A DNA stretch of 59,403 bases, counting the filler, from Sluysia triapertura (taxonomy: Eukaryota), in NCBI GenBank assembly GCA_046118255.1. It is 5 parts of 5 records of this genome, joined end to end, with 100 filler letters (N's around TTAATTAATTAA, not from the genome) between each part and the next. Parts side by side here need not be neighbours in the genome. Positions count along the whole stretch, not along the records: positions 25,997 to 37,223 come from JBJNIA010187146.1; positions 37,324 to 48,328 come from JBJNIA010190275.1; positions 48,429 to 59,403 come from JBJNIA010190674.1; 2 more parts are not named here. One strand, 5' to 3'. The position numbers and the translations under genes were made by a program. This document shows, piece after piece, positions 1-59,403 of the stretch. How positions within the stretch are numbered: position 1 is the stretch's first letter; each line of letters starts with the position of its first letter. The notes under the pieces are model-generated. The model did not search any database. It was not told the DNA's origin and saw nothing but the letters and a program-made list of their open reading frames with translations.

Positions 1-179
1 TAATAGTTTATATGTTGAAGATTTTTTATTCTTTTTAATTATTTATTTATTTTTGGTCCTGAAATTTGTGTGATATATGTTAAATTTGTGTGATGTAAGG
101 AGTGTTAGTAAATGACTTATATAAATATATGACTGTAAGAGGGAACAAAAATACGGTATATGATTGAGACACTATGGAG

Positions 180-380
180 TTATAAAATGAAGAGAGAACT
201 GGTACAAATTGATGGATTGAACATGATAAACATTGTCGAATTTTGAATCATTGAAATAAAAACAACTAAGAATACCTTGACATTTCAAAGATCTATATAA
301 GGTGTCGAGACCTTGTGGGGTTTGAAGAGGACTTGAGAGCCCTTTGAGGGTATTAGAACACCTTTGAGCTTGTTAATTTT
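180..380 (-). repeat. Dispersed repeat family A, copy 1
   Basis: Its reverse complement aligns by eye with 26030-26240 (ccttatatag.tctttg.aat.t.aag.tattctt; caatgtttat.atgttcaatccat.aattt) and with 56640-56780. Confidence 0.75.
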
Positions 381-706
381 GAGATCATCGGAGACACATA
401 CTGGCGAATCCCAACAATTTCACTTACAATTCCATGCAAAAATGTTATTATATGTCGTTAAAACTCAAATAATCTCAATAATTTAACGTATATCTTAACT
501 TATGTTTGTCCCAATTTTGGCGCCAAATTTTGCTGCGGGTTTTCTTTAACTCTTGACCTACAGCAAAATATTTTTTGAGCAGTAAACGTCTTATGTTGTA
601 AAGAAGGCGCTTCTGTAACAAAATAAGCTAATAATTTATCTAAACTCAAATGTTATAAGTATAAGATCTTATGATCGCTTAAATATATTGCTTTAATAAT
701 TTATTA

Positions 707-776
707 AACACAAAAATATTAATTTTTATTCAAAACACAAAAATATTAATTTTTTATTTAAAACACAAAAATTCTT
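707..776. repeat. Short tandem repeat, ~27-bp unit (aaaacacaaaaatattaatttttatt.) x ~2.6
   Basis: Three consecutive aaacacaaaaat units are directly visible. Confidence 0.8.
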
Positions 777-2790
777 AAACAATTAAAGTAATAGATGGAG
801 AAAGCAAAAATAATTAATTTAAGGATTAAAGCTCCGTGACGTTTAATCTAGTGTTATTAGAATTTACCGCTTAATATATCGGGAATTTAAAAAACTTACA
901 AATTAATATAAAATTTACCTATATTTTATGATTTCAACTTCGAAAGTTTAAATCTTCCTTACAAATTACCAAAAATGAGATTGTTATTGTCCAGAGGATA
1001 ATCGATGATGATTGCTCGAATCACGCAGTAAACTGAAGGAAATTGAATGAAAATTGCTTTTTTTCAAAATGGCGATTTTCATTATACTGATGCTAGTTTA
1101 TATACTAGTCATCGGCCAATGAAAATCGATGGAATGTTCTAGAACATTGCAGAAGCTTCTACTTTATGTTTAGTAGCTCATTTTATTTTTTAGAAATTAT
1201 ATTTTCTTTTTTGGAAAGTAATTATTTTTAAAGTAATTTTAAAGATTAATAAATGGTTATAAAGCGTTGTATATGATTTTAATTATTTTTTGATAGTTTT
1301 AAATAATTTGAAGTTTCAATGACATTTTCAAATTATTTTGTAGGATTGTGATGATAACCTAGCATCTAGATCAAACAAATATTGGCTCCAAAAATAATTA
1401 ATTACATATGTCAGAAACTGTTCTGTTAATTTGGAAATAATAATATTGAATAATAAAAATAAAATAACAATAATGGTTATGAAAATAAAAATAAAACCAA
1501 GCTTTATCTAAAAAGAAAAAATTAAATAATAAAATCTGGTGTTATTCCTAGATAGTTATCTGAAATAAATAATTATTAAAATTATTGCATAAAAACTAAC
1601 GTGACCAAGAAATTGAAATAATATAAAAAGCTTAACTTCTACCGTCACTAAAGATTCAATTACACGTCCCTGTAATTTTTGAAAACGATGTTTGTCAAAA
1701 GATTAAGAAGTTGAAAATTAGTTTATAGCTTATCATCGGAAATTTATTCTATTGTTGATTGACTTTTGGTTCATTGTTGGAAAGATTTAGTTATACGTTG
1801 ATACATGAAATAACTTGAAGACATAATCTTCGAACTTTTCATTTCAAAATATGTTAAAAGAAAATTATCAGTAGAGGGATTGTTATTAAGATATAGAAAA
1901 ATAATATATACTTAAAATCAATAATTCAAAGTTACTTTTCGCTAGTTAAAAATATTTTTTAGCTTTTCAAAAAACGCTTCTACAAAGTTTGTTTCTAGAA
2001 ATAATTTTATTGAACTGAAAAGTGATTGAATTTTGTATTATACGAAGTCTCATTTGTATATTGTTTTATTTCAACTTTCATAATATACTTTCAGTAGTTC
2101 ATATTTATTTCATCGTTTAGAAGAGACTAATTAAATCAGAATACTAGTTAATTGTATTGTAATTAAAGAGTTAAAAGAACCCAAAACATTTTAAATTTTC
2201 ATATTTATTTGAATTAAATAAACATAAACATTATTATACCTTCGTTAAGATTAGAGTAAAAAGAACGAATTAATTTTGTTTTGAAGAAATAAGATTAACA
2301 AACTCAATGGAGTTATTTATTAAGTAGAAAATATTAATTGTATTAAAATTAATATACTTAAGTTAGATTGTACACAAGTTATAAGAATAAATGTTACATG
2401 TTGTTGATAACTTTCTATTATTTAATACTATTAAATAACGGTTAACACAATTACAAGTTAGGTTGATATTATTCAAAATTGGAGCTTCCTTCGGATTGCC
2501 ATAACATTCGAATAATATCATTTTTTTCTTGTATAAATGTTTGTGATCACGATGAATGCTGTTGAAGATGGATATTTTTTCGGATGGTCATACAATTCTT
2601 AAATAGTGTTATTAAAAAACTAAAAAATTTTAATTGGCTACAATTTTGGAATTTTTTAACTCAATTTGCAAATATTTTAACGTGCTTTTATTCACTATAT
2701 AAATCAGAGATCGAAATGTCTAAACCATGTTACAACTACTAGTAATCCCATTAAAATAAAATAAGATTTAAATAATGTATATAATACAAT

Positions 2791-5700
2791 CTATTTCAAT
2801 TTTCTCTTTTTAATTTTCTTTCTGGCAGACATTCGTTGATCACTAACCGCTAATCCGGCGTCTTCAATAGTTCTTTTACGTTTGATTTCTTGGCGTTTCT
2901 TTTGTAACAAAACCAATGTTTTCCTGACCACATCACCACCCAAACATTTATCCATACTTACTTTAGTATCATTTATCAACCGTTTTGTTGCCTCTATATC
3001 TTCTTCATTAATGAAGCTTTTCTTATCCCGATGACGACTACGATTTTCTATCAAATTTTTTTCTCTACTCCATATAAGCACGATTCCTTGAATAAAACTA
3101 TGATTTTCTTTAATTTGTATCAAATTAGCATTATCAAGACAATTTTTTACAATTTTTAAAATAGAACATCTTCGTAACAGACCCAGCCTACCTTCCAATT
3201 TTCGACGACTAACTACATTTAACGCATGCATAAATTCAACACACTCATCAAGCATATTCTTGTTATTAAAAGTAGACCATATACAAGCAATCAATGAAAC
3301 AGCTGCTATTGCATCAGATCCATCAACACACTTCTCATTTAACAGAACATCTAATGAATTCTGCCATATCATTCTTAAATTATCCTTTTCTAATTTATAT
3401 TTATCAAACTCTTTAACAATTGGTGGTAATATATTTGTCATAATCATTTCACGAATACTCGTCAATAAACCTTTCTTTATCTGACTAATTATAACAGTCC
3501 ACAATTTATGTCTATGAAATAATTCAATCAATCCCTTATGTTCACTTTGATTATCTTCGTTAAATAATTGTCTTCTGTAAAATCGTAATACACTCAAATG
3601 ATTTTGATTTAAATGTTTAAGTTTTTCAGACAACTTTTCCGTTACTTCATTATCAATTGAATTAATCATATCTTTATCAAAACCACATGCACTCTTCAAT
3701 TGTTCATTGATTTTTTCACATTGATTGACTAATTCTGAATAACTCTTGATAACTGATTGAATTAATTTATCGAATTTTAAACCAGTATTAATTTTAGCTT
3801 TGTCAATCAAAATTTCAATTAACCATATTAAAATACCATATCGTTTATCTGCTACATCTTTGCAAATTTGTGACTCTGATGTTAATAATTCAATTATATA
3901 TATCTGATTATCTGAAGTCATTAAAGAAAACATAGATTTCAATATTGCTTCTAAGCTACTTAAAACAGTTTCATTCAATGCACTTGTTGTTAATTCTTCA
4001 AACCACCGTTTCCAAAATAGTTGAATTATCTCTTTATCAAATCGAGTTATACATGAATCCATAGTATTTATAAGAGTTTGAAATAAGTAACACGCAGCCA
4101 TTTGTTCGCTTTCAGAATAAATATTAAATTTAACAATAATAATTGATAATACATCAAAAACACGACTCGAATTTCCATCTATTTTAAAGAAATTTAAAAG
4201 AAACTGACAAGATTGACAACGAACCTTTTCACTACCTCCTTTAATAGCAACATAAAAGACAATCGATAAAGCCTGATCGATGAATTTCTTGAATGACTCT
4301 TCATCAACTTGACTGAACTGAACTGTGATAGAACCACTAGTAATTTTATCATTACTACAAGAAACCAAATTACTATTCAAAACCGCATCCAGTAATTTCA
4401 CGCAATACCCGAACCATTCTATATTTGCGATGTCTTTATAGACAATTATTTTTAAACCATAAACTAATCTCATGTATTGTTTCTGATCTAAATTCAAATG
4501 TTCGCATAAAATGATTTTACTTAATATCTGATACAGTAATTTGATACGTCTTTTTTCGTCGTTGTTACTGGGTAAATATTTAAAATTTATAGTAGCATCG
4601 AATAAGTTAAACAAAAGTGCAACTATTTCTTGAACATGTGTGTACAAACTCGGTGGTTCATAATCTATTATTTGTTTCAATAATTTAAGACAATTTAAAT
4701 TAGCATTGTGATACTTTTGACTTTTTCTGTTTAACAAATTTATCAATGGTTGTACAACAGATTCTAAAAATCCTTGTAACACTTCTTTAGAAAATTCTGA
4801 ACTTCTTGATGCTTTCTTTAACAACTTCGTAAGCATTTCAATTCCTTGGTTAAATAAAATTTCATTGTGATATTTTTGCTGCAATTCATGTAACCATTCT
4901 TCATTATCATCATATCCATCTAATCGTTTTGGTTTTTGATACAACAACATATTTGATAGCTGTTCTTTCAGTGTTTCGTTTTTACAAATAGAAACACGAA
5001 CTTCGTTATCCATAAGAAATAACATTTCCTGCACATTTTCTATAATCAATTCAATTGCAACACCAACTAATTGATCTATCCGAACCCATTTATTCAATAA
5101 GAAACCCGATCGTTGACCAGTCATTCTATCCAACAATTCATGCATTTTATCAAGAGAAGTTCTACTAGAAAGTTCTTGGATTTTCGATTTAATAAAGGAA
5201 AAAAACTCCAGCACTAATGTATCATCTACGGATGCTGCTACAATCGATAATCCTTCTAATCCACTTGGGCTTCTACCTTCATCAACAATACCACATTCTG
5301 CATGTTTTCGTTCTCCACGTTCTTGAGCCATACTGCCGAATAAATCATCCAAATACCAATCAGTAAGGTTCTTCATACTAGAATAATCCAAACGTAATCG
5401 TTGAGGTCGTTCGTACAATTTAACAAGAATTTTGTGCACGGTAAACAATCCGACAAATGTATGACGCCCATTATTCAAATCGGTTTTTAAATGACCTACC
5501 AAGAAATCTAACAATAAAACTGGTTTTGATTCATCTAGTCCACAGTTTATTTGCTCAATAATATCTCGAAGGCATTGACCAGCTTCTTTACGAATATTAA
5601 GAAATTCTGATTTAAGAAATGACGATACTTTTAATAATATCTAAATTATAAAATAGTATTCAAAATATTTGCCCATGGAATAAAAATTTTTAAAAGCATT

Positions 5701-8700
5701 TTGTAATTTTTAGTTTAACAGGCATTAACATTTGTTTCTATAACTACATAGATGTACCTCATATGATGTAGCTATTTCAAAATATTTGACCAAAATCCAA
5801 ACAAATGATAGTATAAGTTAATTTTATTAAAATTAAATAATTTAGTTGAATGTGAAACTACAATCTGAAAGAGAAGATATTGGTACGAATAAGGAATTGA
5901 GTTTTCAGTACAATGAAATTCTCAAATAACTGTAACCAAATAAATGAAGAATTATTACGAAAAGTGAATAAAAAATAAAAATTCTGTGGAGAAAGGTAAT
6001 TCTTCAAAAATAAAGCTCTTGCTATCTCTCAGAACGCAGTACTCTCGATCATAGAAAAGTAAAGTAACAAGCACCAAATACTAAATTCAGTTAACGATTG
6101 TCCAAAGGTAATGGTTAATATCCAAATTAAATTTCATATATTTGCTTACAAAATAACTACAAGATTCACAAAAGGATGGCTCGGAAATCTAGAATTGTAG
6201 ATTGGTCCGCGTGATTTGCTTACACAAATTCAATTGAAAAGTTATCAAAGAGTATGCTTACCATTTCATTTAGTGGAATATTTATCTGAAAATCTTACCA
6301 ACAATTATTAATAAAAGACAATTATTAATTTCGTCAAAGATTTATTAATGCTTTACAAAGAGTGAACAATATTTTATTTTAAGTATAACAGAAAAGTTTG
6401 GAATGAAAATTAGAATATAATTTTTTAACAAATAATAATTAACCTTTTTCGTAATACTGATCATTTTCTTATATGGTAATTTTACAGCCACAGTGATAAT
6501 TCCTTTCACTAATTTAACATTAATTTGACCCGATTTGTTATTTAATTCATTTACTTCCATGTTCGCTTGTTTCACTGACTTTGACTTTTTGCGCTCCTGT
6601 TTCTGTTTACGTTCCACGTGTTGTTCCATCATGTACAAAAGTTTTATCATATAATCATTACTATCATTTTCATCATTACTGCACTTATCTTCATTATTAT
6701 TGCAGAAATGCCTTTCCGGATCAAAAGCTTCTAATAATGCAATTAATAAACTATAGCAAAAATCATGATTAATGTTTTCTTTATTCAAATTTTTGAAAGC
6801 TTGATTGATTAATAATCTGTATTTTTTCCAATCAGATACATGAGCTATTGCTGTCATAGCATTAAAATTTTCAGCTAAATTTCGTTTTTCACCTTTAGTC
6901 ATTTTTATTTTGTTACTATTGCAAAATGTTTTATATTGTTTTAATTTTGTAAAAACCAATGGCAACAAAAAGTCACTAATCACATCACTCGATATTGCAT
7001 TAGAATCGCAATTATTTAAGTATTTAATCAGTCGCCTTAACCCTTTTGAATTGATTTCATCAGTGAAATTTCTTAGATTATCCAATATACTTGCATCATC
7101 TTCATCTAATTCGTTCACCAATGGTAATAGCTGATTCATTTTGTTATCAAAGATTGATAATTTTCGTATGCATGTTTGAAAGATTGATATAAAATTATCA
7201 CGACATCGAGTATTTAAATTTTTTAAACCAAACTTAATAAAAATGAACATTTTTCTTATTATACCTTCCATAAAAATCGTCTTATTTACAGTTAGTGCTA
7301 CCGAATCAATCAATGCTTCTAAATAATCGATACTACTAATACAAATATCAATATTATCCAAAGTGTTTAAAAAAAATAGAGCATGTTGAGTTAAAAGTAT
7401 GTATAACCATAAATTTGGATGTGAATTATGATCAAATAAATCATTCGTTGTTATTAAATTACTTAAATAGTTTTGAGTTAATTTCAATAATCCAGTTTTT
7501 AAACTTGTTATTATACTATCACTGTGACGAGTATTTATTTGTTTTTCTTTCCATTTATTTAATTCATTGGATTCTTCGATTATTTCATAATGCTTATTCA
7601 TTTTCGCTTCGATTTTGTAGCGATTTGCAAAATAATTAACAATAACTTGAGCCAATTCAAATAATTCTGTTCTTAGTAATAATTTATTGTCGGTAGGAAC
7701 TTGTACAAGATCAGTCATACGCCGAAAGAGAGTCAATTCTTGTTTAAGCGATTCTGGCTTATTGGAATCAAACTGTTTAATTGATTTACTAAAATGACGC
7801 GGCAGTTGCGCATTGCAATTTTGAAACACTGATAATCCAAAAGAAAAGCCTTCACTGTTATTATCAATTACTATCATTAATTGATACATGATATTAACTA
7901 TTAAAGTACTGACTATTTTATTCAATTTTGGGTGGATTAAAATTTTCACAAAAAGTTTAAATAAATTTTCCGTTATAAAATGTCGATATGTTGATGACAT
8001 ACACCACAAATTACACAATCGTATTGTAATTGATGAATTGGTTATGTTTTCTTGCACAAATTTCTCACTTTCTAATTCTGCATTAACTACAATCAATTCC
8101 TTTAACATATTTACATTAGCGATGCTCCAATTATAATCAGTAATATTTTCAAAATAAAATTCAATTATTTTATAACATTCTTTTTGAACTGATTTAAGGA
8201 ATGCTATTGGAGAATTTGTAATATTATCATTATCTATTCCATCAACTTCCATTTGTTCAGTAGAATCGCCTTTTATAGACCTATTTCGTAATTGATTACA
8301 CATCCAACATACATGCAAAGTAATATTCATTATACTGGCCAAGTGTTGGTTATTTATTTGTGACGAACAAATTCGTATCAATTCATTCAAATTTGTCAAA
8401 ACACAATTCAAATCCATAAATATACTTTTACAAAGTTCCATGTCTTTTATTTTACCATTTTTACCAATCATTTGACATAAATTAATAAGTTTATCTTCAA
8501 ATTTCAGTTCATTTTTATTTAAACCTAATCTAACTTGATATCCAATAATAAAAGATTCCCAAAGGTAATTTAATGTCATGTCAAATTCATTTTCCGATAC
8601 GTCAGATAAAAACACACAAATTTGTTTACGAGATCTTTTAATTTGCTGTTTTGAACGCATAAAACCAACCAACAATCTCAAAATAATCGGTGCTAGTTCA

Positions 8701-11700
8701 GTACGGCTGCTGTCATTAAAACTCGACAATTTCAATGATGATAAACTCGATAAATAACGGCTAGTTAATAATTTGTTAATGTTGTTATCTATTCGTTCGG
8801 TTATTATAGGGGATTTGTAACTTGCAATATATTTATATCCACTTAACTGTAAATCATTAACAGAACTGGTCAATAAAGACATTGCTATTTCTTTCACTTT
8901 CGATTCATTTTTAATGCCAGCTTTATTTATTATATTTGTAAAAATTTCTAAAAAACTTTTCAAATCATCAATCAATTTCATATTATGATTATCAATGAAA
9001 TTTTTATAAAAATCCAAAAAATAATTTACCAAAACCGATGTCTTTCGACTAGATAAGTGTGGTAATTTTATAAATAATTGATAAATATGTAATTTCACTT
9101 TTTGCCAATCAACATCAGCTTTATTTAAATAAAAGTAACTATTTATATAATCATTAAATTGATTATTATTATTATGATAATTATCACGAATATTAGTAAT
9201 ACCATGTGTATCAATATTGTATATTTTCTTCAAAAAATTTTCGCATATAATCCATAATTCATCTTCCATTGTATCATTTTCATTACACAATTCAACTATT
9301 TTCTTTAAAGATAAATCCCAGAGTGTTTTAAAATTTGTATAAAATAAAGTCATCAAAAATCTCAATAAAATCCTATTCGTCAATTGAGAGCCACTATGGA
9401 AATTTTGCATATTTAATTTTATAGTTTGAATTTGATGATACATTTTATTTAAGGGAACTTCTAACAACACTTCTATTTTATAACAACTTAATATCGTTGA
9501 AATTAATAATGTATCATTTGTTTCTCGAAAAACATATGAAAGTAAAGTCAAAATATCTAATCTTGATTTGTGATTAGTCGATTCGATTTTTTGAATTAAT
9601 AATTCCAAATCCTTTTTGATTATTGATGCATTGGAATGATCCAGTAAACATTGGTTAAGTAAAAGATTGATATATATTGGCTCCGAAGAATCAATAAAGG
9701 AACATTCTTTCAATTGCATTATTACAGGTTTATTGTCAAATTTAATTTCAATATTCGAATGTTTTAATTGATTCGATACAATCCAAAATGAATGCAATAA
9801 CAATGTTTTGTCAATACACGATGCTATATTGGTAACACAAAATTCCGTATTACATCTCAAATGCATGAGATATAAATTTTCTTTAGAAAACGGATGAATA
9901 AATGGTATCAGTAACCACAGTAACCAAGAAATATTAAAATCTTCTCTACTGATCATATGTATAATTTTATTCAGTAAAACACTATTTCTATTATTAGAAT
10001 CAACTAAATATAGTTGATAATATTCTGATCTATTTCCTATTAACTGATAAATCCATCTCTTTTCATATTCAGGAGGATATTTACATTGAATTAATCGAAA
10101 CGTTTGATTTAATACATTCAATAAAACTGTTTCGTCATTTAAGTATTCTTCTGACAGATTTCCGAGCATTTCAGAGACCGAATATTGAATAGTCTGAATT
10201 AGAATTTTTTAATAATTAATTTTTCAAATAATTTACATTTATTAACCTTATTTAAATACTTTATAAATTATTGCTCATTTTTAATATAAAATTAATGTTT
10301 AGACATCTTTTGAAGACAGATTATCAAGCACTAATAAGAATGATTTTAAAGGAATAGACGGTGATTCATTTAGCTTTCAAAATACTGACCAAGATTAGAC
10401 TTTGAGAGTGTTTTGAATGAACAATAATCAGGAAGTTCGTCTAATGATTGAGTATTTATGAAGTTAATAACGATACACAAAAACTATAAATGGTTTCTCG
10501 ACCTTTTTGAATATAATGAAACATTAAATGAAATTAAGAATAGAATTGGCTCATTAGTTAATTAATGTGAAAATCACAATTAATTGAATATTTCGTCTGA
10601 TAAAGCCAAATTTTTGTTTATGTAAATTGTCTTTAGAAAAATTACATTGATATTACAAACTTAATGACTTGACCTTATTTTTTACTGGTGACTCATTGCA
10701 AGATGTTTAGGGAAAATATACATATATTGGCAAAATTTTGGGTGACCAAATATAAACCTACTTGATTTTACGATTTAATAAAAATAAAATACCCACTGAA
10801 ATGAGAAATCATAATTTTTAAAAAAACTTTAACTTACCGATTCCAATGAACCAATGGATTCGCAAGCAACACCAATTTTATAACATATGTCATAATTAGA
10901 TTTCATTACAGACTGAATTATTTCATCCGCAATATCAGTATTTATCAATTTACCAACTGCTACACTAACTATGTCTTTAATGTCATAACAATCACATTTC
11001 AATAATAATGAATTAATTTTCTAAAAATTACAATCAAAAAATAATGATTTACTTGTTTAACTGTTTCTTGTTCCTCGAGTAATATTTTTTCCGGTACATT
11101 TTGTAAAATAAGTTTAAATACAAAGATAAATGTTTCAACTTTTTTCCACTTGTGATTCAACAATATTTTCCAAATTTTCGAAAAATGCGAAATATTAATG
11201 TTTTTCATTGAGTCTTGAAACATCACCTCAATAACGTTGTAAAACGAAACATCATCAAAATTTTCTTCGAAAATTTCCATTATTTCGCCTAACTTCAATT
11301 GCCGTGCATTGTATACATCAATGTCTTTTATACAATATGAAAATAATAATCCTATTGTATCTTCACAACCTTTCATATTATCAACTAATTTACGAACTAC
11401 ACATTTAAATTTATTTGATTTTGTTATAACAAATGCTAAACTTTGAGCCATAAAAGATCTGAAATAATGCTTTTTATGAAACAGTATTGGATAAACCCAC
11501 AAATACAAATCATCTACGTTTTTCAATAAAACATTACCTCCAAAATAAATTAAATGCGTTAGGCAATTAAAAATAGAGTGAATTGAATCCAGATCTTCAC
11601 TTCGATCGATTAAATGAACTAAAGAACGAAATGTTCTTTCGTAATAAGGAGTAAAATCCGAAGTAATATCCATTGAAAATGCTTGAAGCATTTCTAATGA

Positions 11701-12004
11701 AGCTAAAACTGATAAATTACTACATTTATCTATACTGTCTAATAATACATCCACAATAAAGTCTTTATTAAGCAACACTAAACTTAAAGATAAAATTTTG
11801 TCATTCAATTCACGGCGTAAATTTTTATATTCTAGTGAATTATTATATGTATTCCATTTTGAAAATACTTCATATAAATAACTTTCACCACTTGGTGGAA
11901 TTGATAATTTGACTTTGATATCTTCTTTCAATAATTCAGTAAATGTTTTAAACTAAAAATAAGATTACACTTAAAATATAGAAATAAATTTATACTTTAT
12001 GCAT
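2791..12004 (-). CDS. UTP20: U3 snoRNP/SSU processome HEAT-repeat protein UTP20, complete 5-exon gene (~2563 aa)
   Basis: Exons (minus): 12004-11996, 11952-11053, 11020-10838, 10193-6444, 5640-2791. All introns are GT-AG and phase 0 (43, 32, 644, 803 bp). The spliced N-terminus MHK|FKTFTELLKEDIKVK...SYLYEVFSKWNTYN resembles the UTP20 start. ILLKVSSFLKSEFLNIRKEAGQCLRDIIEQ...FTVHKIL matches the central UTP20 motif, and the basic C-terminus KRKRTIEDAGLAVSDQRMSARKKIKKRK matches UTP20. Confidence 0.9.
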
Positions 12005-12420
12005 TTCAGATAAATAAATATTATTTAAACAATCACGAAAAAAATTACTAATATTTGAACAAAAAAATTAATATAATAAAAAATTTTCTTTATTTTTTCT
12101 AATATAACTTTTTACCATGGCAAATTAATACAATGGACTATACTGCAAATTACGAAATTTTTGTTTAAAATCTAAGACTTTAAAAATCAAATCAGAAATG
12201 AAAACAACTTTTAAATTAAGTTCTCTAAATTACAAAAAAGTAAAAAAATAACAAATATATTTATTAACTGCATATAAACAATTACAAAAAAACAAAGAAT
12301 GGAAACTTAATAATCGACTTTGCTGATAAGGAAAGTATTAAATTAGCTAATGATGGCATTAACCAATCTCATCTTAAATGCAAGTTGGAAAACCCACATG
12401 CAGTTCTACCTAAACTTGTA

Positions 12421-12521
12421 ANNNNNNNNNNNNNNNNNNNNNNNNNNNNNNNNNNNNNNNNNNNNTTAATTAATTAANNNNNNNNNNNNNNNNNNNNNNN
12501 NNNNNNNNNNNNNNNNNNNNN
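12421..12521. other. Artificial contig linker (Ns + TTAATTAATTAA + Ns)
   Basis: A 12-mer with stop codons in all six frames, flanked by N runs; it occurs four times in the window. Confidence 0.97.
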
Positions 12522-12599
12522 TGTTCACTCATTGATAACTAGCAACATAGATTTTAACAATGGTTTGTTGTACTCAATTTCAGATAGAAAAGTGAAAAC

Positions 12600-12800
12600 A
12601 TTACAATTAATAATTAATCAAGCAGAAAGACTAATTCTCAAAGTGGGAAGATCACTCATGTAACACCTTACAATGGTTGCCAAGAAAAGCAAGAATAGAA
12701 TTCAAAATCATGACAATAATTTACAAATGCTTACATTACGGAATATCTCTTAGAAATAATAAATAATTTAGAAACCAATACGAATAATATTTCATTGACA
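12600..12800 (+). mobile_element. L2/CR1-type LINE ORF2 3' remnant
   Basis: Encodes RIEFKIMTIIYKCLHYG, like the L2/CR1 C-terminal RIEFKILLLTYKALHG motif. Near-identical sequence lies on the minus strand at ~43260-43400 and ~44500-44630. Confidence 0.65.
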
Positions 12801-14096
12801 CATAATAATAATAATATAATAATAATAATAATAATAATAATATATACAGAAATCACAGTGATAATAAGAGCTAGGTGATAGGTTTATGTTTAAAAAATAT
12901 AGTCAGTACTACCAGAGAATGTCAAATTACTGGGAGATATGAAAAAGGCAAAGTTGTTTCAGTTTCAGAAATATTATAGTGAATAATTTATTTTAAGCGC
13001 TTTTGAGTACTTTGCAGTAGATATGAGCGCATATAAATTAATAATAATAATTATTATATGTATAACAAAATTACTATAAATAAAATCAATATCATAATAT
13101 TACAATTACTAAATAAAATCAGTAAATATTAGCAGTAATTTATAGAAAATAGTATAAAAGGAAAAGGAACCAGTACGTAAATTGAAACTACTTGAAATTA
13201 TTTTATCGGAATTGCGTGACGAAATTTATTTGAAATATCTACTCAAAGCATTGATTATCGAAATTGTTTGAAGAAAATTTACTTGAAATTATTTATTCAA
13301 ACGATTATTGAAGATATTTACATAAAGAATTAGGACTAAATTCTATATTAAAAAACTGAAACAGATTGATATGTATTCGGTAAGAATTTCTTTTTTACGT
13401 CTGGATAATAAATATAAAATTATAATTTGATTATTATAAACATAAACTTACAAAACTAATTCAATTATATTGCACTATATTATTCAATTAAAGTTATATC
13501 ATTTTATTTAATTTCTTTTGAATAAATGGAGTTATGAGATAAAAACGAAGTACTATAAGTAATTGTTTAAATAAGTTTCTTTACAATAGAATAAACTTAT
13601 TAAAGCTTGAGATAAATTGATTGAGACATAGTTAAACAATAACAAGAATAAATTAATAATTAAGCATCCTACCTCGATTAACTGAGACGAGTATTCGAAT
13701 TCATACCTTCAGATAAAGTAAATCTAACACATTAATATAGAGCAAAAGAAGTTTAAATCAACAATAATAATTTAGCCGTTCGAATCTTGATTTAAATACC
13801 ACAAAGCATTTATTGTGGCGGTTATGATTTTAATTTTAACTTTATATATTAATTTTATTGTCAAGTTTCAAAACGAGTTTATATTTTATTAATTACATTG
13901 CTGAAATCCAAAGTATCATTTACATGAAATTTAATTTTAAAAAATAACAAGAACGCACTTTATTTGGCTTAAACAAATGAAACAGAGGCAAAAAACATTA
14001 TTTACGTGCCACTTTTGGACAAAACAGCAAAATTCATGTTATTACGTCAAATATTCTAACATCAACATTTTCAAGAAAATCTAAACCGCCTCGCCC

Positions 14097-14212
14097 GAAA
14101 CAAAGTGCAGCCACAGCCTCACAATCAGAAGGTCTGGAACCCGTACCCTAATAAAAGTCCTTTCTTTTATCCACTTTGCCATTCCCTCAGCACTAAATGC
14201 GTGACGAGAAAC
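14097..14212 (-). pseudogene. MAGT1/TUSC3 (OST3/OST6 family) fragment
   Basis: VSRHAFSAEGMAKWIKERTFIRVRV, then a frameshift to RPSD..AVAALCF. Compare MAGT1 [27 protein letters not shown] and WAFAALCF. Confidence 0.6.
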
Positions 14213-14234
14213 GATTCATTTGTTAAATCGTTCA

Positions 14235-15170
14235 TTTGGTAGTAGCTTCATTGGATGCTTCAATTGGATTATTCTCGTTTAATTCGTTATTCATTTTTGG
14301 ATTCAACTGCTTCTTTAAATCAGGATAATCAATATCATCAGGTTTAATAAAATTACCGCATTTATCATTAGGTCCATATAATCACTGTTCGTTACCAAAG
14401 TAGGATAAGAGCTTAAACACTTTTTAAAACCTCCTTTTAATAAACGTTGTTCAAATGAACAAGTGTTACGTACAAACCACTTACATATAGCATCAATAAC
14501 ATTTTGAACTGATTCAGTGTTACTTTAATGCCAACTAAAGATTATTATTAAACTCTCATTTTTTCTATTTTCCAAACTTCTTTCTGATAACTGTCAGATA
14601 CAGCTAATTTTGAAGCATCATCTATTGTACTTCCTTTTTTCAATTCTGAACACGGTATATTTACAATCATTTTACTGTTTATTGCGCAATCATAAAATTC
14701 TTTCCTCTCTCGAACATAAAGTATCATTAAAGATCTTTTTTCCTCAAGTACTTCATATAATTGATCAACAGTTTCAGGACCCACAGAGTCCATTTTTAAC
14801 ACATAATTCATCTTCTTTCATTGTATGATATCTTTTCTTTAAGCTAATTTTTATTTCTTCAGCCGTAATTAAACCATTAATTATTTTCTTAGCTTCAATA
14901 ATAGCATCTATATAATTTTGATGTCCTTTGAAAGTCTTTTTGCTTATAATATATATATGCCTCTAAAAAATCTCATTAAAAACACAAAAGTCCATTCACC
15001 ATCTTTATCAAGACGAGCTTTTTCAAATACTCCATATATTTTACTCGATAAAGTGCATTTCGTTTTAATATTGTTAAAAGTAATTTTTGATAAATCTATA
15101 TAAGTAACAAGCTCTTCCATCTTCTTAGCTACATTAATTTTTTTTCTTTTAGGTACTTTTAAATCTTGAT
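14235..15170 (-). pseudogene. USP8: USP8 N-terminal half (MIT + rhodanese domains), frameshifted pseudogene with no catalytic domain
   Basis: MIT-like VPKRKKINVAKKMEEL...FEKARLDKDGEWTFVFLMRF...AEEIKISLKKRY. Rhodanese-like SLMILYVRERKEFYDCAINSKMIVNIP...DAICKW...LLKGGFKKCLSSYPTLVTN. Then DIDYPDL. Several frameshifts and in-frame stops. Confidence 0.85.
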
Positions 15171-15184
15171 GTGATTCGATTATA

Positions 15185-15421
15185 AAGCAGACATGCTTTA
15201 ACTAAATTACCGTCAGAGATAAGGAGTTCGTTTAAACACATTCATCCACTAATAACATTAAACCTAATATAAGCAACCGTAAGCTCCATAAATAACATAA
15301 GAATCTAATACTACTAATGGAGAATTTACTAAGTGGTTTTGTATTCGTCGAAATCAAGGGAATGCATTAGGTCAAAAACACTATTATCATGTGAATGTTT
15401 AGCTTGTACACAGATTACCAA
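15185..15421 (-). pseudogene. Possible further MAGT1/TUSC3-like fragments (N-terminal-like piece, then a C-terminal TM piece)
   Basis: VVLDSYVIYGAYGC, then a frameshift to ILGLMLLVDEC...KHVCFII, resembling [25 protein letters not shown]...KRKIMCV. The upstream LVICVQAKHSHDNSVFDLMHSLDFDEYK only weakly resembles the N-terminus. Confidence 0.4.
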
Positions 15422-15800
15422 ATTAATTAATTTAAATTTATTAATAAAACTAATTAATTAATCGAATTAGCTATAATTAAGTTAGAATAAATTAACACTG
15501 AAATTAATTACTACGTTTAGTTTTGTTTTTGTTAATAAAATAAAAAATTCAATTTATTTATTTATTTGATTTACTGAATAAAGTCGAGGGAGTTAAATTT
15601 ATAATTGATATTGATCACGCACTTCCACCTCTGACAACAGAGACTCATTAAAATTATAAAGTAAAATTGATTAGGGTATTGAAGAAGCTAAAACTGAAGT
15701 GCTTAGTGAGACTGATTGGGTTTATAACTCATAATCATCACAGACTAACATAGAGGAAATTGTAAAAAGAGAGTGAAGACAGAAATCAATACAAAGTTTA

Positions 15801-17448
15801 CTACCTCCGTTCAATAATAATTATCTCGTTAGTTTATATGCAAATTATTAACATCACTTTCGCTATAGACATCTTTTTATTTATGAAAATATTTTATTAC
15901 AAATAATATTATTACATATATCTATGTAAATAATGTAATTCATAGTAAATTCAGTTTTTAATCAGTTTTATAAATCTAGTTAGAATTTACAAATTTAATT
16001 TTAATACATTTAAAAAATATTTAGAAATTTAATTTTATATCTTAAGAGAAACATCAATTAATTAGTTTAATCAATTACTCTAAAAAACAATAATTAATCA
16101 TTGTATTAAAACATGTATAATTTGTAGTACATTTATAATTATATATTATTTGTTCACGTTCATTACATTTCGAAATTAATTAACTTTGGTATAATTAATT
16201 AATCATCGTTAATTACAAAAAATGTCGGTAAAAAAATTAAAACAATTTTAAAACATATATATATGTCATTGACTCAAGCAATAGAGAATAATAATCGTCG
16301 GAAAGTTATTTGAAAAATTCACAAAACATTTTTATCGTTCGTTGCGTGCTATTTGGGGAAAATTAGGAGAGCTCTGACTTAAACGTTAATTGGACAGTAA
16401 AATCAATTCTTTCCAGAATCGTTTTTCGACCAGCCCACATCTTTTCCATGAATAAGTAAGCTAGTTTTATTAGGAAATTAGCATTGATAAAGTGTTTTAA
16501 AATACACGTAAAATACTTTATTATTTAAAAAATCCAAGCATTCGTCTGGATCAAAATCCTTTTTTAAATTTGATCATTCAATTCAAGGGAAAAACCTTGT
16601 AGCATATTTATTGTATTTATTATAAAATATTACTTGTATATACATTTGTTCCTAATCTATTTTGTTATAATATATTTTACTTTACTTCATATTGGTTTGA
16701 TATTTAATAGGAAAAAGATTAAGTTTGGTAATAATAATCTATACATGTTTAATTTAAGTTTGAGTATGCGAATAAAAATAAAGAAACCACTGAAATAATG
16801 GCAGCATTAAAACATAAATATTTCAAGTATAAACGGTTAATATAATATATTATCTAAGTTATTTAAAGTCAAGTTTAACATGTGAATTATGGGAAAACTC
16901 GCTAGTTAATTGCATCAAGTAGTTAAAGACTCTTTACGTAGTTTTATTGACATTTTACATCTTGTGAGTGCGTCTTCCCTGAGATATAAAGCATACATCA
17001 CAAGCAAACCCAGAGAAATTTATAATTGTTTCAGTATTAGTATAAAACCTGAACATCTCGTAATGCATTGTGAGCAGTTTCAATTGCTTCTAAATTTCAT
17101 TTTAATTGTTTCTTTGGGCAATTTCTTATTGTTAGATCTCACCAGAAGTGTTTGAAGGACAGCATTTCTCTCCTCGTCACTTAAATTTCTGTACATCAAT
17201 CCAGAACGTTTGATTTATATGATTTAAAGTTATATTAGGACTGAAAAGGAAATAGCAGCGGATTATTTTGGTACACACAGCAAACAATGACAAATTTCAG
17301 AAATTGCTAGTTATTTATAAAATTATCATAAACCGAACAAATACTTCCCAAAAATTATTTTATGATTTTATGATTCTCTACTGTTCATATTGTATTGGTA
17401 AGTTAGCAACAAATGTCAAATGAGAGTCTATTTTGAACAGAGACGTAG
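15801..17448 (-). mobile_element. Decayed DD39D/Stowaway-type mariner element
   Basis: Left end is TA|CTACCTCCGTTCAATAAT; the reverse complement of the right end is CTACGTCTCTGTTCAAAAT (Stowaway-like TIR). About 250 bp inside the right end, the minus strand encodes MYRNLSDEERNAVLQTLLVRSNNKKLPKETIK, like the plant/oomycete mariner HTH N-terminus. Confidence 0.5.
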
Positions 17449-17494
17449 TTCATAATTATAGATAAAAAGATGTGAAGTTACTTCATTAACTAAC

Positions 17495-18693
17495 TTTGGT
17501 GCTATCATTTAGTGCTTGTAACCGTAACAACGTCACTATGTTAGCATTTTGAGTTTCTGTAGCAACAGCAAGAGGGCTTTTAATTGGTCCTTGTAAATTC
17601 TGTTTGGCACATAATCTTAATAATACATACACGCTTCGTAAATTTTCATATCGACATGCAATGTGTAGAGCTGCGTATTTGGTATCATCTTGGATTGGCT
17701 TATCAATCTGAAATTAATAACGAATAATATTTAGATTATTTAATTAAATTCATACACCGTCATTGTCATTACTAATACTACGACTACTGGTGCTGCTGCT
17801 CCTACTATTACTACTACTACTACTACTACTACTACCACTACTACTACAACTATTACTGCTACTACTACAACTATTTTTTCAAAAAATAAACTTTTACCAA
17901 AAGCAATTATTTGTACTACAAAAAATGTCAGTGTTGAAATTTAAAATATTTTACAAAATTGTCAATTAGCATTTCATATCATAATACAAAAATGACTTTA
18001 TTATCTTATTTAGGTTAAGTTTCTATTCGGCAATTAGTAATGCGGATAGTACGGATAATATGGATCAAGGGACTTATTGAAATTGCAATCGATAATTTAT
18101 TGTTATAATAGTAATACTATTTATAATAAAATAATAATGATAATAATAACCAATGCTCCATTATACACTAAGTAACTAATCCCTGGCCAGAAATTGCACG
18201 TGGCGGCTGCATGAATAGGACACTGAATTGAATCAACCTGACTATTGACGGAAAACCCAAGCGCTATCGACCAAGCAACAAAAGCCAAATTGTAGTTCTT
18301 AATCCCATAACGCATGAGTTTGGCAGAATATGTCGATGAATCGATATAATTATCACAGTTATCATCACTGACATCAGAATGATTATCGTCAATGTCACTC
18401 CCGCCGCCGCTATCACGAATATTCGATAATTTCTTATGCAACTCCTTCAAATACGCCTTTGCAGTTTCATTCTTTAAATCTGATATAACAAATCGTTTTT
18501 CGCTCCATTTTACTTCCACCCATTTCTGTCGAATTGGCATCAAAGAAGACTCATTTGGTTTAATAACTTCTTCTGGTTTCTGATTGGTCGAATCATATGT
18601 AGCTTCATAAATCTGATTCATTACACTGTTACCCAATAGAAACATTACAGATAACATTTCTGGTTCCCAATTATCCAATGATAATGAACGAAC
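17495..18693 (-). CDS. ACAP: ArfGAP with ankyrin repeats (ACAP/centaurin-beta type), two 3' exons; partial gene
   Basis: Exon 18693-18151: VRSLSLDNWEPEMLSVMFLLGNSVMNQIYEA...IRQKWVEVKWSEKRFV...PIHAAA...NGAL. Exon 17707-17495: IDKPIQDDTKYAALHIAC...PLAVATETQNANIVTLLRL. Junctions are phase-0 GT-AG. The gene either stops at 17486 or splices again at GTTAGT. Upstream exons were not found. Confidence 0.85.
17770..17875. repeat. (CTA/CTG)n microsatellite in the ACAP intron
   Basis: Directly visible trinucleotide run. Confidence 0.9.
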
Positions 18694-18926
18694 CTATAAA
18701 AATTAGTTTTAATTAAAATAAATGATGCTTATTAACTACTTATATTAATAAATAATTTATTAAGAATGTTTTAATACTAGATATCAATAATTTTATTAAA
18801 ATATTGTCGCAAAATCCAGTTTTCATTAAATATAAGTTCGAATAACACCGATTTGAAAAAAGGAATTTAATTAATTGCGGAATTTCAATTTCAAAAGGGA
18901 TATGAACTATTCAAAAATAAAATATA

Positions 18927-19444
18927 TTATTCGCTGCCAACCACGAATGTACTCGTGATACTTTCAATATATATTATAACGTACAACTTGTGGAGAGCTT
19001 GCAAACCTTTTATAGCAACAAACATAAATATATACAAGTGTAAAAACTTGAAAAGGGCTCCAAATAAATGGTTTTTATAAAAATTCTACTTTATTCATTA
19101 ATTTGTTCAAATTGTTCAATATATCACAATTCCGTTATCTCTGACACGAAATAGAATCTAAGTAATCGTCAGCAGTGATTGAATTACCAATATTTGCAAA
19201 TTTACAGAAAATTGTGCCCCATTTTTTTCATCTATTTGTGTGATTCATGATTTGTTTTTTACTTAAAAGGACATCGAGTCCTGTTGCATTCCCATTACCA
19301 ACCACGAGTACGCTCGTGTTTGATTGTGACAAAATATGTGTGCATTTATCTTGAAATAATAAAACTTAGATAAACAATAACAACACTCAAAACAGAAATG
19401 GCAAAGCGAATAACTTCACACAATTTCGGCTTGGCAGCGAATAA
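18927..19444. mobile_element. piggyBac-like MITE
   Basis: Perfect 14-bp TIR (TTATTCGCTGCCAA ... TTGGCAGCGAATAA) followed by TTAA on the right; the left flank is TATA. A subterminal motif (ccaaccacga..t.c.ctcgtg) is repeated internally at ~19297. Confidence 0.7.
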
Positions 19445-20327
19445 TTAATTTAAATAATCAAATATCCAAGTATAAATCTGGAAATATTGGCCAGAACATT
19501 TTTATAGTTTAGCTATTCAGAAGAAGTCGACTCAATGATATAATGTATAAATAAGCAAATTATTTTAATAATAATTTGAAGAATATTTTCAAAAAATAAA
19601 TAGTTCCAAAGAAAAAACTTTAAAATATGAAAGTAGGAAAAAAGTATTTCAAAAATAAACCCTATTGATCATCATAGAAACTAGAGAACTCGTAATGTTA
19701 GAGAAATAGAAATCGCAGGTAAATGGTCAAACCACTACATGAGCTAGTTCAATACAAAGTATATGAAATGGAAAATCTGTTCTGAATCTTGTCGCATGTT
19801 CTGTCATTGGTGTTCCATTAACGAATAATGACGAGAAGTCTTCTTGACCATTTTGCTGTTAATGGTGTTCTTAGAGGTAATAATTATACCTTTTATAAAT
19901 GTATTGAATATATTATTACTGTTTGTTCACGCCTTCTTTGTATAAATAATAATTTAAATAATAATATGTTTTATAATAATTCCATTAACAAAATTAATTT
20001 GCATAAACACCCTCAGAAACCTTATTTCTTATTATAATAAATAAAGAACCAAATTGGTGTTTAGGAAAGATCAAGAATTATTGTTTGAAGAAAAGGTATG
20101 CGATAAAGTTGACACTGAAGTCAAGTGACAACATCTATCGGTATTAGTATGGCTAGTAGAAAAGAATCCTGACGTTTTTATTTGGTTTTCTGCACGTTAT
20201 TATTGGATTACTCGTCTATTACACTTTTTACACATGATGTCAACTTCTCGACTGTTCCCAGTTTGGTAGTATGAAAATCGTAATTCAAATCTTATTAGTT
20301 TTACGAGTAATTCTTCTACAATACTAC

Positions 20328-20510
20328 TGTACAGGGTGGGCCAGAAGTTAGGGGGCAATACCAAAATGTTGGCTTAAGTATATGTTCAGTTTATTTAAGA
20401 TTTATATTCTACGCACAACAATGTAATGGATAAAAAGCGACACTTTTATTTATAAATACTCAAATTGTCCATTATTTACTTCGATACACTTCAAAACTTG
20501 TTTGAAAAGT
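20328..20510 (-). mobile_element. mariner/maT-like transposon 3' end remnant
   Basis: TA|CAGGGTGGGCCA terminus. The minus strand encodes QVLKCIEVNNGQFEYL*, a typical mariner transposase C-terminus (R..CI...GG.FE.L). Confidence 0.55.
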
Positions 20511-21187
20511 GTAATTGTAAAATTGTACGAAAATTGTTATAATATATGACAATATAAATTTTGTTAAATTTTATTAAGAGAAAATTTATTTATTTTATTT
20601 ATATATTTATTTGATTTGTATAGTTCTATTGAATAAGAAAACTATTTATCCAAATATAAAGTCATATTTGCCAAACAATCCATTCATTGTTAGAATATAA
20701 TTTAATAAACAAATCTTATCATTTGGAGTCCCAATCAGACCCAATTAAAACACAATTGAATGATATTTTGATTGTTTATCTTGCTCAGAAAAAATACAAT
20801 TCAATAATGTAGTTCGAATAAAATTTAATTAACATTTATTTAAATTTTTAAATATTTAAATTGAATTAAAATAATCAATAAATTCTTTGGTAAAATAATT
20901 CATTAAAACTTTCAATTTATGATTAATTATTTTTTTACGCTTTATTTTTGATTATTAAAATATATTAAAGAAATTTGAAATATGTTTATGCACAAATAAT
21001 ACGTTACAGTATTAATAAAGAAATAAACATTCATATAAAAAAGTCTAAAATAAAATGTAAAGATAAAAGAAGGATAGAAAGACAATAACGATGACAATCG
21101 CTATTATGTTATAATCCAATAGTGATATTATATGAAAGTAGTACTATAAATTTATTAAAATATTCTATAATTTTACTATTTTAGAAG

Positions 21188-22170
21188 TTAAAGTTTGGCG
21201 TTGTGTAATGAAGAATGTGTTCGAAATGACGTTTTTGCGTATGCATGTAGTGTAGGAGATATAATATAATCGTGTGCATGGATAAAATTGGATATATTAA
21301 ATCTGTTTCCTTGATATAAACATTCGCATAATAACCCAATAGCGTCTAGTGAATCCCGTCCATTTTCGTAATTTATGAGTCCTTTGTTCCCGTCTCTGTT
21401 TTCATCGATAAAAGGAAAACTAAACTCCCGAACTTCCAAGTGAAAGAATTATAAAAACACAATCCTCCTTGTTGAATACAGATATTAAGCATCAACAAAA
21501 TCTCTTAACGAAATACATAAATAATGAATAATGAATACTAAATATAAATAATGAAAAGGAAATTACTGATAAAATTACTCATGTTGAACCGAATAATTTT
21601 TAAACCCACAGAAAGTAATTTCCGGGTATACCTCGCCACGAATCCACTCTGACAAGGTACATACTACCCCTAAAGTTAAAAACGTAGGTATCATACGATT
21701 AGGCCTGCAAATTTCTGAATCTGCAATAGTTTCGGAAACCGAATAATTGATCTCGCTTAAGTACCAAGAATACTATTCAAATCAAATGTGATATGTTCGA
21801 TAAACGTAACAAAAGATGTCAATCCTACGCGACTTTTCTCACCATAAAAATTCGTACCTCGAGATAGAATCGTGCATAACCAACAGAATTTAAAAGAAAT
21901 GAAGGAGCTAAATAAATAAGAATCAAGTAAATCCCACCTGCATTATCTCCTAATACGTGGTTCCAACCTGCCTAGATATTCACTAGAAAATTCTTCTGTT
22001 TTCGGAACAGCCTTATCGAGAGCTCAAATACATATTTTACAGCTCTACTTTGCATCAAAAGCCAACATTTAGGTAATCTAGCACTTGACTAATTCATGAA
22101 TAAGATTAAAACTTAGAACCATTCCGCCTAGTTAGCGAAGAACATCACGATGTGTTGAAAAGTATTTATT
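21188..22170 (-). pseudogene. Innexin (gap-junction) pseudogene
   Basis: SYLFSSFISFKFCWLCTIL (TM3-like); WIRGEVYPEITFCGFKNYSVQ (cf. FPRVT.CDF...NYTVQC); NFISNFLFIIYI*Y (cf. N.FNEKIFIFLWFW); EVREFSFPFIDENRDG...IGLLCECLY (cf. the C-terminal DG motif). Multiple stops, frameshifts and deletions. Confidence 0.7.
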
Positions 22171-24182
22171 TTCGTAATTAAACATTTATGATAACTATTT
22201 ATTTATGTAATGTAAAAATTGAAGATATTATTTTATTTGTAAATATACATTTTATGAGAAAAAATTATTTGTTTATTTTATTTTTATTTTTATTATAAAA
22301 AAATAATAATAAATTATATCATAAAGAAAAACTAATCGTTGAAATTCATTCGTTAATTTCATATTATTACATATAAATATATCGAATTCATTTGGATTTT
22401 TCATTAACGCAAAAGTTAACCAAAGCACAAGAAAGTCAACAAAAATATAATTGAAATTAATTTTTAATTTATAAAGAGATTTTCCCTAGATTTCCATGTC
22501 AAAGTAAGATTATTTCGATAAGTTTTAAAATAATTCTTAACTTTAATAAAGTAGGATTTTTAAAATCTCGACTTAAAATCTTCAACTTCATCATAGACCT
22601 TACAGGCTAGGTTAATTTATATTTAAATTCAACATAACGCTAAGATCGATAGATCTTAAGAGTTTTAACTTATTATCATTATTATATTTGTTTTATTAAA
22701 ATGCTATGCGCGTTTGTCATCATGAAAAAATAGATATAATGTCTTAAAGTTTTATTGTATTGATCTAAAATCTCCATATTATTTGTTAGACCGTTTTTCG
22801 GTCTTAACTTAAAATATAGCCTTGCTTAATACATATTTGTGATGTGACTCGTTTTTAAAAGTTTTAAGCTTAAAAATGTCGCGCAATTTATTTAACAATC
22901 ATAATATGACGCCTTCTTCGCATATTTAAGCCGTACTTATTAGGCAAACAGACCTCTAGGTATTTTGTAAGTTAACTTTCGTAGCAAAGCACTTGCAGTA
23001 ACTTAAAATTTTGTATATTTTGCATTATACTGAAAGAGAACATAAAACTAAATTTATGCAAGAAGCCATCCAAAATGGGTTACATGTAAACCAATTATGA
23101 CTTTGTTTACTTACTAAGTTATTATTATTTATTTTTTCATGTCATAAATTACCTGCTTTAATTTTAAAATAAAATTGTAATCCCAATTTTAATTATAAAA
23201 TCTTAGCGTCTTTGATATAGTTATTGCAGATTGTCTTAAAGAAAAATGAATATATTGAAGATGGTACACAGCTTCTTCAGTATTAAATGATAGGAAATTT
23301 AAGAATATCACATCGCAAACGTTATAATTAAAAAAACAGATAATAGATTATATATAAAAACATTGAGAGAAATAAGGCCCAGTCAACAATTCGAAAAAGC
23401 AGCACAAAATCAGAGAATGAACCACTTTAATGAAAGAATGACAATGTCTAGTTAGAGTAGACATTATGAGGGGCAACAATCAAGCTCAGATTGGTGGTAA
23501 TGAAGTTGCAACACTTTTAGAAAATTTAAATAAGGTCTTTCCACATAATTTGACAACACAACCGAAGATTCGGGTCGCAATCTTATCAAGAAAAAAGTTT
23601 GTGTTTGGTTCCAGCAAATATTTAATTAAGGAAGTGTAATTCTTAAGTTTTTGATTAGGTATTTGTAAATTGGAAATGATTTAGATTTGTATTAAATATT
23701 TTAAGAATAATTTTTAATTATTAAAAACATCAAGGTAGAAAATGTACAAAATGTAAAAATTAAAACAAACTCCAAGAAGTTCATCAAAATAGTATTAATA
23801 CAACATAATAGTAGTAATAATATTAAATAATAATTTAGCACTTTTAAAAGGCCTAGAACCTTAAAAATAATATAATCACAAATATTTAGTACGACTTTTA
23901 TAATAAGAAATTATTTTAAACTTTGAAAGTACGAATTTAATTATATTTTAAAAGTGCAAATTAATTATTATATCTGTACAAATAAATAAATAATAAAGTT
24001 AAAAAGAGTAGTAGTTTATAAATTATTTTAATTCAATTAAACAACAAATTTTTAATTAAATATTAAAGTATGAAATAATAATTCAATCAAGTACAAAAAT
24101 AATTAGTTTAATGTATCATTAGATTTATGCCAATCAAAATTGTTAATGCTCTACAAATGTACTTTAATTTAAAAATGATTAA

Positions 24183-24215
<33 letters not shown>

Positions 24216-25896
24216 CACGATTCATACGATCTAAGTACCAATCCTATAATTTTATATCTTGGTTTACAACTTCTAATCGAAAGCGATCAAGTACAATACA
24301 TCAGGTTTTATGTGAAAATCAATCGAATACTTAATTTAACTCAACTTTCCATTAAATAATTTAATGTTACGAATTCGTCTGCAATCCTAGTCTTACAAGA
24401 AACGGCTAGCTCGTAGGATTATAAAGAATTTAACTTAATAGAGGTAGATTAATTGATAGTCAAAGTTAAGGTATAACGCTGGGTTATTTTTTGAAATTAT
24501 GTTATAAAAATGGTTGTTACAGGGAATTAAAAATTCTTTAATAATTTATCAAATAGAATTTCCGCTTCGAAAGCGAGATTAAATTAACGAATATTTTATA
24601 TTTGATCCTCTTTAAATGGGATCTATAAAAATCAAAGCTTTTACTACCGGTATGAAATTGATTTCATCAATTTAAATCTATGTAAGTTAACAAAATGACA
24701 GTAAAATTGATCGTGAGTTTAAGACCGTATTATCAAAAATTTAATAAGTTTCATTTAGGATCCGCTTTAGTAAAATAAGATCTGGAATATCGAGATTTTA
24801 CTTCCGATGTATAATAGGTAAAATTGATTTTGTAATAAAATAGACTAATATATTTTTAGGACTTTTCCTAACGAATGAATCGTATGTATATAGAAACGGT
24901 TTCAATATTCATAATTTAATTTATTAATTTTATTGATCCGATTTAAAAGGATCTTCCTGCAAACAAAGGTTTTATATCTATTTAATCGTTTGGTTTAATA
25001 AAGCTTAATAATGACGAAATTTTTCATAAGTCTTTCAAGGAAAAATGAAGTTTATTCAAAATAATATACAAAGCAATATTAAAGGGTTTATTCAAAAGAT
25101 AATAAACAGAATAATGAAATTTTATAACGAACGTTTATAACCTTTAATAAAATATTACATATGTCAAATTTACTAGACCAAATTAAAAGGTCAAAAAAAT
25201 TTTCATTTATTTTAGTGAATGTTACTGCAAGTGAATGTCTTAAGTAAATATAAACAAATAAAGTTCGTCCGAAACAAAAATCGAAGATTGCCAAAGAATT
25301 AAATTCTCCAATAAAATTTCGCGTAACAATTCAATTTAGAGTCTCTTTGATAGCTATTTAAACTTTTGTGTGATAAATTTTCTTTTTAATTGCTATTTTT
25401 ATAGTAATTTTTATAACCTTATTTACAAGTCGCACATCAAAAGAAATCATGATGAAACAAAAAGACACTAAATGAAGTAAAGAAACAATTTTGTAAACAA
25501 TCTGATTACACACTGTACTGTTTTTGGATTACAAATGTAGGGGTCAACATTCATAATTCAAACCCAATCAAACTACTAAACTTAATATCTATTATTCAAA
25601 TTTCATTAAAATGCAATTTTCCCAACAGTCACACCTTTTGCTTTCGAATTACACCAACACCAACACCATAAAACAACATTTGACAAGCACAACACCTCAT
25701 TAACTCATATACACCAATAAATCAACTAATATCTCAACCATCTCTAACATAACAAATCTCTACATTCAGCTCAAACAATTCGTGACATTCATTCAATAAA
25801 TACTTCATCAAATAAATCCCAATCACAGTATAAACAATTCACAAATCACAAATATAATAACATCCAAACAACGTTAACAACTACTTCAGAAACATA

Positions 25897-25996
25897 NNNN
25901 NNNNNNNNNNNNNNNNNNNNNNNNNNNNNNNNNNNNNNNNTTAATTAATTAANNNNNNNNNNNNNNNNNNNNNNNNNNNNNNNNNNNNNNNNNNNN
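25897..25996. other. Artificial contig linker
   Basis: Ns + TTAATTAATTAA + Ns. Confidence 0.97.
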
Positions 25997-26245
25997 AGGT
26001 TACTAAGGTCTTCAATGATCCAAAGGTTCTAAAGTTCAAAGGTACCTTAATACTTCTAAAGGTTTTTCAAGTCCATCTCAAGCTTCTTTAAGGTCTCAAA
26101 CCCTTATATAGGTCTTTGGAATCTTAAGATATTCTTTAGCTATTAGGATCATTATAAATGTTTTCTTTATCATGATTCTTATTTCAACAATGTTTATAAT
26201 GTTCAATCCATAAATTTGTATAAGTTCTTTTTTGATTTTATATGT
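25997..26245 (+). repeat. Dispersed repeat family A, copy 2 (degenerate ~9-nt aaggt-based internal periodicity)
   Basis: Aligns with the reverse complement of 180-380 and with 56590-56790. Confidence 0.75.
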
Positions 26246-27355
26246 TTCTTACTCATTTTCAGATCCATAGTTGAGTAATCCCAACATTATGCTTCAAAAT
26301 ATAAAGAGTTAAATTAGATAGTTTTAACATTATAAAATAACTTGCATTTCTAAAGTGACGATAAAATCTCATTTTTCTTCCTAGTTTCAAAAGGATCCAA
26401 ATGCATTATTTAACTTAAGCAAGCTGAAGCTAAAAAATAAATCTTAAAGAGTTAATAAAATCTCAATTAGAATTAACATAACTGGCGATATAATAAAATT
26501 TTAATGTTCAAATCTTCGTAATTTTTTAAAAATTAAATTTAATAAGTGTTCTGATTTAGGCATAGATGTAAAGAAAATAAATAAATATTTGTTGACTTTA
26601 TGCCATTCACTTTAATCCAAGAGTGTCTTCAGCACATATTTCAACAAAATAATTTTATCAGTAACATTGGTTTCAAGGTCTCACGCAGCACTTATGGATG
26701 TTCAAGAAGAGATTGTATAACGACAACAAGCAATAGCCCTCAAGTAATATTGCCTAAAGACTAATAAAAAGCTACTAAATAGAACTAAGCAAGCCCTAAA
26801 GAGTGTATTAAAAATATATCAATATTATAAATTTTTATATAAATCAATATATGCCTCTGGTAAATCCGATTATTTCATCAAGTATAATTCTACACCTGTC
26901 GGACCGTTTCACTTGTAAGTCACTACAATTCAGCAACACATTTAATAAAATATTTTTATATGACTTTAACTCTTAAGAATTCTAACACCATGGTTAAATG
27001 AAAGAAAATTACATAGTATATACTTAATTTTTTTATTAAAAATTTAGTCATAACTAATGAATAAAGTTTCGGGGAAAAATCTAGGAAACGAAATTATACC
27101 GATAAAACTCATATCAACAATAAATTTAAAATAATCACATAATTTCGTGGTTTCCATTGAATTTGAGTAGTTTTCTTTGTTTTTATTTATAAAAATAATA
27201 TTTTTTAATCTTTAAAAAGCGTTCAAATAATGATGTATATAGTATTTATTTTTGAACGTTTTTTAATATCTATGTTGCTACTGAGATTTTATTTTCCATA
27301 ATACCGTTTTATTTTTTTTTAGATTTATTTGTATTACTTTACATTTTATTATAAA

Positions 27356-28844
27356 ATGTTAAATAATAGAAATGAAAAATTTTGCAATGGAATGAATTCA
27401 CAGATGATGAATGATTTAATTGTACGTAAATTCTTAGAAAGGCTGCGATTAAGAACAATTCCGTATATTAAACCATTATTAGATCGATTACACAAAGCTG
27501 AAGAACAGAATGTAGAAGCGCTTAAATCAATCGATTATATTAATAAAAAAATTAAAGAAATTGAATGCTTTGTTGATAAAACAATGAAGTGTAAAACTCC
27601 ATCAGTTAGTTCATCAGAAAAAGCAAGTGGAACAGATATTTGTGATCAAAACTCAGATGATTACGCAAGATTGGTAAGTTTTTATTTTTAATAACAAAAT
27701 TTGTGTTCATTAGACAAACAATGTAAATTCATCAACTATAGCACCATGTAAACCACGTACGTCACAAGCAAGATCAGAAAGAAAACATAATACCTCAGAA
27801 AATTGTAATAAAACTTTAAATGGAATAGTTAGATAAATTTATTAATATTTCACCTTAATATTCAATTACAAATTTGTTTTATTTAATATTGGTATCAGCT
27901 AGTGTGTCATTTATTTATAATAATTGTGTAAATGGAAGAAAGACTTTAACATATTTGAGATAAATGCTGTTTCTGTCGACCATGTTTTTTTGGTCGGAAG
28001 TTCATTTTTTTAGGAATTGCAAGATTAAAGAATTATGTATTAAATAATTTTGCTATTATTTTAGGTAAATAACAACAGGAAACAGAATATTTTTAGTCGA
28101 GATCAAGCCTCGTGTTTAACTTCAAATGATTTCAGAAGTAAGATATTTATGCACAATTAATAATTGAATTTACAAAAATATTTTGAAAACTGTTAGTTCT
28201 GAGATACCTTTTAACTTGAATATCTAAAATTTATGGAACATTGGCAAATGTTTTTTGTGTATTTGGTTCATTAATTATTAATCTTCATTTTTATCAAAGA
28301 AAATGACTATTGAAACTTTGTCATGGCTTTCTTTTTTGAACATTTATACGAGTATATCAATTGATGAACAACGTGTTGATCTTGTGTGAAATTAATAAGT
28401 ATCTTAAATTAATAATATCTTTACCTTGCATCACAGATAATGCTTTATTTTTTTACCGAATTCTGGAAAGCTAATCTGCAAAAATACGATAAAAATCATT
28501 TAGAACCAACACATTAACATTATTTATAATTGAACCAATTATTTCCATTAGATTCTGCTGTTATGAATAATCATTCGACATATGTGATAGATAAAAATAT
28601 TAACACTAACACATCGTTATCAACATTCGACATAGAAACGATTTCTTTCAACTTTCTCCCAACTGGAGTTGTATCAACATTCTTCTCTAAACCGACATTG
28701 TCATGGAAACGAGTTGATGAAGGTTAGATATTTTATTTTCAAATTAAATTTAATTGAAAATTAAAGCGTATTTCGAATAATTCATTTTCCTGAATAGGAC
28801 AATTGATATACAATAATAAACAAAACGTAGCAAAACATTTCTGA
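27356..28844 (+). CDS. Hypothetical 240-aa protein (N-terminal coiled coil, S/T/N-rich middle), 5 exons, antisense to VPS13D
   Basis: Exons 27356-27673, 27714-27827, 28065-28137, 28552-28722, 28798-28844. All four introns are GT-AG (phases 0, 0, 1, 1), giving one open frame of 723 nt that ends ...KQNVAKHF*. No recognisable family motif. Confidence 0.7.
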
Positions 28845-28994
28845 AGTAAAAATAATGAAGATTAAAGTAAAATAGAGCTGGTCAAAAGCAAAAGCAACAA
28901 TTCTACTGATAATTATGTAAATTATTAAATTTTGAAATGCATAACACATTCTGTGTGGGCCATTTTAATCCAATCCAAGCTGGAAAACGGACCT

Positions 28995-29166
28995 TTTGCG
29001 CAAAACAATAAATCCTTCCGTTTTTGTTTTATGATAATTTGTTTAATATAATTACACCTGCTTTCTAACGGTTCCCGCAAGTAAATTGCGAGTTTTGTCG
29101 GCTTCTGCACACTAGCGATACTACATGCATGACGTGTTAACTCGTTTCCCGCAAAGAATGTGTTAA
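28995..29166 (-). mobile_element. piggyBac-like element end (TTAA|CACATTCTTTGCGGGAAACGAGTTAACACG), left arm of an inverted pair
   Basis: Reverse complement of 30307-30470; ends at a TTAA. Confidence 0.65.
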
Positions 29167-29804
29167 TAATTTTGTTTGTGCACAACAATTACAACTTGTC
29201 ATAACCTTAATCTTGGTCAAATTTATTTGTTTTTAAAACTGAATTTTTACTTAATGTTACAGTTACTTTATAACATGCTCAAGTTTATAGATGTCTGATT
29301 ATTCATTTGAATTTATTTAAATTTCAATTAAATAAAATGAAAACTATATTCAGTACCGTAACTGGTCTCTGACGGGCCCTGTGCATAATATAAAATTCGA
29401 GTTCCCCTATAGCAAATGTGTCCAGACTAGGGGTGAGCCCCGGATGGGGCGCTAAAAATTTTAAAATTATTAGCTTTTACAAAGTTTTGTTATTCTTTGA
29501 ATATTTTTTGTTGCTTTTTATCAATTCATGTAATTCCATAATTCACGTTCTTGATGTAGAACAATCATCAAGAATAAAATTTCAAAGGATATATACTTAC
29601 AAATTCATAAAGCAATTATACATGTTATGATATTTGGTGTTCTGCTATTTTTTAGCTGTTAATTAAAAATAACGTTAGAAGACACTGCTATCGCAATCAC
29701 GAAATAACAACGACGGGTTGAAAAATATTAATATTTCACAGAAGTGAAATTTTAACAGACATAATATTGCATTTTTGATATAAAGAATTAGAATTTAATT
29801 TTGT

Positions 29805-29965
29805 GCCAAAGAATTAGAACTGTTTTATAATATTTAATTTATAAGAAACAGAAAAATACATTTTGTTATTAAAAAGATGTTTATTTTATTTATGAAGTTT
29901 TTTTTACAGTGGCGCTATGATTTTTTATTAAGTTAGATGCGCCAAAAATAAATATGTTGAAAAAG
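29805..29965 (+). repeat. Dispersed repeat B, shared with 37335-37460
   Basis: aaagaattagaactgtt...ataagaaacagaaaaatacattttgtt...gccaaaaataaatatgtt occurs at both sites. Confidence 0.7.
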
Positions 29966-30306
29966 TTAGTGCACGCCTGTTCCAGAAGATGATGAAAATC
30001 ATTTTAAGTTTCTGAATGATCGCTGCTCGTCGTTTGAAGTAATAACTTTTAATTATATACCATCTCTTATCTTTTTGAATTCATTTTCGCATGTCGTATA
30101 ATTCTAATATACGTGTTTTAAAGTTATATTTTAATGTTTATTTAACAAATATTGTGGTAATAATAAATAATAAATACTCCATAATATATATTAATAACAT
30201 GATAAAATAGAATCATAATTTGGATTGACCAATAATACTTTATGAAAGAAAGTAGAGCACATAATTAATTCTAGTAAGACCCTCAAAGAATAATAGGTTT
30301 CGACAA

Positions 30307-30470
30307 TTAACACATTCTTTGCGGGAAACGAGTTAACACGTTCTGCACATATTATCGCTAGTGTGCCGGAGCCGACAAAACTCGGATTTTACGAATAAGT
30401 GGTTGGTTACGGGAACCGTTAGAGAATAGATGAGTCATCAAATAACTGAAAGATTTATTTTTTGCGCAAA
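30307..30470 (+). mobile_element. piggyBac-like element end, right arm of the inverted pair
   Basis: TTAA then CACATTCTTTGCGGGAAACGAGTTAACACG; ~165 bp of similarity to the reverse complement of 28995-29166. Confidence 0.65.
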
Positions 30471-30961
30471 TGTGTTAAGATATTTTAGATGAATTAGAAT
30501 CAGAAAAATCCTAGATGAAAGTCTACACTAAGGGCATAATCGTTTTCTATAGGAGAGCCCTAAATTAATATTCAATAAAACACTTAGAGAAGATTTTCTA
30601 GAACGAATCAAAGAAACGAAGTTAACTATCTTTGAGATAATAATTTGTACAGAAAGTTAAAACGTCGTAGAATTATGAAAAGCACTTATATTGAAGCCAT
30701 TTACAAAAGACAGGATCATTGACCATGTGTTATTTGCAACAAATAAATGGTTACTTTACGTACTACTTACTTTTCAGAGTGTAACAGTGAAAAAATTACA
30801 ATTTTCTTCAACGAATTAAATAGGAAAATTATTTCAACTGCCTTCAAAAGAACTCTTACATTCTTTTTATGACGGCACGAGACGGTTTTTCACAGCTAAA
30901 ATAGATTTAAATATCTTTCTACAATCAAACAATCTGTTTTTACTCATTCAAACAAAGAAAC

Positions 30962-31046
30962 TAATAATAATGATAATAATAGTAATAATGATAATAATAG
31001 TAATAATAATGATAATAATAGTAATAATGATAATAATAGTAATAAA
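30962..31046. repeat. (TAA/TGA/TAG) compound microsatellite
   Basis: Directly visible. Confidence 0.85.
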
Positions 31047-31084
31047 AATAACTATAATAATAATATTAGTATTGTATTACGTAC

Positions 31085-34000
31085 CTTATTCTGAACAGAT
31101 CCTTGACGAACTATTTCAATAACAATTCTAATTGTATCGTCATTCCAATTTTGAGACGCATTACGATAATATGACGAACTGAGTGTTCTTAATGATGTTA
31201 TCCCAGTCACACCTAATGTCCCCGACAAGATTGGTCGACTATTATCAAATGCAGGATCACGTGACATGTCACGATAGAACGTTCCTAATTTGTCAACTGT
31301 GATTGGATAACTCTTGCACCAACCATCGACTCTGATTTCTATACGATGACTAGAAAAAATAAAATAAAACACAATTTTTTGATGTAATAAAATAACAAAT
31401 CAATTTCAAAGAGAATTGACAATTAGAAAAGTTCTTGGGCCAGCACAGTTGTCAAATATGTAAATTGTATTGATTGAAGGTAGCGTTGTCTGTAGAGCCA
31501 AAAGAATTTAATTTTCAAAAAGGCAAATCTCTTTCAGTAAGACAGTCTTTCTGTTAGTCAGAAAGAGAATATAATTGGTTAGATTATTACGAACTGCATC
31601 ATTTTCACAACTTACTTTCATTTCATTATTTTTCTTATTTGTCTGTCGATAGATAATACTTCTTCAATCTATAAAAAACACATCATTCAGTTTACACACT
31701 TTGTTTATTATATTAGTCATAATATATGTTGACTTTAAATTTTTATAATATTTGACCTTGACACGTAATTGGACAATTTGATATAGTGTGTAATTCTATA
31801 TCATCGACACACAATATAAGTACAAATATGTAAAAAAGAACAAATACTAAAAGGCTGTATATATCAGCGAAACAGAATAAATAATACTTGAAATTCAGAA
31901 AGCATATGTACAATAATTTAAGATACCGTATTTCCCCGAAAATGAGACAGAGCTTAAATTAATTTTTGGTGTGCCCTATTTTCATCTATCGTAAAATAAA
32001 GTGACAAAGTAGAGAATGATGACATATTCTAAATATGGAAAAAAGCATGCAAACCGATATACATTTATGTTTAAAAATCGAACGTGTTTTTGTTACAATG
32101 AACATTTTTAATTTAACTGATTTTTATTATTTTAAGTCACTCTCATGGATAATGTGCAGCAAAGGAGAAATGCTTTGATAATTGGAGGATTGTCTGAAAG
32201 AGAATCAGAATGCTTCACCAATGAAAGTATCTCAGAATGTTTCTTAATTTAAATACAGAAATATTGAATGCCATCTCAAGCCATTCGTTGACTTTTATTA
32301 GGTATCCTAATCGGCTATCAACAAGGGCTTATTTTAGAGGTAGGTCTTAAATTAAAATCATCCTGGAACATCATGCTGGGTCTTATTTTCGAGGAAACAC
32401 GGTAGAACAAAAATAACTGCAGAGAGAAAAGGATAAATGTAATAGGCCATAACATATTATCGACAAAGCACCTAAGTAAGATATAAAAAAAGGAGAGAGA
32501 AAAGTTATATATTAAACTGTGGTGAGTATCGTTTATATATTGTTATTGACAATATAATTAAAACTTAAGCAGAACTCTAAAGCATTTTAGTATCTGAAGC
32601 AGGACTTCAGTTGATATTCTAATTATATCGAAGAACATTTGATATCACAAGACTTTCAGGTAAAAAGTTATCGAATATTTAACTAAAGTCGATTATTTCA
32701 AAAAATCTGAGTGTTTAAGCAATTCCTAAACATTCCTTTCTATTTGATAAATAGAGACGTATTAACACTTAAACGTCCGCATATTTAATTTGCCGCCACG
32801 CGTAAGCATTCGGCATTATTTTAGACGAATTTTAAAAAGTTAAGATTTTAAAAAAAGACAGGCATAAAAATGTTATCAAGGTTAACATGCACGCCTAGAT
32901 CTTTATGTGTCGAAAGATTCGAAAGTAGAAAATATACCGATAATCGCAGTGGAATCCGTGCTTATTGTATCGAATTTTGTCACGAGCTGTTTTCTCAAAC
33001 TCGAAACAAATAGGCATGGTACTTGAATCGGGCACCGTCAACCAGGGACCAATCAATCCGGTAACCTCAGCGCCACGAGTCATCAAAGGATTCGAATTTA
33101 AAGGTAAATTACGGAATAAAAGCGGAACACCGAGTCTGTTTTCTAGCAGAAACGGGGCGAATTCTTCCGGTTGACTGGTAATCGAAGGTCTCCATCTACC
33201 AGGAGAAATTGCTTGTATTTTTCGAGTAGTTAATGAAAGAGTTTCAATAATTCCATCGTCGTTGATATTTGATGAAATACGTTTCCATTGTTCTGTCCAT
33301 TTAAAGTAAGTTTGCTGAGTAATTTGTAACAAATTTCTACTTAAATCAAACTCTAATCGCTTGGTATTTTTTGATGATTTTAATTTCCATTTACGTTCTG
33401 ATTTTTGAGAAAATAATGACATTTCGAATTCCCATGGCTCGACAACAATCGGTACCCAAACAAATTGATTGATATTATAATGCTCCAATAATAAACGAGC
33501 TTTAATATTAATTGTCCAACTTGATTGGTTGTTAGTAGTCAAAATTTTCCAATTGGTACAGAAATCAACCAATCGTAAATCAAACAGTGCCACATCGGCA
33601 TCGACACAATCATCAATCAATACAACAGATACGAACTGATTGTCTGATTTAGCTAATTTCAGTGATACTTGAGATACCGATTCAGAAAGAAGTTGTAGAA
33701 TCCCAGCTTTAGGTGCAGCTTCTTCTGAAATAACAGATGGACCAATTAAGAGTAACAGTTATAAATTAATTTGATTGAAAAAATTGAAATACAATTCGTA
33801 CATTTTGACCACTACGATTTAGTAAATTAAGTAACAAATTAGTTTTAGAAGCTTAAATAAAATATCGATTTATAATGCGTCGCAAATGTGTGGCGTGTCG
33901 ACCTTATCATTTTTTGAAAATGTGATAATCCAGAATTTAATAGGAAAATTTCCACGGGCTGTGTGGTACAAGGTTTTCTTCTTAAGTGTTAATAAAGAAT

Positions 34001-36250
34001 AATGATACTTAATGAATGGGAATATGACAGGATATGCCCATAAATAAGCTGTGTCCAGCCCAAACTCATTAGAGCCAATACTATCTCACCAAATGCAAGA
34101 TTCATATGATAATGCTAAGTTTAATAAAACTTCAACTGAAATACATTATTTTATATACACAGAAAATAATTGTGACGTTATTATACGTAGACATTGAGTT
34201 GGAAATATTAATCATCATTATATTCGATCAAGATATATGTCAAAAGGTTTCGTGACGGGTTGGACATCATGGCTGGTATAAATACAAAGCCCATTCAAGA
34301 AAAATGTCGATAATCGCTTATTTGTTGAATAAAAATGAAGTTGCAACAAATTAAATATAATTCTTATTTTATATTAATGAATTATTATCATTATTATTAC
34401 TATTACTATAACTATTATCATTATTATTATAATTATCATCATTATTATTATAATTATCATCATTATTATTATTACTATTATTATCATTATTATTATTATC
34501 ATCATTATCATTATTATCAAAATGAACAAGTAACTTTAAATGTTCGAAAACATATTTTAAATTTTAGAATAAGAAAATAAACCAAACCAAAGTGAAACGG
34601 ATATTGATTGAAATAATTCAAAAAGGCAATAAGCACAATAAATAATTGCAAAATCAAAATTCATTGATAATATTGATTTATAAATGATAAATCTTGAAAT
34701 CCGTTTGAAAATATTCAAGTTTGGTCAAGATCTGTGAGTTTACCTTGGTGCACGCACGTCCAGTGTCAGGAAATCAATATTATTTTATAAATTTAACACA
34801 GACATGCAAGTGATATTTGATATTTGATATATTATACAAGAAATACATATTTCATAAAAATTGCAAAATTTGCTTTTTACACTCATTGCAAATAATATCG
34901 CGGTGCATTTTACAAATGAAGTTGCTGCATGTTGCATGCAGCGGTGATCAAATATTAGACAAAAACATGAAAAATATGTTTTTCTTTGGTTTTCTTAATA
35001 TTCCCTAACTGGCCTGGAAACTCTTCAGACTTGAAAGTCTGTGGGAGATTGTCAAAAGGAGAGCTTTTACCCATAATTCAACCCAAATATGGAACTTATT
35101 AAAACCTTGATAAAAGTATGGCATCACGATGACAAGATCAAAGACTTGTGCCCCAAGCTCATCCATGGCATGCGCCTTTAAGGATCAGGGAATTATTGGA
35201 TAACAAAGGAGGCCAAACAAGTATACAACAGTTTGTACATATTTGATTTGTAGTAAATTGTGTTGTCACATTCTACATGTTTTGGATCTCAGTATTTTTA
35301 TCTATTATTTTATTTTCACCAGAATTTTTTTGGAGAAAGTAGTTATTTTCCAACATTTTACATTTTCCGTGACAATGTTTTTATACACTTTTGATAAATA
35401 GTTTCACAGAATCCTTGAAAAATATTGAATTTTATCACAAAAATGGTTGTCTTTAGTCTAATAATTTGACCACCACTGCATATCCCAGAGTACATTTTTC
35501 AATCTTCATTCTGTGCACACATATAACATCTTGATCAAATCTTATTCTTCTCAGATTATGTGACAAATTCGTTCTTCAAGAAATTGTCAAATAAGATAAA
35601 ATCATAATTCGAACAGTCTTCTTCATATCGTCCTCGTAATCCTCGAAATATCACCCAATGTCAGTTTTCTTTGTTGCATACTTAATGAAGTACATAACAA
35701 AAGCGAACTCTTCTAAGATAACAGTGCCCCTACTGACGTCATACATGATTACAGGAAAATCAGTGTTATCAGTAATCCGGTGTTTTAATAATATTAGAAA
35801 AAAACAATTTACATGGGATACTTTTTCATTATAATGATTAATTTACCTTTTTCATTCGATATTTCTGTACTACGAGACATTACGATATTTTCATTGGATA
35901 ATGTTGGAGCATTTTGATTAATTTGTTGATTGGATCGACGAATCAAAGATGAGAAAATACTACTTAGTAAAACAATATCTTGAAATGATAAACGAATTTT
36001 TACCAATGAAGAAACTTCAATTAAAACTGACATTTTGATTCGAATATCTGATTTACCAAGTTTTGTTCGTTTAACCATACATTCCGACGAATCAGAACTC
36101 GAATTATCATTTGGCAAATCAGAGCTGATTAAATGAATTGTTAATGGATTTATAATTGAAAGTACGCATGCAGAATTATCGATTGGCATACAACATGATG
36201 CTAAATGCAACTGGGAGACGGTGAGGGTGAAAGAAGGTGGTTGGTTGTCT
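31085..36250 (-). CDS. VPS13D: VPS13D (bridge-like lipid transfer protein), three internal exons; partial gene
   Basis: Exons 36250-35847, 33724-32938, 31349-31085 with compatible GT-AG phases (G|AA, CG|T). Motifs: IRLSFQDIVL; VLIDDCVDADVALF (cf. LIDDC.D.DVPL); EHYN....WVPIVVEPW; FAPFLLENRLGVPLLF; HRIEIRVDGWCKSYPITVDKLGTFYR; RIVIEIVRQGSVQNK. Confidence 0.88.
31926..32402. mobile_element. pogo/Tc2-like MITE
   Basis: TA|CCGTATTTCCCCGAAAATGAGAC ... GTCTTATTTTCGAGGAAACACGG|TA: imperfect ~23-bp TIRs with a TA TSD. Confidence 0.8.
34380..34518. repeat. (TTA/TCA/CTA)n microsatellite
   Basis: Directly visible. Confidence 0.9.
34939..35478 (+). mobile_element. Internally deleted Tc1 (DD34E) element
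   Basis: TIRs CAGCGGTGATCAAATATTAGAC / GTCTAATAATTTGACCACCACTG. Encodes WPGNSSDL..WEIVKRR...LIKVWHHDD. A second copy lies at 40345-40764. Confidence 0.8.
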
Positions 36251-36291
36251 CTGAAAAGAATAATAATTTTATATTTCTTATATAAATTAAC

Positions 36292-36695
36292 GTAAATGGA
36301 CTTACTATGATTTGAACCGGGACCACTCGTCTTATAGCTGCGCAATTCGATGCTCTGACCACTGAGCTATCAATTTTATTTTATTATAGTCAATTATACT
36401 ATCATTACTCTATGGCACTTTAGGCCTATATCCCAACATATCTCACCCAATTCAATTATGTTTATCCTCCAATATCTTGTAAATCATTTAATTCAACATC
36501 AGAAAGGTATTCGATATGTGGGCTCATCAAATGTTAGACTTCATAAAATGGATTTACAAGAAATCGAACCCAGGAACCCTCGCTTCACAGTTCGATGCTC
36601 TACTCACTGAGCTATCAGCCCGTCTAACAATTTTATTTTATTAGTCAAGTACACTATCATTATTCTAAATGGTACTTTAGGTCTGTATCCCAACG
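36292..36695 (-). mobile_element. TRIM-like non-autonomous LTR element with tRNA-like LTRs (Helenus-like): LTR - 93-bp internal region - LTR
   Basis: 5' LTR 36695-36532 (CGTTGGGA...AGCTCAGTGAGTAGAGC...GGTTCGATT...CCATTTT...GTCTAACA). Internal region 36531-36439 starts TTTGATGAGCCCAC (PBS position) and ends purine-rich GGGTGAGATA. The 3' LTR starts at 36438 (TGTTGGGA, A box, GGTTCAAATC B box) and is eroded near 36292. Confidence 0.7.
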
Positions 36696-37027
36696 TATCT
36701 CAAACATCACAATTCGCCGGAAGGGACTTATATTAACAAGTCTGTATGAAACAGTGAAAATAAACAATTTCAGTGTTCTTCAAAAAAGGCACGCGAAAAA
36801 ATTCGGACTCGTAAAGTGAGTCGCAGCACAAATTAATTGACGAAATTAAACAAGCAACGACATCACCCCACCGATCCAGAAGACTGACTGATTCCTTTGC
36901 AAAATCGAAAGTAGATTCTTGTTACCGTTACTGTATATTTTCTAGCAGAACAAATCTAGTATTACAATCATTTTCAAAATCGTAATATTTAATATTTTTA
37001 TTTATTACTCTACTTGCACAATCTATT

Positions 37028-37223
37028 CAATGCCGGATCCAGGGTTTTGAGCGCCTCGGAAAAACAAAATTTGGCACCCTTTCATACAAGAATATACAAA
37101 TTTACTGCGAATTAAAAAATAGTAAAAAAGGCAAAAGATCAAAATTACACAATAAAGAACTGTGTAAAAATTTATTTATTTAAAAAATAATACAATAGTT
37201 ATTTACTTACAAGCGATACAACA
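37028..37223 (+). mobile_element. hAT-like MITE end (CA.TGCCGGATCC...), cut off by the contig end
   Basis: Reverse-complement match to 39533-39714, which ends ...TTCGGCCCTG. Confidence 0.55.
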
Positions 37224-37323
37224 NNNNNNNNNNNNNNNNNNNNNNNNNNNNNNNNNNNNNNNNNNNNTTAATTAATTAANNNNNNNNNNNNNNNNNNNNN
37301 NNNNNNNNNNNNNNNNNNNNNNN
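37224..37323. other. Artificial contig linker
   Basis: Ns + TTAATTAATTAA + Ns. Confidence 0.97.
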
Positions 37324-38383
37324 TCTTTATTTTTGCTAAAGAATTAGAACTGTTGTTATTCATAATATTTAATTTATTTAATTTATAAGAAACAGAAAAA
37401 TACATTTTGTTTTTCTATTAAGTTGGGAGTGCCAAAAATAAATATGTTAAAATAGGGGCGCAACTTACAGAGTTTACGATAAATAAATCGAAGAGGCTAC
37501 TTTTGTGTTTTAATAAGCGCGTAAATTTTTTAATTATTCGTTTAGATTAGATACTTTACGTCATAAAATTCACTAGGAACAATTTTCAGTATTCATTCGT
37601 CGGCCCTCTAAGAGGCTTTGTTCGTATTCACCTGCCTAGTTACAGCTCCTGTTATTATTATTATCATTATTAATAAAATTATGTTTAATTGTATAATAAT
37701 AAATTATAAATTATTTTTTAAACTGTAGATAAAAAACACAATTTAAGTGGTTCCAGAAAAAGATAAAGCTTTTTTAAAATAAAATAATAATAACAATAAT
37801 AATAATAATTATAATAATTTCCAAAAATTATAAAAATTTAAAATACACAAATTATATTTTAACTAATAAATGTAATAAATAATAAATAACTTATAAATAT
37901 ATTTTTATTAAAATAATATATCAAAAATTACATAATAATACTTACATTTATTTTCGTTGTTTGATTTTCCGTTTAAATAAGTATTACTATTATAACTAAA
38001 AAAAGGGAATAAAATTCTTCATTTTATATTAAAGAAAATAAGCCAATGAAAATCGAATAAAATAAAGAAATAATTTTGTTGTAATTACTCTTTTTTTGGT
38101 GCTTTGATAAATATATAAAATTGATGTAAATTAATAAATACTTATTAAATTATTAAGTAATACTTATTAAAAATTTTTAAAAGCTCATCATCTTTTGATG
38201 CAATAAAAAAGCACAAATTGCATTTAAAAAATTTCATTTTATATTAAATGATTCATTTGTACAAATTTATCACAAATTCAATTTCAACCAATTAAAATTG
38301 TCGTTGAATGTGTAGTAGCCTAATTTTGAGAAAATAATTTCATAATTAAATTATAAATTATTTTTGTACCTTTATTATAAATA

Positions 38384-39023
38384 TGTTAGACTGCTTAAAA
38401 TGGACTAACTGGGGGCTCGAACTCGCGATGTGTTTTAAAATAATGACAAGTATTTACACTTATAGTATAAATATTAATAATTATATATATAATAATAATT
38501 ATATATAATAATAATAATATATAATTATATTATAATATATAATTATATAAAAAGGATCAAAATAAATGTAAATAAGAATTTATTATCTGTTGTTGCTGCT
38601 GCTGTTGATTGGTTATTTATTTATATACATTCATAACAATACATTACATAAAAAGAAAGATGGTAAGATTTGCAAACATTCATAAAGAAAATATCAATAT
38701 GGTTGCTGAGGTATTGAAGAATTCAAAGCGGGAAAAAGAAATAAACATAATATTATTTGCCAAAGAAAAGGAAACCGAAAGGTACGAGAATTAATAGTTA
38801 AGTGAGATAATGAAGGTAATGGTCTTTATAGATATTAAAGGAGGATTCTAGGGATAGCTTGATGCAGTGGTGTGCCAAACCAGTAATATCAGCTTTACGG
38901 AAACCTAACTTTTTAAGGACAATATCATTTTCTGGATCCCACTGAGCTCTTAGCTCCGTCTAACAATTTTTAGATTATTATAGTCAATCATGCCAAGTGG
39001 CACCTTTGGCCTATATCCCAACA
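38384..39023 (-). mobile_element. Solo tRNA-like LTR split by a ~510-bp insertion; 4-bp TSD AATA
   Basis: 5' half 39023-~38940 (TGTTGGGATATAGGCC...AGCTCAGTGG); 3' half ~38428-38384 (GAGTTCGAGCCC...AGTCCATTTT...GTCTAACA). AATA occurs at 38380-38383 and 39024-39027. Confidence 0.75.
38430..38942 (-). mobile_element. 5'-truncated RLE-type non-LTR retrotransposon (NeSL/Utopia/R5-like): ORF C-terminus plus 3' UTR
   Basis: 38942-38798 encodes WDPENDIVLKKLGFRKADITGLAHHCIKLSLESSFNIYKDHYLHYLT*, matching the NeSL/Utopia RLE tail GSWDP.ND..L..LG...S..IY..H. It is followed by ~370 bp of AT-rich sequence. Confidence 0.7.
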
Positions 39024-39532
39024 AATATATATATATCCTGTACAACTGTTCAATGAATTCAAAATTGAAAATCAAAATAAGATTTATCAAATAATTATTA
39101 AAATAACCAATCAAATAACTGTTAATTAACATTTAATTTTCACAAAATACTAATTACATAAAATAACACAACTATATAAATCAAAGTCTTATATATAAAA
39201 CCCTTCTTAGTACCGTAAACTCCCGATTGTACGGGCTAATTATGGGGAAGGTCAGCACAGATAATCCGCTTTATTTTTTTTAGATTTTATAAATTAAAAT
39301 CGATCATTTTTTATGAGGCATCGATTTTTATAGCAAGCAATAAATTTTTTTCTTTAATAATACCAAATGAAGGTAAACGGTTTACAAACTGATTTTCAAA
39401 AAAATTAATTTAATTAACTATGTTATTGACTTTTGACTTTATGGAGCACTACAAAAAATCTTGTAATGCAACAGGAATAGCATAAATTATTCCTTCGTCG
39501 CTCCAACTTCAGATGCATTCGTTATGTTTTTC

Positions 39533-39714
39533 CATATGTTGTATTGTTTGTAAGTAAATAACTATTGTATTTTTTTTAAATAAATAAATTTTTATACAGT
39601 TTTTTATTATGCAATTTTTATTTTTTTAATTGGCAGTAAATTTGTATATTCTTGTAGAAAAGGGCGTCAAATTTTGTTTTGCCCGGGATGCTCAAAACCA
39701 TACATTCGGCCCTG
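39533..39714 (-). mobile_element. hAT-like MITE end, second copy
   Basis: Reverse complement of 37028-37223; the terminus reads CAGGGCCGAAT on the minus strand. Confidence 0.55.
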
Positions 39715-40344
39715 TTTTCTTTCAGTTGATTTAAAACCCAACTTTGTGCTCATTTTGTCATCTTCATAACTCTCAGACTATCTTCTCAGATAGGCTCCTC
39801 TATTTCCATTGATCTCTACATATTCTATTATTTCCTATTTTTCTTGCTTGTATGAGTTTCTTTTATTATTAATAACAAAGTGTAAAAGTAAAATTTTTTC
39901 TCTTAAAATTGAAATGCGTCTTATCTAAATAAAAAAGTAGAAATTTTTCAAAAAAAAGTCAATGCATATTATACATTAGTGTGGCTTATACACAAGATTT
40001 TAGAATAATAGCGAATCAAATGCAAGCCAATTTGTGCAATGATGCATGATATTCAATAAATATCGATTTTTAAATTAAATGTCAAATTAAACATTTAGCA
40101 TTTACAGAAACAGTTATCTATTCATATAATAATACTTTTATGTCAATTAGTAATAATTATTTTTAATAAAAATGTCATGTAACAAAGACACGTGCACTTA
40201 TGAATCACGTGTCAGTTCTAAAATTAATTTAAGAATAATAAAACGTGTAAATATAATAATAATGATAATGGTAATAATAATAATAAAATAATTATTGTAG
40301 CTCTAATATTTAAATAAAATAATTTCTTATTTGAAAATAGAATG

Positions 40345-40764
40345 TAGTTTTCTACCATGGCATGGAAACCCTCTAGATATGAATCCCATAGGAAATCTGT
40401 GGGATATTGTCAAAAGGAGAGTTTGTACCGACAAACCAACCACCAGGACGGAGTTTACTGAAACCGTGATAAAAGTATGACATCACGATGATGAGATCAA
40501 AAACTTGTGCCCCAAGCTCATCCAGAAATTATTGGATAATAAAGGAAAGCAAACATTTACTGATACAACAGTTTGTACATATTTGATTTGTAGTAAATTG
40601 TGTTATCATTCTACATGAATAAAATTTATGTATGTTTTGGATTTACGTGTTTTTATCTATTATTTTACTTTCATCAGCATTTACATTTTTATACACTTTT
40701 GATTAATAGTTTCATAGTATTTTATCACAAAATGGTCTTTAGTCTAATAATTCGGTCACCACTG
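40345..40764 (+). mobile_element. Tc1 (DD34E) 3' remnant, second copy
   Basis: LPWHGNPLDMNPIGNLWDIVKRRV (cf. WPGNSPDLNPIENLW); ends GTCTAATAATTCGGTCACCACTG|TA. Confidence 0.8.
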
Positions 40765-40817
40765 TAGAATGAAATTTGCTATTTCATAAAAAAAACTTTA
40801 GCTTTTTTTGAATCCAG

Positions 40818-41238
40818 NNNNNNNNNNNNNNNNNNNNNNNNNNNNNNNNNNNNNNNNNNNNNNNNNNNNNNNNNNNNNNNNNNNNNNNNNNNNNNNNNNN
40901 NNNNNNNNNNNNNNNNNNNNNNNNNNNNNNNNNNNNNNNNNNNNNNNNNNNNNNNNNNNNNNNNNNNNNNNNNNNNNNNNNNNNNNNNNNNNNNNNNNNN
41001 NNNNNNNNNNNNNNNNNNNNNNNNNNNNNNNNNNNNNNNNNNNNNNNNNNNNNNNNNNNNNNNNNNNNNNNNNNNNNNNNNNNNNNNNNNNNNNNNNNNN
41101 NNNNNNNNNNNNNNNNNNNNNNNNNNNNNNNNNNNNNNNNNNNNNNNNNNNNNNNNNNNNNNNNNNNNNNNNNNNNNNNNNNNNNNNNNNNNNNNNNNNN
41201 NNNNNNNNNNNNNNNNNNNNNNNNNNNNNNNNNNNNNN
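40818..41238. other. Scaffold gap (Ns)
   Basis: Run of N. Confidence 0.99.
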
Positions 41239-41989
41239 TTTGTTCAATCGTTCTCCAAAAACTAATAAAATAAAACAAGCATTAATTATTATTTAATTAT
41301 TATCGAAATATTTGTATAATTAAATAATAATATTAACGGCTTAATAACGATTATTAATATTAAAATGAAAATGTTTAATGTAAAACACAAAAACAAGCTT
41401 TGTATTTATTTTTGTTGTGCTTTTATATTTTTAAACTAATGACGATTCTGAGTCTGTGATTCTCAATATATTCTAACTATATCACAAATTAGTTTTTTTA
41501 TGACAATTAATTTTAATTCACTATAAATCAATTACAAAATAATTCAGTTACAAATAAATCAATTGTAATATTCAATCCCAGGGGTTACACATCATAGATA
41601 TTAGTACCCAAATAATAATAAATTAACAATAAAAACTTGAGGCTCAACTAACCACACGAATAATTCGAGTAAAAATAAAATTTAGTCGACTTAATAAGAA
41701 ACTATAAGATTCCGTGAGTGTTTACCATTACTGTATTGAATCAGCCTTCTTACAGCAGAAGTAATAATTATTGTAATGATTTTTTGGTGTTAAATGATAT
41801 TTTTAATATGTTTCTTTGGATAGTGTTTAGATAATTGCTAGGAAGTTGGTTTTATTCCGACCAAATTTAAACATTAATTTCTGTCTAATTTCCATCTAGC
41901 AATTACCCAAAAAATAAACAAACTCTCACCTTTTAAAAATAATAGAATTAAAATAATAGTTATGACAATACATATATTGTTGCAGTAAT

Positions 41990-42350
41990 ACATCAACTTA
42001 AAATGAACTTATTTTCAATAATAAATTTTGATACAATGCAAAATACATTAACAGAACGTCACATGTCAGTTTCAATAATATATGAGCATTAATTTGATGC
42101 ACTTTTACTACATATTCTTATTATAATATATCGAAATTTAACTTTATAATAAAAAAAGTTAATTAAAACTTATAATTTTATGACGTGTCTCACACTAATA
42201 AATTTCATAATTGTATTATTTATGTGATGTCCGCTCCTATGCAAATATCATATGCACAGCTATTGAGTAAGATTGATTTTAAAACAATTTTAATTAAATT
42301 AATTAAATTTTTTGTAAAACCTGCGACACCCTTGCATCCACTTCATCCTC
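41990..42350 (+). repeat. Dispersed repeat C; provides the empty site for the LTR insertion at 57200
   Basis: Aligns with 56935-57510 (aacttattttca.taataaattttgatacaatgc; acact.ataaatttcataattgta; cctatg.aaa.atcata). Confidence 0.75.
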
Positions 42351-42529
42351 TGGCAACCCAAATATTTTTATGGAATGCCAATCTATTCGACAAAAACTTA
42401 AAATATCATGCAAAAGAGCTTTTATTCAATAAAACTTCAATTTAAATAATAAAAATAAAAAATTATTCAAAGCAAGAATTTATTATCGCTTTATAATAAA
42501 TAAAAATATTAAAGCTACTTATTTATTGT

Positions 42530-42910
42530 CCAATCACTCTTAAGTTTTTCAATCAAATAGTTTTTACACAAATCATTTGAGGATTAGGCTAACGGTGACT
42601 ATTTGTTTGACTTATATAAAATACAAGAAAATGATTAATGATTAGTTCTGCTCTACTCAATCTCTTCTTACTTAAATTACTTCTTACGTTAAAATAATAA
42701 TCATTAACTAAATGCATAAAAATGATGAATATATCATTAGCTTTTAGAATCTAATTAATTTTCACTTATTCACTTATTCTAAAACAAACCATTTTAAAAA
42801 CATCTACAATTTTTTAAATTCATAGCAATCATCTCATATTTTACTAATCTTCATTCCATCATTCTAAATATGATAATTTATTAAAATTTGACTTTGTTCA
42901 ATATTAACTT
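42530..42910 (+). repeat. Dispersed repeat D, shared with 55765-56230
   Basis: ccaatcactct, tttacacaaatc, catcattctaaatatga and ttaaaatt.gacttt.ttcaatat occur in the same order at both sites. Confidence 0.65.
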
Positions 42911-43059
42911 CATACACGTTCAAATTATATCTTTCTCTAAATTTTTGAAGATTTTATCATTGTTTTCCGAATCATTGTTATTTTTCATTAATTAAATTAT
43001 TTACGATTTTTAGAATTTATACTACTTCATATTTAAAGTTTCTATCAGAGAATTCTAAA

Positions 43060-43450
43060 GTTGTTTCGTGTTTCATAATATTTTCAGGGTTTTCTGGTAT
43101 TTTCAACTTCAACACACCAAGTAATTTTTATACACGTATATATGCTAAGTATTAACGTATCAAATTTCCCTTTGTTATCAGTAACAATAATTTCATTTAA
43201 CAAATATTTTAAAGGTTTTAAATACTTATCCATTGGTCTTATTATCACTGTGAATTCCGTATAGATTATTATTATGTCTCAATGAAATATTCATTTTGCT
43301 TTCCAAATTTTTTATTATTTCTAAAATATACTCAGGACTTCCGCATTATAAGCATTTGTAAATTATTGTCATGATTTTGAATTCTATTCTTGCTTTTATT
43401 GACAACCAATGTAATTCTTTAAGATAAGGTGTTGCACGAGATCTTTCTTT
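43060..43450 (-). mobile_element. L2/CR1 LINE remnant
   Basis: Shares the RIEFKIMTIIYKCL segment with 12690-12790 and 44500-44630; a KLLGV motif lies at ~43110-43127. Confidence 0.55.
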
Positions 43451-44329
43451 TAGATCAAGGATGAGCTGAAGGAAAATTATATCGCTAAATAAATATAGAA
43501 ATTATTATTCGAATTGTTAAAAAATGGTTAAACTTAGAAAATAATATCAAATAGTGTTAACATCACGTGTAAGTGCATGCATTGAGTTTGTATTTAATTA
43601 AAATCCTTAATTGCGTAAGACTGGGATCACAAATGATATAAAATTTATTTTATTATTGTAGTTTAAGCACATTTTAGCTAACCACATCATCTTTTATGAA
43701 GATTTAAAAAATCTATTAAAAATACGATGATGAATAAAATAAAAGTCGTATTATCTTTTACAGTTATTGTTTGATTTTAAATCTTGAAAAAGAATTTTAT
43801 AATCTTTAAAGAAGTACTAATTACATATTTAAATTTCAATAAATATTCATCTTTTTATGGATTAATCCTTTATTTATACTTTATTTAGTATTATAATGAT
43901 AATTACATAAATGAAATATATAATTTAATATTTTGTAAATATTAATATATATAATAATTGTAATGTTTTTTATATTTCGAATTAGATATTATTTTTTAAT
44001 AATATTATTAGATAAATACCATGTTTATTAATATTTATGTATTCATTTATTTATTTGTTATTGAAAATATTTATTAATTTATTTCGTTGGTTTAAAATAA
44101 TTGCATAAAAAAAGATAATAAAAATAATTTTTTAAGAAAGCGATTAATTTCCTCTTTAAACGTAGTGCGGTTTCAGAATGTGGTGTTAGAAGTGCTCTTC
44201 TTTTACAGAGTCGACAATCCTACAACGGTTCACTATTTTACACCGTTCTGTCAATTTTATATAACCTAAGATAACAATGATGACGATATTAATGATGACA
44301 ATAATAATATATTAATAATATATTAATAT

Positions 44330-45260
44330 CTAATGCAAAGCGCTTAGAATAAATCATTCACCATAATATTTCTGAAACAGAAAGAAATTTGCCTATTTAT
44401 TAAATATTTCATAATCTTCTAGCAGATTGACATTCTCTGATAACAGGTTGTACATATTTTTCAACATAAACGCTATACAACCGATTACCTGTGGATTCTG
44501 TATAGATTATTATTTCACAATGAAATATTCATCTTGGTTTCCAAATTTTTTATTATTTCTAAAAGAAATTCAGGACTTCCATAATGTAAGCATTTTTAAA
44601 TTATTGTTATGATTTTGAATTCTATTCTTCCTTTTATGTAATTCCTTAAGATACGATGTTACATAGATCTTATTCCAACATGGAGAATTAGTCTTGCAGC
44701 TTGATTAATTATTAATTGTTCATTTTTGAATTCCTATAACAACCTATATTCCCATCTAGTGTATTACCACCTACAATTAACTTTTTTCATTTGTTTTGAT
44801 ATTGTAGCTATTTCTAATACCAATGATTATAAATTCTGACTTTTCTTCATTGATTTTCAAGTATTTATTTCCAAACCATTTTATCAATTCATAGTATTTT
44901 CAAATTCAGTATATATTTGCGTGTCATGAACATATATATGGTATTTAAAATCATATGATTCAATTACACTTGAAACATCATTGCTATATATTATAAACAA
45001 TAATGGACCAAGATTTGATCCCTGAGGAACTCCATGCTTTACATATACCTCATTTGAGAGACACATTCTTTGTAGATCGCAAAGTAATATTTAATGATCA
45101 ACTGTATCAAAACCATCAAAACCATCAAAACCATAAAAACACAATTTAAAATATCATAATTTATTCTTAAAATAGATTGATACATTGTAAAACTGCTTTT
45201 TGAATCAATTTTGATAAGAGTGTTATATTTGATGCGGGTCTGTAATTATTTAAAAGCAAT
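44330..45260 (-). mobile_element. L2/CR1 LINE reverse transcriptase remnant
   Basis: HGVPQGSNLGPLLFIIYSNDV...YHIYVHDTQIY (RT domain motifs, with YADD decayed), followed by the RIEFK C-terminal segment. Confidence 0.85.
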
Positions 45261-45774
45261 AGATCACCATGTTTCAGATGAGGTAATATATAACAGATAC
45301 TTTTTCACTTGAAAGGAATTTTAGACTATATAATGAATTATTAATAATTTTCAATAAAATCGGAATAACTTTAGTCAACATTGAATTATTTTTAATATGA
45401 AAATACTTACAAAATAAATAACAATGTCATCAGTCAGTACAACTATAACAATGTAATTAAAATGATAAAATCATATATAAAAGAATGTATAGTGACTGAA
45501 CAATATCTTTTTTATATTTTCAAATAACATTAGCAGTTTGTGTTACCTTCACTTGTTACATCAAACCTCAAATAACAGATAACTTATATTATTTCTTGGC
45601 CATTTTATCCGTAGTTTAAGAGCTTACAGTAATCATTATGTGCGATTGATTTTGCAGATATATATTTTTCATTTTTTTCAAACGATAACAAAAACTACAA
45701 TGTTTAGAATGTTATTATATGGTTTGATTTTGAAATATCTCATATTTATTTAATAATTGAATAATTTGTTTCAG

Positions 45775-45878
45775 ACAAATGATGCTATTGGTGATCGTTT
45801 CACTGGATTTTATTTTATTACTCTTATTATACTAGGATCTTTTTTTATGTTGAATTTAATTCTTGGTGTATTGTCTGG
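45775..45878 (+). CDS. Voltage-gated calcium channel alpha-1 (Cav2-like), single 104-bp exon encoding domain I S6
   Basis: tttcag|[35 protein letters not shown]|gttag. FFMLNL is the Cav2-type variant. Exon length and phases (0/2) match the IS6 exon of vertebrate Cav1/Cav2 genes as I recall them. Confidence 0.88.
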
Positions 45879-47799
45879 GTTAGAATATATTATTATCATT
45901 ATTATTATCATAATTATTTAATTATAATCACCATTATTATTATTATTATTATTATTATCATTAATGTGAAGTTGCAAAACTTAGATAAGATATAAAATAA
46001 TAAAACAATATACAAAATAAAATTTCTAGAAATTTGAAAATTCTTCTGAAAAATTATTAATAAAAAGCATATAAAAGTTTTTTTATATAAATTAGGACTG
46101 GGACTTTGAAGGATTTTCCTGCACAGGAGCACCTGGAACAGCCATACTCAATAATTAAACTCCCACTGAATGATTTAATAATAATGCATTATTCAGTTAA
46201 ATATAATACAATAAAAACAAGAATGAAATTTCAAAGTAACTCTACGTTTTCGATGGCTATTTAATAAAATAAAGGTAGAACCACATGTATGTATTATACT
46301 ATATATGTATATTACATAGTATACAATGAAACACCTACGAACAACTATTATTCCAAAATGAGACATGTTTTGTATTATAAAACATTGATTACCACCCAAT
46401 TAGAAATTTATTGTAAATATTCTAGAATTTTATTTCAAAAGACGCTAAGAATATAATAATATATTAATTTATATTGCGCTCATATCTACCGCGAAAGTAC
46501 TCAAAATCATAATGAGAATTTATGATTTTTAAGACCATTATATCGTCATTTATTTATTGATCATGTTCATAAGATGAAATCAGATGTACCTAAATCAAAA
46601 ACTGGTGCATAAAATTTATCCGGTGCACGGCCATAATTATGATTAATATATAGTTTCAAATCTTAGTGAGAGACATGTGTAAAATTAAGCATATGGTTGA
46701 CACATTTGATATTGCTAAAATAAGATATATTTCGTCTATTACTTCATTTTTACTACATTTATGTAATATGAGATTTGAAATATAAAACTGCTTTATAAGA
46801 AAATCATTTTAAACAATTACTTTTATTTTTACTTTAAATATAAAATATCGTAGATAATTTTGTGTTGTGAAAGGTTTAATTAAAGTGTTATTTAAAGTTA
46901 TGGTTCCCTTAAGTGTTCCATGTATATTACTTATTAATGATGTTACTTATAAAGTAATTGTTAATGCATTTTATTTCCCCAGTATATTGATGAGAACGTG
47001 TTTGAAATTACTTTTCAGGTTGTGAAAATAAAACTTCATCAATATTTGCATGTACAACACAAAAGAATCTTAATCATTCCATGATGTTGGATCTTAAACT
47101 ACAAAAACAGTCGTTATTTTTGAGTCGGCATATTGAGATTACACAAGGCCCAAAACAACAGTACACTAATCTATCAATTATATAATAAAACTAATCAACA
47201 TCGGATGCAGCTACATTTCGTTTAGCTGAAGTTTCGAAATTATTCACTGGAAGCACACAGTAGTTCTCTTTTACATGATGATAAATCCAATCTGAATGCA
47301 ATAACATCGTTTAATTAGCAATTATAATTTTGTTATTATCAGTAGATCTGAAACTGCTTTCATTTATTACACTAAATGTAATCATTAATCGGCACTCTGT
47401 GCCAGAATCTCCAAACCGTTTGTGTCCTCAGTATTTCCACTTTCTTTTTATAGCACATTTGAAATATAGATATTCAATATTCAGTTCGAAATAATCCATA
47501 AATACACCTGTTACATATTGCTGCCAATGAAGTTTTCCGACTACGTCCTTTAAAGTTTGGAATGCTTAAGCATTCGTTTTATTTTGAAATATTTTAAAAA
47601 CTTTATTCTACCCAAGAAGCTACTTATGTTTTATATCTGCTTTAAATTTCGATTCATTGACTAAAATTATAATATTTTAATACTAAAGTATTTGAATCCT
47701 TAATAATTTCACCTAAAATTTCCTCGATTAGTTTGTTTATTGCCTTAATTAAAAACCTGAACCTAATATTTTAATTTTTCGTTAGACTAGGAGCCAGTT

Positions 47800-48201
47800 T
47801 AAGACATTGGGACAAAGTGGTTTTATAACGAACCGAAAGATTATTTCGTTTCATAAACCTGGTGCACCAAGAATGTGCTCGGAGAAATTCATAATTCCCA
47901 TATCCTTGGCCAATGTTTTGGCTTTGAGCTACATAGAGACTGTTGAAATACTTCTGCCAACTGATCGCATTTCCTTGATCCAATGCTTGAGATTGTCTTC
48001 AAACTTTGGCCATCTTAGAGTGTTTCCACGAAAGCTTTTACATGACTTTTTGGTCGGTCTTAGTTCATCCTCTTGCTTTCTCTATCTTCTAATCATTGAT
48101 TTATCGACATTGAATTCTGTTGAGGCTTTCCGATTACCATTTGCTTTAACCAATTCAATTAATTTTAATTTCCATTCTGTGGTGTATGAAGATCGTTTCA
48201 T
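47800..48201 (-). mobile_element. pogo-family transposase N-terminal remnant (Brinker-like DBD + CENP-B/Tc5 HTH)
   Basis: MKRSSYTTEWKLKLIELVKANGNRKASTEFNVDKSMIRR*RKQ...RWPKFEDNLKHWIKEMR, then a frameshift to SWCTRFMKRNNLSVRYKTTLSQ. Confidence 0.85.
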
Positions 48202-48328
48202 GACGAATAAAATTGAATTAATTTATTAAAACGTAAATTCACGTAACGTGCGAATAACCACAAACAACTTATTGTATCGTAAAATAAACTCAAAGTATTA
48301 TAATTAATTATTAGAAATTTAAAATATT

Positions 48329-48428
48329 NNNNNNNNNNNNNNNNNNNNNNNNNNNNNNNNNNNNNNNNNNNNTTAATTAATTAANNNNNNNNNNNNNNNN
48401 NNNNNNNNNNNNNNNNNNNNNNNNNNNN
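48329..48428. other. Artificial contig linker
   Basis: Ns + TTAATTAATTAA + Ns. Confidence 0.97.
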
Positions 48429-48440
48429 AACAACAACAAC

Positions 48441-48493
<53 letters not shown>

Positions 48494-48504
48494 TAACAAT
48501 AACA
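48429..48504. repeat. (AAC/AAT)n microsatellite
   Basis: Directly visible. Confidence 0.95.
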
Positions 48505-49498
48505 AGCTTCATGTGCAAGTTATTTTGTAAAAATTTTCTTATCAATATTTATATTCATAAGTAACATACAGAACACTACAAAACGAATAGGATGTATTAA
48601 TACATCATTTAAAATATGCGTAGTGCAAGAACTGGGGAATGCGCATTTTTGGCACACATCCTATAAAAATACAGCCATCCGTGCTATGTTTTATTATGTT
48701 TGAAATAAAGTTAAATTAAATTAATTGATTACCATTAATTTAGATAACCAACATACATCAAATTCTACGAAAGAGTTGGTTAGGTACGATTTATTATGTT
48801 TTTTATAATTCAGTATTAAAATATTTATTAAGAAATAATATTTTTGAAGTACGAATATGTATTACGTTAAAGAATAATAACGGTCATAAACGTACCCTAT
48901 CTTTTTTACATTTAAAGGTTTTATCAACTAAATATTTAACACTCTAAGATAAAAAAATAAATCTTAATATTACAATATGATTTTAAATATAAATATATAT
49001 AATTAATTAAAATACTATTAATGATGTTTTAATTAATATTTTGATTAACGTTTATTTACAGAAGTTACGGAATATTTTTATAAAAATATTTACAAATATG
49101 TAAGTGAAAATAAAAATAATAATAACAATTGTAAATTGGACGTTATACTTCTTTTACAAGTTTTATATTTCACAATCTAAACAATTTCAAATCGAAATTT
49201 TAGAAGAACTTTTTCTACCACCGACTAATGTCGATGTTTTTGCATATTTTTCAGCAATTCATACAGTTATCCATTTGATTTTAAGTGCGTGCTAATATTT
49301 AACGAAGGAGTACGTGTAATTATTTCTAGTATTATATGATGTAATTTTTTAAGGCAGTCTTTCGTTTGTCAGTATGAAAACATTATTACAATAGATTCAG
49401 TATTTACGTAGCAATGTTCTATATGTGTTCGAAAAATAATTGTAAATAATTTTGAATGATTATTTGTTTTTATATATTTGTAGTATTTTATCATTTAG

Positions 49499-52300
49499 AA
49501 ATAATTCTCACAGTCAAGAAACTGTTGTTGATTCAAAAAGAATGATAGTAAGATTCTTTATATTATATATATCTTTATTTTTGAATAATTAATTAATTTA
49601 ACAGCGTTTGTATAAAAGTAATTTTAACTATTTGCTCTCATTTGTTGCCGCATAAAAGTAATTGCGCTACACTACTTTTGCTCTCTTATATAGTTTTATG
49701 AATGTGCACTTTTTTTATAAAAACATTCAAATATAATAAAAATTGTTCAAACAGTCTAAAATGAAAATTTCAATGTATAATTTCAATTTTACTTTTGTAG
49801 TATTTAATTTTATTTATCTTGAAATGATTTGTATTTATATGTGAATAGATCGTATTATATGTTGCATAAACAAATTTGGCAAAGGATGCTAAAAATAGAG
49901 TGCTTCATTTTCCTAAAATAGTAATATCCCAAATATTAATATATCATAATTTATAATTATAATAAAATACAGAGTTAAGCGTAATAAATATTATAATTTA
50001 TATATAAATACAAAAAACTGAATAAAATTATTCCTTCCTAATTGTTTATTCAATTTTCATCGTAATACAAATAATTTGTTAATTTGTTAATATCAAACAA
50101 TAGTTGATATTATTTTACCTTGTAATATGTTTAATATAATATATCTTAGTAACTAATATATACCACAGAAAAGAAACATCTCAAAATAATCTTAAATCAA
50201 GGGTGAAGCTAATAACTCAAAAAGAGATTTTGAGGAACATTGAATGGAACTTGCTGTACTTAATGTAATGAGCAAGTAGACAGAATGTAAGTGAATGAAA
50301 ATGTAAGTGAATTAATAAAGTCAAGCCAATACTATAGAAGAAAATTAATATATGAAATTAGCCGCATATTAAAATGGTCTAGAAAAGGATTCAAAAGTAT
50401 AACCGTATTTGCTATCAATATAAACAAATTCAACTACCATGAATTACATATCTTATTTAAGTATTATTGATAAATCTAAGTTGAAAATATCATCATTTGA
50501 CATTATACTGCTTTCAATTCAATAACAAATTCAATTTTAGAAATCAATTATAATTTATAAATAAACACGCCATTCAACTATTAACTTTTTAATCGCTTTA
50601 TAAATATCATCACCTTATTCATTTTCTTTAAAAGCATCCTTTATAATAGCTTCAAATTTGAAAGCGACGTTATTACATTCTAAAAGATCGTTATTTAAAT
50701 TATTTCGTCCGATTTCAGTAACTGAGTTGGCATAGTAGGTACCTCATTTGCTGATGCTTCAAATAACAGTTCTTGATGTTGTTTGTCCTACCTACAACAT
50801 AACGAGGACTATTAAATTCGACATTATTTTCTAATTAATCTAATTTAAAAACTTTATCATTCAGATTATCATAACTATAAACCTGTAATTTTTGAAAATA
50901 CATTAACTACATAAAATCAAAATTCATTTGATTCTATATCGACGATTACTGTTTTCTCAAATTTCGACGTTATCTTTTTAATAGAAGTTAGATATTTATA
51001 AATTTCTTTTGTTTTGTTAACAAGTGAAATAGAATCTTTTAAAGTACTTATCAATATTAAAATATCTCAGTTACTTTATACAGTCTGTCAATTATTTCGT
51101 TTAAGTCTTTTAACTCTACCGCAACCATTGCTGTCGAAAATCAATGATCCTGGTGATAAATTGAATAACTGCTCTCTTCCGACTTAAATATCATAATTTA
51201 TGCAGGCGTTGTTACGGAAGTTAGAAACAGTTTTCATGTATATTTTAGCGTTTATTTTGTTTGTTTGTGTTCTGAAAATTGAAATTTTGCCATGCCTACG
51301 CCAACCAGGAAGTATAAGTCAGCAGACGTTCTAAAAGCGTTAGAAAATGATGAATTTGATATTTATGAACTGTCCGACGATGATGACTCTATTACTGCTG
51401 ATGTTGTCATACTGAACAAAAACGGAGCTGATCTGAATCAATGTTCTTGGCGTGACGCAGAGCCATGTATGACTGAATTGTGTCTTTTACACGGCTTTGT
51501 GCATGTTCTGCTCGAAGAAATTGGTGTATCACATGCCAGGTGCTGCTTAATAAGTTAGCCATTAGTAATCTATAAACTGGTTCATCCAAATTTGGCAAAA
51601 ACAATCTGGCTGCCATAGAGCTAAACCATTTCGCGAGCATTATTAAAGAAAATGTGGTTATATAAAGACGAATATGAATTTATTTAGAAATTGATAGTTT
51701 ACCTGAACACCTAAAGGTCTTATTATATTAAAACAAAAATAAAATATTAAAAAAAGTTTTCCTTTAATTTAAGTTTGGAACTTTAAATTGCCAAAATTTT
51801 TACAATAGATGTATATTTAAATTTAGATACAAAATGATTTTATTATGCACTATCTTACAGCTATAATTTATAAAGATAATAAATAAAGATAGCTGAAATT
51901 TTTTTTACTGTTTTTGTTATAAAAGTGAAATTAAGCAAACTATATTTCAAGTGCAAACGAAAGCCGGCAACACCAGAAGAATTACTTGGTCTTAGTGGAA
52001 TCACACGTGAATTTTCATTTTCAAACGTCACTCCAGATAATACTCCAATTTCTGGAACGCCGACTTCAGCTGTGTTTCCAACAAATTATACTGCGGGACC
52101 GAATTCAAGGCCTTCATCAGTCTCAAATAGCAATACCGCGACTAATTCAATTGTATCACCACCTGTAAATCTTGATCACAATAATAATTCAAATGTCTTT
52201 TTTAATCGCAATACTGGTGGAAAAGCTATGTCAAATACTTTATCATGTGCGCAAACTCCGACAGAAACATCGAAAGGTCTTGTATCAGATCAACAATTAA
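49499..52300 (+). CDS. Two putative internal exons of an unidentified gene (S/T/P-rich, many TP/SP sites)
   Basis: Exon 49499-49547 (NNSHSQETVVDSKRMI|gtaaga) joins in phase 0 to exon 51952-52300 (CKRKPATPEELLGLSGITREFSFSNVTPDNTPISGTPTS...|gtcagt). GC is elevated and the frame is open. Confidence 0.55.
51110..51560 (+). mobile_element. piggyBac-like remnant (terminus plus acidic transposase N-terminus)
   Basis: TTAA|CTCTACCGC terminus, followed by the ORF MPTPTRKYKSADVLKALENDEFDIYELSDDDD. Another frame has Cys-rich CACSARRNWCITCQV, resembling the C-terminal cysteine-rich domain. Confidence 0.45.
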
Positions 52301-52929
52301 GTCAGTTTTTATTATTTTATTGTTTGATATTTTAAAACAAGAATATTGATATAATAAAAATTGCGATACTTATGTAGAATATATTATGAGATGCTAGCCT
52401 AACAGGCCTAACTAGAGTGCATAGGGGGCAAAAATTGGAAGATATGCAAAGTAATATTTGTATTTATTTAAATATCGTGTAGGATATCCAACAGTTACTA
52501 GTAACTTCTGCTTTAAACAAATACTCACTCTAAAGTGACAGTTCATGAAACGGGTTCTAATACCTGCTCTCATAATGTGCTAATCAAAATAAACTATAAT
52601 CATTTTTAATTAATAATTTTGGCGTCAAAGAATAATCTTATTGAAATTGTCCTATCCAAAAACTATAAAAAATATTTTATGTATGAATAATTTAAAGTAA
52701 ATATGTAAATCACAGATAATCTTTACTTAAGTGCGTTCCCTAAACAAATACAAAATAAAAAAATATACTATTTGTATAAGATAAATCTCATAAGTTGTCT
52801 AGTAAACAATTCTTACACGTATATTTAAATAATATCAATACCCAAATAATTCAAAATTTTATTAAATAAATTAGTATATTTTATATACTGACATTTATTA
52901 CAATTAATTATATAAATAATATTTCTTTC

Positions 52930-54350
52930 TTTTACTGAAAATTGATGATAATAATAATCGATTTCAAAATTTTCAAATGGTTAAACGAATATTTACAATT
53001 GCTTTCAAAAAAGAAATTAGCGATTTTATATTGCAAGGCAAAAATGGAGAAATACATGATAAATCGATGTATTAGCAGTGGTTTAGGAACAGGTACAATA
53101 TTATCACCAAATGTAATCACATATTTTATATGATTATATGATCATATATGAATCATTGGGAAGTCTGGAAATTTGGAATTTCCACGAAAATAAGACCTAG
53201 GATGTGTTGTAGTTTAATATTTTTGTTGTTGATTTTTACATTTATGAAAGCCAGGATTATCTTATCATATTTAAAACATTTTGTTAAATCTTTTATGATT
53301 TTACATTTAAATCTTTTATGACGTATTACAATTGAAAGAGTATAAACAACAATTGAAAAATAATCAATGAACAAAATTTTATTTCTAAGTAACAATATGA
53401 AAAATTTAAGTCCATAGGTTCCTTTCCATGTATGCCAGATAGCCCAGTCGATGATTTAACGTCTAAAATAAAATAAGGAATTAATTTATAAATTGAGCAA
53501 TAAAAAGAATTAATTACGTTATAATTGACCACGATGTGCTGTTCTAATTGACTATGATCTCCGCGTCAGAACGCTGTTTGAACCTGTTGTAATACATGAT
53601 ATCATTGCCTTTATTAATAATTAGATACCTTTTCATATTTTGACATAATATAGATTCATGCTTGATGGCAACATTATTATTCTCATTCGGTTCAACCAAT
53701 AAATCCTTGATTTTTTTAATTTTCATATGATACAAATTTTCGGCATCTCGCGCAGTTCGTAATTCTGTTCGCTTCTTTCGAATTCTCGTTCTGTTTGGGT
53801 TATGTACACTATATTGCTTGTATAATTGACAAATCACTGTAACAGTATCGAGAAGTTCTTTTGGATTTTGTTCGGTGTTCTTGTACGGTTGGAAACATGC
53901 ACGTTCCGTTGGAATAATCACATATACGATATACTTTGTCTCAACTTCACAACTAATTACGCCTTCATAGCTGACCGTGTCGTTAAATATAATTTCATTT
54001 ATATTATGTGGTTCTTGGTAATGGCAGTTACTAAGTAATTTTGTTATATTTCGTCTAATTTTCATAGATAAGCAACATTGACCATGGTCTAAATTTATCC
54101 GCTGTTTGCGCCGATATTAATCTTTGATAATGAAATATATCCAATTGTAACGAAGTCTCGCTCATTCACTAATATTGTAAATTTACATGTTTGCTGAATC
54201 ATTGGTGATGATAACTTGTTCGATTTTTTGTAATTTAGCACAAGCTGCTTCCACTTCTGACAAGATCGCAAACAAATTAGTCAAAATAATTCATCTTTTT
54301 TCCTAACATTACTGGCATACATAAACTCCTTTGGTGTTTTTATTTTTACA
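52930..54350 (-). pseudogene. Decayed, frameshifted coding tract of unknown family
   Basis: A chain of overlapping ORFs (173, 68, 80, 62 aa) in shifting frames on one strand, with coding-like composition and no clear splice structure. Confidence 0.4.
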
Positions 54351-55764
54351 AAGCTGAAACTTAATTATAAATTTTTGAGACAAAATTTTACTTTTGAAAA
54401 TTTTTGTTGTACCACACGAAACTGATTGGACGTCCAACCAGCAAACGTATAAAGTTAATAATTAAAATATCACTGATTGGACGAACAATACTAATGATTA
54501 AAAGTTAGTTATTTGAGAAAGGAACCGTCAATGTTGACGTAAATTTATACACAATAATCAGTAATGTCAGCATTGATTGTCGTAGTTACTGATTTTCGAC
54601 ATAATTATTAATGATTTATAAAAATAATGAAATGGTTATATTATTATTATTATGAACGTTAAATAAAATAAAATTACATAAATAAAATAAAATACATAAA
54701 TTCTTTGAAAGAAATGTCTGTACACGAGCTTTCTGTTATTTCTTAAATTTCTCAACATATTTAAAAGTTAGAGGTAAGGAAGTAACATGATATTTAATGA
54801 TTAACTTACAAGTTTTGATGCTACCTCATACTCATGTTAAGATAGTATTACTAGCTGAAATGTTATTGAAATGTAATTGATTGAGGCCTAAATACCTTAG
54901 AATATTATTATTCTTGTGCTGTTTTAGATACTTTAGATACTTTTTAATGTAGTTTAATGATTTAGAATGTTATTATGGTTTATATTTTATGGGACTGTGG
55001 ATATAAATTGACTTTAGTAGATGAATTGTTTTGGCGAATGTAGAAGAGATAAATGTGATAATGTTAAAATGTTAAAGGATATGATTTTATGTACAATGTG
55101 TTGGTTTGATGATTTTGTAATATTTTTACAAAATTTGAAGGGTTCACCACCACAACAATATATCTGCTTATTATCAATATTAAATACGTAATAATATGTC
55201 AAAAAGGAAACCAGAGGTAACACAACATTTATTAAAATTAAAATATCAGTATCTACAAATAATTAAAGTCGATAACAATTATATTTATGTCTTGTCAAAT
55301 ATCTTTACTTAACATATTAACCAAAAACTATGAAAATATAATTTGTGCAGGGAGTCGTCCACAATGCAATTAAAATCACTAACTAAAAGTTAAAAAATTA
55401 AAGATCAAACTGAAATATGTAACTTAAGTCAATTTAAATAATGTGAACAAGGTGTCTCCCTAACGCAATTAAAATCAATTCATCGAAAGCAAAAATTAAA
55501 CAATTAAAAAGATTCTCAAAATTTTAATGACATAGAGTTATAAAATCAAATAAAAATCGATTTATCCTTGCATTACCTTATTCAAAATTAAAAATATAAA
55601 TTATCTTTATTTTAAAGGTATAAAATAAATAGAAATATTAGGCTAATTTGAAATTATAAAATAAACAAAATTGTTACCATCATCATGAATTTTCCATTTT
55701 CATTAAATCATCATTTCGTTGTTGTGAAGAAAAAGATTCTATGTACTCATTTTTATATCTCTTT

Positions 55765-56800
55765 ACCGTCCAATCACTCTAAACTTACAATCAGGAATTA
55801 TCTTTACACAAATCTAAAACAACTTTGACACTTACAAGGTAAGACCTTTCAAGCAAAGCAAAACAATTTGATTAACAATCAACTCTCTTTTTTTTCTTCT
55901 ACTCTACTGGGTTTATTTTCTCATGAATTCATTCTTACATTAAAATAGCAATCATTATTATTATTATTATTGACATACCTAAAAATAATTAATTTAACTT
56001 TAGTTTTTACATTTTAATTAATTTTCAATTCATCACACTCAATTTCTTAATGGAAAATGTTTAAAGTTCTCATTACCGAACGAACCATTTCACAAACATT
56101 ACAATCACATTTCGAATTCTCCTGTTTCATAACAATCACTCCATACTCAACTCATCATCATTCTAAATATGAAAATTTCATCATTTTACATTAAAGGTAA
56201 ATTAAAATTCGACTTTATTCAATATAGAGGCTTGGTCAAGCCTTATCTTCATCGAAAGGACTCTTTAAAACACACACATTCACAATTACAGTTTTAACAT
56301 ATAATTCCTCATTCGAAAGTTATTCACACAAACGTAATTTTTCTTAATTAAGTAATTAATGAATTAATTATTTTAACTTATTTTATTCTAAGTTTAAAGG
56401 TTTTAATATGGTTATAAAACTATTAAATACTTTATAAGGTTACCCAGGAGGCTCTCACTTTGATTCCTTTTTCCACTTTTTTATTTCAATTATCAATGCA
56501 TTAAATTTGTCTTCAACATAATTAGCCATAATTTGATTTTTTGAACATTTCAAAGGTTCCAAACATTTTACAAAGTTATTCGAAGGTATCAAAAGTTCAT
56601 TAAGGTCTCAAGAGTCTTAAAATGTTCCAACAAGATCTCAAATGATTTCAAGGTTCCGAAGTTTGAAGGTATCATTACACTTCAAAACATCTTTCCAAAC
56701 CTTACTTAAGTCTTCATAATGGTCTCAATACTCTACAAAAATCTTTGGAACTCCAAGGTATTCTTCGGTTACTAAATGATGATAAACATTTTACTGTTTA
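55765..56800 (+). repeat. Composite of dispersed repeats D (55765-56230) and A (56590-56790)
   Basis: By-eye alignment to 42530-42910 and to 25997-26160 / the reverse complement of 180-380. Confidence 0.65.
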
Positions 56801-57199
56801 TTATTCTTGCTCTAGAAATATATAATTAAGTATATATTATCATATTTCAGATATTTTATATCATTTTTTTCTTTTATATTTCAAATTATGTACACTAACT
56901 GGACAATTCCAACTTAAATTTAATTTAAATCTAATCAAATATAAAACTTATTTTCAGTAATAAATTTTGATACAATGCGTTAATGGTACATCACACGTCA
57001 ATTTCAATAACATATTTGGAATATTTCTTAATGAGCATTAATTTACTATGTACACTCATAATATATATAAAGAAAATTAATTTAAACTGATGATTTTTAC
57101 GTTATCTATGTTGACGTATTTCTCAATATTTCGGTGTTCGTAACACTGATAAATTTCATAATTGTAGTTTATTAAATGTGATGTTTGTCCCTATGGAAA

Positions 57200-57355
57200 T
57201 TTTGGGATGTAGGCCTAAGGTGCCATTTAGTACAATTGAATAGAGTAATCTATAAATTGTTAGTCGAGACTGATATCTCAGTGGTAGAGTATCGAACTGC
57301 GCAGTAACCGGTCCCGGGTTTGATACCTAGTCAGTCCATTTTCTGAATTCTGACA
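57200..57355 (+). mobile_element. Solo tRNA-like LTR (156 bp) with 4-bp TSD GAAA
   Basis: GAAA|TTTTGGGATGTAGGCC...ATCTCAGTGGTAGAG...GGTTTGATACC..TCAGTCCATTTT...TCTGACA|GAAA. It sits in repeat C, whose uninterrupted copy at ~42236-42255 reads cctatgcaaatatcatatg. Confidence 0.85.
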
Positions 57356-57783
57356 GAAACATCATACGGAAAGTTATTGATTAAAAGTAATTTACAAACA
57401 ATTTTAATTAAATTAATTCATAAATATACTTTAAAAATTTTTTGTAAAACTTTAGAAATCATTGATCCCTTTAATTTTAAGGTGTCATACCCTTGTAATC
57501 ATTTTATCTTCTGGCTATCTCAACAATATAACATGCATTAAAGTCCAAGACTTAGTCTCTATCGAGTGTTGCATGATAAAGAGTTTTGTAACTTTATGTA
57601 TACCAAAGATATTTTTAAAGATTTACTGATTAACTTAATGCATATTATAATAAATATTTTTATAATTTTAAGTTAACTAAAGGAATTTTTAAAGATTTGG
57701 TTATTATAATACCGCATAATTTTAAAGACAATAAAGATTTTTGTAAGTTAATGTTGACTAAAAACATCTTAAAAGATAATAAA

Positions 57784-57910
57784 TGTTGGGACACAGGCCT
57801 AAAGTGCCACAGAATAATAATATTATAATCGACTAAAATAAAATAAAATTGTTAGAAGGGGCTGATAGCTCAAACTGCGCAGCGAAAGTCGATTCCCGAT
57901 TGCATTTTTT
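57784..57910 (+). mobile_element. Degenerate copy of the tRNA-like LTR
   Basis: TGTTGGGACACAGGCCTAAAGTGCCA...AAATTGTTAGAAGGGGCTGATAGCTC; internally deleted, 3' end lost. Confidence 0.75.
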
Positions 57911-57947
57911 CAAAAGAATTATACTTATTTCAGTAATTGACTTTTTA

Positions 57948-58640
57948 CTGGTGAAGGATAAAGGTGTAAAGACTCAGGATAATATCACAAGGTGAACATT
58001 ATGATGAACTGTAATGATAAGATAAAATAATGAGAAAATACGAATAAATAACCCTTTGTAGAGTATAATTTGCTAAAATATTAAATTATTTGTTACTTAA
58101 AATTTTATAATTTTACGTTTTTACATAGGCATAAACTGTACAAAATTAATAAAATTGTAAATATAATTCAATCGACCATATTAAATGCTCTGTAAACCTT
58201 ATGCTTACATATATTTCTTCTAATTCTTCAGATGAAATATAGATTCCAGAATGTGAGTAGAATCGTGCTGCAGGGACGCGAAAATATTTAACTTAAATAA
58301 AGCCTTCCAGCGTTTCTTTTGTTATTATCAAACATTGTTTCAAAATGCGATAATAAATTATTTTAATAAGCAAAAATTTCATTTCTTTCTTTTTTTTATT
58401 GTATAATTTTACTAAGGACCAATTGAAATTAATTGTTTATTTTTAATTTATTTTTCTTGTTTATCTGCGCATTGATAGTTAATTGTTTATAGTCCTTGAT
58501 AACAAGAACTTCTTGGCGAACGGAGATATGCAGGGATTGGTGAAGGATAAAGGTAGATGTCAGTGTCAGGACTCAGGAGGTGAACATTATTGAAGAATTA
58601 AGATAAGGTATTATGATGAACTGTAGTGGTATGATAAGTA
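57948..58640 (-). repeat. Two related ~80-150-bp fragments (57948-58020 and 58495-58635), probably LINE 3' ends
   Basis: tggtgaaggataaaggt...gactcagga...ggtgaacattat..tgatgaactgta occurs twice. The minus strand of the second gives RSSCYQG, similar to the CR1/L2 terminal motif. Confidence 0.45.
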
Positions 58641-59403
58641 TATAAAATACTTGGAATCATGGTAAAATATTAAAGTACTTTTGTTAATTAATTTAAGTAA
58701 AATTTGTTTAATTTGATAATTCAATAAAAATGTTTGATCATGGTAAAATAATAATGGATTTCGTGTATAATATTGAGTTTTAATGATGAAGTATTGCTAA
58801 ATACGTCAACGTAGATAACGTAAAATTTAGTTATTTTAATTAATTTTATAATTTAAAATTAAAGATAAATATGTTCAAATGTCTAAGTATTAATAAAGTA
58901 TATATCAAATTGATGCTTATAGAGAGATCAATTCAAATCTGTTACTGGACTTAATGCACAAGTATTAATGAAGAATACTCCTGTGAAAAATAAATTTATT
59001 TTTTCATTAATTTTATCGTTAAATTAAGTTGACAAATTGCGTTATTATCATAAAAGCAATGTAAAAATCATTTTAAATTTTAATTAGGTGATATTAAGAA
59101 GATAAAGGTATTGTTTGCCACAAATCTCATTATCTTTAGATAATTGGAATGATAATGAAGTTGAACATAGATGGAAATTGCATTCGACATTTAATCGGCG
59201 AAATTAGTCTGCTTATTGCAGACTAAAAGAAAATCGACAGCTTTAATTTCCATCTTGTTAAATTTCTTATTTTTGTGAGGCTGGGGATGGGAAAACTTTG
59301 ATTATATTGAACATTTTGATTATATTGATTATATTATAAATTATATTATTTGATAATTTATTTTATTTATCTTATTCATTATTTATTTGTTAGCTATAAT
59401 TAT

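Follow-up and report, generated by a model that had tools for sequence, protein, structure and literature searches.

A decayed LTR-internal-LTR element of very probable Helenus type, likely primed by tRNA-Trp, in Sluysia triapertura

Introduction

Helenus elements (TRIMp3), as described by Kojima (2024; PMC10886601), are non-coding LTR-internal-LTR units of less than about 1 kb, with a tRNA-like unit in each LTR and TG...CA ends. Animal families make 4-bp target-site duplications (TSDs), tandem arrays are described for LTR-11_DR, and the internal region of fish families ends in six G followed by TGAG. The wasp element Helenus-2_SyJa and Gypsy-32_NVi use tRNA-Trp. Multiple independent origins have been proposed for Helenus, and membership is therefore a matter of structure. 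The words Platyhelminthes, flatworm and planarian have no occurrence in the text or Table S1 of that paper, and the literature listings consulted, with Repbase outside their scope, contain no flatworm Helenus or TRIMp3.

Two other groups of TRIMs invite comparison with the element presented in this study. The Cassandra TRIMs of plants are alike in carrying a Pol III-type gene inside the LTR and in forming tandem arrays (PMC10886601; PMC4717578). However, their gene is a 5S rRNA and not a tRNA-like unit, and their transcription has been demonstrated, whereas the present element is known from sequence alone. The ta-TRIM of taeniid cestodes (Koziol, 2015; PMC4558846) is also a flatworm TRIM with TG...CA ends, mostly 4-bp TSDs and many solo LTRs, but it is about 1 kb long, has a tRNA-Leu primer-binding site (PBS) and a 15-nt polypurine tract (PPT), and a tRNA-like LTR is unmentioned in the sections of that article consulted. 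Its authors did not detect ta-TRIM in S. mediterranea (PMC4558846).

Here, we analyze a stretch of 59,403 nucleotides, filler included, of Sluysia triapertura assembly GCA_046118255.1 (the window). An earlier note on this DNA had reported two direct copies of a tRNA-like LTR separated by 93 bp, just upstream of a splice acceptor. Both copies, LTRs A and B, were recovered by alignment on the minus strand, with the spacer between them. Taking all evidence together, the unit very probably belongs to a non-coding TRIM family of the Helenus type with many copies, and is itself decayed. The primer is likely tRNA-Trp, mobilization likely occurs in trans through a Gypsy element, and a tandem array probably preceded the present unit.

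Results and Discussion

Anatomy and state of the locus

The unit consists of two LTRs around a short non-coding interior (164 + 93 + ~145 bp; Table 1) and stays below the approximately 1 kb of the Helenus layout. The sizes of its LTR (164 bp), internal region (93 bp) and whole (~420 bp) lie within the animal range. LTRs A and B share 83.8% identity across 136 aligned sites, with 25 gap columns and a K2P distance of 0.184 (LTR A was entered one base short in this alignment), and compared with the three other LTRs of the window they are 77-83% identical. The start dinucleotide is CG in A, TG in B, D and E, and TT in C. A 12-bp deletion in LTR B takes away the start of its tRNA-like unit. No TSD flanking the whole unit was found.

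The locus is a decayed copy: its LTRs are 84% identical, its PBS is damaged, as are both its ends (the 5' terminus and the eroded 3' end), and it has no TSD. The transposition-competent layout that had been read into this locus thus holds for the family, but not for the copy itself. LTR A also contains an exact 8-bp inverted pair, at 36623-36630 and 36532-36539. The first member, which immediately precedes the tRNA-like unit, repeats the TG-starting terminal motif and the second is the LTR end, and therefore a shorter TG...CA unit of ~99 bp is nested in LTR A.

Table 1. Features of the element, of the adjoining host sequence and of the other LTR copies in the window.
Feature	Position	Strand	Description	Basis
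Putative remnant of a second internal region	36696-36709	minus	Internal 3' end with one deletion, abutting LTR A
LTR A	36532-36695	minus	164 bp, CG...CA	Alignment; loose contig ends at 36694
tRNA-like unit of LTR A	36549-36621	minus	Box A- and box B-like motifs	Rfam RF00005
T4 run	36545-36548	minus	Behind the tRNA-like unit of LTR A
Internal region (spacer)	36439-36531	minus	Exactly 93 bp, non-coding, multi-copy
PBS core	36520-36529	minus	10 nt, 2 nt from LTR A; TGA here, TGG in other copies
T-loop block (candidate)	36510-36514	minus	5 nt	By-eye comparison with tRNA-Trp rows
Block matching tRNA positions 38-46 (candidate)	36498-36506	minus		By-eye comparison with tRNA-Trp rows
PPT position	36439-36448	minus	8/10 purines, only three G
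LTR B	36294-36438	minus	TG start, 3' end eroded	Homology to A stops at ~36294
Tandem AG acceptor plus open frame downstream	35812-36253	minus	146 codons; same strand as the element
LTR E	38384-39023	minus	Solo LTR, TG...CA, 4-bp TSD TATT/TATT
LTR C	57200-57355	plus	Solo LTR, 4-bp TSD GAAA/GAAA
LTR D	57784-57900	plus	Truncated LTR, 3' end lost, no TSD

Other LTR copies in the window

BLAST located three copies in the window besides A and B. A 4-bp TSD is present in two of these three solo copies, and two exact duplications would arise by chance with a probability of ~8e-5 at window composition. Three of the five LTRs start with TG (B, D and E) and three end with CA (A, C and E), the remaining two having no end, and the left flanks of C, D and E are unrelated. 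The footprint of C and E fits what would be expected of solo LTRs formed by recombination after integrase insertion. The origin of the solo LTRs by recombination, which had been proposed earlier, is supported by these TSDs, as recombination products should have them.

The solos share fixed TG...CA ends, 4-bp TSDs and a fixed leader of ~70 bp before the tRNA-like unit. Classification as a tRNA-derived SINE (SINE2) was considered and rejected on account of this leader, the fixed CA end and the 4-bp TSD. LTR E is split within its tRNA-like unit by ~500 bp of other sequence (38433-38936, minus strand) that replaces part of the unit; the outer TSD is kept.

Recurrence of the internal region in other contigs

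Copies were surveyed in the contigs of run X1, possibly the source of the assembly, so that they represent one genome and not independent support. In this set, 8292 contig pieces map to 36240-36780 and 1390 to 36420-36560. Summed depth reaches 85,000-645,000 across the spacer versus 17.3 in unique flank, a figure that is not a copy number. The junction between internal region and LTR B is bridged in seven of the eight long pieces listed, and that between LTR A and internal region is bridged, by at least 31 nt, in one of them. These pieces derive from other loci, because each differs from the window at 12-38 letters. Three of the eight pieces listed on 36420-36560 cross the spacer gap-free, and the 93-bp spacing therefore recurs. 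Contig ends that run loose into unrelated flanks accumulate at 36438 (168 contigs) and 36694 (124 contigs), and thus the LTR start is fixed. The spacer, for whose other copies a check had been suggested in the earlier note, recurs in many X1 contigs, and its being unique sequence is ruled out. Among metagenome contigs, the LTR/PBS junction pattern had no match. In addition, four single X1 contigs carry a shortened internal region over 36447-36529, three of them with PBS variants, which hints at short-internal subfamilies.

It could be argued that two solo LTRs, or tRNA-derived SINEs, landed independently 93 bp apart in unique DNA. The identity between A and B is barely above that between either of them and the solos, their alignment has many gap columns, and with five copies in 58.6 kb close pairs are possible. 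However, this explanation is refuted by the multi-copy spacer, found with the same junctions and length in other contigs, and it sits badly with a spacer that opens with a PBS and with solos whose ends, TSDs and leader are unlike those of SINEs. We give it practically no credence, and regard A, spacer and B as parts of one LTR-internal-LTR element.

The contigs also bear on the PPT. The purine-rich stretch that had been noted before the 3' LTR is indeed present, but it does not amount to a canonical PPT. The end of the spacer resembles the G-run and TGAG of fish Helenus, but with fewer G. No alternative letter reaches 10% over 36439-36463 in the other X1 copies, and hence the weakness of the PPT is a family trait.

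The tRNA-like unit

The unit of LTR A matches RF00005 over the whole tRNA model with 25.7 bits (E 0.45), under the gathering score of 29, and this match (36621-36549) is the sole Rfam match in the window. ARAGORN called no tRNA. The box A-like motif can be aligned in A, B, C and E and is cut short in D, the box B-like motif is discernible and degenerate in most copies, and a T4 run follows the unit in A, C and E. Folding was not significant, either for the unit of LTR A (z -0.21) or for three tRNA-like units and the spacer (z -1.26 to 0.57). Scarcity of T4 on the sense strand as a Pol III constraint was also considered, and was rejected by T-matched and shuffle controls: T4 was absent from 192 of 4566 stretches of the window, but also from 96 of the 599 T-matched ones and from 1146 of the 5000 shuffles.

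Against the 12-nt PBS stretch, the best complement within the tRNA-like part is 8/12 in the unit and 6-7/12 in the solos, and the tRNA-like part would thus not be the element's own primer. Three LTR motifs were not found in the S. mediterranea tRNA tables (457 genes; PMC7962491, Table S1), a list that gives no sign of the element family. LTRs with tRNA-like units can inflate tRNA gene predictions.

The primer-binding site and tRNA-Trp

The PBS-like motif described earlier as one substitution away from a TGG start is present as written, and the other copies read TGG. Position 36527 departs from the window letter in 680,429 of 683,517 depth (108 contigs), which gives TGG in 99.5% of summed depth. 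In the TGG version, the PBS is a 10-nt complement of the 3' end of S. mediterranea tRNA-Trp plus CCA, the comparator being a planarian and not the host tRNA. The proposed complementarity to the 3' end of a host tRNA is therefore upheld for other copies against planarian tRNA-Trp, but not for the damaged site at this locus.

The 7-nt end that matches the PBS occurs in five rows of the S. mediterranea table, and all five have a tRNA-Trp body, one being labelled Trp-CCA. Among the seven Trp rows listed, one has the exact end and the others differ by small changes. The chance of a match for the seven free nucleotides is 0.003 over 50 distinct ends and 0.03 over the 457 rows. It is thus likely, judging by this complementarity, that the element is primed by tRNA-Trp, and the PBS indicates which Gypsy partner to seek. 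The Helenus supplement (PMC10886601) does not contain the PBS 10-mer. Three further PBS-like 10-mers in the window had no convincing LTR or internal sequence adjoining them (best 3% of 300 shuffles, 12 tests).

Honeybee tRNA-Trp differs at one position of the matching end (PMC10886601), and the end match therefore mildly favors a planarian host. Protein matches of the UTP20, VPS13 and ArfGAP open reading frames (ORFs) gave no host lineage. For UTP20 they comprised one fungal match at 28% and five others at 25-38%, and the VPS13 and ArfGAP ORFs had no match in protein searches. Two of these genes of the window are on the minus strand: a very divergent UTP20 gene (best matches 25-38%) at 2791-11952, and an ArfGAP-domain gene at 17486-18693.

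Extended complementarity to tRNA-Trp

Two further blocks adjacent to the PBS core are collinear with the 3' half of tRNA-Trp (Table 1). The block corresponding to tRNA positions 38-46 is exact over 7 nt in the window copy and over 9 nt in most other copies, where the 9-nt version uses the letter at 36505 seen in 96% of depth; the 9-mer is present in four of the seven Trp rows listed. In the T-loop block four of the five bases are palindromic and are common to any tRNA. Among random 30-mers (200,000 trials), collinear 7+5 blocks occurred in 0.15-0.29% and 9+5 blocks in 0.004-0.012%, the test being post hoc. The longer match starts directly after G37, a base that is methylated in tRNA-Trp.

There are precedents for complementarity beyond the tRNA 3' end. 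In HIV, plus-strand synthesis can continue beyond m1A58 to a stop at modified position 37, with a product reported to be unusable, and some retroviruses (lentiviruses, spumaviruses) keep the primer over-extension sequence (PMC13191261). A multipartite PBS is found in Ty1, Ty3 and Drosophila Gypsy (PMC1635307). The element resembles these systems in complementarity that reaches past the tRNA's 3' end, including the anticodon and T stems. However, the extra blocks here lie next to the PBS, in an order collinear with the tRNA, and they are candidates drawn from nucleotide comparison only. For Helenus, Fig. S2 prints ~20 nt, and collinear complementarity up to tRNA position 38 is not displayed there. 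The extended match is the sole feature here that was not found described for Helenus in the sections consulted, and is a possible new detail.

One tentative and rather doubtful proposal is that annealing of the element involves the entire 3' half of tRNA-Trp. In that case ~32 of the 93 internal bases would be collinear antisense from CCA to position 38, and the internal region might be a captured over-extended primer copy, kept as a multipartite PBS. Such a capture is proposed because reverse transcription would stop at modified base 37, where the match ends. If this were true, a TRIM would have obtained its internal region from its own primer, in a phylum without any recorded Helenus. If the extended complementarity is real and conserved, it would offer a compact example of a non-autonomous element with a multipartite PBS.

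A tandem-array remnant left of LTR A

The TGAGATA motif before the 5' LTR had been taken as a hint of a former tandem array. The last 7 nt of the spacer indeed also stand directly left of LTR A, and the same 7-mer is found at 18 of 116,815 window positions. Under a one-deletion model, 14 of 14 nt match the spacer end, a score reached by none of 5905 random positions, with a statistic that was chosen post hoc; this match supports the earlier suggestion. An unanchored alignment of flank versus internal region lacked significance, since half of the 5000 shuffles did as well. A third LTR left of the stub was not found: the best match there is AT-rich and was reached by 2.6% of 500 shuffles with LTR A as query and by 28-65% with the other four copies. 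The simplest reading of these flanks is that the locus is the remnant of an LTR-I-LTR-I-LTR array, which we consider probable, and LTR A was probably the middle, shared LTR of that array. Plant TRIMs also form tandem arrays (PMC4717578).

As an alternative, the family would be a TRIM but this locus a simple single insertion, the 14 internal-like nucleotides being due to chance or target-site preference. The third LTR is missing, the match is 14 nt long and its statistic was post hoc, all of which speak for this option. Nevertheless, the rarity of the anchored 7-nt match, the failure of random positions to reach 14/14, the absence of a TSD at the unit and the unrelated left flanks of C, D and E make it unlikely. 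It is less probable still that the present spread of the family is mainly that of a tandem or satellite-like repeat, made of LTR and internal region, by unequal exchange or circles, its retrotransposition being ancient. The array relic, the weak PPT and the very high depth summed across the spacer would agree with such a mode, and contigs do not separate L2I1 from long arrays. On the other hand, dispersed solos have TSDs, more than 100 different flanks meet the LTR boundary, and the PBS is conserved across copies.

Proposed mechanism and relation to Helenus

For a retrotransposing TRIM with an array remnant at this locus, the following cycle can be envisaged. RNA polymerase III would start at the tRNA-like unit of one LTR, read through T4 and stop in the next LTR, and the resulting RNA would have tRNA-like sequence at both ends. 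Host tRNA-Trp would anneal to the 10-nt PBS, and perhaps to the two collinear blocks too, priming the minus strand, and the weak purine tract may prime the plus strand. Integrase would then insert the TG...CA ends with a 4-bp TSD, the footprint observed at the solos. Recombination between LTRs would produce the solo LTRs and unequal exchange the LTR-I-LTR-I-LTR arrays, products of both kinds being visible in the window. The present locus would have kept a second-internal stub followed by LTR-I-LTR, and later decayed within an intron. We infer Pol III transcription, tRNA-Trp priming and the Gypsy helper from Kojima (2024; PMC10886601) and general LTR biology. Neither an autonomous partner nor a transcript nor activity of Pol III was found for the element.

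This kind of element is already described as Helenus. The layout, the tRNA-like LTRs, the PBS in other copies, the 4-bp TSD and the TG...CA ends fit the animal Helenus (TRIMp3), and further likenesses to it are the 2-nt distance from LTR to PBS, the solo LTRs and, probably, a tandem array. With Helenus-2_SyJa and Gypsy-32_NVi the element would have the tRNA-Trp primer in common. The likeness is one of structure. The Helenus hosts listed do not include flatworms, whereas the host of this element is probably a planarian, and the element probably extends Helenus to flatworms. The locus gives the full LTR-internal-LTR anatomy of a very abundant repeat, and its likely primer, tRNA-Trp.

The host locus

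The acceptor AG next to the element is at 36252-36251 and a second AG at 36250-36249 (minus strand), the two dinucleotides of the tandem acceptor (36249-36253) being 2 nt apart. The first lies ~41 nt beyond the end of LTR B homology, in agreement with the erosion of the 3' LTR ~40 bp before an acceptor at 36251 that had been noted earlier. The exon adjoining the element had no match in Pfam or PDB, and PDB searches with two exons returned nothing relevant. A downstream minus-strand ORF (32898-33758) matches Pfam VPS13_M with E 1.8e-7, under the curated cut-off, and has VPS13-type neighbors in a protein atlas, with low recognition value. This downstream ORF, and it only, supports a host gene of the VPS13 family, of which the open frame at the acceptor is probably an exon. 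The gene had been named VPS13D; the downstream ORF supports the family but does not establish subtype D.

The relation between element and acceptor goes no further than proximity, and nothing shows a link. Co-option of the copy for splicing of the host exon, as a branch point or in acceptor choice, would be suggested by the tandem AG acceptor that lies so close to it and shares its strand. Yet the polypyrimidine tract and the AG lie outside the recognizable element, the copy is as decayed as the other copies, and introns commonly harbor TRIMs (PMC4717578), which leaves co-option extremely improbable. The locus itself is a dead copy, and no effect on the host gene was shown.

A gap lies 530 bp from the element, and the length of the intron is uncertain because of it. 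It is one of four 100-bp gaps in the window (12422-12521, 25897-25996, 37224-37323 and 48329-48428), each made of two 44-N runs flanking a 12-bp spacer, and a 421-N gap is found at 40818-41238. The window also contains other dispersed repeats that are 69-90% identical: 35035-35327 and 40393-40682; 12603-13003, 44337-44719 and 43248-43445; 37032-37223 and 39537-39710; and 29081-29167 and 30306-30392.

Follow-up and report, generated by a model that had tools for sequence, protein, structure and literature searches.

The window analysed here, a stretch of 59,403 nucleotides (filler included) from the very divergent animal genome of Sluysia triapertura, contains five related sequences with a tRNA-like part, and raises the question of what kind of element they belong to. 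Annotated in the ordinary way they would be mistaken for SINEs or pseudo-tRNAs. Our analysis indicates instead that the element is very probably a non-autonomous mini LTR retrotransposon (TRIM) of the Helenus type with many solo LTRs, the latter attributable to LTR-LTR recombination.

Five LTR copies and a two-LTR element

The original prediction placed five LTR copies on three contigs, and all are present where it put them. A degenerate 26-letter pattern of the 5' end, with at most 1 mismatch allowed, gave 5 matches in the window vs 0 in 100 dinucleotide shuffles, and an nhmmer search with a profile from four copies found only the same five, with c3 in two pieces. By this search, element copies make up 1.4% of the window.

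36532..36695, minus strand: c2, 5' LTR of a two-LTR element, 164 bp (fixed 5' end and profile match)
36285..36438, minus strand: c1, 3' LTR, with a private 13-bp deletion at 36367 and an eroded 3' end
38384..39023, minus strand: c3, solo LTR, target-site duplication AATA at 38380-38383 and 39024-39027
57200..57355, plus strand: c4, solo LTR inside another repeat, target-site duplication GAAA at 57196-57199 and 57356-57359
57784..57910, plus strand: c5, LTR whose leader is intact and whose tRNA half has decayed, lacking a recognisable end and target-site duplication

Together, c2, the spacer and c1 form an element of about 410 bp in the order LTR (about 160 bp), primer-binding site (PBS), 93-bp internal domain, polypurine tract (PPT) and LTR. 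All five copies are old and decayed. The 13 bp missing from c1 lie at the tRNA start and are present in 154 contigs of run X1; this copy also has only TTT at the terminator position. In c3 the middle of the tRNA module has given way to some 510 bp of unrelated sequence (about 38430-38937), and in c5 the latter half of the A box, the whole B box and the 3' end are gone. The LTRs of c1 and c2 are 76% alike (110/145) and, with likenesses to c5 of 95/125 and 104/136, are no closer to each other. We ruled out c4 and c5 as a single element, as c4 has its own target-site duplication and empty site and is of a short-leader subtype. A splice acceptor lies at 36251, some 35-40 bp downstream of c1.

Ends, target-site duplications and an empty site

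Both 4-bp target-site duplications (TSDs) that had been reported, GAAA for c4 and AATA for c3, are exact, in a window where the frequency of 4-mer repeats across random spans is 1.0%. The TSD length is taken from these two copies, the solo LTRs that retain both ends (2 of 2); the full c2-c1 element has no exact TSD, with GATA on the left and TATA at the eroded right end. The original prediction that every copy starts with TGTTGGGA and ends with TCT[A/G]ACA holds in part. The start is exact in three of the five (c2 has CGTT and c4 TTTT), and the end is found in c2, c3 and c4 (three of five), being eroded in c1 and lost in c5. The predicted TG..CA ends stand, with a TG start fixed amid diverse flanks and CA in the three copies with intact 3' ends, and the inverted termini are only 4-5 bp long.

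42192..42319, plus strand: empty paralogous site of c4, with the target single at 42242-42245

Deleting c4 restores a paralogous repeat (about 42190-42320) in which the 4-bp target occurs once. The flanks of this empty site score 61 on the left (best of 300 shuffles, 28) and 70 on the right (best, 41) and join at the 4-mer. This shows c4 to be a discrete insertion, bounded by TG..CA and flanked by a duplication of 4 bp of target. Both this site and the high copy number of the spacer are additions to the original prediction.

These ends bear on the possibility that the copies belong to a SINE derived from a tRNA or are scattered tRNA pseudogenes, in which case c1 and c2 would be independent insertions 93 bp apart. 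The tRNA-like module with its A and B boxes and T-run would be accounted for, as would a c1-c2 likeness no higher than that of unrelated copies. However, a conserved leader of 70-80 nt stands ahead of the tRNA part, there is no tail, and other contigs (run X1) show the spacer at high copy number and attached to LTRs. The SINE behaviour that had been named as contrary to an LTR element was not seen either: TCT[A/G]ACA closes every intact end (3 of 3), and the TSD is 4 bp. We regard this explanation as largely refuted and very improbable.

Ginger-type DNA transposons have TGT..ACA ends, a 4-bp TSD and long terminal inverted repeats. A non-autonomous member with a captured tRNA would agree with the termini and TSD length here, but the inverted ends are too short for such an element and the repeated unit is a direct repeat flanking a PBS-bearing internal domain, which leaves this origin hardly credible.

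The internal domain: high copy number and a TGG-type PBS

36439..36531, minus strand: internal domain, 93 bp, non-coding, high copy by run X1 depth, single within the window
36520..36531, minus strand: PBS, differing from the majority at 36527
36439..36453, minus strand: weak PPT, 11/15 purines with a GGGTGAG core, directly before the 3' LTR (X1 depth about 350,000)

The longest stop-free stretch in the internal domain is about 22 codons. In run X1 (8,294 contigs on 601 bp), which supplies more copies rather than an independent sample and may be the window's own source, summed contig depth over the internal domain is 66,948-705,412 vs 17.3 in the flanks, or 4,000-40,000 times as high, and contigs 2-8 run from it into an LTR. 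This copy number rules out a host exon. The same run places the 5' end of the c2 LTR at 36694 (124 contigs with mixed flanks), while 168 contigs leave c1 at 36438, again with mixed flanks. Loose contig ends accumulate at the TG start of both LTRs (agreement 0.42-0.45), and no 3'-end pile-up is present among the 6 loose-end rows listed of 452. As a rough estimate from these contigs, the genome seems to hold at least hundreds of copies.

In most X1 copies (107 contigs; 680,310 of 683,385 depth) the internal domain opens with TTTGG. This TGG-type PBS occupies the junction of LTR and internal domain, where animal Helenus has it too, and its position and form agree by eye with Fig. S2 of PMC10886601. 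It appears nearest to tRNA-Trp, a candidate for the host primer: 9 of its first 10 letters equal the bee tRNA-Trp PBS of the same figure (by eye), and the animal family Helenus-2_SyJa also has a Trp PBS. The PPT is weaker than the published tracts, although GGGTGAG also ends the internal regions of fish Helenus in the available part of PMC10886601. A literature search on the PBS motif matched 43 papers, and none of the 20 listed was related by title.

Eight PBS letters also agree with the half-tRNA-iMet site of fungal, Copia-driven Helenus, which suggests a TRIM of the same anatomy mobilised by Copia through half-tRNA-iMet priming, in the style of rust-fungal Helenus, with an unusual 4-bp TSD. 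TGAGCCCA is common to the PBS here and the fungal one, TTTT likewise stands near the LTR end, and the TGTTG..AACA termini resemble the TGTT(G/A)..ACA termini of fungal and Selaginella families. A TGTT start is typical of the fungal ones: among 102 matches to Helenus LTRs so starting (rows 86-102 inspected), 97 are fungal, 1 is from a plant and only 4 are animal. Those four animal LTRs nevertheless share the start, and the half-iMet reading, suggested by the window copy, is weakened by the majority letter in X1, since the majority PBS opens with TTTGG and not GGTTA. Moreover, Copia-driven Helenus has a 5-bp TSD in the section of PMC10886601 concerned (3.6), whereas both TSDs here are 4 bp, a length fixed by the empty site. 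We consider a Copia-driven element quite unlikely.

A tRNA-like module within the LTR

36622..36695, minus strand: c2 non-tRNA leader, putative U3
36549..36621, minus strand: c2 tRNA-like module, putative R region and Pol III promoter, with A box at 36603-36614 and B box at 36562-36570
36545..36548, minus strand: TTTT, Pol III terminator-like, adjoining the module

The tRNA part had been described as internal rather than a 5' head, and indeed a conserved leader of 68-82 nt precedes the module in five of five copies. An A box and a B box, claimed for every copy, are the family majority, but c5 is decayed and the module of c3 interrupted. The proposed acceptor stem, GGGCTGA/TCAGTCC with A and TTTT after it, is borne out by the majority letters of run X1, which when read by hand pair at 7/7 acceptor positions (one G-U) and 5/5 T-stem positions; in c3 the acceptor stem carries one both-sided change (alignment, by hand). 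The module thus keeps both boxes and the acceptor, D and T arms, and its anticodon arm is broken (stem of about 3 pairs).

Against the Rfam tRNA model the c2 module aligns over positions 1-71 of 71 with 25.7 bits (gathering score 29, E 0.45), and ARAGORN reported 0 genes, leaving the c2 module uncalled. Folding gave no cloverleaf for the c2 or c4 module, with stabilities no greater than those of shuffles (z -0.04 and -1.19; z 0.57 for the internal domain). By eye the tRNA-like part appears closest to tRNA-Cys, and a phage tRNA BLAST for its parent yielded generic tRNA-Asn/Lys/Ile matches only. It is neither a functional tRNA nor the primer of the element. Self-priming by its 3' end was rejected, since in a comparison by hand no more than 5 letters of the module end plus CCA can pair with the PBS.

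Whether the module has a transcriptional role is a separate matter, as Pol II could drive the element in the ordinary TRIM fashion, with a tRNA-SINE head that sits in the LTR as a passenger and plays no part in transcription. The TTTT right behind the 5' module would halt most Pol III transcripts ahead of the PBS. This TTTT is the only T4 in the 332 nt between the c2 tRNA start and the c1 end, a scarcity that is not significant given that 379/3,500 background windows, 1,029/5,039 T-matched windows and 26% of shuffles are T4-free. Pol III use by Helenus is itself proposed but not validated, according to Kojima in the available part of PMC10886601. On the other hand, the A and B boxes, acceptor, D and T arms and TTTT are all the family majority (run X1), and a promoter for Pol II together with a poly(A) signal would hardly fit in a leader of 70-80 nt. 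Passenger status strikes us as unlikely.

Relationship to known TRIMs

The Helenus-type reading of the original prediction is supported by the fixed TG, the 4-bp TSD with its empty site, the TGG-type PBS and the internal tRNA-like module. In the portion of PMC10886601 available to us, Helenus / TRIMp3 elements are short and non-coding, about 0.3-1.3 kb, with LTRs of 104-323 and internal regions of 43-621, and their tRNA-like part has a box A TRGCY..YGG and a box B GGTTC. LTR and internal-domain sizes here fall inside this range. Apart from the weak PPT and the still putative Pol III transcription, helper and primer tRNA, the element fits the definition of Helenus (Kojima 2024).

From the same partial source, animal Helenus families share with it TRIM size, a mid-LTR tRNA-like module with box A, GGTTC box B and T-run, a TTTGG-type PBS, the 4-bp TSD, solo LTRs and a non-functional anticodon arm, and the T-arm region of the bivalve families Helenus-2_SaGl and 2_CGi is close by eye. 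They differ in that the family here has an AT-rich leader, a weak PPT and a TGTTG start rare among animal families. Four module and PBS motifs gave 0 matches to named families in the PMC10886601 supplement, where line breaks may hide matches, and exact-pattern scans of metagenome contigs, prokaryote genomes and viral contigs gave no match. The family is new but its kind is known, the Helenus class having been published in 2024. As the class is so far known from one paper (Kojima 2024), the family broadens it, and its host may belong to none of the six phyla given there. The structural proof is unusually clean, combining an empty site, fixed ends and a high-copy internal domain.

Other comparisons are less close. 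Cassandra and Ajax, 5S-derived TRIMp3 elements, also carry a small-RNA gene within the LTR, but theirs derives from 5S rRNA and not a tRNA, and the Ajax TSD is 5 bp. The ta-TRIMs of taeniid cestodes are animal TRIMs with many solo LTRs, an 8-9-nt PBS and a mostly 4-bp TSD, but differ in their Leu PBS and internal region of about 590 bp; a tRNA-like LTR was not found in the available part of PMC4558846.

A putative life cycle

Judging from the sequence, Pol III would initiate in the 5' LTR, at its tRNA-like module, occasionally pass the TTTT there and end in the 3' LTR, likewise at TTTT. The product would be an RNA of about 340 nt with the module itself as terminal repeat; the published transcription scheme for Cassandra is the same. 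The tRNA-like part would then serve as a promoter rather than as tRNA or primer. An autonomous Gypsy element may act as helper, packaging this RNA and supplying the integrase for its insertion, and the CCA end of a host tRNA, with tRNA-Trp the nearest, would be the primer. Pol III transcription and a borrowed integrase had both been proposed originally and are still inferred.

Our best guess for the helper, by analogy, is a CsRn1-clade Gypsy element. Such elements have a tRNA-Trp PBS beginning TGGTGA and a 4-bp TSD, and differ from the family here in being autonomous, 4-6 kb long and protein-coding (available parts of PMC3630058, PMC2582038 and PMC3587641). None was seen within the window, and none of its 31 ORFs scanned encodes an LTR-element protein.

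A palindrome at the anticodon position

57297..57304, plus strand: 8-nt palindrome CTGCGCAG at the c4 anticodon position
57875-57882: c5 counterpart of the palindrome
36339-36344: 6-nt form in c1

X1 majority letters at 36585 and 36587 restore CTGCGCAG in the corresponding place of c2. Among published Helenus LTRs in the available part of PMC10886601, a palindrome of at least 4 nt occupies the anticodon position (by eye) in 28/29 fungal, 31/56 animal and 1/1 plant cases, against a chance expectation of 32-34% in a random 9-nt window. A tentative and rather doubtful idea is that the anticodon loop was remodelled into this palindrome, probably by extension from CTGCAG of a tRNA-Cys parent, and now lets TRIM RNAs dimerise through kissing loops and be packaged, a convergent and undescribed feature of Helenus. 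If so, the palindrome would have arisen independently in this family, where it is among the longest of its sort, and the host phylum may be one not yet known to carry Helenus. It would also explain why Helenus retains a tRNA scaffold with the wrong anticodon arm, and would offer a first handle on Kojima's question of how the helper recognises a TRIM without LTR homology.

Other coding pieces in the window

Homologue searches directed at the host lineage gave no match, and Atlas searches returned family names only. A PDB search with the VPS13 and UTP20 pieces of the window gave nothing useful. The ArfGAP piece has human ACAP1 as its PDB match, and phmmer matched the UTP20 piece to 6 proteins at 23-38% identity.

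Five LTR copies with fixed ends

The window holds five related LTR copies, as originally predicted: a 26-letter pattern from the 5' end finds five, with none in 100 shuffles, and nhmmer detected no sixth copy in the window.

36285-36438, minus strand: c1, 3' LTR of the full element
36532-36695, minus strand: c2, 5' LTR of the full element
38384-39023, minus strand: c3
57200-57355, plus strand: c4
57784-57910, plus strand: c5

The copies are 60-77% identical pair by pair and fall into two subtypes, the non-tRNA leader at the LTR start being longer by 11 bp in c1, c2 and c5, while c3 and c4 are without those 11 bp. The proposed TCT[A/G]ACA end is kept in three of the five copies and is missing from c1, whose 3' end is eroded, and from c5, which has lost most of its tRNA half. 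The two exact 4-bp target-site duplications (TSDs) originally reported, those of c3 and c4, hold up, each having a chance probability of about 1%. In c3, the middle of the tRNA-like module has given way to unrelated DNA of about 510 bp, in part simple repeat (38430-38937), with no clear counterpart elsewhere within the window.

An empty site could be identified for c4. This copy lies in an unclassified AT-rich interspersed repeat (56945-57440 and 42006-42319, copies about 68% identical), part of which is also found in reverse at 58788-58847. When c4 and one TSD copy were deleted by script, the flanks aligned straight through the paralogue at about 42006-42319, which carries the 4-mer once (CAAA, versus GAAA at c4). 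The left-flank alignment (score 61; best of 300 shuffles 28) stops at 42245, and that of the right flank (score 70; best shuffle 41) begins within the same 4-mer. Both element ends are therefore fixed and the TSD is 4 bp.

Further copies were found by placing contigs of a sequencing run, X1, on 36200-36800 at 80% likeness, where 8,294 fit; the window itself may derive from this run, and one contig is identical to it over 36200-36371. Depth, which is not a copy number, is 17 in the flanks versus 66,948-705,412 over the 93 bp separating c2 and c1, and the mean depth of the 107 contigs at 36527 is about 370 times that of the flanks, a rough pointer to similar copies numbering at least in the hundreds. 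Contigs pass from LTR through the 93-bp spacer to a following LTR (shown by records 2-8, with 8 of 8,658 listed; letter rows and joints were listed for 40 of 63 and 15 of 112). Loose ends accumulate at the TG start of both LTRs, in 168 contigs at 36438 (agreement 0.42) and in 124 at 36694 (0.45); such low values indicate a fixed start in many different flanks. No pile-up at the CA end appears among the 6 of 452 loose-end rows listed. At 36412, 111 contigs represent a subfamily in which the first ~12 nt of the leader differ and the TGTTG start is retained.

A new family of Helenus-type TRIMs

The full element (about 410 bp) consists of c2, a 93-bp internal domain (36439-36531) and c1. At 36527, 680,310 of 683,385 X1 depth disagrees with the window copy, so the internal domain of the family begins with TTTGG, in which TGG complements the CCA end of a tRNA. 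Internal regions of animal Helenus, the tRNA-bearing TRIM class, likewise begin TTGG or TTTGG, and nine of the first ten places of the tRNA-Trp primer-binding site (PBS) are, by eye, the same here (Fig. S2, PMC10886601). According to the portions of PMC3630058 and PMC2582038 covered, the combination of a Trp primer and a TSD of 4 bp is characteristic of Gypsy elements of the CsRn1 clade. Eight PBS letters also agree with the half-iMet PBS of fungal Helenus, through which Copia could instead drive the family; we give this alternative low odds. The internal domain ends in a weak polypurine tract (11 of 15 purines, GGGTGAG core), and fish Helenus internal regions similarly end in GGGTGAG.

The Helenus-defining structural features of PMC10886601 are present, except that the weak polypurine tract is a candidate. 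Together with the fixed ends, 4-bp TSD and empty site, they support the Helenus-type reading of the original prediction, and we are largely confident that this is a new family of that type. For the motifs searched in the covered parts of PMC10886601 and its supplement, none was shared with a named Helenus family. Literature from 2024 on, judged by the titles listed, cites the class without describing it further, and a meeting report likewise refers to PMC10886601.

The two LTRs of the full element are identical at 110 of 145 positions, the level of unrelated copies, and no exact TSD flanks it, so the element is old or recombinant. It probably sits within an intron of a VPS13-like gene (VPS13_M E 1.8e-7, under the curated cut-off; Atlas 0.94), 35-40 bp upstream of an acceptor, a location that may account for the eroded 3' end of c1.

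tRNA-like module and proposed mechanism

The c2 module matches the Rfam tRNA model end to end (25.7 bits, under the gathering score), and ARAGORN called no tRNA gene. In the X1 majority letters, read by hand, all 7 acceptor pairs and all 5 T-stem pairs are present and the D stem is 4 bp long; A and TTTT follow the acceptor stem, as originally predicted, and about three anticodon-stem pairs are left. Of 23 differences checked between majority and window copy, 15 are GC-to-AT in the latter and 7 the opposite, an excess such as decay would give. By eye, the module appears nearest to tRNA-Cys among the eight tRNAs in the part of PMC10359600 covered, which provides a lead. On folding, window copies do not form a cloverleaf; the modules at 57268-57339 and 36549-36621 fold as a rod, in which the B box is paired over 7-9 bp with the stretch following the D arm, with stability not above that of shuffles. 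Self-priming by the module is unlikely, since only five letters of its 3' end plus CCA match the PBS.

Given the observed structure, ends, TSD and abundance, a mechanism can be proposed from Cassandra and general LTR biology. Pol III would initiate at the module of the 5' LTR, occasionally pass the TTTT of that LTR and terminate at that of the 3' LTR. The module would thus act as R, the ~17 nt after it as U5 and the leader as U3. A putative Gypsy helper would package, reverse transcribe and integrate the RNA, and LTR-LTR recombination would leave solo LTRs behind. The predicted transcript contains no T4 other than the terminator of the 5' LTR, but this carries little weight, as 11-26% of control sequences are without T4 over a similar length.

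Anticodon-position palindrome

The anticodon position carries an 8-nt palindrome, CTGCGCAG, which is exact in c4 and c5, 6 nt long in c1, and decayed in c2, where it is restored by the letters that predominate in X1 (85% and 75% of depth). It was spotted post hoc; the chance of an 8-nt palindrome in a random 9-10-nt window is about 1%. Among the Helenus LTRs in the covered part of the source, palindromes of at least 4 nt (chance in a 9-nt window 32-34%) occur at this position, by eye, in 25 of 26 from rust fungi, 3 of 3 from Agaricomycetes, 21 of 31 from animals (fish accounting for 10 of the 21, with CATG at the loop edge) and 10 of 25 further ones from animals, as well as in the Selaginella LTR, and are absent from the ctenophore, sturgeon/paddlefish and brachiopod families covered. 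This tally is weak because the families are related and CTAG is automatic with any AGN anticodon. The invariant U33 is broken by the CATG and CCGG forms, which are less readily explained in this way. Palindromes drive Ty1 RNA dimerisation (PMC7969010, as far as covered). The main text of PMC10886601 makes no mention of palindromes, self-complementarity, dimers or kissing loops, and none of the eight titles listed from the palindrome and dimerisation literature concerns TRIMs. That the palindrome is a kissing-loop signal for dimerisation and packaging of TRIM RNA, convergent across Helenus, is a speculative and rather doubtful proposal.

Genomic setting

The five contigs, joined by N spacers, are AT-rich (20-33% GC per 2 kb) and carry the following further features:

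2794-11952, minus strand: UTP20, extremely divergent, intron-poor (Pfam UTP20 and UTP20_N)
17489-18693, minus strand: ACAP-like ArfGAP and ankyrin exons (best PDB match human ACAP1, E 2e-9)
36736-36982, upstream of c2: GC-richer segment, perhaps an exon or an element fragment; both strands have open frames (56-62 codons)
44887-45090, 43349-43501, 47774-48222 and 40307-40682 / 35035-35327: broken mobile elements

The six best relatives of this UTP20 among 1.84 billion proteins are only 23-38% identical, a divergence suggestive of a lineage that evolves fast and has been little sampled; we infer that the host is an animal. The frames at 36736-36982 have no Pfam match. The mobile-element scraps include a non-LTR reverse transcriptase (Pfam RVT_1), a Tc5/pogo-type transposase with a Brinker-like domain (weak Pfam matches) and a two-copy fragment that we take to be Tc1-like.
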